A stretch of 64,000 bases of DNA from contig RHPI01000984.1 of the NCBI GenBank assembly GCA_009103225.1, positions 15,551 through 79,550 on the forward strand, read 5' to 3'. Below the pieces are notes generated by a model, which searched no databases, was not told the DNA's origin, and saw nothing but the letters and a program-made list of their open reading frames with translations. Of this stretch, positions 1 through 64,000 are shown piece by piece. The translations under genes were made by a program, and so were the position numbers. Source of the stretch: Chlorokybus atmophyticus (taxonomy: Eukaryota > Plantae > Mesostigma and Chlorokybus algae). The number at the start of each line of letters is the position of its first letter. Within the stretch, counting starts at the first letter, position 1.

Positions 1-960
1 CCGGAGTCCTTTGGAGCGCTCGCCGCATTGCAGATGCTGAACCTGAGCGGGTGTAGCAGCTTGGCAGCGCTGCCGGAGTCCTTTGGAGAGCTCGCCGCGT
101 TGCAGATTCTGGACCTGAGTTGGTCGCAGTCGTCTCTCCGGCACGACCCAAATCATCTTGCAGTTGACTTCTGGAAACTGGATCGGGGCTTGTCTCGCCG
201 CCGCAAATGCAGACTCCAGCAGCGCCATCGTAGCTTGGCGGCGCTCCCGGAGTCCTTTGGCAAGCTTGCTAATCTGAAGGCATTGGACCTGAGTGGGTGT
301 GGCAGATTGGCAGCGCTGCCAGAGTCGTTCGGCAAGCTCGTAGATCTGCGGGAATTGGGTCTGAGCAGGTGCCGCAGCTTAGTGGCGTTGCCGGAGTCCT
401 TTGGTAAGCTGGTTGCTTTGCAAAGGCTAAACTTGAGCAGGTGCCACAGCTTGGCATCGCTACCAGAGTCCTTCGGCGAGCTTGCTCAACTGCAAAGACT
501 AGACTTGAGCAGGTGCCGCAGCTTGGTAGCGCTGCCAGAGTCCTTTGGCAAGCTCACTGCTCTGCAACAGCTACACCTAACTGGGTGCCCCTGCTTGGCG
601 CTGCCCAAATCCGTCAGCGAGTGGGACGCTGTTGTTTATGCGCAGCAGCAGCAGCACGATAAGCTTTTGCTCGAGGCGAAAGAGGAAGAGGAGGAGGAGG
701 AGGAGGAAGCGGAGGAGGAGGAAGAGGAGAAGGAGCAGGAGCAGGAGCAGGAGGAACAGGAGGAGGAGTTTACCTGGATGCAGATATCATTATTGGTATT
801 CCTTTCTGCGTATTGCATTTACAGGCAAATCACCCCCGGGCCCGTGCGTATCACCATGAAGGTGATTATCATCATCATCATCATCAAGATGATGATGATG
901 ATGATAATGGGGTTGTATGCCACCATCAGGATAAACTTGAGGTTCTTATGGCATGTGTAG
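1..960 (+). CDS. 3' part of a plant NLR-type LRR protein, 5'-truncated by the window edge: 24-aa LRRs, then a polyQ/polyE linker and a hydrophobic segment
   Basis: Frame is open from base 1. About 7 repeats of LxxLxLxxCxxLxxLPESFG, then QQQQH, an E-rich tract and FTWMQISLLVFLSAYCIYRQ. A probable donor AAG|GTGATT at 862 means the true 3' end is uncertain. Confidence 0.85.
   Translation, partial: PESFGALAALQMLNLSGCSSLAALPESFGELAALQILDLSWSQSSLRHDPNHLAVDFWKLDRGLSRRRKCRLQQRHRSLAALPESFGKLANLKALDLSGCGRLAALPESFGKLVDLRELGLSRCRSLVALPESFGKLVALQRLNLSRCHSLASLPESFGELAQLQRLDLSRCRSLVALPESFGKLTALQQLHLTGCPCLALPKSVSEWDAVVYAQQQQHDKLLLEAKEEEEEEEEEAEEEEEEKEQEQEQEEQEEEFTWMQISLLVFLSAYCIYRQITPGPVRITMKVIIIIIIIKMMMMMIMGLYATIRINLRFLWHV
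865..908. repeat. Perfect 21-bp inverted repeat, ATT(ATC)6-AA-(GAT)6AAT
   Basis: Arms 865-885 and 888-908 are exact reverse complements with a 2-nt loop. Confidence 0.95.
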
Positions 961-2647
961 ATGTGTGAGAAAAGCGCAGGCTTCGCTATCTATATACACT
1001 TCTCACCCACCACGTATTGCCTACAGCCCTACCCAGCTAGACAGCATGCATAGACCTGTAGAATTGTTTGTATGAGTGTAAGTTGGTGTGAAATCACCGC
1101 GAAGGATAGCGGAGGGGTGCAGGCTGGGCTCCTTTAGCGACTGGCAAGCCCTTATGCTAGTTATACAAGCTAGCAATGCTAGGGGCCATGGTTAGGGCAT
1201 GCAACGCTATATGCACAGCAACGGCAGTACTCTGCTCCTGCTGTTGCTGAGCAGCAGGAGCAGCAAGGGGCGGCGGTGTGTCTAGTAAGGGGGAAGCATG
1301 CATGCTGTGGTTGCCGTGACCGACGCTCTTTTGGGGTTGTGGCAGAGACGCCTGGCCTCTTGCTATGCTACTACAGTGCATATCATTGCACCTCACATAG
1401 CTTACCGCTTAGCACTAGCCTGGCCCCCCAGCCCCTTGTGTTTAATGTGCCTGTTTGCGTGTGAACACTGCTGGTCTGTGATGGTACACTTGTGCGCTTG
1501 TGGCTGTTGGTGTGCAAGCAAGCATTCTTCTTCATCTATGCATGCACTACGTAGTGTATGCATGCGGATTGTCTACAATCCGCAAATACCCGCACAAGAC
1601 TCTGCCTAAGGCGCCGGTGAGCCACTGACCTGCATCAAAGGCGGCCGCTGATCTTGCATATGCGAGACCAAGACTTCCCGCCCGCCGCCTCTACCCCTGC
1701 GTACTCCACCGCCAATCAGCATCTGCGTTTGTAGCGCTTCTCCGTTAACACCCACAGCCTCACGACACACAATGCATCGAAACAATCTACAGCAAAGCAA
1801 TTGCAGCAATGTGCGACATAACCTTAATGCATTGCGATGCTAAATAGCACTCCGTGTGCGTGCTTGTGTGGTGCGTTGTGGCGTGTGCTGTGCTATGTTG
1901 AGCTGCTGTCATCGCGTTGTGTGATGTGACTGATTGTTTTGCATTGTGTGGTTTTGTAAGAGTGCGGGAGCATTGTTACAACAACATTGTGTCTGCGTCT
2001 GTACATCGTTGCATGCCATAGTAGTGCTCAGGTGTTGCATGCGGAGCCTTGCACATGCGCAGGCACACGCGCCCAGACACACTTACATACAATCATGCGT
2101 ACATCCCGCTCCCTTCTGTGCAGGTACTGGGGCTTGTGCATGTGTTACTGGGGTGGGCAGTAGAGTAATTCATATGATACATACATAAGGGAGAGTTTCA
2201 GCCCGTTGCTGGCATGCCACTGCACGCAATGGTAAGCCGCGCAACATACGAATACATGCTGCAACTTGCTTATGCGACATGCATGCGTAAAAGACTTTTT
2301 CGAATTCGAAAAATGATGCACCAAGTACCAGGCATGCATGTGCGCTTACACACACTGGCAATCATGGATTACGATTATAATGTGAACATTACTATGGCAT
2401 CCTAGTCCTCCACATGGTCTTGTGGCAGGGGTTTTGTCGTTTGAGACTGTTTATCATAAACATAATGTCCACTTATTCGCATCCCTTAATAGCCAATTCA
2501 TCCTCCAAGGTTTGGCTGTGATATATTGGCACATAGCGGCTGAGTAGATTTACTTTGGGAATGCGCATGAGTATCAACAAACATATAAAGATTTATTCTT
2601 ATAGGGACATGAAGCGCATCCCCCCCATTCACTGCTATTGTTGGCCA

Positions 2648-2650
2648 NNN
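2648..2650. other. Assembly gap (nnn)
   Basis: Literal n bases. Confidence 0.95.
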
Positions 2651-2809
2651 NCCGCGCCCCCCGCCCCTCTGCATAAGCAGCCATTCTCTACCATTTAGCA
2701 ATTTCTTATGCAATGCCGCTGCATACAAAACACTACTCGTCCTCATCATACATGTAACCATCACCAATGTCCCAAGGCTGCGGATAGAGTGTTTGGGAAA
2801 CCTCGAGGA

Positions 2810-3473
2810 TGTAACAGCCAAGGCCAGATTTCGTGATTTTCATGGCCATTTTAGGCCTTATTTGTGAGGTATCATGTTTTTCATGCCTTGTGGCGGATAT
2901 CGGCGAGTTGCGAGTCTACCGCAGATATCGACCGGCCCAGGGCTAGTCTGGAAGACGCCAGAAAACGAAGGGCCAGTCGAGAAGAGCTCGACCAGATTTC
3001 TGGAAGGGCCTGGCGCCAAGTAGTATAACTTGACCATATGAGCAGCAAATAGGAGATCTTTGGTGCGTCGGAAAGGTCTAGTAGTGTACTACAAGATTCT
3101 GCAAGATTATCTTAGCTTCTAGTTCCGTCTAGCGCTAGAGTCGTCTAGACAGTAGCATGTGCAGACTGGTAGGTAAAAGTGACATTCTACAATTTGCAAT
3201 ACAACCTTTAGCTCCCTAGTTTCTGGTGTGCAAGCTTGGTGGTGGTTAGTAGGGTTGCTAGCGTGTGTCCACTAGTGTGTGCTTGCTTGTGTGATGATCC
3301 AAGGTGCTACACAAATCGGTGTGTAGCCTGGAGCGCATGTGCGTGCGTACGCGAGTGACGGCGCGCGTGTGTGCTTGGCAGAGGGGGCAAGGTTCCGGTG
3401 TGAATACCGTGCCTTGGTGAGAGGGTTGTTAATTGGACCAACTCACATGTGACAAGGCACGAGCACCGTCACA
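2810..3473 (+). repeat. 5' LTR of Ty3/Gypsy chromovirus family A
   Basis: Starts TGTAAC and ends GTCACA. Highly similar to 17516-18183. Followed by a PBS-like motif and gag. Confidence 0.9.
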
Positions 3474-3475
3474 AC

Positions 3476-3487
3476 TGGTAACGGAGC
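3476..3487 (+). promoter_or_regulatory. Putative primer-binding site TGGTAACGGAGC
   Basis: Lies 2 nt after the LTR end, begins TGG, and matches the plant tRNA-iMet PBS TGGTATCAGAGC at 10 of 12 positions. Confidence 0.7.
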
Positions 3488-3569
3488 TACGGTTGCGGAG
3501 GCGAGTGCGGTAGCGGTTTAAGGGACGAGGCTGCGAATACACTCTACTTGTGAAGGAAAGGAGGTAAAG

Positions 3570-6500
3570 ATGGAGGATGTCCGTGTTGAGGAGCTTCAAA
3601 ATGCAGTCTTGGCACTGCGAGAAGAGCTTCATCACATGCAAGCGGCGGCACAAGCACAACGCGAGGCGTACAAGCGTGCCATGGCGCATGCACAAGTTCC
3701 CACGGCGTCAAGCTCGCGCGTGCATGTGAAGGTGCCAAAGCCAGAGCCATTCAAGGGTCAACGTGATGGAGATGTTGTGGACGAGTGGCTCTTCCAAGTG
3801 TCATCATTGTTAAAGCTCACGAAGGTACCCGCACACTTACATGTGGAGGTTGCCGCGACATTGCTTAAAGGTGCAGCACTTGTGTAGTGGAGGCATCGAT
3901 GTACGCGTGTCGCAAATGGGTTGGCGCTACCATTGACCACCATGGAAGAGTTGGCAATGGATCTCCAACCTCGATGTCAGGCTTCAATTTGTTCCCGTTG
4001 AGAGCGTGAAGGCCGCACGCGACAAACTTGCGGCACTTGTGCAAATGGGGTCGGTGATGGCGATGGCGACACGGCTGCGTTTCAACGATTGGTGATGTCC
4101 ATACCCAATATGACCGAGGAGGAGCAGCTGGACAGGTATACACGTGGTTTAAAACCTTTGGGGCGTAAAGAAAGTGGAGCTACGGGACCCGCAGACACTC
4201 GCGGAGGCTATACGCATCGCGGAGCGTCTCGACGCGTTGTACTTGAAGTCCACCACAAGAAACACTGAGTGGAGGCAAAGGCATTGGATCAGCCCCGGGG
4301 AGGCTTTCAACATGCATGGAGACGAGGAGAACCAAGTTTAGCGCTTGCCAATGGAGGTGGAGCTGACTCTGGGCCTGCACCAATGGAGGTGGGTGCCATA
4401 CACACGCGTGGAAGTGAGGCGAAGCACGGCGGCGACGTGGTGAAAGAGGTAAAGGTGTGCGCAAGTGTTATGCGTATGGGTCGACTGAGCATTTGGCGTA
4501 CGGATGTCCCAAACAAAGCACGCAAAGGCCAACATCGGATGGCAACCCTCGTCGTGATCGTCACGTCAACACCATGGAGCAAAATGGCGTGGAGACTTCC
4601 CCCAGTAGGTGAGGAGGCTACTGCTGGGGATAGGAAGGAGCCTCATGCACGGACGGATGCTGTGACATGTCTATTAAGGAAGCAAGAGGAGATGGCTATG
4701 AACGCGCCAACGGTGGTGAGTTATGCAAAAGAGGAGCCAACAAAGTACTTCGGGCTTCAAGCACACATTTGCGATGACCAAGGACGATGGAGAGAGTGTA
4801 AGCTCATGATTGATAACGGTGCCAACAGCAACTTTGTAATTATTGATATTGCGCGGCGTTACGGTTGGCTTTTGTCATTAGAGGAGGTGAAGTGAAGCTC
4901 GCTGATGGAGAGCCACCCTCTGGAGGTAATGGCGATGCGTTCATGACCAAAGAGTTGTGCAATCGCATTAGGAAGATGAAAGAGAACATGCGATTTTGCT
5001 GCATCACCCTACGGAACGGGTTTGACGGGATTTTTGGACTACTGTGGCTATGGCAACATAATCCATCCATCAATTGAAGGAAGCGCGTGCTCACCATCAA
5101 ACGAAATGGTGGAGAGTTCATTCAAGCTGCATCGGACGTCATCGAGGCGCGGCACGCACAATCAGGTTGTACGACAATTGATCAGATCTCTTATATGCAG
5201 TTGGGGAAGTTAATGTCTCCACGGAAGGCAAAGGTTGCATGGTTATGCGTGGTGCGCGAAAACACTGCAAAGTCAGCACCAGAGCTGATTGACGATGTTA
5301 AGACGGCTACGATGGACCCCGAGGTGTGTAAACTTGTTGAAGAATACCAATATACCATGGTGGACGGACTTCCATCTGGTTTACCACCTCCACGGAGCGT
5401 AGACCACTGTATGGAGCTAATTGAGGGCGTGCACAAGCCACTGCATCAACCCGTATACAAGTTGTCACCTTTGGAGCTAGAGGAGGCCGAGAGGCAGGTG
5501 GCGGACTTGCTAAAAAGAGGCTACATCAGGCCTAGTACGTCCCCTTATGGTGCACCTATCTTGTTTGTACGAAAGAAGAACGGGAGCTTGCGCATGTGCG
5601 TCGACTACCGAGCTCTCAACAACATCACAAAGAGGAATTGCTTTCTACTCCCACGTATCGACGAGTTGCTTGAGCAATTGCAAGGTGCGCAGAACTCCAC
5701 AACACTTGATTTTGCTGATTGTTATCACCAAATCCGCATCACGCCCGGGGATGTGGAGAAAACTGCTTTTACCACACATTATGGGCACTACGAGTGGTTG
5801 GTTATGTCCTTCGGACTTACGAACGCGCCGGCAACATTTCAAACGCTAATGACTAGCGTTTTCGCTGACTTGATTGGTAAGGGAGTCCTCGTGTACCTCG
5901 ACGACATTTTGGTGTACGCGAAGACAAAGGAGGAGCACGTGGCACTTCTACAGCGCGTGTTGCAGCGTTTGCGCGAACACAAGTTGTACGCCCAGCTATA
6001 AAAGTGCAAATTCCCCGACCAATGTAAAGGAGGTGATGTCCTTTTTAGGCCTTGTAGGGTATTATCGCAAGTTTATCATGGGGTTTTCGCGCATAGCTGC
6101 TCCCTTGATTGCCCTACTCAAGAAGGGAAAGCCTTGGAGCTGGTCAACAACAGAGGAACATGCATTTGCTGCGTTGAAGAAGGCGCTGACGGAGGCACGA
6201 GTCCTGGCTCACCCCGACATGGAAAAGACATGTATTTTGGCTTGCGACGCGTCCGACGCAGCCGTAGGAGCTGTTTTGCAGCAAGACCATGGCAACGGCC
6301 TTTCCCCTGTAGCATTTTTCAGCAAGAAGATGAGTGGTGCGGAGCTGAATTACCCCGTGCTCGAGAAGGAACTTTTGGCGCAAGTAATGGCGCTACGACA
6401 ATGGCGTTGTTTTTTGGAAAGCAAAAAGTTCATGCTTGAGACGGATCACTCTCCACTGAGGTACTCACAAACACAACCTCATCTGAGTCGCAGACAAGCA

Positions 6501-7898
6501 CGATGGCTGTAGTTCTTTCAACTTTTTGACTTCGATATCAAGTACAAGCCCGGTACGTTCAATGGTGTTGCTGACGCGCTGAGCCGGCTTAATGCAATTG
6601 AGGCACTCGCTCAAGTGCAGCCCGAGTGGACCAACCAGATTCGGCAAGTGCTTCGTGAAGACACGAAGGGTATGAAAGTGTTGCAAGAGCTGGAAAGTGC
6701 AGCCACGGACACAAGTGGGCATTGGTCAATGCGCGACGGGCTGCTATGGCACCACGGGCGCTTGTACATCCCCAACGTTGCGCATATTCGTGTGAAGTTG
6801 CTGAAGGAAGCTCATGATGTGCCCATTGCTGGTCACCAAGGGTTGGAGAGGACTTTGGCAAGCTTGAAGCAGCGTTTTTACTGGCTAGAGATGCATTGCA
6901 ATGTGCGCAATTACGTGGCGTTGTACGACGCATGCCAAAGGGTGAAGGCAAGCAATTAAAAGCCAGGTGGGTTGCTGCAACCTCCTTCTGTGCCATTGTC
7001 CAAGTGGGAGCAAGTTACCATGGACTTTATCACCGGGCTACCAACGACAAAAGAAGGGTACGACGCTATACTTGTATTCGTCGACAAAACCAGCAAAATG
7101 GTGCGCTTGGCACCGTGTGGTGAGTCTTGCACGGCACCGGAGGCAGCGCGCTTGTTCGTGAAGCATGTGTTTCATTCTCATGGATTACCACGAAGCATTG
7201 TTAGTAATCACGACCCGCTTTACAAGTAGGTTTTGGGAGGCGTTTCATAGTGCACTAGGTACCACATTAAAGTTTAGCACGGCAATCCACCCGCAAACTG
7301 ATGGGCAAACGGAGCGGGCCAACCGTATAATCGAGGACATGCTGCGTTGCTATGTTAACGCGCGACAAGACAATTGGGCGGAGCTGCTTGAGTTGGTGGA
7401 GTTTGCGATCAACAACCACCACAATGCAAGCACAGGTGTCACTCCTTCCTTATGAACTACGAGCAACATCCATTGACACCGTTGACGGCATGAACACCGC
7501 GACGACATGACGTGCGTGTGGAGGCAGCTAATGACTTCCTCACAAAGTGCGCGGACATTGATAAGGCAGCTAGGGAGGCGCTATTGGTGGCATAAAACAG
7601 GCAGAAGCAATACGCGGACGCGCATCGCCGACACCTCACATTGGAGGAAGGCGACATTGTGTTACTCTCCGCGAAGCATGTACAGGTGCGTACGGGAGTT
7701 TGCAAGCTAAATAAACGCTGGTTGGGACTATTTAAATTCAGCAGAGTTATCTCTGACGTGGCGTACAAGCTTGAGCTACCCGACACCATGCGTGTGCACC
7801 CTTTTTTCACGTCTCCCTTTTAAAGGCATATGGAGGGCAACCGCCAGAAAGGCCGCCCCCCGAAGTTGGCACGGATGGTGAACCAGAGTGGGAGGTAG
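3570..7898 (+). pseudogene. Degenerate gag-pol polyprotein
   Basis: Gag KVPKPEPFKG, degenerate CCHC knuckle near 4460-4510, protease [27 protein letters not shown], RNaseH LACDASD, integrase HDVPIAGH/QVTMDFIT/HPQTDGQTE. Multiple stops and frameshifts, plus a deletion near 6010 relative to copy 2. Confidence 0.92.
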
Positions 7899-8600
7899 CA
7901 CACGGAATTTTATCCGCGTACCAGCCCTAGTCCGCACGCACGGACCATGGCCAAAACGCCAGGACGGCTTGGGGCCCGGACCAGGGTCACCCGCCTTGGT
8001 CCGAACGCGGGGACCAAGCCTGGTCAAGAAATGCGGGTTTGTCACGCTTGGTCGCGGGAGCAGGACCAGCCGTGGCTGCTTTGTCGTCACGTGCGCAGTA
8101 GGACCGCTGTTGGTCTCTCATTCATTTTGCTGCATGGACCAAGGGTGGTTCTCTCCCAGCAAAGTTCTTTCAAGAACATCACCAATATTGGTCCCGAGTA
8201 GTCGGACCCGCCTTGGTTTGCACCGTAGGAGCATGCATGGTCCAGACTCGTGGGACCAAGCGGTAGTTTGCTGTTGGGACCATGCATGGTCCACACCGAG
8301 CAACTGCAGCGTACCAGCCAAATTTTGCCGCACTGGTCCATGCTTGCATCCAAGACCAGCACTGGTGCACGACACCCGCTGGCATCCTGCACTAATGCTG
8401 GTCTATGACCCATGCACCAGCATCACACAATTTACAGTAACCAATTCTGTTATATGGATGGTACGTGTTTGGCAATCAGCCAGACCGTTAACGACAGGCT
8501 GCAGATTGATCAAACGGCTATGCGACAGCAGCCTTCTGGTAACTATCTCCAGCGCTCATACCGTCTAGGACCAAATCAAGCGTATGCTGTGCACACCACG
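7899..8600. repeat. Array of about 20 GGACCA/TGGTCC-type motifs in both orientations; possible DNA-transposon subterminal region
   Basis: Begins CACACGGAATTTT exactly where the Gypsy homology ends. Dense short motifs in direct and inverted orientation. Confidence 0.55.
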
Positions 8601-9073
8601 TGATCCAGTCGCTGCAGGCACATGTTCCCTCTGTTCGCACAACCTTGAGCAGATGTAGACCGCCTGTGAGATGGACAAGTGCACGTCATGTGCGCCAACA
8701 TCTGTTGTTGTCGTGGACACTGCGCGCACACTATGTGAGCAACACATCAATTGAGGAACACAATGTACATTCTCAACAGTGGCAACAATGCAAGATTCCC
8801 TCTGGGATACCTATGATCTTGCAAGGTTTCCGTCCCGACTGGCTCCTAGTGCCCCATAAAGCGTAACCTCTTGGGCTCGGGCGTTTCACTTTCATCCGGC
8901 ATGCCTGCATTTACAATGCATGGTCAGTGCACATACACATGGCCAGACTGCTCATACTGGCAATATTAGCTTACATGGGAGCAGCCTACGAGCATATCCT
9001 AGAGACTGCAGTGTGACACTGTGCACTGGTCACAGCTGCCATTTCGTAAATGGCCAACGAGCGGCCTATGAGC

Positions 9074-11390
9074 TCAACTTGGTACCTGGCTTTTTCTTTT
9101 GTGTATCCATCCCAACCGCCCGTCCGACGTAGCGTCTGCCCCCATCCATCTCTTTGTGATGGCAAACTGCACAACCGCGTGCATGATACGGCGGGTTGTG
9201 AAGCTTCCCATCTGAACATGGTCACGGATGGGAAGAGGTGCCACCCGCGTCATCAGCTGCACTCCTTTCTTCCGCCATAGTTCCCACTGGTGGCCAACCT
9301 GCGCTTTGGTTGGTGGCTGCTCAGTGCCACAGCACACAGCCGCCAGGTGCTCCAGCTCCTCATCATCTTCTTGAATCCGGATGTCATCAGATCCTTGCAT
9401 CTGCACCAGCAGCATTCAACCAGCGGCATCTAAGCAGCGGTTGAAGCAAGAGATCACCTCCACCGCATATAGCTTGCAGCTAACCCACCTGATCTTCTTC
9501 GTCTGGCTACGCATTCCGGCCCAGTTCATTAAATGTATTCGCCTAGCATTCCCCCATCCGGACGTGCCTGTTAAAGCTGCATTCATCGTCTTCGCAGACG
9601 CAGTTGCCGGTTTTGCTCATGAACATGAATGGCCACTCAACGGTCACGCTCTGGATATGCAATCCATTAGTTTGCAAGTATCACAGGCGGTTTCACTCGC
9701 GGACACTGCAACCAACTACATGCGGCGCTCGACTCGCAGTTGGTGACGTGCCGTAACAAAAGCATAACGTCACAAACAAACATACCTTCAGCTCGGCATG
9801 CATGTAGTGCTCCGTTGACTTTCCATGCATCAGCCTCTTAGACCTGATCGGTATGAAGGGCCGCACGCTGTCGTCCTCCACGCAAAACACTGGTAACCAA
9901 TTGTTAATTTGGACGCTGTAGGTGCGGCAGGGCTCATCGACCTCGGCAACCTCAAAAATAGTTGCAATGGCCACGGGCACACATGGGTCTTCACGACTTG
10001 AGGCTTGCATATCGATGTTAAAGACCTTGTCTTGGTCGTAATCGTCTACATGTCTGCACCTCATGCACAGGAAGGGTGTTAGACAACACAACAGCTGTAA
10101 AATTTAGCTTTTTAAACTGCCCGTGCAGCTGCGATGATTGCATTTATACGAGTGTGTGCACACAGTCCGCACCTGAATGTAAGCCATGTAGCCCGCAGCA
10201 CGTCGTCTGGAAGGGGGCCGTCACTTAAGGGGCACCACAGAACGACTGTCGGCGCAGGGTTGAAATTAGCAGCGGTAAAAACTCTGCCCCACCCTGAAGA
10301 CCGGCGGCGAGCAGCTGTGCCGTGCTTGGCAGTTCGCTCTGTTTTTCGAGCATGCGCACGGAGCTGGACCCGCTGCTCCCTGGTCCGTCCTTTTAAAACG
10401 CCCTTTTAAAAAGTCCACTAGCGTTGTATGAAATATACCCGGATGTGCTCTACCAAGCAAGAGTAATCAGCGAGTGTGTGACCAAACGACTCATATGCAC
10501 TGAACAGTGTCTACGACATATGCAATCCTTTGCTGTTACCTAAGCTTCATAGGCACTTGACAGAGGCTAGAATTTATGCATTCCATTGCTAGGTGACCTA
10601 ACGAATCATAGGCACTGATCAGTGTCTACGAGTTATGGCATCCATTGCTGTGCCCCAAAGACTCATAAGCACTGGGCAGTGTCTACGAGTTATGCAATCC
10701 ATTGTGACCTGGAGACTCATAGGCACTGGACAGTGTTCCAGCTCGACACACAATAACATGACAACTTGGCAAACAACGTGATAATAACTGACCTGCAACA
10801 GTGGCACTATTAACCAGTGAAAACAGCTGGATATGCATGGAAGACTAGCTGATTTCAGCTGAACAGCAAGCCATCTATGGCAAGTGACGTGACAACTTTG
10901 CAAACTACGTGATGGCAACTGACCTGCAAGATGGCAACACTGACCAGCAGTGAAAACAGCTTGACGGCTACCAAAGCTTGCTATATGCATAAAGACTAGC
11001 TAGGTTTAGTTGAATAGAAACCGAGCTACACACAAGGCATTCAAAGCAAACCGTCGCATAAAACAATTGACCTCTAGACATGCGGAGCTCTATGCCTTCC
11101 CCAAACACTAAAGGCTCCAGCTCCGGCTTTAACTCCTCACAAAACCTCTGCAGCTTGGCAATGCTGGCCTGCGCTGCAGGATCCGTGCTCCGCTTGTCGA
11201 AATTCACCTCCTCCCAACCTGGACCAGGGATCTGCTCCCACTGCTTGAGCTTGTTGGTGAACTTGTCCATGTTTCGCACATGAGTGGGGTGCACAGAGGA
11301 AAAGTTGAGGAACCTTTTCTGGCCGTTGTTGCCAGAATTGAACACTTGGCTGGCTGAAGGCACTGCGGTCACCATTGTTACACTATGCAC
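9074..11390 (-). pseudogene. Multi-exon degenerate gene of unknown product, divergent from the SET gene
   Basis: Protein-like ORF pieces at 10968-11390, 9693-10091 and 9074-9415 with plausible splice sites (AAG|GTATGT, TGCAG|). Includes a Cys cluster GNCVCEDDECSF, with internal stops and a frameshift. Confidence 0.4.
10491..10740. repeat. Degenerate minisatellite, about 5 copies of 54-59 bp
   Basis: TCATAGGCACTG..CAGTGTCTACG-like motif recurs at 10491, 10547, 10606, 10663 and 10717. Confidence 0.8.
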
Positions 11391-11703
11391 AAAGCACCTA
11401 ACCTCCAGGCAACAAAAGGCTCACACATCAGTCTACAGCACGAGACTTAGTGCAGCTGCGATAACCAGTGCCGAAGTTATACTGCGCACAACGCACAACA
11501 CATGCGCACAACGCACGCGCGAACGGACAAATCACTGCCGGAATCTGACAACAAACTTTTTCAAATGAATTAACTTCCAGTACCTGTGTGACCTATGGAT
11601 CGTCGGAGCGGCCTATGCGGTCGCCTGTGAAGCCGCCGGCAGCCTAATGTTTGTGGTGTGCTTAAGGTAGTTTTGGCGGTGCTGGCGGAGGTATGGTAGC
11701 GGA

Positions 11704-13780
11704 ATGCTGGCTTGTGTTGCACAAGAGTGTTATTCAGAGCAAGTTGTTGCCAAGATCAGCAAGCTGAGAGACACCGTGGATAATGACATCCCTACCGTGT
11801 CGGCGGCATCGTCGACTTCAGAGGTGACTTCAAGTCACCAAGTTGGAGGCAGCCTTCACACCAGCGGACTTTCTATTGGCACTGTCCCTACTGGTAAACA
11901 AGCGTGAAGGCGGGCCATATAAAGTCCAACGGGCTTCCAGAAACCACACACACCAAGACTGCAAAGATCGCGCAGTACCTGCACATCAGATTGCGGGTTC
12001 ATGCGCAGACGAACCAACCAGGGCAGGGAGACAGCAGATGAGCTGAAGGGATGGATGGGGGATACTCTCTCCGAAGCCATACGGGTGCGTGCGATGTTGT
12101 GAAAGTGCGTTTGTTCTTATAGATTTATAGACTTATAGACGTTGTATGCATGCTAGTAAAGTGATATCTGGGCAAAAGACTGTGCAACAAAGTGAACTTA
12201 CGTGACGCATATGTTGGCGAGCAGGCCCTGAAACATCCAAAATCGAGTAGAGTTTCCATCGACAGCGTGCGGAGAGCCACCGAGGAGTATCTGCGAAAGC
12301 ATCACACTGGAGCCATTGCATCTGTAAGCACATGCAGCATGCAGCTGTTAGCGGAAAAAATGTCATCACAACGCCTTGGTTGCTAACCTTGTCGCTTGTT
12401 ACCCGGAACAAGCAATTCTGGGATGACGCTGAGCGCGATGCCAACAACATTCCCCTCTACCCGAAGGAGCAAACCACACCAAAGCGGACAAAGCGTCAGC
12501 GACAGCAAGGTTCAGCGTCAGCAGCGTCAACAGCAAGGAAACCGAGTTCGACTTTGCTGCGACAGACACTAGGGAGCCAGAGGAGCTCGAGGAACAACTT
12601 GAGGGTGTGATGCAGGAGGGGTCGGAGGAGTCGGCGTAGAAGGCTGCGAAGGAGATGTTGGAATTGGCAGAGCAGTCTAAGGAGGAAGAGGTGGTGCCAC
12701 CTGCAAAGAAACCGAGGCATGCCAGCTGGCGAGGCATGAAAATAAAAACGTCATTGGCAGATGGCTCTCCCACGACCCCCCAAACACACCTGTGAGTAAC
12801 CATGCAACCATGCAAATACTCATAGACTGCTCTGATTAGGCCATGCGCGTCGTCTTATGTTATAGGCAGAGACAGTCTTTGAGTCAATATATGTATAAAA
12901 TATCCTTACCATTGTCTTACACACAGGGTGGCAGGGTGAACCAACCTGAAGCCGATGCCCCACAGGCTACTAAGCCCGGTATGTCAAGGCAACACCGATC
13001 AGCGCAGGCCCGTGAACTGGCTGTGACCAATGCTGCAGCCGAGGTCAATCGATTCACCAAGACGGGGATGGATACTGTGGAGTTGCCACCACCATTAGAA
13101 GAACATCTGCGGGTGCGTCTTCATTTGAATGGTATCATGCATGCTGATGACATGCCATGGGCGCCATGCTGCAGCCTATGACAATTCACACCAACTTACC
13201 ATCACTGCGTCTTTGTTGTTTTGCAGAGTGACAGAGTGCTTCCCAACCGCAAGCGCATACATATAGCGAACGGTGACCCATGGCAGCAGTGGACAAACGG
13301 TTAAACTCCCATAGGCGAACTCTTCCATTTTGCGGACAAAGTTTTTGTCATCAAGCCTTCCAACATCCCTGGCACAAGGCTGGGCTTGTTCACCTGCCAG
13401 CCTATTACGAAGGGTGAACGCATCATGGTCTTTGACGCAAGTGGTACTCCTACCAGGGGTTCAGAAGACATTCCCTCAGAAGGAGCACCAGCACCACCAG
13501 CGATATCACCTGCAGGTCATCAATAACGTGCCACGCCGGCAGAGCCCTGTCATCGATGGTCACCCTCGATATGGGAACATAGCTGGCTTCCTCAACTCCA
13601 GCCGCGATACGCAGTACAATCCCAACTGCCACATCATGAACTCCATTGATGAGGCTGCGGTGCAGGTAGCTGAGGTCAGGAGTCGGAGTGACATCGCCGC
13701 TGGGGAAGAGCTGCTCATGGAATACGATCCCTTCCCTCCACCTCCAAACGAGCAACCTGCAGACAGTGTGAGTATACGCA
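11704..13780 (+). pseudogene. Multi-exon gene ending in a SET methyltransferase domain, frameshifted
   Basis: 13335-13440 reads VIKPSNIPGTRLGLFTCQPITKGERI. After a frameshift it reads VIDGHPRYGNIAGFLNSS..PNC..DIAAGEELLMEYD, matching the SET motifs GxGLF, GNxARFINHS and GEELxxDY. Upstream acidic and basic exons contain stops. Confidence 0.8.
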
Positions 13781-16700
13781 GCTTATATATATGGCTCATA
13801 TCCATAAACATCACTTGCTCGGCCAGACACTTTCTATTGCTATTATAGACCGCATCTGTGAGAGCTGTGCGGTCTATGACAATCATTCAGAATTGCAAAC
13901 AGTGTACTGATTACCATCTGACCTCAAGTCGTGAAGTACTCTTTCGAGGCTGCCAGAGAAAAGTTTATTCAATAGGCAACAAAGATGGCAGCTCGCCACA
14001 CCGTTGCGCTTGAAGACGGCGCGTACCTCGCCTTGCACTGCCCCGCGTCAAGCTGGTGAATCTTTAGGTGCCTACACATAGAGGGTGCTGAAACGACCAC
14101 AAGCCGCCCAAAATCAAAAATAGAATGTAAGTGTTGAGATTGCTTCGTCTGTGCATGCTGGTACATGTTATTGTGCATTCATAGAATGCACTTGTGTCAC
14201 CAGATTGACACAGTTAATCACACTATCAGATAGGCGTTTGTACGCCTTTAAAAAGGGATATTCGACTCAGCTGAAAGCAAGTGCGCTGAGCTTACACGCG
14301 TGCTGGATAGACTATTCCTGCTGTTAAGACAGATAGACTTCAGAATACAACAAGAGAAATAATAGAGGGTATGTTGTGTTAGAAAGATGACATGATTTCG
14401 GTGTTAAACTTGTTATAACTGGTGGTTATGATCCGCAGAGACTTACCAAGGAAGTGTATCGTAAGGCAAAGACTGCAATTCGCCAAGGCCTTCAAGAGAT
14501 TGCCACTCAAGGCGCCATGGTGACACGGGCTGCAAATCAGCAAAGGCTGAAAGAGCAGGATTATCAGTCAAAAATCGAGAAGACCATTATGTCCATGCTG
14601 CGCAATGGTTTGATAGCAGGCGACATTGGTTGACTGAGGAGCAGATAGCTGCCGTGCGCACCAATGCTCCTAAACGCCTAAGATGCGACTGCACAGTGGC
14701 AGGCTGAGCAATTGCAATTGCAGCAATGCAACAAGGCGGAGTGGGAGACATGCCGGCTATGCATCAACGCCATTGCTGATCGTAGGAAACAGCAAGCGAG
14801 AAGTTTGGGTGGAAGAGCACATGAAGACCATCCATTTTCAGCATCCAGGGTGGGCTGAGTCTAAGTCCCCTTATGGTGCACCTATTTTGTTTGTACGAAA
14901 GAAGAACGGGAGCTTGCGCATGTGCGTCGACTACCGAGCTCTCAACAACATCACGACGAGGAATTGCTTTCCACTTCCACGTATCGACGAGTTGCTGGAG
15001 CAATTGCAAGGTGCACAGTACTTTACAACACTTGATCTTGCTTGAGGTTATCACCAAATCCGCATCGCGCCCGAGGATGTGGAGAAAACAGCTTTTAACA
15101 CACGTTATGGGCACTACGAGTGGTTGGTCATGTCCTTCGGACTTACGAACGCACCGGCAACATTTCAAACGCTTATGAACAGCGTTTTTGCTGACTTGAT
15201 TGGTAAGGGAGTCCTCGTGTACCTCGACGACATTTTGGTGTACGCGACAACAAAGGAGGAGCACGTGGCACTTCTACGGCGCGTGTTGCAGCGTTTGCGC
15301 GAACACAAGTTGTACGCCCAGCTACAAAAGTGCAAATTCATGCTTCGAGATGTGGAGTACCTAGGCCACATCGTGTCGCATGAAGGCATCAAGCCGGACC
15401 CCAACAAAGTGCAGGTGGTGCGCGAGTGGGCTGCCCCGACCAACGTAAAGGAGGTGATGTCCTTTTTAGGCCTTGCGGGGTATTATCGCATATTTATCAT
15501 GGGGTTTTCGCGAATAGCTGCTCCCTTGACTGCCCTACTTAAGAAGGGAAAGCCTTAGAGCTGGTCAACAACAGAGGAACATGCATTTGCTGCGTTGAAG
15601 AAGGCGCTGACGGAGGCACCAGTCCTGGCTCACCCCGACATGATGGAAAAGACATGTATTTTGGCTTGCGACGCGTCCGACGCAGCCGTAGGAGCTGTTT
15701 TGCAGCAAGACCATGGCAACGGCCTTCCCCCTGTAGCATTTTTCAGCAAGAAGATGAGTGGTGCGGAGCTGAATTACCCCGTGCTCGAGAAGGAACTTTT
15801 GGCGCAAGTAATGGCGCTACGACAATGGCGTTGTTTTTTGGAAAGCAAAAAGTTCATGCTTGAGACGGATCACTCTCCACTAAGGTACTTACAAACACAA
15901 CCTCATCTGAGTCGCAGACAAGCTCGATGGCTTGAGTTCTTTCAACTTTTTGACTTCGTTATCAAGTACAAGCGCGGTACGTGAAATGGTGTTGCTGACG
16001 CGCTGAGCCGGCTTAATGCAATTGAGGCACTCGCTCGAATGCAGCCCGAGTGGACCGGCCAAATTCGGCAAGCTTCTTTTGAAGACACGGAGGGTATGAA
16101 AGTGTTGCAAGAGCTGAAAAATGCAGCTACGGACACAAGTGGGCACTGGTCAATGCACGACGGGCTGCTGTGCCACCACGGGCGCTTGTACATCCCCAAC
16201 GTCACGCATATCCGTGTGAAGTTGCTGAAGGAAGCTCATGACGTGCCCATTGCTGGTCATCAAGGGTTGGAAAGGACTTTGGCGAGCTTAGAACAACGTT
16301 GTTACTGGCGAGAGATGCATCGCGATGTGCGCGACTACGTGGCTTTGTGCGACGCATGCCAAAGGGTGAAGGCAAGCAACAAAAAGCCAGGTGGGTTGCT
16401 GCCTCTCCCTGTGCCATTATCCAAGTGGGAGCAAGTTACCATGGACTTTATCACGGGGCTACCAAAGACAAAAGAAGGGTACGACGCTATACTTGTGTTC
16501 GTCGATAAAACCAGCAAAATGGTACGCTTGGCACCGTGTCGTGAGTCTTGCACGGCACCGGAGGCAGCACGCTTCTTCGTGAAGCATGTATTTCGTTCTT
16601 ATGGATTACCATGAAGCATTGTGAGTAATCGCGACCCGCGCTTTACAAGTAAGTTTTGGGAGGCGCTGCATAGCGCACTAGGTACCACATTAAAGTTTAG

Positions 16701-17502
16701 CACGGCATCCCACCCGCAAACTGATGGGCAAACGGAGCGGGCCAACCGTGTGATCGAGGACATGCTGCGTTGCTACGTTAACGCGCGACAAGACAATTGG
16801 GCGGAGCTGCTTGAGTTAGTTGAGTTTGCGATCAACAACCACCACAATGCAAGCACAGGTGTCACTCCCTTCCTTATGAACTACGGGCAACATCTATTGA
16901 CACCGTTGACGGCATGGACACCGCGACGACATGACGTGCGTGTGGAAACAGCTAATGACTTCCTTACAAAGTGCGCGGACATTAACAAGGCAGCTAGGGA
17001 TGCGCTATTGGTGGCACAAAATCGGCAGAAGCAGTACGCGGACGCGCATCGCCGACGCCTCACGTTTCAGGAAGGCGACATTGTGTTATTCTCCGCGAAG
17101 CACGTCCAGGTGCGTACGGGAGTTCGCAAGCTGAATGAACGCTGGTTGGGACCATTTAAGGTCAGCAAAGTTATCTTGGACGTGGCGTACAAGCTGGAGC
17201 TACCCGACACCATGCGTGTGCACCCCGTTTTTCACGTCTCCCTTCTGAAAGCATATCGAGGACAACTGCCAGAAAGGCCGCCCCCCAAAGTTGGCACGGA
17301 TGGTGAACCAGAGTGGGAGGTAGAAGACATCCTTGGTGAGAAGTTTGTGCATGGCGTATGCAAGTTTTTAATGAAATGGAAGGGCTATCCGTTGCACGAA
17401 GCATCCTGGGAGCCAGAGACACACTTGAAAAATGCTCAAGACGTTGTGCGTGACTATCTTGCTCGACGACAACCTCGCGAGCTTCGAGGACGAAGCTCAC
17501 CT

Positions 17503-17515
17503 AGGGGGGGAGGAG
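17503..17515 (+). promoter_or_regulatory. Polypurine tract AGGGGGGGAGGAG
   Basis: All-purine run immediately before the 3' LTR start TGTAAC. Confidence 0.9.
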
Positions 17516-18183
17516 TGTAACAGTCAAGGCCAAATTTTGTGATTTTCATGGCCATTTTAGGCCTTATTTGTAAGGTACATGTTTTATGACTTGTGGCGGA
17601 TATCGGCGAGTTATGAGTCTGCCGCGGATCGACCGGGGCCCCAAGACCAGTCCGGAAGGTGCCAGAAAACGGAGGGCCAGTCGAGAAGGGCTCGACCAGA
17701 TTTCTGGAAGGGCCTGGCGCCAAGTAGTATAACTTGACCATATGAGCAGCAAATTAGGAGATCTTTGGTGCGTTGGAAAGGTCTAGAAGTGTACTACAAG
17801 ATTCTGCAAGAATATCTTAGCTTCTAGTTCCGTCTAGCGCTAGAATCGTCTAGACAGTAGCATGTGCAGACTGGTAGGTATAAAAGTGACATTCTACAAT
17901 TTGCAATACAACCTTTAGCTCCCTAGTTTCTTGTGTGCAAGCTTGGTGGTGGTTAGCAGGGGTTGCTAGCGTGTGCCCACCGGTGTGTGCTTGCTTGTGT
18001 GACGATCCAAGGCGCTACACAAGTCGGTGTGTAGCTTCGAGCGCACGCGCGTGCATACGCGAGTGGCGGGGCGCGCGTGTGTGCTTGGCAGAGGGGGCAA
18101 GGTTCCGGTGTGAATACTGTGCCTTGGTGAGAGGGTTGTGGATTGGACCAACTCACAGGTATCAAGGCACGAGCACCGTCACA
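17516..18183 (+). repeat. 3' LTR of chromovirus family A
   Basis: TGTAAC..GTCACA; near-identical to 2810-3473. Confidence 0.92.
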
Positions 18184-18916
18184 TACAATGTGGCGTGCAT
18201 ATGCGCATGCATTAGACATGTAACAGACTGCGCATGTAAGCATGTTGCGTACAGAAAACGCAAGACATGCGTGTGATGGAGTACCCCGTACGCACAGACA
18301 GCAGCCGCTATAACAGCAAGCTCTCATTGCAGGCAGGCAGGAAGCACATGTATACAACGCCACTGGCCAATTGGAACTGGTCATATGGCCCACTGATCGA
18401 GCAGCTAGGGGCCTACTAGAACCTCAACAGCAAGACATTGATAGAGCAGCTATGTACAAGGTGAAAACCGCTGCTGACTCAATTGGAGTAGTCATAGCCG
18501 TGACCATCGCTGACGTAGTCTCCCATGGTGGCCTCGGTATACTCCGACAGCTCGCTATCGGATGCAGCGAGTGCCAAGAAGAGGTTGTACATCTCCTCCC
18601 TCACGTTATCGGGGAGGTTGGGCACCCTCCGCATGCGATAGCGCATGCGACGGAACTTGTGCTTGTAGCGGGCGGCACGTACATTCTCCGCTATAACATC
18701 CTCCAGTTCTACACCAAGTCATGTCTATCTCTTGACGCTGTGCAGACACCTGCGTTGCTAGAGTTTGGTCACAATGCATGCTACCAACAGATATCAGCAG
18801 CTTACAGATAGTGCAAGTCATACCTTCCTGCGCAAGTCGGCAACGGTTTGCCGCAGCTCTCACACGTCGCGGCGCAGCCAAGCCGATATGCACAAGCATG
18901 CATGCCAACAGAAACA

Positions 18917-19440
18917 TACACAAACCAGAGCAAGCCTGCACAACAAGAAGGTTTACACACTGTGAGGTGGAATACCAGATCAAAGGGCGTAGCGGCAAGG
19001 GAAGAAGGCGACGGCGCATGCCAACAGAGACTGAGCAAGAAGAGGCTGGCCGTGCGTTGACTAACTTGGTCAACACACAAACACATATGCACACACACAT
19101 GCACAGACAATAAAGCATCTCAACTTTGTGCATACACAAACCAAAGCAAGCCTGCACAACAAGAAGGTTTACACACAGTGACGTGGAATACCAGATCAAA
19201 GGGCGTGGCGGCGAGGGAAGAAGGCGACGGCGCATGCCAACAGAGACTGAGCAAGAAGAGGCTGGCCGTGCGTTGACTAACTTGGTCAACACACAAACAC
19301 ATATGCACACACACATGCACAGACAATGAAGCATCTCAACTTTGTGCATACACAAACCAGAGCAAGCCTGCACAACAAGAAGGTTTACACACAGTGAGGT
19401 GGAATACCAGATCAAAGGGCGTGGCGGCGAGGGAAGAAGC
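18917..19440. repeat. 216-bp tandem repeat, about 2.5 copies
   Basis: GATCAAAGGGCG occurs at 18978, 19194 and 19410. Confidence 0.9.
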
Positions 19441-20154
19441 ACTGTGGGAAGAGAGACGGCGGCGGCGGCGCCAGACACAAGACTACAACTGCAACAACCT
19501 TGACGCCCACATGCACACAACCGGCGTGGACGAGGGTTTCATAATGTGACACCCTGTCAAGTCTCAGCCTATTGCTGACAGCCTAGTGCGTCAGCAGAGG
19601 ACTGAGAATTGACAGTCGCAAAGTCACCCCCGTCGCTGCCGCCCATGCCGCTGATACTGCCGCCGACTACGCCGCCCGCAACTTCAAACCCTAATTCGTA
19701 CCTGATCGGTCCTGTTGAGCGATATTCTACTACCTGACACCCGCCTCTCAAATTGAGAGGCATGTGAGGGGTGTAACAGCTGGCCAAACGGCTGTTTGCT
19801 CAACTCGGTGCAACTAGGCTGCAATTTCTGCTGATTGTGGCGGTGAGTCTGACAAGCCTGAGTTGATGGGTAGCCCTGATAGGTATCATGTCGCTGTCAC
19901 CCGCCATAGCCATGGCTAGCCATGATAGAGCGCCCATGTTCTTGTGGGGAATTCCCGTGCCGCCGCCAGTGCTAGTCTTTGTTGAGGAAGTCCCGTGCCG
20001 CCGCCCTCGCCGGTAAGCAGCTGATGGTCACCTGCGCTTGGGAGCGCTTGCTTGCTTGGTTTGTTTGCATGAACATCTGGAAATGTGCCGGTGTGTGTGT
20101 GTGGGTGCATGTGTGGGTGGGTGGGTGGGTTGGGCTTGTGTTGTTACTTCTCGT

Positions 20155-20488
20155 GGTTGGGGCAAAACGCTGGGGCAGCCTCGTGCGTAAGGCCTCGGTG
20201 ACCTTCCCTACGCCCTTGCACAAGTTGGTTGGGCGAAAACGCTGGGGGCAGCCTCGTGCGTAAGGCCTCGGTGACCTTCCCTGCGCCCTTGCACAAGTTG
20301 GTTTGGGGAAAACGCTGGGGCAGCCTCGTGCATAAGGCCTCGGTGACCTTCCCTGCGCCCTTGCACAAGTTAGTTGGGGGAAAACGCTGGGGCAGCCTCG
20401 TGCGTAAGGCCTTGGTGACCTTCCCTGCGCCCTTGCACAAGTTGGTTGGGGGAAAACGCTGGGGCAGCCTCGTGCATAAGGCCTCGGT
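20155..20488. repeat. 72-bp tandem repeat, about 4.6 copies
   Basis: CACAAGTT recurs at 20219, 20292, 20364 and 20436. An orphan partial unit lies near 21575-21606. Confidence 0.92.
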
Positions 20489-20704
20489 GTTCAGGTTGCA
20501 TGCTTGCATTATGCGTGTGGTTTTCAGTTTCAATGGTTTTGCGGTGGTCACCTGCGCTTGGGTGCAATTGCTTGGATGGTTTACTTGCTTGCCTTCACAT
20601 ATGTGCGTGTGCTGGTGTCTGTGTGTGTGTGTGGTGGTTGGGGGGTGGGGGGGGCTTGTGTCGTTGCTTGTCGTGGTGTGTAAGTTTCCTTCGATTGCAA
20701 GCCC

Positions 20705-23700
20705 GTGAACTCAGTCATACCTGCGTGCATGTACATGCAGGTCATGGAAGCATCCGCGAGCGGAAGCCTAGCAAAGCGTGCCAAGACGCATTCAAAGACG
20801 CCTCAGCCATTGCCATACATGAGTCCAAAATTGACTGACAAACTTCTCCAGGTGGGCAAGCGCCCGGGGAAGGTGCAGCGCTGGTTGGGGAAGGTTAGCA
20901 TCGGTGACGGATACAAGCAGTGCAAGCTTGATGACTGGGCGGTCTCCACGCATGGCTACGAGGACACTGGCCCTTTGGCTATTCGAACCGTTGTGAAGGG
21001 TCCAGTGACGTGCAATGTATCGCAGCATGAGAGAGCCACCAGCCCGGCGGCGCCGCCCGACCCTGTGCCCGATCCTAAGCCCGCTCCCATGCCACTGCTC
21101 ACGTCCTTCGATGTTGGCGTCATTGGCTACACTGGTATGCGTCTCACCATCAAAACCGTCAATAAGGCTCCACTTGGCTGGAGCCTTGCATCGGGATCAG
21201 TTGTGGGGGATGTGCTGCGCGCAGGGCCGATCATAACTATCGTGGATGGACCTTGGCCCATGCAGTTACCCGAGGCCCAGTGACTCTGTGCACATGCAAT
21301 GCGTGTACAGTTTTGTGCAGGTTCAGGCTGTCGTAGTGGTGCTGTCTGAGCCATGTACCAGGTTCAGCAGTGACCTTGGCCAGTGACATTGGCGAGCAGT
21401 GACCTTGGCCCATGTATATATATCCTTGCATGTAAGTACGTGTAGATGCATGTGTGCGATCAGTCTGCGGCACTGCATTAAAGAATGCAATGGTGGGAGT
21501 ACAACTTAGGCTGTGTACATGGTCTGCTGATGTCCGTCACAGATTGCATTCGCCGACATGTGTTGGTGTATGTGCTGGGGCAGCCTCGTGCGTAAGGCCT
21601 CGGTGTCCAGGTTGCATGGTTGCATTCTTCTTGTAAATGCGTCTGCAGTTGTGATGGTTGTGGGTGAGATGCTGCTACTACTACCAGTGGGGCTCCCAAC
21701 ATCCACACCAGTGTGGAATTCGTGAGCCACACTGGCAGTAGTAGTTAACAATTACGGAGCTACAACTACTAGTTGTAGCTCTGCCTAAACAGATGTTTGA
21801 GTTATTTATTCTTTAGTATCACATAAGCAATTTGGTACACTATAGTTCACGAATGCAACATTATTCATTGTCATCTTTGTGCTTGTGACAGGCGGCATTT
21901 GTTATGGTAGGTCGGAGACAGAGTCGTGAGTCGTGAGTCGTGACTGGTGTAGGTCGGAGAGTCGAGAGTCGTGAGTCATGACTGGTGTCCGATAAGCACA
22001 TTTGCTGACGTGTCGAGCAGAATGCACAATCGATTCCATACGCACGGCAATACCCTACGCAGTGCTTTTTGCTCGTGGTGTTGGCGGCGGCGACGGCGGC
22101 GGTAGGTGAGCGGCTGCTAGCGGCACACTCGTCTGTCTCATTGTGCTGCTATCGTTTTCATGCTCAATTCCTCATGACCATAAAGCACAGCTTTTTTGTA
22201 GACATGCAGGCAAGGTTTGTGCATGCACTGGCATTTGCCTGCTAGCTTGCTGTTCAGCTGGACTAAGTCATGTTCAGCTGGCAGGGAGCTGAACGACGTG
22301 CTTCGGCAAGGTAAAGTACGGTTTGCTTGATGTGTGAAGCACATGCACATGGCCAAGCAGCTGCAGTCAACTGAGGCAGTTAACTGAGGTTTTTGGTTGA
22401 ACAGTGTTGCGGTTGTGCACAGCTTGACCTACTAGTTTGACCTACTCAACACACAGGTGGAGCAGTGGTCATGTCAGGCACGACGTCTGGTGGGCGGTCT
22501 AGCGACCTGAGTGGAGGCTGGGAAAACTTGGACGATGAGATCTGGGGCAAAAGTGCTGGTGCACCATCAGATGAGCAGGTTGAGCGTGAGTGGGAAAAAT
22601 CTGAGGAGACGGCTCACCTCCGCGACCTTGAGACCATAGCAATGATGCCCTTGAAAGTGAGCTTACAATGATGTGCAAGCAACCACCGTCGATATCAGCA
22701 TGTGCTGCCGGAGTCTGTCTCGATTTCTGAGGTTTGCACAAGCAACTCACACTGTTGATATTGCTGTAACTAAGCTCTAGTATGCAATACTTGCACTGTG
22801 CAGGCACTAAAGGTCCTTCATTGGCGTGGCCAGCATCATACCAGTGATCGCCGCGATATCACAAAGCTGGCGGACAAGGGCCGGATTTGCTATGAGTACT
22901 GTCGTTTGCTACCGGGGAAGACCCAGACGAAGCAGGACCCACTTAAGTTTGCTCTTGCAGTTACATGCTGGCATCTTCTTCATCCAGAGTTCCGTCCTGA
23001 AAAGGTTGGCAAGGTTGTGAGAGTGTCACCAGCTGTCATGCAACATTGTTCAAGCTTGAAGGATTTTGCATTCGATGGCAGTCACCACTCTGGGCCTGGT
23101 GCAGGCAAAAACGATAATTCAGGACTTTCTTACCAACAAAAAGGCATATACCAACGCCAAGCACAAAGAAAGGCAGAGACAGAAGAGTAGGAAACGTTAC
23201 AAGGAGATGATAGAGCGCGCTGAAGCAGGGGGGTTTGAGCGAAAGCGCAAGGGAGCGCCTAAGGACAAGAACAACAAGGTGTGTGCCATGCAGTGACTGA
23301 GTTGTCTGTGCAATGTTTGCATGTCTTCAGTGCCTTTGCCATGTGCATAATTGCAGGTCAAAGACAAGTCAAAGGCAAGAGACAGCTCCTCGCTGCACCA
23401 CTCTGCTACGCCGAGAATGCCACCTCACAGGGTGAGCTACGGTTTGGTAAATGACTATGTTTAGAACGAAACGCTTTGTGTTTGATGGTGCCTTATGTAT
23501 GCAGGGTGTGAGGTGTGTACGATAGTCCCTTGTGCATGCACGGCGCCCACGCGTTCACCTCCCGCCAGCAACGCCAGCGACGACCGAAATGTCACCTCGC
23601 AGCGTGAGCCATGTTTTGCGCGCGGGGGCCGCTGCGGGAGGTCCTGTGTATACACTGTTCTGATCGGTGCCTTGTGCGTGCGATAGGTAACAAGAAAGGC

Positions 23701-25127
23701 ACTGCGCTACAACCCACAAGGTCACCCGCTACTGGTTCACAGGTTAGATGTCTGTCATCATTACACGAGCAGCCAAGTGCTTGTACTCTCCTGTACATGT
23801 CATCATAACCGTTCATGACTGTTGTGTTCAGGCACCTGCCAAACAGGATGCTGATGTGCGTGATACCAGCTCAGCTCTTAAGGTATGCAACAACGACTGG
23901 AGCAAGTATCTAACAAGCATATCAGTTTTTGCAATAGAAACCGCACCACATGTAGACACAGGACGCCGCGAATGTCATGGAGTTCATGAAAGAAAAGGAA
24001 GGCAGAGGGCAAGGGAAGCGCAAAGTGTCTGATGATGTACGCACCACTCTGCTTCACAACAAATGGCATAGCATTACGTTGTGGCTCACAATCCGATGTG
24101 TATGCTGTTGGCAGGAGCCTGAGGTGTCAAGCCCCCAAAAGAAAGCAAAGACTGTTCGCTCAATTCCGGCTCCCTACAAGTCTAAGGAGGCAGGCCCCTC
24201 GACTAGCAAGCAGGAGAAGATGTTGGATAAAAAGAGGGGCAAGCAAAAGGAGGTATGAAGCACCATCTATGTGCGCTTATAGGCTTCTTGGGTCCTTCTG
24301 CTTGCAGAAAAACTGTCACTGCAGCAGACTCGCATGCATGCCTATCAATTGTAAGCTTGATAACACGGCGTGCCACCTGGTTGCACAGGATGAGCCATCG
24401 TATTCAAAAGTATCCGAGACAGACAAAAGCGAGGACAACGATGAAGATGGCGCCAAGGACGATGCGAACAGCCCCAATGACAGCGACAACGACTCCCCAA
24501 AGGCAGGTTTTTTGCAAGCGCTATATAGGAGAGTGCATCTGTGTATATGTCTGCCAGTTGATGTGTTTGTCACTTGCATGTGCAGGAAGACCTGAGCGAC
24601 AAGGATGACACTGCACCGACGATGAAGGTTGGTAATGAAGTCAAGTTGTTCATCGATGGGCGCAAGGAGTTCGTAGGGGAGGCGCACGTAAGCGACATCA
24701 AGCCCGTCAACAAGTTTTAGGGCAAGAAGATTGGAGAGGGTAACATGGTGGTCCAGTTCAGCCGCAATCTTCACATCACTAGGACCAGACGTCCTGGTGC
24801 AGGGGAAGAAGAGGTTGTGCCTTTGCTAATCAGCTTCAAGCGTGATGGGGTTGGAGTGCAAGTGACCCACTTGAGAGGTGAACGATGATTGCGTGCTGAC
24901 TGTGCGTGCGTTATGACAACACACTGCGTCTGACGTATTCATGTGTGGTTGATGCATGTGAAGAGTTCGAGGCGGGGTTGTTGCTACTTTGGCCTACTAG
25001 GTTGATGAAGACCATCAAGGTGAGGGAGCTGCCAGCAAAGGAAGGCACATCCACACCGCGGGGGAGAGGCCGTGGGAAGGGGAGTCGGGGTGGTCGGGGT
25101 GGTCGGGGGCGAAGCAGCAGGAAGTAG
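20705..25127 (+). pseudogene. Multi-exon CACTA TnpA/ORF2-like gene (Tnp1/En/Spm-like C-terminal domain)
   Basis: Many short K/E-rich exons with GT-AG borders. The C-terminal VGNEVKLFIDGRKEFVGEAHV..GKKIGEGNMVVQF and DACEEFEAGLLLLWPTRLMK resemble the CACTA TnpA C-terminal domain (comparison from memory). In-frame stop near 24720. Confidence 0.55.
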
Positions 25128-25831
25128 ATATTGCCGTAGGAGACTTCCACCTGCAAGTGCAGCTCTGGGTAGCAGACATACATTGTAGACAGCATTCAAT
25201 GTGTTATTGTAAATCGGCTGCCATTCAGCTGACATTGCTGGGCTGGCTGGACGGACTTCTGTGAATATTATCAGGACTGCATATATCGGTCTTGTCCTAC
25301 TCAATATCACTTGAACATTCATAGTATCATTAACGGTTGTAAAACAGCAGCTTACCATTGTTCAACTTCATTGCCATTGAATAACGACTCACATGTAGGA
25401 CTTAGTGTGTTGGCTAGATTACTATGAGTATTTAACAAATACATGCGTGCATATGCAATGGTGTAGTACAGTTGCAGCACCACACAATACAGGGTGAATA
25501 TTCAACTCTACTGCAAGTGAAAGTTTTGGGTGACTGTAAGTGGTGGTGTAGTACAGTTGCAGCACTATACCATACAGGTTGAATGTACAGCTCCACTGCA
25601 AGTGAATAAATAAATGCCCCACATATAGGACTAGTGTGCAATCTAATTGCCACAGGGATATTCACCAACAATTACATTGAACAGGCTTTAACACCTTTCA
25701 GACCAAACGGTCTGAATATTCACCTCGACATGCAGGAGCCAGGGAGGCCGCATTCTAGGCTATTCATCCCTGTTTTTGTTGACTATTCAGACCAAACAGT
25801 CTGAAAATTCAGGAATCGGGGGGGCTCAGAA

Positions 25832-26410
25832 TTACCGGTGTGGGTTCAAGACAAGTGCATATTCCAACAGCACCGGCATGGAATTTAAGCGCAGGTGGAT
25901 CAAATGTAGGCCATAACCGAGCAAGTGGACATTACCTGTTGGGATGCATGCGCTAGCGTCGCCTTTCACGCGGAAGCATTTTTGGGATGTGGGGTATGTC
26001 GGACTGCTTGGTGGTGGCAGAAAGCCAGGCTCTACAGGATTGATGATGTCAGACTCGGTGCCGCTTGTGAGCGCCTGCAATGGCGGAGCGGCACTTTTGA
26101 TGTCCTGCAGAAGCCTAGAGATGACTCCCACTAGCAGACCCATGGCGCGGAACAACTCGCAGTTACACGCCAAGTACGCTACACCATCCACCATGCTAGT
26201 CCTAAACAGCTCTGCAAAGTCGCCGCAGCTAATGACGCTGGTGGTGTGCTCAACTATACCCTCCACTGGCAGTCTGCCTACACCAGCCATGGTAAAGCCG
26301 CCGCCGCCGCCAAGAGCTGCTTCACTAACATGCGCTTTGCCGCAAAATGGAGCGGTTGGGGAATTTGAAGGCAATTGTTTGAATTTTCGTGCAACGCGCG
26401 TTGTCCTCAT
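25832..26410 (-). CDS. Hypothetical protein with a CxC motif, divergent from the CACTA transposase
   Basis: 192-codon open frame containing DGVAYLACNCELF. No family recognised. Confidence 0.3.
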   Translation of the reverse strand: MRTTRVARKFKQLPSNSPTAPFCGKAHVSEAALGGGGGFTMAGVGRLPVEGIVEHTTSVISCGDFAELFRTSMVDGVAYLACNCELFRAMGLLVGVISRLLQDIKSAAPPLQALTSGTESDIINPVEPGFLPPPSSPTYPTSQKCFRVKGDASACIPTGNVHLLGYGLHLIHLRLNSMPVLLEYALVLNPHR

Positions 26411-28931
26411 CAGGTCGACTAATATGGAGTCTCCTAACGGACTCGGTAGCGCACGTGACGTTGTACGGGAGGTACAAATCGCCTGCCATGTAGGCGGCGG
26501 CTGATCTGGCCGCGGGCGTAGGAGGTGGCGGCGGCGGTGACTGCCAGTGGTAGAGCGTGTGCGATAGAGTGGCCAGCATGTTCACCAGTCTATCTAAGGC
26601 TACAAGCGTTAACTTCGTGACAGAGCACTCAAGCGGAAGAGGCAAGAGGATGCGCATGTGTCGGGCCATGCAGAGCAGCAGGGAACTACGCAGAGCTCTG
26701 CAAGCATGTCGCAGTCCGAAGTCTTGGGTGGGTTTGAGCCGCATTCTGCCGCAATAGACAGTATGCATGCTGAAACTATGCACCGTGCTGGCTCCAGTCA
26801 TGCACCTGTGTATGCTCTCTGCTGGTGTAGTAAAGGCAAAGGGCTCAGGCAGGTATGATGCATGCTCGCAGCGTTGATGTGTGTGCACTGAGACCACACG
26901 ACTAGAGCATGTCTCACGTAACTCACATGGTGTTGCGTGTTAGCCCATTGATGTGTTGAAGATAGGACGACATCTTCGGCGCGATCAGTTGGCGCAGGAG
27001 ATGGTGCATGGCCAGAACGCGGCTCCACGAATGCAGCAAACAACTGTGCATGTGCGCAACATCCAACAGGAGCACCTGGAACCAGACCAATCAAGAGCAC
27101 GAGGTCCTCAAAGAGTATGTTGACAAGATGCTGGAACTCGTGCGCATCGCGGATGAACGCGCGCTATCGGCTGCATCTATTGATCTATTGACGACGTGTT
27201 AAGGTGGGGTTTTACGGCCCGAACAGCCCTACTGCAATTGCATCCAGAAATCAATGGCGGGATGACGAGCCTGCTGCAAGCAAGGTACCACACAGCTGCT
27301 TTCATGCCTTGGCTGCATTGATTGCGAGTAGATGCGGTTGCCAGCGAATTGCCGGATGGGGCTGTGTACGCTCATTGAAGTCTGCCATGGCAATCCACGT
27401 GACACAACGCTGTATCTTTCAGGTGCCTACGTCAGTGTATCGGCTACACAACCTGTTGAAGCAGAGGGGCATGCCCGTGCCGCTGAAACATCATGCCTGC
27501 GTCAAAGATGGGCACTGGCATCTCTTTGATCCGATGCCACTAGAGCTTGAGCCCACAAACGATGGCATCAACACCCCGAAACGGCAGCGCAGGGAGGCGG
27601 AGATGTAGCTGCTTATGCAGGAGAAGTGCCCAACCTGCAGCGCTGAGCGCGGCAGCACTGTAACCTTTTACTACCTGCCTTTGAAGGACCGCCTGCAGTT
27701 AATGCTGAAGTCGCCCTCTGTGTGCGAGCAGCTGCTGGAGTCCTGGCGCAAACATGGCAACTGGTACTGCAGATCGCAGAGCCATGCACCGGGAGCACAG
27801 AGGGAAGTGTGGGACGGCAAGAAGCTTCTCTCCACTAAAGAGGAGGCGGTTCTCATGGTTCTGGGACCTCAGCCAGCCTATTGTGTTGCCCGTGCTCTGC
27901 ACCTCCTGCAAGCATATGCACATACCGGGACACGACTTCCCAACCGAAGGCCAGCTGTTCTCGGCGGAGTGGGTGTTCAATTGTGTGAACAGTCTATGCC
28001 CAGAACCCAGTAACCGGCAGCTGCGGCGCAGTGGACATGGAAGCCCGCTGAACTTTACGCTCGTTGGTCATTGGGACGGCTTTTCTACTGCCACTACGTC
28101 GAAGCGCAGCACGCTCGCTGTGAGCCTCCAGGTCCTAAATGGTGGTGAGTGTAGCGGCTGGATGCAATGCTGCATCTATAGCTAGCCCGCCTTTGGTCCA
28201 ATTGGTTTGTCTACTTGCAGGCAAGAAGGTGACATGTAAGAACAACTCGTTGCTGCCTATTATGTTCATACTAAAGGATTCTGTCCCCAACGTCCCAGAC
28301 AATTTCGATGCTTTCTTGGAGCCACTGGTGTTGGAGCTAGAGGACCTGTACGCGAATGGCATGCAGGTTGAGCATGGTCTGTCCAACGCGCAAGTGTCAA
28401 CAGCACGGCCTGCCCGAGCAGCGGGTGAAGTATGCCTGGTGAGGGCCATGCTCTTTTTCTAGACAGGCGACCATCCAGCTCTGCGATATGGGCAAGTTTA
28501 CCGGTGCCGGTGCGAGATGCCCTTGCAGGCGTTGCCATGTGGTGGGCAACGAGGAAAAACGCAAAGCTCACCGCAAGAACCGCGTGGAGCAACCAGATCA
28601 CACGTTCACGATTGACTTGGTGGCTTATGACACTACCCGTTACGTGTATTCACTCAATCGTGAGCTGAACCGTCACCCCCCACCTGCCCGGAATGTAGCG
28701 GAGACGCATGAGGTTGCCCTACGCCATGAACCCGACGCTCAGGGATGCGCGCCTGAATGGGCGGTGCGCAAGGAAATTCGATTCAACACAGGCGTCAAGG
28801 GCTACAATCCCCTGTGGCGCTTGTATCACCTGTCTGAGTTCGACCCGATCCTTGACCTGGTGTTCAACACTATGCATAACTTGGTTGAGAACATGGCCAA
28901 GTCGCTGTGCAAGCGCTTGATCGGCTCGAGG

Positions 28932-29573
28932 TGTAACGATGCTCGTGCTCACATACATAGCACACAAGTCATACAACACATGTGTGCAGCTGAGCACAAT
29001 CTTCACACCGGAACCTTGCCTTCACTCGCGCACGCACGCACGCGTCGAGCGCGCCCACGCACACGAACACTACTACTTCTCACGCCAAGCAAGAACGCAG
29101 CAGTGTGCCTTGGACCACAACTCCCTCAAGCATGCTCCAGCATACTCACAGCAGAGAGCAGAAAACAAAGTTGGTTGCATTACACAGGGTTTTTCTATTT
29201 ATACAAGCACTAGGAAGAAATAGCCTAATTAGCAGGCATTTCATTATTCACTACCAAATCTAAAGGCAGGTCCAAGTGCAGGCTCCCCGCCACGCGCGTT
29301 GGGCCTTCGGCGGCTGTGTGACTGTGCAGTCCGCGTCACCTGGCACTGCACAGCGCGTGTCCAGTCAGCGGCTGTGTCACAACCGCGTGGCAGGTGGGTC
29401 ACGTCGCCGAATTAGCTGCTGTCGATCAGGTCGCAGGCGAGTCGCGCGCGGCAGCAGGGGCAGGCGCCACATGGGCTTAATAAAGCTCATAAAAGCCCTC
29501 ATCAAGCCAGCAAAAAAGGCAAAATAAGTACTTTATGTACAATAAAATACAAAAAATGCCCCAGGCTGTGACA
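28932..29573 (-). mobile_element. Solo LTR related to chromovirus family A
   Basis: On the minus strand it runs TGTCACAGCC..GCACGAGCATCGTTACA. It shares TTCACACCGGAACCTTGCC with the reverse complement of the family A LTR. TSD CGAGG/CGGGG matches 4 of 5. Removing it restores the frame KRLIGSRGEAIGG. Confidence 0.85.
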
Positions 29574-31485
29574 CGGGGGGTGAGGCGATAGGTGGATCCA
29601 GTGCAATGGCGGCAGTGGACAGGAAGAGGGTCCATGATCGTCTTGAGGCGTTTCAGAAGTCACTTACCACAGAGCCAAAGGCGGGTCGTTTTCCTCACTG
29701 AATTACATCCGGGCAAGTATTGTGAGGTGTTCTTGCCCAAAAGGGTGGTGGTTTGAAGTAGGTGAGCATGCGCACGAAATGCCTGATGAGCTTGTTACCG
29801 GCACACATGTGTTGATGGTGGCATTCCGTGACTAGTTATGCAACGACTTTGCAAGCTTGGCTGGTGGAAGGCGGAGGAGTACCAGAAGTTCGTGCAGCTG
29901 GTCATCCCGTAAATAACAGACCTGCTCAAACCTGTCGAGCGGGATCTATGCATGATTGTGCATGAGATATTCCGCATGTTCTATCACGTCACGCGGGTCG
30001 AGGGATGAACTAGGGGCCACATGGACTACGTTGATGCTGTGGCACTGGCGAGTCATGTCTGAAAAGTATTTGGGGACGAATAACAAGGCGCTGGAGCACG
30101 CTGCAGCGGCTGGGCACTTGTTGGAGGACATCGTCAGTCATGGCGCGCATGAGATCTACTGGTGCTATGTATACGAGCGCAAAGTACACGAGCACCTGAA
30201 GTTGCACACGAACAAGAAGGAATACGAGTTCACGTACATCCATCACAATGCGCGAGAGTGGTTTGTGTGCATGGTGGAGCAGATAAAGCTGGACCACAGC
30301 ACTGGTCTTCGCGACCAGTGCTGTGGTCCAATTGCTTTCCTGGACAACAAAGGGGTGTTCTACCACATTCTAGCTGTATACTTGACAATAGTCTTACTCA
30401 AGCGAGCGAGCGTTAGCACACATCATGACGCACTACATGCTTTCTACCCTGAAGAAGGTGATTGAAGTGCAGCCCCTCAACCGCAAGGGTTGGTTCCAAG
30501 CGTGCAGCATGGAAGCGGCTCGTGCTCTGTGGCGTGTCATTGAGTTGCATCCGCGCTCCTCTATCGCTAAAGAGGCACGGGATTGCGTTCCCATTGGAGA
30601 GGGTTCAATGATACCGCTGTCCGACAGGGACCACAGTGGAGTAGTCGGCGTGCTGCATTCCATGAACTGCAACAAGCCAGAGACAGCGTTGCAGGTGGCG
30701 ACTCACTTCAGGGCCATCAGCATACGCGGGGTTATTTACAGGGTTGTTAATGTGGGCTGATGCTGCGATTTGCCATGTTAGCCACCATGAATGCAATTGT
30801 GCTCGAGGGTGGCAATCCGCAGTTTCAATTCAATTTTAATGATATGCGTGCGTTTTGCCCAATGCGCAGGAAGTGCATACAACCTGTAATTGCAATGGCA
30901 TATCGTGGGTTTCACGGATGACATGGTGCGTTTGCAGGACACAAGAGGATGTGGTTTTTTGCATCGGCAAACGTGAAGTCGGCATCGCGCAATTGTCCGG
31001 CATCATGGTGCACGAGCATATTGACTGTCGATGCATATTGCGCCTAAGGCCCCATTTTCCACGATGATATGCCGGGAAATGTTGTCGGTGACATGGCAGC
31101 CATCCCTATTGACAAGGACCACACTCCAATGTATGTTCCCGCTCAAGATGTGCTACGCAAGGCAATGCTATTACCGGTGCCTTTTGGGAGTGCGCCGGAT
31201 ACTGCGCCTTGCAAACGACGTGCATCGCAATGCAATGAGGTTGCCATTGTCAGGTGTGGATGCATAGTAGCACGATACCGATTCGGTACCTGATACGTTT
31301 GGGGTTAGGTACGGGTATTAATACGGCATAAATATTTAGCAATACGGCTGATACGCCCATTAAACAGTACATGTTACGCAATGTGCATATCATATGCATA
31401 TCATCTTGCAGCCAATGTAGCAACAACAACTTAACATGTGATCATCAACACAATTCGTATCACACAATGTCTGATACACAACACT

Positions 31486-34400
31486 TTACTGCAACTCCGT
31501 CTCAAAAGCTAGAATGTCATCATCATCCACCTCTGAAGCACTGCTATCGCTATCATCATCTGACTCCTCAAAAGATGCTGGGTCCCATGCGGCAAACTGC
31601 TCCTCATATTCTAGATGACTGATGAGCTCAAGCAAGCGCACGTTACTTAAAACCCAAACCAAATCGCGTGCTCGTGATGGGCGCAGCTTGTTACGCTTCT
31701 TGTTGTGAATGAAGTCGTATGTGCTCCAATTCCGCTCGCATGATGATGCCACAGTGACTTGAGCAAGGACGCGCACCGCAACGCGTTGTAGTTCTGGTGT
31801 ACTGCCTCCAAATTGAAGCCACCACTGATGCGCAGACATGTTGCTGGCGGAAGCCTTAGCTATATCACGTCCAAACAATCCATGACCACTACGATACTGC
31901 GACAGCTGGTGGGCGAGTTGCGCTTGGCTATCTGCAGTAGGCAACAACTTCTCCACAATGTTAAAGAAGCCAGACATGACATCATCGTCCTCATGCTGAT
32001 CCATAAGCCGAAACTCAGGATTCAACACAAACCCAGCACACAATAAATCTGTCTTCATCATCTTCCAACGTGCATCGAAGCGGTCCAGGACTGCTTCCAG
32101 CAACGTCGTTGGTAGCACCGCAGCTTGCAGGGTCTCGCGGGCGCTGCTCATGCGCTGGTACAGCTTGCCTACATGCACACAATGATGTCAACGTTGTGTA
32201 CTTATGCATACACAATTGCAGAATGTGTAATGTACTCACCCGTGGTCGGGTGATTGCCGTCGGTCAGGCGCAGCACTTTGATTAGCGGCTCAAGAGCTGC
32301 AATAATCTGCCCAACTTGCTTCCAGAAATGTGAGGACAAAGCTATCTCTCTAGCTAACTCAGCACCTCGCGGATGTTCGCCGTGCTGTGCTGCCCATGAT
32401 GACCATGCGTCGTCGACCACAGTCTTTGCCAAGTCGGCCTTCACCTCTAGAAGCCGTTGCAGCATGATGAAGGCGGAAGCGAAGCGCGTCTCACCAGGCT
32501 TGAGCAGCGTCTTTGTTGTCTTCGACCTGCACATCAACATGCAACCAAGTAAGTCAAACAAAACACTCAATTACACAAGCAGACGGGCTGCCTCAAGCTA
32601 CATACAACTCACCTGAATATGGCCAGACTCTTGTGATGGTTTGAGATGAAGTTGACAAGGAACTTTCCTTTCTTGATGCTTGTTGCGAAAAAGGGCATCT
32701 TGCCGATGTCTTCAAGCAGCAAGTGTAGGACATGAGCTGCGCAAGGGCTCCAGCTCACATGCTTGTACTGCCTTGTGATGATGGCGCCAGCCGAGACACA
32801 TGCACTGGCACTATCAGTGACGACTTGCACGACAGTTTCTGCACCCACCTGCACAAACAAACACATTAGGAGACGCACATGCAGCCCTAACTTACACACG
32901 CACACACATGCAGCAAAAACACACACGCACACGCATGCAGCAACAACACCAGTGCACACATGCAGCAAAATGCAGCCAGTACACACACACACATGCAGCC
33001 CTAACATACACCCACGTGCAGCAAAATGCAGCCAATGACACACCCCCATGCAGCAACATACACCCACACACGTGCAGCAAAATGCAGCCAATAGACACAC
33101 ACATGCAGCCCTAACATACACATACGCAGGTGCAGAAAAATGCAGCAAAAACACACACACATGCAGCCCTAACATACACATACGCGTGCAGAAAAATGCA
33201 GCAAACACACACACACACATGCACCCCTCTCACACACATACGCGTGCAGAAAAATGCAACAAACACACACACACACATGCAGCCCTAACACACACATACG
33301 CGTGCAGAAAAATGCAGCAAACACACACACACACATGCAGCCCTAACACACACATACGCGTGCAGAAAAATGCAGCAAAAACACACACACACATGCAGCC
33401 CTAACACACGCATACGCGTGCAGAAAAATGCAGCAAACACACACACACACATGCACCCCTAACACACACATACGCGTGCAGAAAAATGCAGCAAACACAC
33501 ACACACACATGCAGCCCTAACACACACATACGCGTGCAGAAAAATGCAGCAAACACACACACACACATGCACCCCTAACATACACATACGCGTGCAGAAA
33601 AATGCAGCAAACACACACACACACATGCACCCCTAACACACACATACGCGTGCAGAAAAATGCAGCAAACACACATACACACATGCACCCCTAACACACA
33701 CATACGCGTGCAGAAAAATGCAGCACACACACACACACACACATGCACCCCTAACACACACATACGCGTGCAGGAAAATGCAGCAAACACACACACACAC
33801 ATGCACCCCTAACACACACATACGCGTGCAGAAAAATGCAGCAAACACACACACACACATGCAGCCCTAACACACGCATACGCGTGCAGAAAAATGCAGC
33901 AAAAACACACACACTAATAGCAAAAACACACGCGCATGCATTAGGACTGGACGGATTAACTCACCAACTCAATGGCGTTGGCAATCTGCCTGGCTATGTA
34001 CGCTGCCGACTTAGTTTCTCCTTCGGTGTTGACGGCGTCCAAGAACACTGCTCCATCAGGCGACACTTGCAACAAATTCCAGCAATGGCCTACTATTCAC
34101 ATCAGTCCATCCATCACTAGTTATTGTACAGCCAGTCTTGCGCACATTGTTCCTGAATTCTATCAGCTTGTCATCAACGTCAGTCTTCACCCTCTTAAGC
34201 AAGGTTGTGCGCAGTGCATTGTATGACGGTATTGTGTAAGAAGGTCCAAATCTAGCAACAGCCCGCATCGCAAACTTGAACAAGGGACTGCGCACTAGAA
34301 CGAAAGGCAGGCCTTGCCCATAAAACATGCGTGCTACAGCCTCATCAGTGCGCACTTTACTGGCACGGTCGAATGCCTGAATGATGCGTGGAGTTTTGGT

Positions 34401-34727
34401 GGTTTCAGTGGTGAGGTCAACGGTGGCACTCTGTTGATTGAAAACATCACCAATGGTGCGCTTTTTCTGTGTTGCTTGCAGGACAGCAACTGAAGCTTCT
34501 TCAACCTTCAAGAAATGAGCACGCACATCTTCTGGTACGGTCATGCATGCAGCCACACCGACACCTATCTTGCCAGTCAGGTGCGCACGAATCCTCGTGA
34601 CACCTCCTTGAAACTTCTTCTTGCAGTAGACACATTCGACCTTGGACTGATTTATTGTCTTGCTGCTTGACTCGCATAACTCTTTGACATGACGCCACTC
34701 ATCTGCTTGTCTCTTGCCCGAGGCCAT
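31486..34727 (-). pseudogene. hAT transposase, 4 exons, with one apparent 1-bp frameshift
   Basis: BED finger (W..CVYC..RIRAHL), TSDGWTD, VVTDSAS, CAAHVLHLLL, PGETRF and C-terminal WW..L..ASSCERNWS. An extra G near 34080 shifts RPLL/NLLQVSPDGAVFL. The intron at 32849-33964 has GT-AG borders. Confidence 0.9.
32860..33915. repeat. About 58-bp CA-rich minisatellite, roughly 16-17 copies, filling a hAT intron
   Basis: Unit GCAGAAAAATGCAGCAAACAC(AC)nATGCA(G/C)CCCTAACACACACATACGCGT. Confidence 0.95.
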
Positions 34728-35605
34728 GTCCTGCAGCAGGACCATTGCCTTGGGCAAAAGACAAGCAGCTAGCAACCGACAACCAACACACCCACACATG
34801 TGAGAGAAGGTTGCATTTGTAACAAGACACGCTAACCTGAAGCGCCTCTCACGCCGCTGACGCCGCCCACGTCTCGCCCCTGCTCCTGCTGCCTGCCCTT
34901 GCCCTGCCGCCGCCGCCGCCAGAACAAAGCAGAGTTGCCGCCAGAACAGACCAGAGGCCTGCTGCACGCGCGAGGGTTTCACAAAAATTTTCTAAGGCAA
35001 AAAACCCTAATAAATACGCCAAATACGCGTACCAAATACTGCTGGCTGTTGGTACGCGTATAATACGGTATCAGAAGTCCTCTGATGCCGTATCGTGCTA
35101 CTATGTGTGGATGGCCCGGTGTATTCGGTCAGTGGTGATGTAGTTGAGCTGCGAGACGGGGACAAAACCAGGTGGGACGAAACGATAAACGATGTTGTGT
35201 ATGCGCGTATCTTAAACACGGACAATGTGCTCAAGGGGGCATTACTTCAGGTGCTGGAGAGTGCGCTGGAGTTCGCACACAGTCTCAAGGACTCCACCGT
35301 GGTGCGGAGCAAGTTCAAATATGCGGCGATGCGGCGCATCATTCGCTGCCGGGAGGTGATCCGAAGTGGAGTGAAGCACTACGTAAGATGACCATCTGGT
35401 TTGCAGCCTCTTTGACTGGCGGACCCACCAGATGTACTTGTAGAGAGAGGTTTTACGTAGCACGAGCTAACCCTTATCATCACTAAATGTTGGCTTGCAT
35501 GTGAGCGTCTCCATGCAACCCAGCTACTCCAACTGCAGTCTTGTCATGTTGTCTCATGTGTGCGCATTCGCATGCAAATACTACCCGTGCAAACGATTGT
35601 GCCAG

Positions 35606-35665
35606 CCCTAACCCTAATCCTAACCCTAACCCTAACCCTAACCCTAGCCCTAACCCTAACCCTAA
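35606..35665. repeat. Interstitial telomere-like (CCCTAA)10 tract
   Basis: 8 perfect units plus TCCTAA and CCCTAG, followed by degenerate units to about 35706. Confidence 0.92.
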
Positions 35666-35989
35666 CTGCCTGCCCCTAGTCCTAGCCTTTACCCTTCCCC
35701 TTAACCACACCGCCAAACCTTTCACAAAGCCCACATTATGATGAAAACCATTATGTGTACATATGCATACAGTGACCCATGCAAATGAGTGACCTGTGCA
35801 AATGCAATGGATCGTCACCTGGAACAAAAGAAAAAGCTAGTTTGAACTCCTTATACAACACGAGGAACATATACTAATTATAATATAACCTTCCAGGATG
35901 GTTAAACAGTCAACTTAAGTTGGGAAGAGAAGTGGAGTATCGTGCTGTTGAAGCAGACTATATTCGTGTATACACAAATTATATGCATA

Positions 35990-36990
35990 CATGTATAGTA
36001 TACACACTACTATAAATGTAGTGTAGGAGAGGAATTGCAATTGTGTATATTAGTGCAGAAGTGTACTACACATGTAACTATAGCGGTACACCATATGCAT
36101 AGTTTAAGTAGGATTATATATATATTAGCCATGTACGTGTGTATATTGCAATATAGCCACACAGGGTAGTGGGGTGTCGAAGTGTAGTAGAGTGTTGTGG
36201 AAGTGGCACTACAGCAGTAGTGTAGTACCTGATAGGTGCAACTAAAGTAGTATACGATTGTGCAAGCATGAACTACTAATAGCCATATATATGTACTACA
36301 CGTAAGTTTATAAGAATGTACACGTGCACCTATATGCACAATATGTACATACAATTGTAGTGGAGTGTTGAAGTGAAGTAGAGTGTTGTAGAGATGGCAC
36401 TATAGCATTGGTGTAGTGGACTTCAATATAGGTACTTATAGCATACAATGTTAAGGAACGTTCACCATTGCAAGTACACTACACAAGTGTGTGTAGTACT
36501 TCAATATATAGGCATTATTTGATTAGCTGATGCTATTGCAAGCACGCGCACAGTAGCAATGCAAGCAGCCACAAGGAGCAGGGGATATGTACTTATAACA
36601 CTACAATGTAAAGGAACGTCCATACTTGTGCACAGTACAATGTCCATACTGTGTACTTGTGCACCAGTACACTATACAAGTGTGTAAAGTGTTGAAGTGT
36701 AGTAGAGTGTTGTAGAGGTGGCACAACCCTCAAAATATTAATGTTGTGTACTTTAATATATGTACTTATAACACTACAATGCAAAGGAACGTTCACAATT
36801 GTGCATAGATCTCTACAGTGTGTATGTTAACATACACCCTCTTTGCACAAGTACATTATAGTGTTGTGAAGTGTTGAAGTGTAGTAGCGTGTTGTAAAAG
36901 TGGCACTATTAAAGTAGTAGAGAAGTGTACTACAAGTGCAACTGGCGTAGTATACACTATAGTAGAAGTGGGAAAGCAAGAGGGTGCAAA
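35990..36990. repeat. AT-rich degenerate repeat region, possibly the CACTA 3' subterminal region
   Basis: Recurrent AAGTGTAGTAGAGTGTTGT..GTGGCAC and AAGGAACGT(T/C)CA blocks. Ends near ..AAAGTAGTG. Confidence 0.5.
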
Positions 36991-38134
36991 GTAGTGTGCT
37001 AGCAGGCCACACGCAAAAAATGTATTAGCCACACAGATTTGGGGCGGCCCAGAGCAGTGCTTAGACCTACCTATACACAGCCCACAACCACCAACCAAGC
37101 CCTCTAGGACAGTGACCTAGACATGCATTGCAGCAGCAGGCAGTAGACATAGCAGGGGAGAGGGAATGTATATCAGCCGGATACCTTGTCGTTACATGGC
37201 AGTATTTAAGAGTGTACATAGCAATGCAATGTAACGTGTATGTGCCATATACAGTGGCAGGCAGTTGGTGGAGTCTGGAAACACACATAACCAAGTACAA
37301 CACACGCATGCCTATGCACTACGCGACACACAGGCCGAAACATGCACACAGCGAACAGCACATGTACACACTGCCAGCACGTGTACAGAGCACGCTGCCA
37401 GCTTGGCAAACCTACGACTCAACCAAACAGCGTCTACTGCTGCCTCTTGCCCAAGCGAGCGATCACAATTTCCCGAGCACGCTCAGGGCTGATGCCTTCG
37501 AAGGACTGCACTAGATCGTCGACTAGAGCGTTCAGTTGGCTCTCGTGCGCTGCCAAAATGGTTGACTGCTCCTCAACATCCGCGGACTCAATGCTTGGGA
37601 CTGCTGTCTCTGGGGGCCCCTTCAAAGCCAGCGGTGGGTGTGTCGGAATCTTCAGCTCTTTCTTCCTTCACCTGCACCGGTGGGTCGCCATGTTCGCTGT
37701 TCATTCCCAGCCTCTTGTTGACGCGCGGGCTCATGTGCATTGCTTTGCGGGCTCTTGCTTTGATGTCCGCTGCTTCGTGTAGTGGCGTAAAGGAGGCTGG
37801 TGGGTTGACACCTGAAGCGGCCACCCTTGCGCTCGCCCTCCGGCATGTCCATTACATCCTCCAGCACGACCTCCAGCATCGCTAAAAAGTCACACGAATT
37901 GCCCAAGTTGTGTTGACACAGTTGCAATGGCTTGCGATTGGCAAATCGCAAGATGAGAGGACTTTCAAACAGTGCTCACCTGGCGTGTTGACCACATGCA
38001 CACCAAACAGGTGCTCCAAGAGGCCTTGATGCACCAGCACTTTGTAGGAGTGGTTTTGTCGCTTGCCACACACTCGGGATTCGCCCACGTGAGTGCCCGC
38101 AGAGCGAACCGCCTCCACGGATGTCGCGGACTCA

Positions 38135-39240
38135 ATTTGCTTCAATGTCAAGCACCCACAGCTGCACCCTCTACCTATCCAAGGACTGTTCTATTGATGG
38201 AGCCTAGATCTGGCCGGAGATCTACCAGTCAGTAAGAGAGGCAACCGCTACGTGCTCGTGATAATAGAGCACGTTTCAAAGTGGATAAAGATAGTGGCGC
38301 TGCCATCGAAGAAGAGCAAGCTTGTAGCGGAGGCTTTTTTTGACGAAGTACTGAGCAGATTTAATGCTTGTGCTGAGGTTCTCACTGACCAAGGCACGGA
38401 GTTTCGTAACCAGTTCAATGACTTGTTGGCGCAAGCCTTCATCGACCATCGGTAGACTTCCCGTGACCATCCTCAGGCCGATGGGCTTGCTGAGAGAATG
38501 GTACACGTGGTGAAGAAGGGGCTCGCAAGTACTGTCTCAACCACAACAAGAGAGACTAGGACTTGGCGTTGCCATGGTTGGTGATGGGCTATCGCATGAC
38601 GCGGCAGGCTGCGTTGAGCTCATACAGCCCTTACTTTTTGTTGTACGGGAGAGAGCCCATACTGCCAATATGAATCCGTAGACAGGTTGAGCAGGAGCTT
38701 GACCTAGAGGATCCCAATGTGTGGGAGAAGGAGATGGCGAAGCGTGCAGAGCTGTTCCGGCGTGTGATGCCGATTGCACTTGGCAACTTGCAAGTGGCAC
38801 AACTCCGCGACACGCTGCGCTATGCCAGGGTGAGGAGTGGCTTGTACAAGCCAAGACTGCAGAAAATTTCAGCCCGGAGACTTTGTCTACTTGCAGAGGA
38901 AGACTAAGGACACAATGGATACGAGTGCGAGCCGCACCATCCTTCGTGTGAAGAAGCTTCTCAATAACGGTGTGTTGTTGTTTGAGGGAGCTGATGCCCG
39001 AACCACCAAGGAGCACATGAAGAGCTGCGCTCCTTGCCATCTGCCAAATGTGGATAATAGTGTGGATCCGGCTCTGGCAATACTAGATGTGGGCCACCGT
39101 TGTGAGCGGTGTGGCCGAGCAGAGGGTTGGGACACCATGCTACTATGCGACAGGTGTGTTGCCGGTTGGCACATGGAGTGCCTTCGTCCACCACTTGAGG
39201 AGATTCCTAATGAAGCATCGTACTGTCCGGCGTGTACAAG
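38135..39240 (+). pseudogene. Ty3/Gypsy integrase fragment with a C-terminal PHD finger
   Basis: WSLDLAG..YVLVIIEHVSKW, TDQGTEF, HPQADGLAERMV, PYFLLYGREP. PHD CERCG..MLLCDRC..WHMECLRPPL..YCPAC at 39101-39235. Stops and frameshifts present. Confidence 0.88.
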
Positions 39241-42200
39241 GACACGCATCTTTCGTATGCGTGTCTACCATGTGTCGAGAGATAGTGCGTGAGACAGCAT
39301 GACATGGTCTCATGGTGTACAATAGCATGCGGACATGCATGACAAGGTGGTTTACGACGAGTTCAAGTCACGATGAGGGAAGGCACGACAAACTGCAAAC
39401 TAGGTGTTGAAAGACGTGTTGCGACACTACACTTCACCCAGGTTTGATGACCGGGATTTGCACCTGGCATTAGCTGAGTTTGCGGTGAACAATGCATGGC
39501 AAGAGTCACTGCATAGCACTCCGTTCTTTTTGAACTATGTTAGGCATCATGTGACGCCTATGTCTCTGCAAGTTCAGCCGTTTAGCAAAGTGCCTTCGGC
39601 TAGAGACTTGACAGAGCAGATGCACGCTGCATTGGCTAGTGCAAAAGTCTGCCTGAGAGCAGTTTAAGATCGGCATAAGATGTATGCTGATCGGTAGCGC
39701 AGACCTAGAGAGGGTCTGAAGGTTGGGGACAAGGTCTTGTTGAGCACTAAGAACATAGGGCTCAAGACTAGTGGTGTACGTAAGCTCCTGCCCAGGTGGC
39801 TTGGGCCGTTCAGTGTCTCTGCAGCTGTGAGAACACGAGCCTTTAGGCTTGAATTGCCAAAGAGCATGCGTGTCCACAATGTGTTTCATGAGGCGCTGCT
39901 CAAACCATACAAGAATAATGGTAGAATGCAGCCACCTCCACCTCCTGTTGCGGTGGAGGGCGACCTTGAGCATGAAGTCGGAAGCCATTTATGGCAAGCG
40001 GTTCGGGAAGTTCAGTCAGGAAGGGCTTCCAAACAGAGTACCTTGTAAAGTGGCTGGGTTATGGTGAAGAGCATAACCTCTGGGAGCCAAATTCCTAAAT
40101 TGGCAAACCGTACTGCTAAGTTGGAAGAGTATAAGAGTGAGCTCAAATCCACAGGTGCCACTACAAGGAGCTTGTGCTTAGTTGCAATGTGCAACATTCT
40201 CTTATGTGACATGCCAACATGCGCGCACTATTACTTAATATCAGAGTTGGTTGTCACTCCCGTGACTTGCACATGTTCTACGCGTAGTGTGCGATGATTC
40301 AGAAGGGTTGGCCACCCTTGTTGGCATTTGTCGTGCGGGGCTTGTGCTCCATCAGTTTGCAACGTGGAAGTTGCAATGCAAGTGGGGAGGAATGTCACGT
40401 CCAAAGCCCTGGCTTAAGTCACTCTCAATTTCTTACTTATGTGGTAAGTAAGAAGGACTAAGTGAGGATTCCGTATAGTCATGGTGAATGTAGCACCTGG
40501 CATACGTGCTCATGAAGTCAGTTCTTATGCACTTGGTGTATGAGGACCTAGCTACTACATAAGGCATTGTCTATTAGTAAGTACAGGACTGGTCAGTGTC
40601 AAGCGCAGAGTCGCTAAGGCACCAAGGGTGTTGCTTGTGTTGATGTATCCGAGGGTGGACAGAGTCAGCCTGTGCTGACAGGTCATCGCATAGGTGGTGA
40701 GCTCCTGTTGGCCTCGGACATTCTATGTGTCAGGTCGGAGAGCAGCGGGTAGTATGAAGGCATGGCTACCACCTTGTGATGGTAAGGGGGAGTTACTGGC
40801 CTTGCAAGACTACTCGTGCGTGGAGTGCCTGGCTGAAGCTGTTGAAGGGTGCTCTCCCATCTACTCCCTTGTGGGTTGTTGCTGGTAGCAAGGTGTGTGG
40901 TAAAGTACAACTGCTTGTGCAGAAGTTTGTGACCCTCTCAGCAGGTAAGTTGAGAGGTCAATGTGACACATGCGGACTATGTGGTTCATATGGACTTATC
41001 GCTTATCAAGCTGTGTCGTGCTTAGGTTGAACCACACGAACACGTCCTTGCCTCCTTGAATCGCTCATAATGCTACACAAGGCATTGATATGTGGTAGCA
41101 CAAAGCTGATTACTGTCTACCCTGGCCATGTGAGCCTTGTATCATGATGTTACCACTGTGTAACAATGATTGCCATTCATGGTGACCCTGAGACAGTTGT
41201 GAGCTGTTATTCGTATTCCACGTTAATTTGACGATGTCTGCCATTGCGTGGCTGCTACACACAGCAATACGCTGCTAATGGCATAATGTGTTGTCCTCTG
41301 TTGAACATTCCAAATAACCACCGTGTAAGAATGATTGCCATTCATGGTGACCCTGAGACAGTTGTGAGCTGTTAATCGTAATTCACGTCAGTTTGACGAT
41401 GTCTGCCATTGCGTGTCCGCTACACATAGCAGTAAGCTGCTAATGTGTAGCGGACACGCAATGGCATATCGTGTCACATAGTGTCCTGTGTTGGACATTC
41501 CGAACAAGCCTAGGTTGATGTCCTGTGATGGGACAAGTCCTGTGTTGGACTTGTTAGCATAGGAACAGTACCTTGTATCTATATTAATGTTTCCGAGATA
41601 ATCTCAATAATACTCCCGAGGTGGAATTTAATGATCCCTATGTAGGGAACTGTCATGTGTACAGGTTGGCGCGCAGTGACAAGGCCTTGTTGGCCTTAGA
41701 CATTGTGTATCAGGTCGGAGAGCAACAAGTGAAGTATATAAGCTTGTGTAAGCTTGCAATTTGCATCATCATGTGAGGTGCCCTACGAGTACCAACTTGT
41801 GTGGGGGGTGCCTGCTTTGGAGCTGTTAGAAGGGCTCTCCCTCACATCCCTTATGGGGTGTGATGTTGTGTATGTGTGCGCCACCTTAGGTGCATGTGTG
41901 TGTCTGGGGCTGGAGCTGAGTGGAGGGGCGTTTGATCATCCTCTTCCTTTTTTGTGCGGAGCTGCTGGGCTGCTCCCGTGGTGTCTTGCCGCTGTACCAA
42001 GTGGTACTCACACAAGTTGTGTTGCTAGACTTCCTCCTAGCTGGAGTTGTAAGTCCTTTGTTTTGTGCACAAGTGTGCGGTGGCTACCAGCAAGTAAGTG
42101 AGTAGAAATGTCACAGTCGCAAGAACTATCTTTTTTCGTTCTCTATGCATGACGCATATAGGGAATGAACCTTTTGCAGTCACGCAATTTTACGCACAGT

Positions 42201-45200
42201 CACGCTGCATTGCGGCGTGTCTGTACGCAACACGTGACGCAGCGTGAGTAGACGTTACACTATTGGCTAATACACGTTTTCATATATGTGTTGTTTAGCA
42301 CAATATATGCCACTGATGATGCAATGCTTTGTGTTGAATGATGCATGTGATTGTGCTAACCAATATACGCCTTTTTATAAATATTATGTACAATTTATCA
42401 AGATTTCGTTTCGTTCGGATTATTGTTCATTATTGTTGGTTCGTTTGCTGTCACTCAATGATGTCGCCAAAACAAAGCAAGGTTATATGAACCTTAAACT
42501 TTATGATAACAATATTGTTCAGGTTCTTGTTCTTTGTTCGTGCGGTCATGCCCGAACCTAGGTTCGGCCCCAGCCCTACTGATTAGCACTGATTGATCTA
42601 CTCATTTATCTGATTGATTAAGTATCAACCTGTAGATTATTACAAATCATTACTGTAGGAGGGATTCTGTCAGCAGGACTTCTTAGCGGCGCGTGTGCTG
42701 TGCAGGCACAAAGCCCCGCTCAATCAAGCAGTTTTTCCGGCAACTTTCCGCCACTGTCATCATCATCAGCCTGAAGCTACTCCGACGTGTTTGCGGAGTG
42801 GCATCCACGTGGACATTCAGAGGGGTAGGTTGTTGCCTTGGCTTTGGTGCAGGCGTGAGGCAGAAGGTTGGCGGCATTGTTGGCGTGGTCTGTTGCTGTG
42901 ACGTGCGAAAGCTTGGGGAGGAGGTGGCACATACAAAGGAAGCATAAGGGTTAGGGTGAGGGTAAGGGCGTGATCAGGCTGTCAAGGTCTGGCAGCTAAC
43001 CACGGGGGTGGCTAGCCAGGTCGACCGCCTTGCGGCTGTTGCTGGCTGGCTTTCCGCCTCTGCCTAAGATATGGCGTGGGCGTGCTGTCGCTGTTGAGCT
43101 TGGCTGTTGTTTATGGCGATGGTGACGGTGGGGGCGACGGCACTGCCGGCTGTGTCGTTGGTAAGGCTCGAGGTGTCGGCGTTTTCTTGCGGCGAGAGTC
43201 AATGGCGAGCCGAATTAATTGACAAGCACAAAATTGTGCCAGTCTTGCGTGGTTCTGGCTCTTCCTTTTTTGCAGAGTCGCTGCGGGGAGCTGCCGTCCG
43301 GTCCTCCAGCAGGCCGCACCGCACCTTCACCAAGCGCTAGCTTGCTTCTAAAGCAACCGTCCCTGGAGTAAACCTATCCGACATTGAGCCAACGGAACAG
43401 GTGAGCTCGGTTGAGGTTCTCATTCTGTGGCAGATTCACTTGTGAAACAAGGAGAGCTAGCTAGCTGTACAACTATGCCTGGCTGTGTCTGTTGCGCATC
43501 CGGCAACAACCGGTTGTGACTCTGCCAATTGACCGTTCGCTCATGGTGTTGCTTTTGCAGAGTATCTCCCAGCAAGACTGCCCTTTGTTCTAAGTGCTGC
43601 GGGCCATTGCCATACCCTCGTTTGCTGTCTTCTGTACACCAGCGATTGTTGCGGCAGCTGCTGTTGGAGCTGTTGCCAGCCATATTATGAAAGAAGAGGC
43701 GGCATCTGCTTTCGATGATGCACCTGTTGTGTAAGTTGCTTGCTGATGTGGGATCACCCTCAAAGTGGTGACGAATGGCTGTCACGCGTTGAGTGCTCTG
43801 ATGCATTTGTGCGCGCACAGGCACTACAAGTCAAGGCACAATAAGCAGGATACGGTGCGCAATGCGTTCATGGTCAGTCAATGCGTTGCCTTTGATGCGG
43901 CGTTTGCCGCATCCGTCATGATGCTACACCCTGTGGTCGTCGCTGTTGCGGCCGCTGTTGGGACCGTCACCATGGTGGACTTGCGAAGTATGATCAGCTC
44001 CACGGCAGGGAATGACAGTCACAGCGGGCCAGAACTGGCGGCCATATCCAAATCAGCAGCGTCAGGAGCCCAATCGAACAATCAGGCTGCAGGTGTTCGC
44101 ACATGTACACACCTGCAGACTCACAGCATACCAATGTGTGCATATGTGCTGCATACACGTGCTATATACAGATGCTGTCGTTCTTTGTGTATTCCTTCAA
44201 GACCTGCATTAGTTAGATCTGCTGCGCATAAAAGCAGTCCTTTGTCTTCATTGAATTGCAGTGAGCTCAGTCGGACTGCACACAGTCTACACCAAGTGCA
44301 TTGGCTACATACAAGCATGTAAGCACAGCTTACCAAACAGTATGGCATGCTGTTGCATATGCTGTGCACAAACTTTTTGGCATGCCTTCTAGAACTCAAT
44401 GCTGCACTGCCTTCTTTGTTGTGCACATTGCCTTGTTTACCAAGGTACTGTGCACCACAACGTCAGTGTGCACACTACCTAATTGGCACTGTATTGGTTA
44501 AGTGCGTGTGCCATCATCATGCACACCTGTGAGCCCATGCCATGCCTGCGCCCCGATTACCTGGAGCACCTCATGTTCACTCAACAGCCCACGTGTTGCT
44601 TTGCAGGAACAAGCACAGACACAACAGGTACAACCGCACATAGCAACAATGCTGCCAGCAGCAACAGCAACAGCAACAGCACCGTGTTGGGACGCACTGT
44701 ATACCTATTGCATTGTTAAGCGTGTCCAGAACACGCTCAACAGGTATTGCCATTGCAATTGCCAATTATGCCGTCTCGAGGAGGACCTTACCATCTCTCC
44801 CGCACCCAGACAGGAGTAGCTGGCTTGCGACTGATTGACCGGTCTGTCATCGTAATCCATTCAGGTCAACTGGCTTGCAACACTGCGCGATAAGTACAAT
44901 CTTCAAGTGCTTTTGGACTGGGAACCGCATAAGGACACATTGGAGACTTGAACCAGTAAATATGGGACTGCAGGCTACAAGGTCTGTGCACATGTAACTG
45001 TCATGCTCGTGACCAACCAATACTCAACGCACCAATGCGTGGTGCACGCTAGGCATCACGCAGTTGCTCAGCACAAACACTGCTTGCAAAGGCCCCCCAG
45101 GGGGGGCCCCTGCGATTGCAAGCTTGTTGATACTGTCGTGACTCAGCTAGTGGAACTGCAGGTAGTGGCGGTGGGAAATTTGAATGTGTTGATGTCGTCA

Positions 45201-45418
45201 AGCAAACTGCGGAAGGACATGCAGTTGCGAATGCCGTTGCGCGGCAGTGGCAGCTGCTGACATGTCTGCTGAACCAAATGCACAATCAAGGCAGGTGGCT
45301 CGTACTAATCGTCTTCAAGGTTGGTTCGCTCGCACATACACCCCTTGCTGTCACTGCCATTGGGCGAACAGTTGTTTTCAGACTCAAGGCGTTCAGTGCC
45401 CCGCAATTGTATCATTAA
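39120..45418 (+). repeat. Segmental direct duplication, copy 1
   Basis: Colinear with 49531-55765, about 90-97% identical by eye. Confidence 0.93.
39241..42115 (+). mobile_element. 3' fragment of chromovirus family B (integrase C-terminus, chromodomain, PPT, LTR 40393-42115), copy 1
   Basis: VLxDVLRHY, FAVNNA, KLLPRWLGPF, VHNVFH, frameshifted chromodomain YLVKWLGY, PPT GGGGAGGAA, then TGTCAC..GTCACA. The LTR end is inferred. Confidence 0.8.
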
Positions 45419-47750
45419 TTGTATTTGGTGCGCAGGGTGCTATCCCACGAATGCACATTCCCGAGAGGCTACGGGAATTCAGATGCTACTAAATAGATCC
45501 CGACTCGGACACATCTCAATCGGTTTTTACAAGCTTCCTGGCGGGTTTGGAGAATAAATGGGTCTTCTTGTCTTATTGCCAACGCGCCGTGACGCACGTG
45601 CAAAAGGTGTCACTGTTGATGGTTGGCTGAATGCAGGCCACACCTCTGTGATCTGGTCGCCAACCGTGCCTACAAAACTGCATTGTCCTCTTGATATATG
45701 CAATCAGCTCACCTCCTGGTTGCATAAACGTGCAGGTGTCTCAGCTTGCGTGGAGGATACATGCTTGTGGATTTGAGGTAGTCATCGATCAGATAAAACC
45801 TTATTCCATGGCATGGGCCCAGTTTATTGCGCAGGGTTTTGCGGAAGGCACCAAGGTTTGCGCACACGTCCCTTTTTCGAACATGAAAACTTATTGTATG
45901 TGATGTCGGCTCTGTGGTCATCTAAATGCAGTTCAGGTTCTCGTGGTGGGAGACCCAGATTATGTGCGGATTGCCAAACGGGACAACACGAGCACGTATG
46001 ATGATGGGCACGGAGTATCAGTGGAATGGCTGCAGATATCCACAAGGATTTTCAACCAGCACAACGCAGGCAACGCTGCTTGTACCAGTGTTCTTGAAGG
46101 TTCGTTTCCTTACACATGAATGGTCACAACAGTTGCGCTTGTGTAACGACTATGCGAGCGCCAAGGCAATCGCGCAGACGCCGTTGAATGCTATAGGTGG
46201 TACTGCTGCCATCGCATTGCCTGCAACCCTGTGAGCTTCTCTCTTGGAATGTGCAGGGCGGTAACCGGGAAACCCGCCTCCCTGAATTGCTACAATCGTG
46301 GACATATCATCAGATCGACCCCGATTCTGAGTGTGATCCAGGTTCTGAAGGGTTATTGGATTATTTGAACGATGTGTTGCCCAAGTTGCAAGTTCATCAC
46401 CCAACCGAGGATTGATTTGGCTTACTGGTATATTGACACATTTGATTGATACGATGCGCCTTAGTTGTTGGACAATTCAGTAGTCTTAAAGATGTGTATA
46501 AGTTATAATTGTGAATTGGTTTGTAATAGCCCATCTTATAGTGTGCCGTACCCGCTCTCTTGCATGGGTTGTGGCTGCAAGAGTCTTGTAGCCCTAACAC
46601 ACCACAACAACAGCCCTTGATGGTGTCAGCGCAGTCGGCCTTAACCCCTAATGCCTCTTGTCGCTCACATGGGACGATGATGTGGTCGCGCATGACCATC
46701 ATGGTGTGACGGTACAAGCTTTGTGCTCCGTGCGTGCAAGTGACAGACGTGCGAGCTATGCCGCCCGCACGCTGCCCGACTCGGGCCTCAAGATAATGGA
46801 TTGGCATGCTGAGACGGCCATGAAGCTGCGTATCATATAGAGTGTGCTGCCGGCAGCCCGCAGGTGCAGTGAAGCACACCACTACAAATCGCCCAGTGGC
46901 CTTTCAACTATCTAAAATATCAATATTTACGCTGATACTATCAACATCCAATGTTGATCGTATCAACACGAATGTCGAGAGCACCGCCTTGATGAGCGTC
47001 AACATACAATTTGATATTAGCAATAATCAAGCTGATGTAACAAACAGTTGCATCTCCTAGATCAACGCAAACGTCCAAAATTTACCATGCGCGATCAATG
47101 TGAATGTTTTTGTACATGCATGTTGACAGTGCAAGAAAGCCATGGATACCATACAGCAATATACATGTTGAAATCATGTTCATGGCATGCTACCGTTTAC
47201 TTGTCATCTACCCATGTATAATGTATTGGACTGTGCTTGTGCTCGGGTGTGGAACTTGACAGCTCCTGACTCAAGTAGGTGCCACCTGCCCCAATGGCAG
47301 TTCAGTGCATTGCTGCAAGTGGGGGCGCAATGCACGAATGTAGGAACTGGGCAGCTACGAGGAGCGCTAACGCATGTACTCAATAGCATCCACCTACAAG
47401 TAGAAAGGTGTTCATGCAGCTGTGAGTACATTCAGTGAAGTGGCATGTTCTGCTACAATTGCAACATACTACGTACACACCTTGGCTGCAAAATTGTCAC
47501 AGACGCATTGGGCTTGCTGCCAGGGTCCTAATGTGCCACAAACTTCCTGGTTGTTGCGGTTGTTATCAGTGTTGCCCTGTTGTGTCTTCTTTGCTGTTAT
47601 CGCAAGCACAGCAGCGCAACAACAAGGACCCCCCGAGGACGAGCAAGGTCACCGAGGAGAGTGCTGAGGATGCCGTGCGTTCAGACCAGATACAGACCTG
47701 CAAAAGGAGAAGTTCAGCACTGGACACCATAGTTTTACTGCAGGCAGACA
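43270..47750 (+). pseudogene. Spliced gene of unknown function with hydrophobic and Cys-rich segments, degenerate
   Basis: Phase-compatible exons near 43560-43730, 43830-43851 and 43920-44092. A later N/T-rich frame and a Cys-rich frame end in a TM-like FLVVAVVISVALLCLLCC. Several stops. Confidence 0.3.
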
Positions 47751-49530
47751 CAATGTCTATGCATGATTGTATGGCCATGCACACAGGCGCGTGCGTTCAT
47801 GCGCGTGTGCAGTGGTACCAGCAAGTGAAATGGGTGACGAAAATATGTGTGGTTGGTGCAAGCGCATACGTTGCAACCATGCGCATGCGCTAATCACGCA
47901 GCAGCAGCAGCAGCAGAAGTGAGCGGAAGGCAAGAACATGGCTAGGTCTGAAATCAATTACCAGGATCAGATTCTTGAACAGCTGCCATCGTGGCTTGCG
48001 CAATAACTGAGTGTCATTCAAGTCATCTTTGTCAACTGCCTACGAAAGCGGTGGGCAACCGCCTGGGCCAGCTCTAAGGCTGAAGCACACAGTGTGGTGA
48101 CCCAAAACAACGACATTCAATGCAAAATTAGAATACGTAATGTGCAGGTCGCTGGCGCTTGCACAGAATCGCTTATACTGTAGCAACAGTACTACTGAGG
48201 GCATGGACTGCTATGCTATAAAGCCAACATGTTGTTTGAACTCCTCCACCAAGTCCCTTAAAATCCATCGACAAGGGAAGATTTCAACTTCTGTGGTAGT
48301 CATCAGCTGCCCACCTAACACACGATTATAAATTGCAAAAGCACATAACGAACGCATGTCATGTGCTGATGCATGTCACACGCAAGTCCCGTGCAAGTGG
48401 GATGTCCATTGTTACATGTAGTTCGTGCCGCTGCTGCAAACGCCTTAGCAATGGTCTCGCAACATCCCACAAACGACCAAGCAGAAGTTTAACATATGCA
48501 TCATCATTGCTGCACACATGGCTGTTACGTGTAGCGCTTGTTGGCTCCGCTCTAATCACAAACCACAATCACATTTCATGCAAACTGATTTGTCGCAAGT
48601 ATTTACAGATGTTGCAAGTAACATACATACAGGCGAGTATAGTCACATTGCCAAAACAATCTGACAGCCCCACACACGAGAGCATGGAAAACCACCAAAG
48701 CATGCTTGCTTAACCTTAATTAACACGACCTTGTGCCAAAACTTAATACTGATCTTACTACTTGTAGTAATTCAACAGCACGCACCCTGCAATATGACAA
48801 CCTGCTATGAGATGAGGTACCTGGCCAGAGATCGGTGCCCAAGGTTTATGTGTTGGGTTTTTGTTGGGAACTCATGTTTGGGTCCTCTTGGACGTGAGGG
48901 AGGTGTGTTCAAGGCGGATCTACAGTCAGATACCAAGCTGACAGCATATTTAAGTCATTATGGTATCCCGCGCAGCTGTTTTGGAGTTGTGACTTTTAGA
49001 AGCCACAATTTACAGTTGGAGTGGCGGTTTGGCCGTGGGCGTAAAAAGATGCGCCTTGAAGTGTACTTGAAGAGGATGAGCTTGAATAAGCCTTTCCTAA
49101 CCGTCTACCGTTACTTATCAGCGCCATCATGACTGTTACTATGCTGGTGCAGACTGACAGTTAGGTTAGTTGGAGAGTTGGTTGGGCTTGGGCTCAACGG
49201 TGGTATATAAGGCTTTGCTAGCTTGTTTCCTAGTTTGGTTGGATGCAAGTTGGCCTACTGGAGTGCAAGCAACAACTTTGGGAAGAGGTTCTTGGCTGAG
49301 CGGATGCTTGCGCACATGCTTGCATGTATGGTGTGTGCACGTGTTTGCTGCTGTGCGTTGCTGTGCATGAAGGGGTGTGTCACTGTTGCGACTTTGATGC
49401 ACCGTATGGGCTGCCTTAGCATGTACATTGAGTGAGGATTGAGTTTGGACTGCTCTACACGAGTGAACAGTTGATTGCAAGTCAAGTTGTGATCGTCTTG
49501 CCTACCTTTTGCAAGGGGACACGCTTCTTT

Positions 49531-52500
49531 CAGAGGGTTGGGACACCATGCTACTATGCGACAGGTGTGTTGCCGGTTAGCACATGGAGTGCCTTCGTCC
49601 ACCACTTGAGGAGATCCCTGATGGAGCATGGTACTGTCCGGCGTGTACGAGGACTACGCGATGAGCGTGTGAGTCAGCTGCAGGCGCACGAGGGCGTTGG
49701 CGCTCAGCTGCAGGGGGTGGTGACACGCATCTTTCATATGTGTGTCTACCATATGTCGAGAGATAGTGCGTGAGACAGCATGACATGGTCTCATGGTGTA
49801 CAATAGCATGCGGACATGCATGACAACTTGTAGGTGGTTTACGACGAGTTCATGCCATGATGAGGGAAGGCACGACAGTGCAAACCAGGTGTTGGAAGAC
49901 GTGTTGCGACACTACACTTCACCCAGGTTTAATGACAGGCATTTGCACCTGGCATTAGCTTGGTTTGCGGTGAACAATGCATGGCAAGGATCACTGCATA
50001 GCACTCCGTTCTGTTTGAACTATGTTAGGCATCATGTGACGCCTATGTCTCTGCAAGTTCAGCCGTTTTGCAAAGTGCCTACAGCTAGAGACTTGACAGA
50101 GCAGATACACGGTGCATTGGCTAGTGCCAAAGTCTGCCTGAGAGCAGCTCAAGATCGGCATAAGATGTATGCTGATCGGCAGCGCAGCCCTGGAGAGGGT
50201 TTGAAGGTTGGGGACAAGGTCTTGTTCAGCACCAGAAACATTGGGCTCAAAACTAGTGGTGTACGTAAGCTCCTGCCCAGGTGGCTTGGGCCGTTCACTG
50301 TCTCTGCAGCTGTGGGAACACGAGCCTTTAGGCTTGAATTGCCAAAGAGCATGCGTGTCCACAATGTGTTTCATGAGGCGCTGCTCAAACCATACAAGAG
50401 TAATGGTAGAATGCAGCCACCTCCACCTCCTGTTGAGGTGGAGGGCGACCTTGAGTATGAGATCGGAAGCCATTGTTGGCAAGCGGTTCGGGAGATTTAT
50501 CAAGGGCTTCCAAACAGAGTACCTTGTAAAGTGGCTGGGTTATGATGAAGAGCATAACCTCTGAGAGCCAAATTTTAACTTGGAAAACTGTACTGCTAAG
50601 TTGGAAGAGTTTAAGAGTGAGCTCGAATCCACAGGTGCCACTTGAAGGAGCTTGTGCTCTGGAGCTTGTGCTCAGTTGTAATGTGCAACATTTCTTCTGT
50701 GACATGCCAACATGCGCGCACTGTTACTTAGTATTTTAGTTGGTTGTCACTCCCGTGGCTTGCACATGTTCTACGCGTAGTGTGCGATGATTCAGAAGGG
50801 TTGGCCACCCTTGCTGGCAATTGTCGTGCGGGGCTTGTGCTCCATCAGTTTGCAACGTGGAAGTTGCAAGGCAAGTGGGGAGGAATGTCACGCCCAAAGG
50901 ACTGGCTTAAGTCACTCTCAATTTCTTACTTATGTGGTAAGTAAGAAGGACTAAATGAGGATCTCGTATAGTCATGGTGAATGTAGCACCTGGCATACGT
51001 GCTCATGAAGTCAGTTCTATGCACTTGGTGTATGAGGACCTAGCTACTACATAAGGCATTGTCTACCAGTAAATACAGGACTGGTCAGTGTCAAACAGAG
51101 TCGCTAAGGCACCAAGGGTGTTGCTTGTGTTGATGTGTCCGAGGGTGGACAGAGTCAGCCTGTGCTGACAGGTCAGCGCATAGGTGGCGAGGTTGTGTTG
51201 GCCTCGGATATTCTATGTGTCTGGTCGGAGAGCAGCGGGTAGTATTAAGGCATGGCTACCATCTTGTGATGGTAAGGGGGAGTTACTGGCCTTGCAAGAC
51301 TACTCGTTCGTAGGGTGCCTGGCTGAAGCTTTTGAAGGGTGCTCTCCCATCTACTCCCTTGTGGGTTGTTGCTGGTAGCAAGGTGTGTGGTAAAGTACAG
51401 CTGCTTGTGCAGAAGTTTGTGACCCTCTCAGCAGGTAAGTTGAGAGGTCAATGTTGTGACACATGTGGACTATGTGGTTCATATGGACTTATCGCTTATC
51501 AAGCTGTGTAGTGCTTAGCAGGTTGAACCACACGGACACGTCCTTGCCTCCTTAGATCGCTCGGACATAGTAGTACACAAGGCATTAATATGTGGTAGCA
51601 CATAGCTGATTACTGTCTACCCTGGCCATGTGAGCCTTGTATCATGATGTCACACCACCGTGTAACAATGATTGCCAATCATGGTGACCCTGAGACAGTT
51701 GTGAGCTGTTAATCGTGGTTCACGTTTGTTTGACGATGTCTGCCATTGCGTGTCCGCTACACACAGTAGTAAGCTGCTAATGGCATATCGTGTCACACAG
51801 TGTCCTGTGTGGGACATTCCGAATAAGCCTAGGTACCCCAATCCTGTGATGGGACAAGTCCAATGTTGGACTTGTTAGCTCAAGAACAGTACCCTGTATA
51901 TATTGATGTTTCCGCGATAATCTCATTGATACTCCCGAGGTGGAGTTTAACGATCCCTATGTAGGGAATTGTCATGTGTATAGGTTAGCGCACAATGACA
52001 AGGCCTTGTTGGCCTTAGACATTGTGTATCAGGTCGGAGAGCAACAAGTGAAGTATATAAGCTTGTGTAAGCTGACGATTTGCATCATCATGTGAGGTGC
52101 CCTACGAGAACTAACTTGTGTGGGGGGTGCCTGCTTTGGAGCTGTTAGAGGGGCTCTCCCTCACATCCCTTGTGGGGTGTGATGTTGTGTATGTGTGCGC
52201 CACCTTAGGTGCATGTGTGTGTCTGGGATTGGAGCTGAGTGGAGGGGCGTGTGGTCATCCTCTTCCTCCTTGGTGCGGAGCTGCTGGGCTGCTCCCGTGG
52301 TGTCTTGCCGTTGTACCAAGTGGTACTTAGCACACAAGTTGTGTTGCTAGACTTCCTCCTAGCTGGAGTTGTAAGTCCTTTGTTTTGTGCATAAGTGTGC
52401 GGTGGCTACTAGCAAGTAAGTGAGTAGAAATGTCATAATCGCCAGAACGTTCTTTGTTCGTTCTCTATGCATGACGCATATAGGGAATGAGCCTTTTGCA

Positions 52501-55500
52501 GTCACGCAATATTACGCACAGTCACGCTGCATTGCGGCGTGACTGTATGCAACACGTGACGCAGCGTGACTAGACGTCACACTATTAGCTAATACACGGT
52601 TTCATATATGTGTTGTTTACCATAATATATGCCACTGATGATGCAATGCTTCGTGTCAAATGATGCATGTGATTGTGCTAATCAATATACGCCTTTTGAT
52701 GAATTTTATGTACAATCAATCAAAGATTTTATTCGAATTTTTGTTCAATATTGTTGATTCGTTCGATGTCACTCATTAATGTCGCTTGCTTTGTGTTGTG
52801 TGTGTATGTGCTGTGTTCTGCAAAAACAAAGCAAGGTTATATGAACCTTAAACTTAATGATAACAATATTGTTCAGGTTCTTGTTCTTTGTTCGTGCGGT
52901 CATGCCCGAACCTAGGTTCGGCCAGCCCTACTGATTAGCACTGATTGATCTACTCATTTATCTGATTGATTAGATATCAACCTGTAGATTACAACAAATC
53001 AATACTGTATGAGGGACCGTCAGCAGGACTTTCTAGCGGCGCGTGTGCTGTGGAGGCACAAAGCCCCGCTCAATCAAGCGGTTCTTCCGGCAACTTTCCG
53101 CCACTGTCATCATCATCAGCCTGAAGCTACTCCGACGTGTTTGCGGAGTGGCATCCACGTGGACATTCAGAGGGGTAGGTTGTTGCCTTGGCGTTGGTGC
53201 AGGCGTGAGGCAGCAGGGTGGCGGCATTGTTGGCGTGGTCTGTTGCTGTGACGTGCGAAAGCTTGGGGAGGAGGTGGCACATACAAAGGAAGCATAAGGG
53301 TTAGGGTGAGGGTAATTGCGCGATCAGGCTGTCAAGGTCTGGCAGCTAACCACGGGTGGCTAGCCAGGTCGACCGCCTTGCGGCTGTTGCTGGCTGGCTT
53401 TCCGCCTCTGCCTAAGATATGGCGTGGGCGTGCTGTCGCTGTTGAGCTTGGCTGTTGTTTATGGCGATGGTGACGGTGGGGGCGACGGCACTGCCGGCTG
53501 TGTCGTTGGTAAGGCTCGAGGTGTCGGCGTTTTCTTGCGGCGAGCGTCAATGGCGGGCCGAATTCTTCGACAAGCACAAAATTGTGCCAGTCTTGCGTGG
53601 TTCTGGCTCTTCCTTTTTTGGAGAGTCGCTGCGGGGAGCTGCCGTCCGGTCCTCCAGCAGGCCGCACCGCACCTTCACCAAGCGCTAGCTTGCTTCTAAA
53701 GCAACCGTCCCTGGAGTAAACCTATCCGACATTGAGCCAACGGAACAGGTGAGCTCGGTTGAGGTTCTCATTCTGTGGCAGATTCATTTGTGAAACAAGG
53801 AGAGCTAGCTAGCTGTACAACTATGCCTGGCTGTGTCTGTTGCGCATCCGGCAACAACCGGTTGTGACTCTGCCAATGGACCGTTCGCTCATGGTGTTGC
53901 TTTTGCAGAGTATATCCCAGCAAGACTGCCCTTTGTTCAATGTGCTGCGGGCCATTGCCATACCCTCGTTTGCTGTCTTCTGTACACCAGCGATTGTTGC
54001 GGCAGCTGCTGTTGGAGCTGTTGCCAGCCTCATTATGAAAGAAGAGGCGGCAGCTGCTTTCGATGATGCACCTGTTGTGTAAGTTGCTTGCTGATGTGGG
54101 ATCACCCTCAAAGTGGTGACGAATGGCTGTCACGCGTTGAGTGCTCTGATGCATTTGTGCGCGCACAGGCACTACAAGTCAAGGCACAATAAGCAGGATA
54201 CGGTGCGCAATGCGTTCATGGTCAGTCAATGCGTTGCCTTTGATGCGGCGTTTGCCGCATCCGTCATGATGCTACACCCTGTGGTCGTCGCTGTTGCGGC
54301 CGCTGTTGGGACCGTCACCATGGTGGACTTGCGATGTATAATCAGCTCCACGGCAGGGAATGACAGTCACAGCGGGCCAGAACTGGCGGCCATATCCAAA
54401 GCAGCGTCAGGAGCCCAATCGAACAATCAGGCTGCAGGTGTTTGCACATGTACACACCTGCAGACTCACAGCATACCAATGTGTGCATATTGCTGCATAC
54501 ACGTGCTATATACAGATGCTGTCGTTCTTTGTGTATTCCTTCAAGACATGCATTAGTTAGATCTGCTACGCATAAAAGCAGTCCTTTGTCTTCATTGAAC
54601 CGCAGTGAGCTCAGTCGGACTGCACACAATCTACACCAAGTGCATTGGCTACATACAAGCATGTAAGCACAGCTTACCAAACAGTATGGCATGCTGTTGC
54701 ATATGCTGTGCACAAACTTTTTGGCATGTCTTCTAGAACTCAATGCTGCACTGCCTTTTTTGTTGTGCACATTGCCTTGTTTACCAAGGTACTGTGCACC
54801 ACAACGTCAGTGCGCACACTACCTAATTGGCACTGTATTGGTTAAGTGCGTGTGCCAGCATCATGCACACCTGTGAGCCCATGCCATGCCTGCGCCCCGA
54901 TTACCTGGAGCACCTCATGTTCACTCAATAGCCCACGTGTTGCTTTGCAGAAACTAGCACAGACACAACAGGTACAACCGCACATAGCAACAATGCTGCC
55001 AGCAGCAACAGCAACAGCAACAGCACCGTGTTGGGACGCACTGTATACCTATCGCATTGTTAAGCGTGTCCAGAACACGCTCAACAGGTATTGCCATTGC
55101 AATTGCCAATTATGCCGTCTCGAGGAGGACCTTACCATCTCTCCCGCACCCAGACAGGAGTAGCTGGCTTGCGACTGATTGACCGGTCTGTCATCGTAAT
55201 CCATTCAAGTCAACTGGCTTGCAACACTGCGCGATAAGTACAATCTTCAAGTGCTTTTGGACTGGGAACCGCATAAGGACACATTGGAGACTTGAACCAG
55301 TAAATATGGGACTGCAGGCTACAAGATCTTTGCACCTGTAACTGTCATGCTCGTGACCAACCAATACTCAACGCACCAATGCGTGGTGCACGCTAGGCAT
55401 CACGCAGTTGCTCAGCACAAACACTGCTTGCAAAGGCCCCCCAGGGGGGGCCCCTGCGATTGCAAGCTTGTTGATACTGTCGTGACTCAGCTAGTGGAAC

Positions 55501-55765
55501 TGCAGGTAGTGGTGGTGGGAAATTTGAATGTGTTGATGTCGTCAAGCAAACTGCGGAAGGACATGCAGTTGCGAATGCCGTTGCGCGGCAGTGGCAGCTG
55601 CTGACATGTCTGCTGAACCAAATGCACAATCAAGGCAGGTGGCTCGTACTAATCGTCTTCTTGGTTCTTGGTTCGCTCGCACATACACCCCTTGCTGTCA
55701 CTGCCATTGGGCAAACAGTTGTTTTCAGACTCAAGGCGTTCAGTGCCCCGCAATTGTATCATTAA
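49531..55765 (+). repeat. Segmental direct duplication, copy 2 (ends at an assembly gap)
   Basis: Colinear with 39120-45418. Stops at the n at 55766. Confidence 0.93.
49721..52437 (+). mobile_element. 3' fragment of chromovirus family B, copy 2 (LTR 50886-52437)
   Basis: Same motifs as copy 1 and the same chromodomain frameshift. Confidence 0.8.
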
Positions 55766-55766
55766 N
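55766..55766. other. Assembly gap (n)
   Basis: Literal n base. Confidence 0.95.
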
Positions 55767-55922
55767 GACGCAATCACACACATGCAAATATATGCGGATC
55801 TTGAGTCTGAGCACATCCAGCAACCACATTAACACACACACACACACACACACACGCATTATTTACGCTGGACAAGTTGGAGTACACTTTGTTACGAGAT
55901 GAGAGCAAAGCACTGCAACTCA

Positions 55923-57865
55923 TCACTTTGATTCGATGGCATCCATTTCGTCCAATGCGCGCTGTGTTGACGACGGCGGAGCAGTCTTGTTATGTTTCTC
56001 GTACTGCAGCTCCAAGAACGTGTAGTACTCTGGCCGATTGTCTGCCTCAAGGTAATGTCGATTGCCAACAGGCCACTGCTTCCACAGCTCGAGCCGATAG
56101 TAGTTGGCAATGTCAATTGGCTCGACCATCAGCCGGAAAGTGTTGCCTCTTGCACACCAGACATTGGACTTGCTGAATAAGTCAGGAGGCAACATGCCAT
56201 CCATGTACCATTTATATGCTGAACGCCAGAAGTCCCGCAGAACCCTGTCATGTCATGTCTTGTTGGTGCGGAGGTCATATCAGCACTGAGCCATCAGGTG
56301 AAGGCCTAATATTGCAATGCATCATATTTTGTCTGACCTGCGTGCTCGCTCGACTCTTTTCAGGGGCCCTTCTTGCGGGCTGTCATCGCTAGCGCGGTAT
56401 GCTCTGAAATCCGCGTAGTAGTCTGGCGAGGTCTGCATGAAGGCTTGTATTGTGTCCATGGCGTCTTGCACCTCATTGCGCCACTTGTCAGTAAGCTCTG
56501 TCTCATTTTTCCGCAGCTCGGGAACGCTAAGCACGCCCACTCGCGGTGACTCGGAAGCGCTGCAAAGTCAAAGGAACTCAGACTACGTGCGTTATGTGGT
56601 AAGCCAACACATGCAAACCAGGCCGCAATGCGAACCTAAGTTGTGATGGCATAGGCTGCATGAAGGCCGGTACAATGCCCAAGTGATTCACGAGGGTGTT
56701 ATACCCAACCCAGGGTTCCTGTTGCATCAAGATGGAAACAATAAACCACTCTGATTGCTGATGCGCAGTTGTCAAGCAATGCAAGGTGACTGTGCGCATG
56801 TTGCAAGCGCATGTCTCCCAAACAGAAGTGTACAGCTTGGAGCAAATGCAACACACACTCTCTTTTGTGAACTTGCCTGCTGATCGCCAAGGGTGAAGTA
56901 GCTAAACTTCCTAATCCCGTCGGGTACATGCTTTCTAACTCCGGGCGGTTTGAAGATGACCGGAACCAACCAGCCGAAGCGATTCTGCTCCTCGTAAACC
57001 TTGTTCGCTATGTTGGTGTACTCGTCGTGCGTTCCCGCTCCCATCTTGTCATCCTCGGTTGGTACTTTCAGTGAAAACCGTTCGTAATGCTCATCACAGG
57101 CAACAATCACCTGAAAGGTCAAATGCACAACACACAACACACACTTGTCAAGGCGCCCCCTCTAAACATTCACAAGTGAAGTGCAAGTCAGTACAATCGC
57201 TCTTGTTTCCCAAGCATACAAGTTCAGTTGTGTACATAACGCACACACGAGTACGCGCACGCACAGTGTGTACTGATGCGGTGGGTATAGGAAACTTCTA
57301 AACAGTACAAGCGGCACAATGTCTGGAGGTTGTGCGTTCAAGTGCATTGTATGTATCCAGATGATTGACAAGTGACAATTGACAACCACTTTAGGACAAG
57401 CGATGGGCGCCTAGAGCAAGCATGGGTTGCATTGCAGAATTGCATCTGTAAAATCTTGAGGTGATGAAACTCGGATTTGACTGTCTGCTTGACACTTGGG
57501 CTGCCATGCCACGCGCATGCAGGCAAGTGCATGAGTGTGCGTGCAAGTGCTGTGGTGTACAATGGGTGTGTGCGTAGACGTACCAGAAGAGCCAGCAGTG
57601 AATCAGGGTGCAGCGGCGTGCATGCACGAGAAAGCAACAAAGATTGGGGAGAAGGCAAAGGTGAAAAGGGGGCGAGAAGACAAAGGCTAGTAGAGTGGAA
57701 GAATGAACGAGAGAGAGATGGCAAGACGGCAGGTTGACGGCTGCTACTTACCAAGGAAAACAGCAGTAGCTGTTGCTAATCACCCCGCCTCAAACCACTG
57801 CCTCCGCCTCATGCGCCGTCGCCGCCAAATCTTGTCGCGCTGCCGGTGACAATGATCATCGGCTT
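55923..57865 (-). CDS. EDS1/PAD4/SAG101-family lipase-like + EP-domain protein; C-terminal exons intact, N-terminal lipase part disrupted or unresolved
   Basis: Exons 57110-56877, 56718-56636, 56559-56338 and 56244-55923 splice in phase (GC-AG, GT-AG, GT-AG) into 286 aa. The product contains DYYADF, RVLRDFW..LPPD..W..FRLMVEPIDIANYY..HYLEADNRPEYY. Upstream lipase-3-like pieces are KPMIIVTG (57865-57842), LATATAVFL, RCxxxxxP, DIVP (57323) and THDEY. Confidence 0.85.
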
Positions 57866-58349
57866 GTCCTTGTGGGCGGGGGCGGCGGCAGCGTTGTGGT
57901 CGTCGCCGTGGGATGAAGTAGGCGTCATTCTTGCCACCTGGCCAGTGGGCATACCACCACCGCTGCAGCATAGGTTGGCACTCACTCCGCCGCTTCTGAT
58001 GCTCTCATGGTCACACTTGCATGCACCCAGCGGTCTGATCAGGTTTGTGTGATTAAGAAGACATGTTCATGGGGCGGGTGATTGCACAAATGGGCGTGTG
58101 GGGTGAGTGTATTGAGAATATGTCATCGCGTGCAAGTCTGCGAGTATCAACGAATAGAAGTGTGTGCGAGTGTCAGTGCGAGAGAGAGTACATGTCTGTG
58201 ACTGTGTGGCTGAAGAGCATATGCATGTGGAATTGTATGTGGGGGACTGCATGTGTAGATGAATGGTGCGCTCAAGTTTGATCGATGCAGTGGATGTGTA
58301 TACGTTTAGTTGTAGGATGCAGCGTTTTTTCAACACATGCATAATGCAC

Positions 58350-59860
58350 GGGTGTCATGCTGTTGGCCTTCCGCTGCAACACCAGATCCGCATGCAGCTG
58401 ACAGCATCCCTGAAAATTGTACCATGCTCAGTGTTGTAATTGCGAGTGTAGCCTGTCTCAGCAATGTACCCAATTTGCTTGCTCGCATGGATGCAGCATG
58501 CTTAGGAAGCCACCCAACCACCATTTTCTTGACAGGGCAGCGCGGAGAGAGCCGCAGTGATACACGACGCAATAATACATAATTTGCAGCATCCACCATC
58601 GACTGCAACAGCGCTTCTCGGCGCTGTCTCGTCCGCTCGAAACGCTTGTTATTTATTTCATTTCTTCGCTGGGCACACTGCCTGCACCAAGAGGACAGGC
58701 TAGTGCGCATAGCCTCGCCTAGCAGCGACTATATAGTCAGCCAATGATGCATGGCTTGTCACATAGCCTTACCCAACTAGGATAGCTGTGCGGCAAATGG
58801 TTGGTTGGTTGCCTATGACAGGGGGCGATGTGGTTGCACATGCACGATTGCATGGGTAGAGACTTGCCATCATGTATAGTGTACGACTGCAGAGTACAAG
58901 TGTAGAGTACAAGTGTTGCTAGACAATAATACACACGTCATTTGGATGGCAGTATGTATGCCTTCATATGAAGAGGATGGGACATCCTGGTCCACCCTGC
59001 TTCGGGTGTAAGTGAGTCAACCGAAATTGTACATGTGATAAATCAGAAGCCAGCTGGCGCCCTACCCGTGCAGTCAAATCTCTGTCAGGAAGGCAGGCTC
59101 CAGAGAAAGAGGCCTCTTTACAAACGCTGCCATTGTGCGCTGACCAATGTCTGTGGAGCAGTGGTCGAAATACACCTCATCCAACAAGCACTCTATCCTC
59201 GCCAACACTGTTGGGCTCGAATTACTCCACGAACCAGCACTTGCGGATGTTGGTATGCCATCCGAAGGTACATCTGCGAAAGGTGGTCCGGGGGGGCGAT
59301 ACTCTGACTGGTCTTGTGGGTGAGTGCGCCATGCTTACCAGCAGGCAGATCCCATCGGGTAACAAGCACTGTTGGGTAGTCGCACTAAGGGTGTTGCAAC
59401 GAGCGGAATTAATCGACCAACTCGTTGTAGTTTCATACTATAACCAGCCCGGCATGTTAGTCAATCCATGCGCAATCTTTGACACAACGTATTCGAGCAC
59501 GATCAGCATAGCATGCATCATTGCAAGTGCCGTCAACCTGACATAACTCTCCATACCCTCTTCGCCTAGTGTGCTTTGATATGAGCAGACAGAATGGCAA
59601 CAGGCACATATTTGCCGTACTTACAGGTGCCGTAAATAATAACAATCAGGCATGGTAGGCGCCTATTACTCCTGTCTGTCTGAAAGGGCGTTCACCTCGT
59701 CGTACATGCTCTGCCTTTGCGCCAGTGTCGGGTTGGCAAAAGCTGTCGCTTTGTCGAAGCCAATGAGCCCCAGCTTTGCTTTAGAACTCGCCAGCGCCCA
59801 TCGATGCAGGACTGTGGCCTTGCCGTAGTCGTGATCTAAGTCAATAGCAACTGCTATGCA
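58350..59860 (-). other. Unassigned exon-like segments between the TNL and the EDS1-like gene
   Basis: Frames AVAIDLDHDYGKATVLHRWAL..DRQE, LTALAMMHAMLIVLEYVV and RNEINNKRFERTRQRREALLQSMVDAANY have plausible splice sites. No family recognised. Confidence 0.35.
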
Positions 59861-60644
59861 AATCTCAAAAGCGTAGCAAACATGACGAGCATTGGCGATG
59901 CTGCAAAATGTGTTCGCCTCTGCGCAGATTGCTCTGCTCCTTGCAGCGTGGGAAGGCTACACAGTCCTCGACCACCCATTGGTGACCTGATCGTGGAGAT
60001 GCGACTGCCATTGTAGTCAGAGCACCAACCCTTGCCACCGGTGGTGTATTCAGCGATTGGGTGGGTCCCATGACAAATAGCCATCACAGCCAGTACACCA
60101 GCAGCAGGTGCTCAACACCATAACCATCGCCTGCAGTGTCAGCAACATGTGTAGGTCGGTGTCTTAGAGTGGGTGTGCTTGCGTTGAGTGTTGTTTGTGA
60201 ATCTTGATGTGCATGCAGGTATTCAAGTCAGCATGCATACTCGTACGTGTAGGTCGACCTACCAAAGTGGCTGCGTGCGTGAGCGCGTGTCAGCCTTGTT
60301 GGAGAAGGTATGTGCACATGCGCGTGCTTGCATTGGTCTGCGTACGCATGTGCATGCTGGTTCCTGTGCCATAACGCACAAGTTTCCAGTCAGTCTGTAA
60401 GACGTGTGTTGCTGTAAGCATATGTGTGTACACAAATGTGAGCAACTGTGCAAAATGAGCATGTGTGTGCGGCCGCTCTTACCCTGGTAAGGTGAGGGGC
60501 AACCATACCCTGCAGCGCCGATTGCCTCACCCGCCTACATACTTTGCGCACATACCAGCGAGCACATACGGATTCTGGCAAGGCCGCCCAATCGCTGTAC
60601 TTGCTGCCGTCCTGCTCCTGCAGTGCTGCGATTGCACTGATATA

Positions 60645-63600
60645 TCAATAAATAGCTGACATTGAAGCAGACTTGCTTCCGTCCTCCTCCTCTTCCGCCG
60701 CCTCCCGCTGGTGCTGCTGCAGCACAGCCACAACAGCAGGAGCCAACCTACTGACAGATTCCGGCAGCAATGTCAAGTCTTCGCACCCGGTTAGGTCCAA
60801 CTGTTGCAGAGCAGCGAGGTTGCCGAAGGACTCCGGCAGCGATGCTAAGCTGATGCACCCGGTTAGGTCCAACTGTTGCAGAGCAGCGAGGTTTCCAAAG
60901 GACTCCGGCAGCGACGGCATGCCTACGCACGAGTTCAGGTCCAACCATTGCAGAGCAGCGAGGTTGCTGAAGGACTCCGGCAGCAACCCCAAGCTGTGGC
61001 AGGAGTTCAGGTTTAACCATTGCAGAGCAGCGAGGTTGCCAAAAGACTCCGGCAGCAACGCCAAGTTGACGCACGCGCGTAGGTCCAATCTTTGCAGAGC
61101 AGCGAGGTTGCTGAAGGACTCCGGCAGCAACCCCAAGCTGTGGCAGGAGTTTAGGTTCAACCATTGCAGAGCAGCGAGGTTGCCAAAAGACTCCGGCAGC
61201 AACGCCAAGTTGACGCACCCGCTTAGGTCCAATTTTTGCAGAGCAGCAAGGTTGCCGAAGGACTCCGGCAGCGACGCCAAGCTTACGCACACCCGCAGGT
61301 CCAACCCTTGCAGCGCAGCGAGGTTGCCGAAGGACTCTGGCAGCAACGCCAAGCTGTCGCAAAATTTCAGGTCCAGCTCCTGCAGAGCAGCGAGCTTGCC
61401 GAAGGACTCCGGCAGCGACGCCAAGCTGTCGCAAATTTCCAGGTCCAACCCTTGCAGAGCAGCGAGCTTGCCAAAAGACTCCGGCAGTGACGCCAAGCTG
61501 TCGCAAAAATTCAGGTCCAACCATTGCATAGCAGCGAGCTTGCCAAAGGACTCCGGCAACGCCGCCAAGCTTTTGCACCCACTCAGGTCCAGCACTTGCA
61601 GCTCAGCGAGTTCACCAAAGGATTCCGGCAGCGCCGCCAAGCTTTCGCACCCACTCAGGTCCAGCACTTGCAACTCAGAGAGTTCACCAAAGGAGTCTGG
61701 CAACGCCGCCAAGCTTTCGCACCCACTCAGGTCCAGCACTTGCAACTCAGAGAGTTCACCAAAGGAGTCTGGCAACGCCGCCAAGCTTGTGCACTTACTC
61801 AGGTCTAGCACTTGCAACTCGGCGAGTTTGCTGACAGACTCGGGGAGCATGCTCAAACGCCATGCAGTGAGATGCAGAGCCTGTAGCCTAGTAAGCTCGC
61901 CAAGCACAGGCACCTCCTTTAGAACTAGACGGTTCTGTCTGTAATTGCCAGTGGGGTAAACCCGCAGCTCCAGGACTTGCAGCTCCTTGAGGTTTCCTAA
62001 GAACTCAGTCCGCAGCCTTTTGACATTGAATCTGGTGATGGTTACATGTACGATGAGGACGACCAATGTTGTGTGTGCAGCGCGGCATTGCATAAGAAAT
62101 TGTTCAAGGCTGAACAGCTCGCACTTTTCCACTCCAGATATACCAGGTCTTTAAAAACCCACTTGGTCACGAAAAATGCTTTTCTGATTGGTTGCACGAA
62201 AGAGTCGCACGCAGTAGTTGCACGCAAGAGTCGCACGCAGCAGCCTTCTTTCTTCCTTGTTTCTCTTTGTTGTTGGCACGCAAGAGTGTGAGTGTAAACT
62301 TCGCCATCCCAATCAATCGTGCCAAGGTCCAGCATGTGGAGGCGGGGCATGAAGGCCATGCCTCGCAATGGTGGGCTCCTATTGACACCAGTCCAGGACA
62401 TAGTCTCGGCGTTGTCAAAGCCCTGCATGCAACAACAATGCAATGAACAGCAATACACACGTGTTCACTCCACCAGTGTGTTGTAACACACTCCTAGAAC
62501 ACCGTGGATTGCAAGTTCTCATTGGATGCATGCAAGCAATCCTTGACAGGCCAGTAGAACGGGACATGAGGTGAAGGAACCATGACGGAACGTGGGCATT
62601 GCAAGCACCTTCATGGACTTGGCGCTCAATGCCATTGGCGACCAGATGTGCCTGGGCGGGTTGGCACAATTGGCAATCATTCGCCCCATGTCCCGAAGTT
62701 GGTCATGCACCGAAAGGAATTTACTTTTGCCATAACGCAGATTAAAATAACGCAACTTGAACATTCGGTGATGTTCGGACAAATCATCCAGGGCTCCACT
62801 TAAGCGAACGAGGGACCATTCCACCAGGCAATTCAGCGCATCTGACCCGCCCCACGCTGGAAGCAGCATGTCCTTGCTCTTCCCCAACGCAAAGCAGCAG
62901 ATATCCAAAAACACTTGCTGCGTCTCGGGTTGTAGGTAGTCGTAGCTGAGCTTGAGCTTGTCCCAGAGCTTGTTGTCAGCTGTACCTGCCACTGCGGTTG
63001 CCTGCTGCAGTCGCCACAGTGCGTCTTTCCAAGCCTGCACATCACCCTTTCTGCGCGTGTGGAGAAAGGAGCCCACGACCTCCAGTGCAAGCGGCAGGCC
63101 CTCACAAGCCTTAATGATATCTTGAACAATGGTCTCCAGATCTGCAGGCACTACTTGCGATCTGAAGGCATGTTGACAGAACAGTTCTCTAGGGTACTGA
63201 CCGTCAAGCGGACCAACGTCCTCCACCAACATATGCTTCTCATGCCCCTTGATTAAGTTGCAACTACGAGAGGTCACCAGCACACGACTGCCGGTACCAA
63301 GCAGAGGGCTGGCGTCCTCCAAACCGAAAGGACCAAGCAGGGCTGCTTCTTGATCATTACTCCAAATGTCATCAACAACGAGCAGCACCTTCTGCCCTTG
63401 CAAGCGTGCCTTGAGAGTTGCCTTTCCTTCAGCAATGGAGTTGAATTTATAACTAGAGTTGGGACCACTCCCAAGCTGTTCAAGCATCTGCTGTTGCAGC
63501 TGTACCAGCCTCCCATTATCTTGACATGGTTCGTTTCCGACCTCTAGAAAGCAGCAGCTGCCAGCAAATGTGCTGCGCAGCTTGTTGTAGATTGCCATTG

Positions 63601-63979
63601 CCAGCGTAGTCTTCCCAATGCCACCCATGCCCCATAGCCCTAGTAAGACGACCTTGCTTCCTCTGGTAGCAGCACTCAACTTCTCGAGTACAGCTTTAAC
63701 GCGGCGATCGATGTCCACCGGGTTTGCGGCAACATCCAAAGGTGGGCGGTCCAACGTTTCCAGCACGTCGTCCACCACTTTCTTGGCTAAACAAACCGGG
63801 TCACTGACAAACAATAGCAACCATCAGGAAACCGCACATGACAACCTTAGTGGAGATGTTTCCCAGTGACACCTTACCCATTCTCAAGCCTCAGGCCCGT
63901 TTTTCCAAATGCTTCTGCGAGCGCATCACGGTATGCAGACTCATTCTGGATATATCGCTGCTGGCCACTCAGGCATGCG
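60645..63979 (-). CDS. TIR(tail)-NB-ARC-LRR (TNL-type) immune receptor, 5'-truncated by the window edge, with one apparent 2-bp frameshift
   Basis: Exons 63979-63878, 63803-62609 and 62422-60645. Motifs: P-loop GMGGIGKTT, kinase-2 VLLVVDDIW, GSRVLVTSR, GLPLAL, RNBS-D FLDICCF, VHDQLRDMGR. TIR-like C-terminal helices YRDALAEA..G..L.NGD..LAKKVVDDVL. 16 LP(E/D)S LRR units. Confidence 0.9.
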
Positions 63980-64000
63980 CTGAAAGCACAAAACGTGTTT

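Follow-up and report, generated by a model that had tools for sequence, protein, structure and literature searches.

A transcribed gene with a short EP domain in the alga Chlorokybus atmophyticus, probably a front-truncated member of a SEFIR-EP family

The EP domain is the defining domain of the seed-plant immune hub EDS1. The hallmarks of the EDS1 family are a Lipase_3 alpha/beta-hydrolase N-terminus with an LLIF helix that drives heterodimer formation, and EP-EP heterodimers that recruit helper NLRs and to which nucleotides made by TIR enzymes bind. At full length the EP domain (PF18117) comprises ~240 residues, spanning residues 385-623 of AtEDS1, 300-541 of AtPAD4 and 291-537 of AtSAG101. 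The arginines that bind small molecules include R493 of EDS1 and R314 of PAD4. The preliminary description of the locus presented here took the domain to occur only in seed plants. This is the field's usual statement, but short EP-like sequences of green algae are already mentioned in a preprint (Kennedy et al. 2026). We did not find a primary source for such sequences in the literature on EDS1 in algae and non-seed plants; in UniRef, one Elliptochloris protein is named 'EDS1 EP domain-containing protein'. The second type of domain relevant to this work is SEFIR, through which a bacterial protein depletes NAD+ (10.1101/2024.02.11.579819).

We analysed a 64-kb stretch of DNA, hereafter the window, whose minus strand carries a gene with four coding exons, A to D. 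Joined, they give 861 nt, that is 286 codons and a stop, with no internal stops. P0001, a EukProt/JGI protein of C. atmophyticus located on scaffold Chrsp258, is identical over these exons. This label identifies the host as a streptophyte alga outside the seed plants, in keeping with the earlier suggestion of a non-seed green lineage. Chlorokybus represents the earliest streptophyte branch. We consider it likely that the window gene is a transcribed, front-truncated paralog in a Chlorokybus family of proteins composed of a SEFIR domain, a linker and a short EP domain.

Exon joining reproduced the four-exon structure, the open 286-residue C-terminus and the motifs reported previously. The splice junctions also withstood comparison with RNA, as contigs assembled from three RNA runs carrying one shared species label back all three internal junctions of exons A-D, including the one with a GC donor. 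Exon D (55923..56244, minus strand, as for the other exons of this gene) is the last coding exon, with its stop codon at 55925-55923; an RNA joint (56243->56337) connects it to exon C, and the transcript reaches at least 55867 on its other side. Exon C (56338..56559) has RNA joints at both ends, and the 83-nt exon B (56636..56718), coding for the linker, is attached to it by a joint at 56559->56636. Both corresponding introns (56245-56337 and 56560-56635) are of the GT..AG type on the minus strand according to the RNA contigs. At the other end of exon B, a loose contig end at 56721 runs on into the sequence found at 56880, an exact fit to an intron at 56719-56876 with the GC donor CAG|GCAAGT. 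Exon A occupies positions 56877..57110.

Exon A is itself spliced to a 5' exon (57752..57971, minus strand), which is covered by RNA over at least 57752-57810 and whose upstream end is uncertain. Contigs X1 and X2 contain the joint (57108->57750, CT..AC), and RNA depth in the intervening 641-nt minus-strand intron (57111..57751) is ~4, compared with ~885 in exon A. In the public annotation (P0001), the start codon (MYTTEL) falls inside this RNA-supported intron. The 5' exon harbours an in-frame TAG at 57778-57776, eight codons ahead of the junction with exon A, which makes this exon non-coding with respect to the EP frame. With an in-frame stop in the RNA-supported upstream exon, the product is limited to at most 264 residues. 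The first in-frame ATG of exon A is at 57044, short ORFs begin at two ATGs upstream of it (57094 and 57052), and further ATGs are found in the 5' exon; judging from the sequence, these upstream ATGs in both exons would argue against efficient translation of the EP frame. The RNA contigs are strandless, and rarer isoforms with another 5' exon are compatible with them. The window copy's own allele is transcribed, as contig X2 has no differences from it over 56876-57108, where a twin gene described below differs. Both twin copies are present in the RNA, with expression in the three runs. The preliminary description had included neither this 5' exon ending at 57752, nor its in-frame TAG, nor the nature of exon A as half a SEFIR domain.

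Exons C and D encode a genuine, short EP domain homologous to those of EDS1, PAD4 and SAG101, as had been proposed. Exon C provides the long first EP helices, and its YYADFRAY segment aligns with YYDFFKRY (residues 333-340) of PAD4 in the phmmer alignment to 7xey_B. Exon D encodes the EP core, with the motifs FW..LPxDxF..W..VEPIDIANYYR..HYL..NRPxYY. Exon D alone matches the Pfam EDS1_EP model with an E value of 6.2e-10 (39.5 bits, for a cut-off of 23.1), and exons C and D together score above the gathering threshold at 1.3e-11 (1.3e-11 to 3e-11 over the queries). In phmmer searches of PDB sequences, EDS1, PAD4 and SAG101 were matched (PAD4 with an E value of 4e-5), the next matches being only antibody light chains with E values >= 0.4. 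The EP matches thus lie well outside what chance would give. The AlphaFold (AF2) model of the EP domain has a pLDDT of 94.8 and a pTM of 0.89, with helices H11-42 and H62-87 of exon C predicted at pLDDT >90. The fold comparisons suggested earlier agree with the Pfam match: the top 24 Foldseek matches are all EDS1, PAD4 or SAG101, with a probability of 1.0, and VIA gave structural Z scores of 15.2-19.7 for EDS1/PAD4 versus 7.0 for the next fold. A fold search of the ESM Atlas returned no match with a telling name at a TM score of 0.5 or more. The window copy has kept all six nearly invariant residues of the family.

The preliminary description went further and assigned the gene to the EDS1/PAD4 family. 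The homology of the EP domain is real, but in the strict sense the window gene is not a member of that family, since it has no lipase-like domain, its EP domain is short and the residue equivalent to R493 is a Tyr. Pfam detected no Lipase_3 match in any exon or upstream ORF, and tblastn with the lipase-EP proteins P0084, P0064, P0070 and P0075 revealed no lipase exon in the window. The EP match covers positions 16-122 of the 211 of the Pfam model and residues 286-463 of the 541 of PAD4; the protein stops there, with roughly the initial two thirds of the domain covered. The Tyr in question (in RPEYY) was mapped using the 7xdd_B phmmer coordinates and the family alignment. Without the R493-equivalent Arg, ligand binding of the seed-plant type is doubtful for the window copy. 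This Arg is retained in the Chlorokybus EP proteins P0014, P0026 and P0042.

By homology to the Chlorokybus paralog P0002, exon A encodes the back half of a SEFIR domain of the bacterial type, with everything from the third strand (VIVACDEHYERF) on. It is 84% identical to residues 122-204 of P0002, within the SEFIR match of the latter (residues 68-200). Exon A alone has no match in Pfam or PADLOC. P0002 itself matches Pfam SEFIR (3e-10) and TIR_2 (3e-9) as well as PADLOC bSEFIR (3.6e-21 for the full-length protein and 1.3e-19 for the SEFIR domain), and the best PDB sequence match of its SEFIR domain is the Bacillus SEFIR structure 5y8f. Exon B is the counterpart of the final helix following the SEFIR strands of P0002, based on a tblastn match to residues 207-245 and on the low-confidence AF2 model of P0002. 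Searches of the window's minus strand did not turn up the front half of the domain; the window copy does not have a complete SEFIR domain, only the part homologous to residues 122-204 of P0002. We also considered a decayed front half in the 5' exon, where segments such as 'KPMIIVTGS' and 'RRGD*QQLL' seemed suggestive by eye, but their Smith-Waterman alignments with P0002, P0003 and P0004 scored no higher than those of shuffled sequences. The SEFIR part of the P0002 model has pLDDT values of 37-74, and such low-confidence modelling suggests that the half domain of the window copy is unlikely to fold. Homology of the EP domain with the C-terminus of bacterial bSEFIR proteins was likewise discarded: the P0002 match reached residue 367, but the EP domain alone gave no matches and the SEFIR domain alone accounted for 69 of the 74 bits.

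Over the 286 residues of the window copy, collinear identities are 82% with P0002 (scaffold Chrsp103), 81% with P0092 (Chrsp235), 73% with P0003 (Chrsp114) and 95% with the twin, P0093 (Chrsp249). The succession of SEFIR back half, linker and short EP domain is shared with all four, and the EP tree groups them with the window copy in a single starred clade. In P0002 and P0092, complete SEFIR and EP domains follow a hydrophobic N-terminal anchor, and P0003 has NLR-type LRRs before a SEFIR domain that includes the front half, and EP. P0093 has the same truncation as the window copy. Its front exons map to 59857-59703 of the window, and its annotation joins them directly to the equivalent of exon A. 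In a protein-level relative-rate comparison, the window copy is, exon by exon, as distant from the outgroup paralog P0003 as the intact P0002 is, and the EP tree gives the window copy a short branch. As protein change is not accelerated in the truncated copy, we do not describe it as a decaying relic. EP paralogs occur on at least six Chlorokybus scaffolds, and EP-only or EP-fusion proteins are found among several paralogs of Chlorokybus as well as in Elliptochloris and Stichococcus. In the unrooted EP tree, the seed-plant EP domains form a single separate clade (support 98/93). Together with the existence of algal EP proteins, this supports the earlier proposal that the domain is older than seed plants; of the two routes raised there, an older origin and an independent acquisition, the unrooted tree is compatible with either.

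The gene has an NLR neighbour upstream on the same strand, with an NB-ARC ORF at 62519..63820 (Pfam NB-ARC, 4.3e-30) and an LRR ORF at 60645..62132 (Pfam LRR_14, 9e-58; RPS4B-like LRR), the latter lying outside the EP transcript. Retroelements and a 6-kb duplication are found next to the locus. With only 3.5 kb between the two genes, the EP exons might be the C-terminal end of a single NLR-SEFIR-EP receptor. P0003 is such a predicted LRR-SEFIR-EP protein, the end of its LRR region resembles that of the window, and there are minus-strand introns downstream of the LRR ORF (60130-60261 and 60363-60481). We nevertheless regard this fusion as very unlikely, as the LRR frame ends at 60645 within an RNA-supported exon and its spliced continuation is stopped in all frames. 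Moreover, a spliced plus-strand transcript lies between the NLR gene and the EP gene (intron 57974..58535, joint 57971->58534, GT..AG), overlapping the 5' exon of the latter in antisense; the ORFs of that region have no Pfam domain. No contig joins the two genes, the sole junction observed into exon A starts at 57752, and the SEFIR front half that a fusion requires is absent. A true EDS1/PAD4 ortholog whose upstream lipase exons were overlooked is more improbable still. The EP homology is strong, and the Lipase_3-EP protein of the chlorophyte Stichococcus attests to this architecture in algae. Against this, lipase-EP queries found no lipase exon in the window, SEFIR directly precedes EP as in all close paralogs, and the upstream exon seen in RNA does not code in the EP frame. 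In addition, the short EP clusters with the SEFIR-linked Chlorokybus domains, not with those of seed plants or the Stichococcus lipase-EP clade. Helical bundles readily yield middling structural scores, yet we give almost no credence to a merely convergent EP likeness or to seed-plant contamination: the sequence match is significant, with a long shared motif (VEPLDIANYYR, HYL, RP.RY), and Z scores are 15-20 versus 7 for the next fold. Contamination is also contradicted by the well-supported separation of the seed-plant clade, by the spread of paralogs over at least six Chlorokybus scaffolds, by algal-type neighbours and by RNA runs of one species label.

A more serious alternative, which we still hold to be somewhat less probable than its negation, is that of a working EP-only protein that pairs in trans with the intact SEFIR-EP or anchor-EP paralogs, as a partner or a decoy. 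In Arabidopsis, truncated NRG1C sequesters EDS1-SAG101 (PMC12856790), which offers an analogy. Expression in the three RNA runs with both twins seen, the open four-exon frame, the retention of the family-invariant residues, the lack of rate acceleration relative to intact paralogs and the retention of the truncated form in two copies all point in this direction. The upstream ATGs do not, nor does the half SEFIR domain, unlikely to fold according to a low-confidence model; the twin may also be a very recent segmental duplicate, and the 6-kb duplication and retroelements adjoin the locus. The window copy would be either a partner or decoy of the EP-only kind, acting on the intact members of the family, or a recent duplicate still to decay; we lean slightly towards the second option.

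The reading that we prefer, a front-truncated paralog, can be placed in a tentative scheme for the family. In intact relatives, the SEFIR-EP module is carried behind a hydrophobic anchor (P0002, P0092) or NLR-type LRRs (P0003). The SEFIR/TIR-type domain may act as an NAD-cleaving or oligomerizing signalling head, and the EP bundle as an attached receiver or partner-binding module. A single SEFIR-EP chain would thereby do the job that seed plants split between TIR enzymes and EDS1 dimers. In the window copy, as in P0093, the first half of SEFIR is missing, and the mRNA of the window copy opens with a non-coding exon. The longest product of the window copy, ~264 residues, would combine half a SEFIR domain with an intact EP helical bundle and would presumably be incapable of SEFIR chemistry.

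The field is still asking by what route immune enzymes of the TIR type signal where plants and algae lack EDS1. That the EP fold is wired to SEFIR, TIR and NLR modules in Chlorokybus indicates that EP predates seed plants, and the algal EP proteins are concrete candidates for nucleotide-binding and pairing tests. The window locus is a weaker exemplar of the SEFIR-EP module than the intact paralogs. What it adds is that a truncated, expressed EP-only form of the module exists, that this form was duplicated, and that its neighbour is an NB-ARC-LRR gene, in surroundings that duplications and retroelements are reshuffling. A broader scenario, which we consider unlikely, is that EP arose in green algae as a receiver or partner of NAD-cleaving domains of the TIR superfamily (SEFIR/TIR), first in cis, and that the SEFIR stub with EP is a working subunit in trans, pairing with intact SEFIR-EP or anchor-EP paralogs or serving the neighbouring NLR. 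If this were true, the window protein would be an algal forerunner of the EDS1 heterodimer.

The window gene resembles several known systems in part. It has the same linker and short EP domain as P0002, P0092 and P0003, but not their SEFIR front half. With respect to the bacterial SEFIR anti-phage protein (PADLOC bSEFIR; 5y8f), the likeness lies in the SEFIR domains of the intact paralogs, at E values of 1e-19 to 1e-22. In contrast, the segment following the bacterial SEFIR domain has no detectable similarity to EP, and the window copy retains the back half of SEFIR only. The Lipase_3-EP protein of Stichococcus sp. RCC1054 (P0084, 790 aa) has a short EP domain of the algal type, which the EP tree places in a neighbouring clade, but it carries an EDS1/PAD4-like lipase domain with a GHSLGG motif where the window gene has SEFIR. 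In the PDB, P0084 matches EDS1 best (8e-24), and over its full length it is closest to PAD4 proteins of grasses; a word-indexed search with its EP region gave no matches. Finally, the window gene shares with the EDS1 family the fold and the conserved motifs YY.DF., FW, LP.DF, VEPLDIANYYR, HYL and RP..Y, the closest structures being OsEDS1 (8zf0_B, with a Z score of 19.7 and an rmsd of 2.1 across 164 residues) and AtPAD4 (Z scores of 16-17.5). It differs from that family in having no lipase-like N-terminus, and hence no LLIF dimerization helix, and its EP domain falls in a clade separate from all those of seed plants.

The EP gene lies on the minus strand, and its four exons, placed by sequence reading and a splice-site check (A, 57110-56877; B, 56718-56636; C, 56559-56338; D, 56244-55923), join into an open frame of 286 codons with a stop at 55925-55923. 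The preliminary description had proposed precisely this model, including the GC donor (CAG|GCAAGT) of the intron 56719-56876, and the splice-site check and translation reproduced it exactly. It had also called for an RNA check of the splice junctions, which agrees. Three RNA runs with one species label were used; of the words sampled from the locus, their contigs contain 14-56%. They yielded two joints in the gene (56243->56337 and 56559->56636), each reading CT..AC in plus-strand orientation. The GC-AG junction is seen as a loose end at 56721, with 13 letters that match the sequence from 56880 on. The annotated protein, P0001, is an ab initio model that lacks exon B entirely, together with the end of exon A, and starts inside the intron 57111-57751, where the RNA depth is ~4 versus ~885 in exon A.

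Searched with phmmer against 1.84 billion representative proteins, exon D gave 80 matches. The best of them, P0001 (233 aa), has the same sequence as the window exons and is labelled Chlorokybus atmophyticus in EukProt/JGI (Chlat1 protein 3722, scaffold Chrsp258). The host is thus a streptophyte alga, as the earlier inference of an alga or other non-seed green lineage had anticipated. Chlorokybus is from the earliest-branching streptophyte lineage.

The proposed EP domain was recovered by both sequence and structure comparisons. Exon D alone matched Pfam EDS1_EP with an E-value of 6.2e-10 (39.5 bits; gathering score 23.1), and exons C and D together reached 1.3e-11 over model positions 16-122 of 211. 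EDS1, PAD4 and SAG101 were the only matches above noise in a phmmer search against all PDB sequences. The AlphaFold2 model of exons C and D, for which 76 aligned relatives (A1) served as input, consists entirely of helices (mean pLDDT 94.8, pTM 0.89). The first 24 chains retrieved from the PDB by Foldseek are all EDS1, PAD4 or SAG101 (probability 1.0 each, TM by query <=0.79), and the subsequent matches have probabilities <0.5. Similarly, a second structure aligner gave Z scores of 15.2-19.7 for chains of these three proteins versus 7.0 for the next fold. The window copy has all six residues that are nearly invariant in the alignment of relatives (E, P, A, Y, Y and R). Its model aligns with residues 286-463 of AtPAD4. 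Given the published EP boundaries (300-541 in PAD4 and 385-623 in EDS1; 10.1101/572826), the algal domain spans about two thirds of the seed-plant EP, counted from its N-terminal side, and the protein of the window copy terminates at that point.

The preliminary description overlooked that exon A codes for part of a SEFIR domain and that the gene is truncated. The Chlorokybus paralogs P0002 (415 aa, Chrsp103) and P0092 (416 aa, Chrsp235) comprise an N-terminus that is hydrophobic by eye, a SEFIR/TIR_2 domain (residues 68-200; Pfam 3e-10 and 3e-9), a linker and a short EP. Exon A is 84% identical to residues 122-204 of P0002, i.e. the back half of SEFIR from the third strand (VIVACDEHYERF) on. 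The front half (P0002 68-121) was not found in the 57.1-60.6 kb interval of the minus strand. An RNA joint present in the contig sets X1 and X2 (57108->57750, CT..AC) splices exon A to a further exon, which ends at 57752, has a TAG in the EP frame eight codons ahead of the junction and resembles SEFIR no better than shuffled controls do. The first in-frame ATG, at 57044, gives 264 residues; upstream of it, short ORFs begin at two ATGs inside exon A (57094 and 57052) and at several more in the 5' exon. The truncated form is present twice, since P0093 (Chrsp249), 95% identical to the window copy, is truncated alike; its predicted front exons correspond to 59857-59703 of the window. Other letters make up about 390 of 1023 depth units at 56927 and 56937, and an X2 contig matches the window copy without difference across exon A; both forms are present in the RNA.

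The PADLOC bSEFIR profile matched P0002 with an E-value of 3.6e-21 and its SEFIR domain alone with 1.3e-19, and the top PDB sequence match of that domain is a Bacillus SEFIR domain. Judged from these matches, the SEFIR domain of the intact Chlorokybus relatives is of the bacterial defence type. Other arrangements were found in P0004 (Chrsp5), where a TIR and then a partial SEFIR domain lie between two EPs, and in P0003 (680 aa, Chrsp114), in which NLR-type LRRs precede SEFIR and EP. The latter suggests an NLR-SEFIR-EP fusion as one ancestral arrangement.

Bacterial SEFIR proteins provide anti-phage defence, with NAD+ depleted via the SEFIR domain (10.1101/2024.02.11.579819), and the EP domains of the EDS1 family form the pocket for TIR-made nucleotides, for which EDS1 R493 and PAD4 R314 are required. 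Within a single chain, the intact algal proteins would combine the action of a TIR-superfamily head with that of an EP bundle; with the head broken, EP-mediated binding would be the sole possibility left to the window copy. The residue at the R493 position is Tyr in the window copy and throughout its SEFIR-linked clade, and hence the window copy is not expected to contact a ligand in the way the seed-plant proteins do. Three other Chlorokybus EP proteins (P0014, P0026 and P0042) have kept Arg there.

The window copy is expressed, as indicated by the RNA contigs, and the evidence is balanced as to whether it is a relic or an EP-only partner or decoy. Its remaining half SEFIR domain and the upstream ATGs argue for a relic. 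However, the frame is open, two truncated copies have been retained, and the protein distances to the outgroup paralog P0003 are the same as those of the intact P0002 (89 versus 90 of 106 for exon D, 45 versus 46 of 74 for exon C), which point to constraint or to a very recent origin.

Upstream of the EP gene, the minus strand harbours an NB-ARC ORF (62519-63820, E 4e-30) and an LRR ORF (60645-62132, E 9e-58). The frame of the LRR ORF ends at a stop inside an RNA-supported exon, stops interrupt every frame of its continuation once the introns 60363-60481 and 60130-60261 are spliced out, and a plus-strand intron of another transcript (57974-58535, GT..AG) lies between the NLR and the EP gene. 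The latter thus looks like its own transcription unit. The spliced transcript with this plus-strand intron (57760-59630), in which no recognisable protein domain was found, overlaps the 5' exon of the EP gene head to head; run X2 covers 58534-59633 of it without a gap. One minus-strand frame of 63820-64000, directly ahead of the NB-ARC ORF, reads ...YRDALAEAFGKTGLRLEN, by eye like the last part of a plant TIR domain, and the neighbouring NLR may therefore be a TNL extending beyond the window edge. A second NLR-type LRR ORF is found at the left edge (28-960, plus strand; LRR_14, E 3e-20).

The surrounding region is rich in retroelements. A direct segmental duplication of ~6 kb (39241-45418 and 49722-55765, 90-98% identical) contains integrase-like ORFs, and its right copy, adjoined by a (CA)n run at about 55840-55860, stops 150 bp from the 3' end (stop codon) of the EP gene. 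A Ty3-like retroelement occurs in two copies that are 92-94% identical, with reverse transcriptase and integrase ORFs (5087-6512, 15079-17520 and 2805-3473/17510-18183). Weak SEFIR/TIR-like exons are located at 45496-45858 on the plus strand, perhaps to about 46120 (tblastn to the SEFIR front half of P0002, E 1e-3; Pfam TIR_2, E 0.013, under the cut-off). They are probably expressed, as the loose ends of RNA contigs, at 55504 and 55660, run into their sequence.

The majority of the 80 exon D matches are short EP-only proteins covering model positions about 4-120. The 30 for which names were obtained include algal proteins from Chlorokybus (several scaffolds), Elliptochloris bilobata (UniRef name 'EDS1 EP domain-containing protein') and Stichococcus sp. 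RCC1054, and seed-plant proteins from Ginkgo, Taxus, Arabis and Eucalyptus. On one matching metagenome contig the gene calls are split, as is typical of eukaryotes. A maximum-likelihood tree was built from 35 EP segments; it is unrooted and gives no direction. In this tree, the EPs of seed plants are united in a single clade (98/93). The window copy pairs with its twin (98/81) within the SEFIR-linked Chlorokybus clade (97/89), itself sister to Elliptochloris (97/91), and there are at least three EP lineages in Chlorokybus. A search of AlphaFold DB clusters with the model of exons C and D also returned small non-plant proteins and bacterial 'DUF4760 domain-containing' proteins (probabilities 1.0 and 0.75, TM about 0.3-0.5), and the Chlorokybus anchor-EP protein P0026 has a sub-threshold Pfam DUF4760 match (E 0.043). 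DUF4760 may be a distant relative of the EP fold.

The usual statement in the literature, followed by the preliminary description, is that EP proteins are restricted to seed plants, but the domain also occurs in proteins of Chlorokybus, Elliptochloris and Stichococcus. Lapin et al. dropped sequences of <=400 aa (10.1101/572826), and short EP proteins of this kind would thus have been removed. A preprint by Kennedy et al. (2026) does mention green-algal sequences that are short and EP-like. Our literature search found no paper that links Chlorokybus with SEFIR, or SEFIR with both EDS1 and algae, nor the primary source of that mention. The proposal that the EDS1 family is older than assumed is better backed by a Stichococcus protein than by the window locus. 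That protein, P0084 (Stichococcus sp. RCC1054, MMETSP1473; 790 aa), and the metagenomic P0088 (JGI, 728 aa) both combine a Lipase_3 domain, with GHSLGG, and a short EP. Their best PDB match is EDS1 (8e-24), and their best full-length homologs are grass PAD4 proteins. From its predicted domains and these matches, P0084 thus shows the two-domain lipase and EP architecture of EDS1 and PAD4 in a chlorophyte, a trebouxiophyte green alga.

What the first reader, a model, noticed from the sequence alone, without database searches (positions are those of the whole stretch)
55923..64000. TNL receptor and EDS1-like gene are co-oriented neighbours: candidate ancestral TIR-NLR/EDS1 signalling locus
Seen: the TNL (63979-60645) and the lipase-EP gene (57865-55923) lie on the same strand, about 2.8 kb apart, with no gap between them. 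Established: in seed plants, TIR domains of TNLs make nucleotide signals that bind EDS1-PAD4/SAG101 EP-domain pockets and activate ADR1/NRG1 helper NLRs; those genes are not normally clustered with TNLs. Inference: physical linkage here could reflect a compact receptor-plus-transducer immune module.
Basis: partly seen in the sequence, partly recalled or inferred. Interest (0 to 1): 0.85.

Follow-up and report, generated by a model that had tools for sequence, protein, structure and literature searches.

The report
Algal TNL beside lipase-less EP gene
In the early-branching green alga Chlorokybus, a TIR-type immune receptor gene lies just upstream of an expressed gene that carries the EP "signal-catching" domain of the plant immune hub EDS1 but no lipase half. 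The same receptor-next-to-EP arrangement recurs in other algal DNA, so the roots of the EDS1 pathway can be tested outside seed plants.

Summary
The window is Chlorokybus DNA. On the minus strand lie a TNL-type NLR and, downstream, an expressed, spliced EP-domain gene.

- **NLR:** it has a TIR last helix at the window edge, NB-ARC (4e-30) and 16 LRR motifs.
- **EP domain:** Pfam EDS1_EP scores 3e-11. The AlphaFold model of a paralog 90% identical over the EP exon matches only EDS1/PAD4/SAG101 among its top PDB hits.
- **No lipase:** the RNA-supported ORF is 264 aa. It holds the back half of a bacterial-type SEFIR domain plus a short EP.

The two genes look like separate transcripts. A paralog gene model (P0123) joins LRR, SEFIR and EP in one protein and shares the window's LRR tail. 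This locus is therefore best read as a split, partly decayed copy of a TNL-SEFIR-EP module. The TNL also carries an apparent 2-nt frameshift.

The linkage is not chance. Seven of the 9 carry a true lipase-like+EP gene, including the chlorophyte Elliptochloris.

The functional link from TIR to EP is inferred, and the EDS1 R493 equivalent is Tyr here. The scan had already noted SEFIR-EP and TNL-SEFIR-EP genes on other pieces of this genome.

The parts
63878..64000 (-). End of the TIR exon of the NLR (partial; the gene runs off the window). Only the last TIR helix and the start of the linker are present.
   Evidence: The frame reads ...YRDALAEAFGKTGLRLENG and ends at a GTAAGG donor. It aligns to positions 143 onward (helix alphaE region) of an HMM built from 20 angiosperm TIR-NB proteins. 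Pfam alone gives no hit.
63804..63877 (-). Predicted 74-nt intron between the TIR and NB-ARC exons
   Evidence: GT donor and pyrimidine-tract/CAG acceptor. Splicing restores one frame. Not checked with reads.
62519..63803 (-). NB-ARC exon with TNL-type motifs: GMGGIGKTT, KVLLVVDD, GSRVLVTSR, GLPLAL, FLDICCF, VHD
   Evidence: Pfam NB-ARC 4.3e-30. The nearest named relatives are angiosperm TIR-NBS-LRR proteins at 31-34% identity. Profile alignment scores 276 bits.
62085..62098 (-). Apparent 2-nt frameshift in a CA-rich run. It lies between the frame coming from the NB-ARC side (…FLCNAA) and the LRR ORF frame (…LVVLIV).
   Evidence: Paralog P0123 reads FLCNAAACQNLVVLIV in one frame. The window needs two frames, with 14 nt where 12 are expected. 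This could be a real lesion or an assembly error.
60645..62132 (-). LRR ORF of the NLR: 16 LPES[FV] motifs, RPS4B-like LRRs, stop codon at 60645-60647
   Evidence: Pfam LRR_14 9e-58 and LRR_13 (RPS4B-like) 4e-23. Motif count. An RNA contig runs unspliced from 60821 to 60482 across the stop.
59812..60644 (-). Transcribed region 3' of the NLR stop, with two spliced introns (60364-60482 and 60131-60262). No recognisable coding sequence.
   Evidence: CT..AC joints in RNA contigs of runs X1 and X2. Translation of the spliced form gives nothing recognisable.
57974..58535 (+). Intron of a plus-strand spliced transcript lying between the two genes, antisense to the first exon of the EP gene
   Evidence: The joint 57971>58534 is canonical only as GT..AG on the plus strand. 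The spliced form has no long or recognisable ORF.
57752..57971 (-). Exon A of the EP gene. It is non-coding for the EP frame, with in-frame stops at 57778 and upstream. Its 5' limit is not determined.
   Evidence: Minus-strand intron 57111-57751 (CT..AC) is supported in X1 and X2. Translation.
56877..57110 (-). Exon B1: back half of a SEFIR/TIR_2-like domain (VIVACDEHYERF…GWLVPVIFKPPG…). The first in-frame ATG is at 57044.
   Evidence: 84% identical to residues 122-204 of paralog P0122, whose full domain scores Pfam SEFIR 3e-10 and PADLOC bSEFIR 3.6e-21. The front half of the domain was not found between 57113 and 60600.
56636..56718 (-). Exon B2 (linker), flanked by GC-AG intron 56719-56876 and intron 56560-56635
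   Evidence: Loose ends and joints in the RNA contigs. Matches P0122 residues 207-245.
56338..56559 (-). Exon C: first helices of the EP domain
   Evidence: Joints at 56559>56636 and 56243>56337 in X1, X2 and X3. Pfam EDS1_EP on P0121 covers residues 99-222.
55923..56244 (-). Exon D: EP core (W.ARG..FRLMVEPIDIANYYR…HYLEADNRP) plus stop codon 55923-55925. The 3' UTR reaches at least 55867.
   Evidence: Pfam EDS1_EP 2.8e-9. phmmer against PDB: PAD4 4.6e-5, OsEDS1 5.5e-4. Conserved family motif. RNA contig 55867-56046.
55766..55766 (.). Single N where a 6-kb duplicated block ends (39241-45418 is similar to 49722-55765). Possible scaffold join about 160 bp 3' of the EP stop.

Best explanation
This is an immune-gene locus of the streptophyte alga Chlorokybus. 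A TNL-type NLR gene is followed on the same strand by a separately transcribed, truncated member of an algal SEFIR-EP family.

The EP gene makes a spliced mRNA. Its open frame of 264 aa from the first ATG holds the back half of a bacterial-type SEFIR domain, a linker, and a short EDS1-type EP helical bundle. It has no lipase domain.

The pair most likely descends by duplication from a TNL-SEFIR-EP module of the kind kept in one gene model at a paralogous locus (P0123). In this copy the LRR-to-SEFIR junction and the front half of SEFIR have been replaced by about 3.5 kb of other transcribed sequence. The TNL may also be frameshifted.

Inferred mechanism for the module as a whole: TIR or SEFIR domains make NAD-derived nucleotides on activation. 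The EP bundle is the receiver that binds them or relays the activated state. Producer and receiver are kept together by fusion or adjacency, as in bacterial producer-sensor defence pairs.

Shown: domain identities, splicing, expression, paralog architecture, and recurrent TIR-EP linkage across loci. Inferred: common descent from a fused module, and any ligand or signalling role.
For: **Organism and EP identity**
- The EP exon is 100% identical to Chlorokybus atmophyticus P0121.
- Pfam EDS1_EP scores 3e-11 on P0121.
- The AlphaFold2 model of paralog P0122 (90% identical over the EP exon) has pLDDT 90-98 over the EP part.
- Its top 22 Foldseek PDB hits are all EDS1, PAD4 or SAG101, with E from 7e-6 upward and rmsd 2.3-5.0 A.
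- AFDB cluster hits are dominated by EDS1-family or EP-named proteins.

**Gene structure**
- RNA contigs from three runs give four minus-strand introns in the EP gene.

**Family architectures in Chlorokybus**
- P0122 is SEFIR-EP, P0123 is LRR-SEFIR-EP, P0124 is EP-TIR-...-EP, and P0134, P0146 and P0162 carry EP.
- The window's LRR tail (PAVVAVLQQHQREA…) is homologous to the LRR-SEFIR linker of P0123.
- The window's LRRs are 53-59% identical to those of P0123.

**Separate transcripts**
- The stop at 60645 lies inside an unspliced RNA contig.
- Exon A has in-frame stops.
- A plus-strand GT..AG intron lies between the two genes.

**Linkage elsewhere**
- L001, L003-L008 and L010 have TIR ORFs 0.5-5 kb from the EP or lipase-EP gene.
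- EP identity between lineages is 27-65%.

**Literature**
- Every EDS1-independent TIR named in preprint 10.64898/2026.05.20.726525 is from moss or Ginkgo. By elimination, the tested Chlorokybus TIR-eYFP fusion caused EDS1-dependent cell death in Nicotiana benthamiana.
Against: - This copy lacks the front half of SEFIR.
- Its frame has no ATG until inside the SEFIR remnant.
- The TNL shows an apparent frameshift. The locus may therefore be decaying rather than working.
- The residue equivalent to EDS1 R493 (PAD4 R420; PMC6377607) is Tyr in this EP, although it is Arg in 34 of 72 family members.
- By my counting from that alignment, the positions of H476 and K478 are Leu.
- The algal EP covers only about Pfam positions 16-122 of 211, or AtEDS1 residues 366-504. 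An EDS1-like ligand pocket is therefore not evident.
- The fused paralog is a gene model that I could not check on DNA.
- Logan contigs are short and unstranded, so read-through from the TNL into the EP gene is not excluded.
- Elliptochloris has no TIR gene within 10 kb of its lipase-EP gene.
Confidence: 0.6

Rival explanations
1. Chance neighbours. The window is a TE-rich immune-gene cluster in which NLR, SEFIR and EP genes pile up through duplication. On this view the adjacency of this TNL and this EP gene has no functional meaning.
For: The window holds Ty3/gypsy elements, a hAT-like ORF, a 6-kb segmental duplication, a second LRR fragment and a separate SEFIR-like gene. The two genes appear to be separate transcripts, with an antisense RNA between them.
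Against: Of 9 independent EP loci from other organisms, 8 also have a TIR ORF within about 6 kb, in varied orientations and with varied NTPase/repeat types. Within Chlorokybus, EP is fused to SEFIR, TIR or LRR in three gene models. The window's LRR tail matches the fusion linker of P0123.
Confidence: 0.15
2. Dead locus. Both genes are decaying duplicates: a frameshifted TNL and a 5'-truncated SEFIR-EP. Their transcription is residual, and neither has a role in signalling.
For: There is an apparent frameshift at about 62085-62098. The front half of SEFIR is missing, and in-frame stops lie upstream of the EP frame. The NLR 3' UTR has two introns, which would be expected to trigger nonsense-mediated decay.
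Against: The 495-codon LRR ORF and the 294-codon EP frame are both still open. The EP exon keeps all nearly invariant family residues and is 85-90% identical to its paralogs. All four EP-gene introns are correctly spliced, and contig depth is high in run X1. The frameshift may be an assembly error.
Confidence: 0.2
3. One gene. The TNL, the half-SEFIR and the EP domain are exons of a single long transcript that encodes an NLR with an integrated C-terminal EP domain, as in the P0123 model.
For: The two genes share a strand. RNA contig coverage is nearly continuous from 60821 to 58534 and from 57971 to 55867. The paralog model fuses LRR, SEFIR and EP.
Against: The stop codon at 60645 lies within an unspliced RNA contig. 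The frames downstream hold many stops. The only intron between 57974 and 58535 is on the plus strand. Exon A carries stops in the EP frame. No joint links the LRR exon to exon A or B1.
Confidence: 0.08
4. One reading: a true EDS1-like lipase-EP gene next to a TNL.
For: The EP domain is genuine. Lipase-like+EP genes do exist in other algae.
Against: No Lipase_3 signal appears anywhere between 55900 and 60600, whether by Pfam or by tblastn with seed-plant or algal lipase parts. The exon upstream of EP encodes SEFIR sequence. The proposed N-terminal ORF is not in frame with EP after RNA-supported splicing.
Confidence: 0.03

Closest known systems
EDS1 / PAD4 / SAG101 family of seed plants (lipase-like domain + EP domain; PDB 4NFU, 7XEY, 7XJP, 8ZF0)
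   Same: The EP helical bundle has the signature W..RG..YR.LVEP.DIANYYR…HYL…NRP. Sequence matches to PAD4 and EDS1 are significant, and these proteins are the only strong structural matches.
   Different: There is no lipase-like domain; a SEFIR remnant stands in its place. The EP is short, covering about AtEDS1 366-504 and lacking the last ~120 residues. The R493 equivalent is Tyr. The host is a streptophyte alga, whereas the family is described as arising in seed plants (10.1101/572826; 10.64898/2026.05.20.726525).
Plant TIR-NB-ARC-LRR receptors (TNLs such as RPP1, ROQ1, RPS4, N)
   Same: NB-ARC with TNL-type motifs, a TNL-type TIR-NB linker, and RPS4B-like LRRs. The nearest named relatives are angiosperm TNLs.
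   Different: The TIR core is not in the window. No C-JID/post-LRR domain was detected. There is an apparent frameshift. In a paralog, the LRR is followed by SEFIR-EP.
Bacterial SEFIR defence proteins (PADLOC bSEFIR; BcSEFIR, PDB 5Y8E/5Y8F)
   Same: The SEFIR domain of paralog P0122 scores bSEFIR 3.6e-21 and gives a weak BcSEFIR hit. The window keeps the back half of this domain.
   Different: It is fused to an EP domain in a eukaryote. The EP part does not match the C-terminal region of bSEFIR. The window copy is truncated.
Bacterial producer-sensor defence pairs (Thoeris ThsB TIR + ThsA; CBASS). This is a functional analogy only.
   Same: A TIR-type signal producer and a putative signal receiver are kept in the same locus or the same polypeptide. 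The TIR of P0124 matches ThsB models.
   Different: The locus is eukaryotic, intron-bearing and not an operon. The receiver fold (EP) is unrelated to SLOG or SAVED. No signalling molecule has been shown.
Algal lipase-like+EP genes found here (Elliptochloris bilobata L002; environmental contigs L003-L008)
   Same: The EP core is 43-61% identical to the window's (34% for L007). All but L002 sit beside TIR-NTPase-repeat genes.
   Different: They keep a class-3 lipase-like domain with GHSLGG and EDS1-like blocks (CITFGAPLVGD…, …PFGTYL…) and have no SEFIR.

Membership tests
EDS1/PAD4/SAG101 family | EP domain sequence (Pfam PF18117 above the gathering score) | tested here: met
   37.4 bits on the last exon and 43.8 bits on P0121, against a cut-off of 23.1. 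phmmer against PDB gives PAD4 4.6e-5 and OsEDS1 5.5e-4.
EDS1/PAD4/SAG101 family | EP alpha-helical bundle fold | tested here: met
   Tested on paralog P0122, which is 90% identical over the EP exon. pLDDT is 90-98. The top 22 PDB matches are all EDS1, PAD4 or SAG101, with probability 1.00.
EDS1/PAD4/SAG101 family | N-terminal class-3 lipase-like alpha/beta-hydrolase domain in the same protein | tested here: not met
   No Lipase_3 hit by Pfam. No tblastn hit with seed-plant EDS1-family proteins or with algal lipase exons. The upstream exon encodes SEFIR.
EDS1/PAD4/SAG101 family | Full-length EP domain (about 240 aa; Pfam model of 211 positions) | tested here: not met
   Only model positions about 16-122 are matched. 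The structural alignment covers AtEDS1 366-504 of 623.
EDS1/PAD4/SAG101 family | Positively charged cavity residues needed for signalling (EDS1 R493, K478; PMC6377607) | tested here: not met
   PAD4 R420, the stated equivalent of EDS1 R493, aligns to Tyr in NRPEYY. The family column has Arg in 34 of 72 sequences and Tyr in 4. My placement of H476 and K478 (both Leu here) comes from counting positions in that alignment and is less certain.
EDS1/PAD4/SAG101 family | Heterodimer formation, and binding of pRib-AMP/ADP or ADPr-ATP | not testable with these tools
   Needs biochemistry.
TNL (TIR-NB-ARC-LRR) | NB-ARC with P-loop, RNBS, GLPL and MHD motifs | tested here: met
   Pfam 4.3e-30. 276-bit alignment to a TIR-NB profile, with GMGGIGKTT, GLPLAL, FLDICCF and VHD.
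TNL (TIR-NB-ARC-LRR) | C-terminal LRR domain | tested here: met
   LRR_14 9e-58 and LRR_13 (RPS4B-like) 4e-23.
TNL (TIR-NB-ARC-LRR) | N-terminal TIR domain with catalytic Glu | tested here: inconclusive
   Only the last helix lies in the window. It aligns to the TIR C-terminus of the profile, but Pfam gives no hit. The core lies beyond position 64000.
TNL (TIR-NB-ARC-LRR) | One uninterrupted reading frame | tested here: inconclusive
   There is an apparent 2-nt frameshift at about 62085-62098 relative to paralog P0123. It was not checked with reads.
SEFIR domain proteins (bacterial type) | Complete SEFIR domain | tested here: not met
   The window holds only the equivalent of P0122 residues 122-204. 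The front half is absent and Pfam gives no hit on the remnant. Paralog P0122 has the complete domain: Pfam 3e-10 and bSEFIR 3.6e-21.

The most novel reading that the evidence does not exclude
The EP domain is an old, pre-land-plant receiver module for TIR- or SEFIR-made signals. Across green algae it has been kept physically coupled, by fusion or adjacency, to TIR-STAND receptors. The lipase-like+EP (EDS1) architecture already existed in algae rather than arising in seed plants. The window would be one somewhat eroded instance of this ancestral TIR-to-EP wiring.
Probability: 0.4. Interest if true: 0.9.

Novelty: new variant of a known kind. Interest (0 to 1): 0.72.

Why it matters
How TIR domains signal in plants that are said to lack EDS1 is an open question (10.64898/2026.05.20.726525). 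This locus and its relatives show three things:
- EDS1-type EP domains exist in a streptophyte alga.
- There they are joined to SEFIR, TIR or NLR modules instead of a lipase.
- EP genes sit beside TIR-NTPase-repeat genes in several other algal sequences, and several of those EP genes are true lipase-like+EP genes.

This gives concrete protein pairs to test for production and perception of TIR-derived nucleotides outside seed plants. It also gives algal outgroup sequences with which to root the EDS1/PAD4/SAG101 tree.

Tried and rejected
- **Paralog DNA:** The look-up of encoding contigs on P0123 returned "not on record", so the fused paralog could not be checked on DNA.
- **Long TNL-EP proteins:** The search for homologous proteins with the EP region of the 2011-aa Arabis protein found only Brassicaceae and other seed-plant models.
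- **Named algal EP proteins:** the same tool with Elliptochloris P0125 returned only the query itself.
- **ESM Atlas:** a search with P0140 gave no usable lead.
- **Pfam on small pieces:** the 41-aa TIR remnant and the SEFIR remnant gave no hits.
- **Organism identity of environmental contigs:** a PDB search with a gamma-tubulin exon of L006 at E 1e-20 found nothing. Paper searches for the assembly and run accessions were blank except for Elliptochloris.
- **EP related to the C-terminal region of bacterial bSEFIR:** rejected. The EP part alone gives no PADLOC hit, and the SEFIR part alone gives 69 of the 74 bits.
- **Coding exons between the genes:** translation of the spliced 3' region of the NLR and of the plus-strand transcript gave nothing recognisable.

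Full report
**What the window is.** The sequence is eukaryotic and intron-bearing, with about 50% GC. An exhaustive HMMER search with the EP exon (55926-56252, minus strand) found P0121, a 233-aa protein that is 100% identical. Its source name is Chlorokybus atmophyticus jgi/Chlat1/3722/Chrsp258S03871. The next hits are Chlorokybus paralogs: P0122 (90%), P0123 (85%) and P0124 (51%). Seed-plant EDS1-family proteins appear only at E of about 1e-4. The genome is therefore a streptophyte alga, not a seed plant.

**The NLR.**
- The minus-strand ORF 62519-63820 is an NB-ARC domain (4.3e-30). ORF 60645-62132 is a long LRR domain (LRR_14 9e-58; RPS4B-like LRR_13 4e-23) with 16 LPES[FV] motifs.
- The nearest named relatives of the NB-ARC are angiosperm TIR-NBS-LRR proteins at 31-34% identity. 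Unnamed environmental ORFs reach about 40%.
- Only about 40 codons upstream of the NB-ARC exon are in the window, and Pfam sees nothing in them.
- They end at a GTAAGG donor, and a pyrimidine tract plus CAG acceptor lies 74 nt downstream. With that intron removed, about 25 of these residues plus the linker and NB-ARC align collinearly. They match an HMM I built from 20 angiosperm TIR-NB proteins, starting in the last TIR helix (…W/YRDAL.EA…G…). The score is 276 bits.
- "TNL" is therefore probable, but the TIR core and catalytic Glu are outside the window.
- One caution concerns the frame. Paralog P0123 reads FLCNAAACQNLVVLIV in one frame. The window needs two frames there, with 14 nt in a CA-rich run where 12 are expected, at about 62085-62098. 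This is either a real frameshift or an assembly error. I could not check it with reads.

**The EP gene.** The last exon matches Pfam EDS1_EP (2.8e-9). P0121 matches PAD4 (4.6e-5), rice EDS1 (5.5e-4) and SAG101 in a sequence search of the PDB.
- I aligned 79 relatives and modelled paralog P0122. The EP part has pLDDT 90-98. Its top 22 Foldseek matches in the PDB are all EDS1, PAD4 or SAG101 chains, with E from 7e-6 upward, 152-175 aligned columns and rmsd 2.3-5.0 A. AlphaFold DB cluster hits are likewise dominated by EDS1-family or EP-named proteins, with AtEDS1 aligned over residues 366-504.
- The family signature W-L-x-R-G-x-x-Y-R-x-L-V-E-P-x-D-I-A-N-Y-Y-R … H-Y-L … N-R-P is strongly conserved.
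- The domain is short, covering Pfam positions about 16-122 of 211.
- PAD4 R420 is given as the equivalent of EDS1 R493 in PMC6377607. It aligns to Tyr in the window's NRPEYY. That column is Arg in 34 of 72 family members.

**No lipase.**
- No piece between 55900 and 60600 matches Lipase_3.
- tblastn with Ginkgo and other seed-plant EDS1-family proteins hits only the EP exon.
- tblastn with algal lipase exons hits nothing in the window.
- Instead, 56865-57113 is 84% identical to residues 122-204 of P0122. That is the back half of a domain scoring Pfam SEFIR 3e-10, TIR_2 3e-9 and PADLOC bSEFIR 3.6e-21.
- The front half (…KLTVFISY…SWPAFIGQ…) was not found anywhere between the two genes.

**Transcripts.** I laid Logan contigs of four RNA runs of the same organism on 55800-61799, within the 6,000-letter limit; three of the four runs had contigs that laid on it.
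- Minus-strand introns of the EP gene are 57111-57751, 56719-56876 (GC-AG), 56560-56635 and 56245-56337.
- The spliced mRNA has an open frame starting after a stop at 57778. It reads QQLLLFSL|VIVACDEHYERF… through to …ESK*. The first ATG is at 57044, which gives 264 aa.
- The JGI model P0121 differs in detail, because it skips part of exon B1 and all of exon B2.
- The NLR transcript runs unspliced across its stop at 60645. It then has two spliced introns (60364-60482 and 60131-60262) in sequence with no recognisable coding content.
- Between the genes, the only joint (57971>58534) is canonical solely as a plus-strand GT..AG intron. A plus-strand, apparently non-coding RNA therefore lies there.
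- No joint links the LRR exon to the EP gene. Two transcription units are the likelier reading, but the contigs are short and unstranded.

**Why the two genes are neighbours.**
- P0123 (680 aa, Chrsp114) is a single gene model containing LRRs, a linker, SEFIR/TIR_2 and EP.
- Its N-terminus maps to the window's segment between NB-ARC and LRR. Its LRRs are 53-59% identical to the window's. Its LRR-to-SEFIR linker begins with the same PAVVAVLQQHQ(Q/R)EA tail that ends the window's NLR.
- Other Chlorokybus EP proteins are SEFIR-EP (P0122) and EP-TIR-…-EP (P0124). P0124 has the WxxKEL catalytic-Glu motif by eye and matches Thoeris ThsB models. P0134, P0146 and P0162 carry EP alone or with unassigned regions.
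- The simplest account is that this locus is a duplicated TNL-SEFIR-EP module. In this copy the junction and the front half of SEFIR were lost to about 3.5 kb of other sequence.
- I could not fetch the paralog DNA, so this account is an inference.

**Is linkage more than chance?** I fetched every non-Chlorokybus EP hit that sat on a contig of about 10 kb or more.
- L001 (GCA_030012885.1): an EP ORF with a TIR ORF (2e-17) 4 kb away.
- L002 (Elliptochloris bilobata): no TIR within 10 kb.
- L003 and L006 (two contigs of ERZ26858887) and L005: TIR_2-nSTAND3-TPR genes lie head-to-head with, or flank, the EP gene.
- L004: TIR_2 ORFs on both sides and a 906-aa TPR ORF.
- L007: TIR plus NB-ARC (2e-25) head-to-head with the EP gene.
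- L008: a TIR…LRR gene convergent with the EP gene, ending 0.2-0.8 kb from it.
- L010: TIR, NB-ARC/WHD_ROQ1 and EP all on one strand.

The Chlorokybus P0124 TIR finds a TIR in all eight of these loci. EP identity between lineages is 27-65%, and L003, L005 and L006 form one lineage. That makes 8 of 9 loci, or 6 of 7 lineages.
- Some TIR_2 hits on exon-sized ORFs fall just under Pfam's cut-off (25-28 bits).
- No genome-wide background could be computed here.
- If TIR genes occur about once per several hundred kb (my assumption, not measured here), this frequency is far above chance.

**A by-product.** In L002-L008 the EP exon is preceded on the same strand by exons of a class-3 lipase-like domain.
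- These exons carry GHSLGG and blocks very like EDS1/PAD4: CITFGAPLVGD…VVWRHDMVPRILL and …PFGTYLLHT…LVC.
- In Elliptochloris the annotation splits this into a 213-aa gene and a 142-aa "EDS1 EP domain-containing protein".
- The literature I could read describes the family as arising in seed plants, with only "short EP-like sequences" reported in green algae.

**Function.** Nothing here shows function.
- The preprint names only two moss TIRs and one Ginkgo TIR as EDS1-independent. By elimination, the Chlorokybus TIR-eYFP fusion it tested caused EDS1-dependent cell death in Nicotiana. That fits, but does not show, the production of EDS1-perceived signals.
- The inferred mechanism is that TIR or SEFIR is the producer and EP the receiver, held together by fusion or adjacency. 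It rests on guilt by association.
- The non-conserved cavity residue, the short EP, and the degenerate state of this particular copy all weigh against it.

**Earlier notes of this scan.** On other pieces of this genome the scan already describes SEFIR-EP genes, an EP-TIR fusion, a TNL-SEFIR-EP gene and a truncated SEFIR-EP gene. I used these as leads. My independent checks here agree with them, as far as protein models and this window allow.

**Verdict.** It is a TNL-type NLR next to a truncated, lipase-less SEFIR-EP gene. Its mechanistic reading remains untested.

Noticed in passing
L002:6801-10625 (+), Elliptochloris bilobata JALJOU010000074.1: Lipase-like exons lie on the same strand as, and just upstream of, the annotated 142-aa 'EDS1 EP domain-containing protein'. 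They carry GHSLGGAVAI, CITFG…VVWRHDVVPRALL and …FGMFLLHTDGGSIVCD. Together they look like one lipase-like+EP gene (EDS1 architecture) in a chlorophyte that the annotation splits into two genes.
   Followed up: partly
L003:6541-10560 and 17500-20020 (+); L004, L005, L006, L007, L008: Environmental eukaryotic contigs carry lipase-like+EP genes, in tandem in L003. These are flanked by TIR_2-nSTAND3-TPR, TIR-NB-ARC or TIR…LRR genes. The organisms were not identified. The nearest named relative of the lipase-EP genes is Elliptochloris.
   Followed up: partly
L010:3034-7643 (+): TIR (4e-10), NB-ARC/WHD_ROQ1 and EP (6e-7) ORFs lie on one strand with no lipase. This may be a single TIR-NB-…-EP gene, similar to the Chlorokybus arrangement, in another organism.
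   Followed up: no
L001:1712-6975 (GCA_030012885.1, JASCQV010002970.1): An intron-less 243-aa EP ORF lies 4 kb from an intron-less TIR ORF, and a CBM_14 ORF is nearby. The organism is unknown and there is no lipase.
   Followed up: no
P0180, P0206, P0207, P0210 (Arabis, Eutrema, Brassica napus): Brassicaceae gene models combine Lipase_3 and EDS1_EP with TIR, NB-ARC and LRR in one protein of 1400-2100 aa. An association between TNL and EDS1-family genes, or annotation merges of adjacent genes, therefore also occurs in seed plants.
   Followed up: no
window:39241-45418 and 49722-55765: A 6-kb direct duplication (90-98% identity) includes a Ty3-type integrase part. The second copy stops exactly at the single N at 55766, which suggests a scaffold join or rearrangement breakpoint just 3' of the EP gene.
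   Followed up: partly
window:45493-46116 (+): A separate, apparently complete SEFIR/TIR-like gene (…VFLSYC…, …FEVVIDQIKPYSMAWAQFIAQGFAEGTKV…). It is 36% identical to the P0122 SEFIR over 42 residues and has no EP behind it.
   Followed up: partly
window:57560-59700 (+): A plus-strand spliced RNA (intron 57974-58535) with high contig depth and no recognisable ORF. It lies antisense to the first exon of the EP gene and converges on the NLR 3' end.
   Followed up: partly
window:28-960 (+): A second NLR-type LRR ORF at the window start, about 56% identical to the P0123 LRRs and cut by the window edge. No SEFIR or EP lies behind it.
   Followed up: no
window:2805-8568, 14862-18183, 34056-34982: Two Ty3/gypsy-like elements (RVT_1, RNase H, integrase SH3, chromodomain) and a BED/DUF659 hAT-like ORF. 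The immune genes sit in TE-rich DNA.
   Followed up: no
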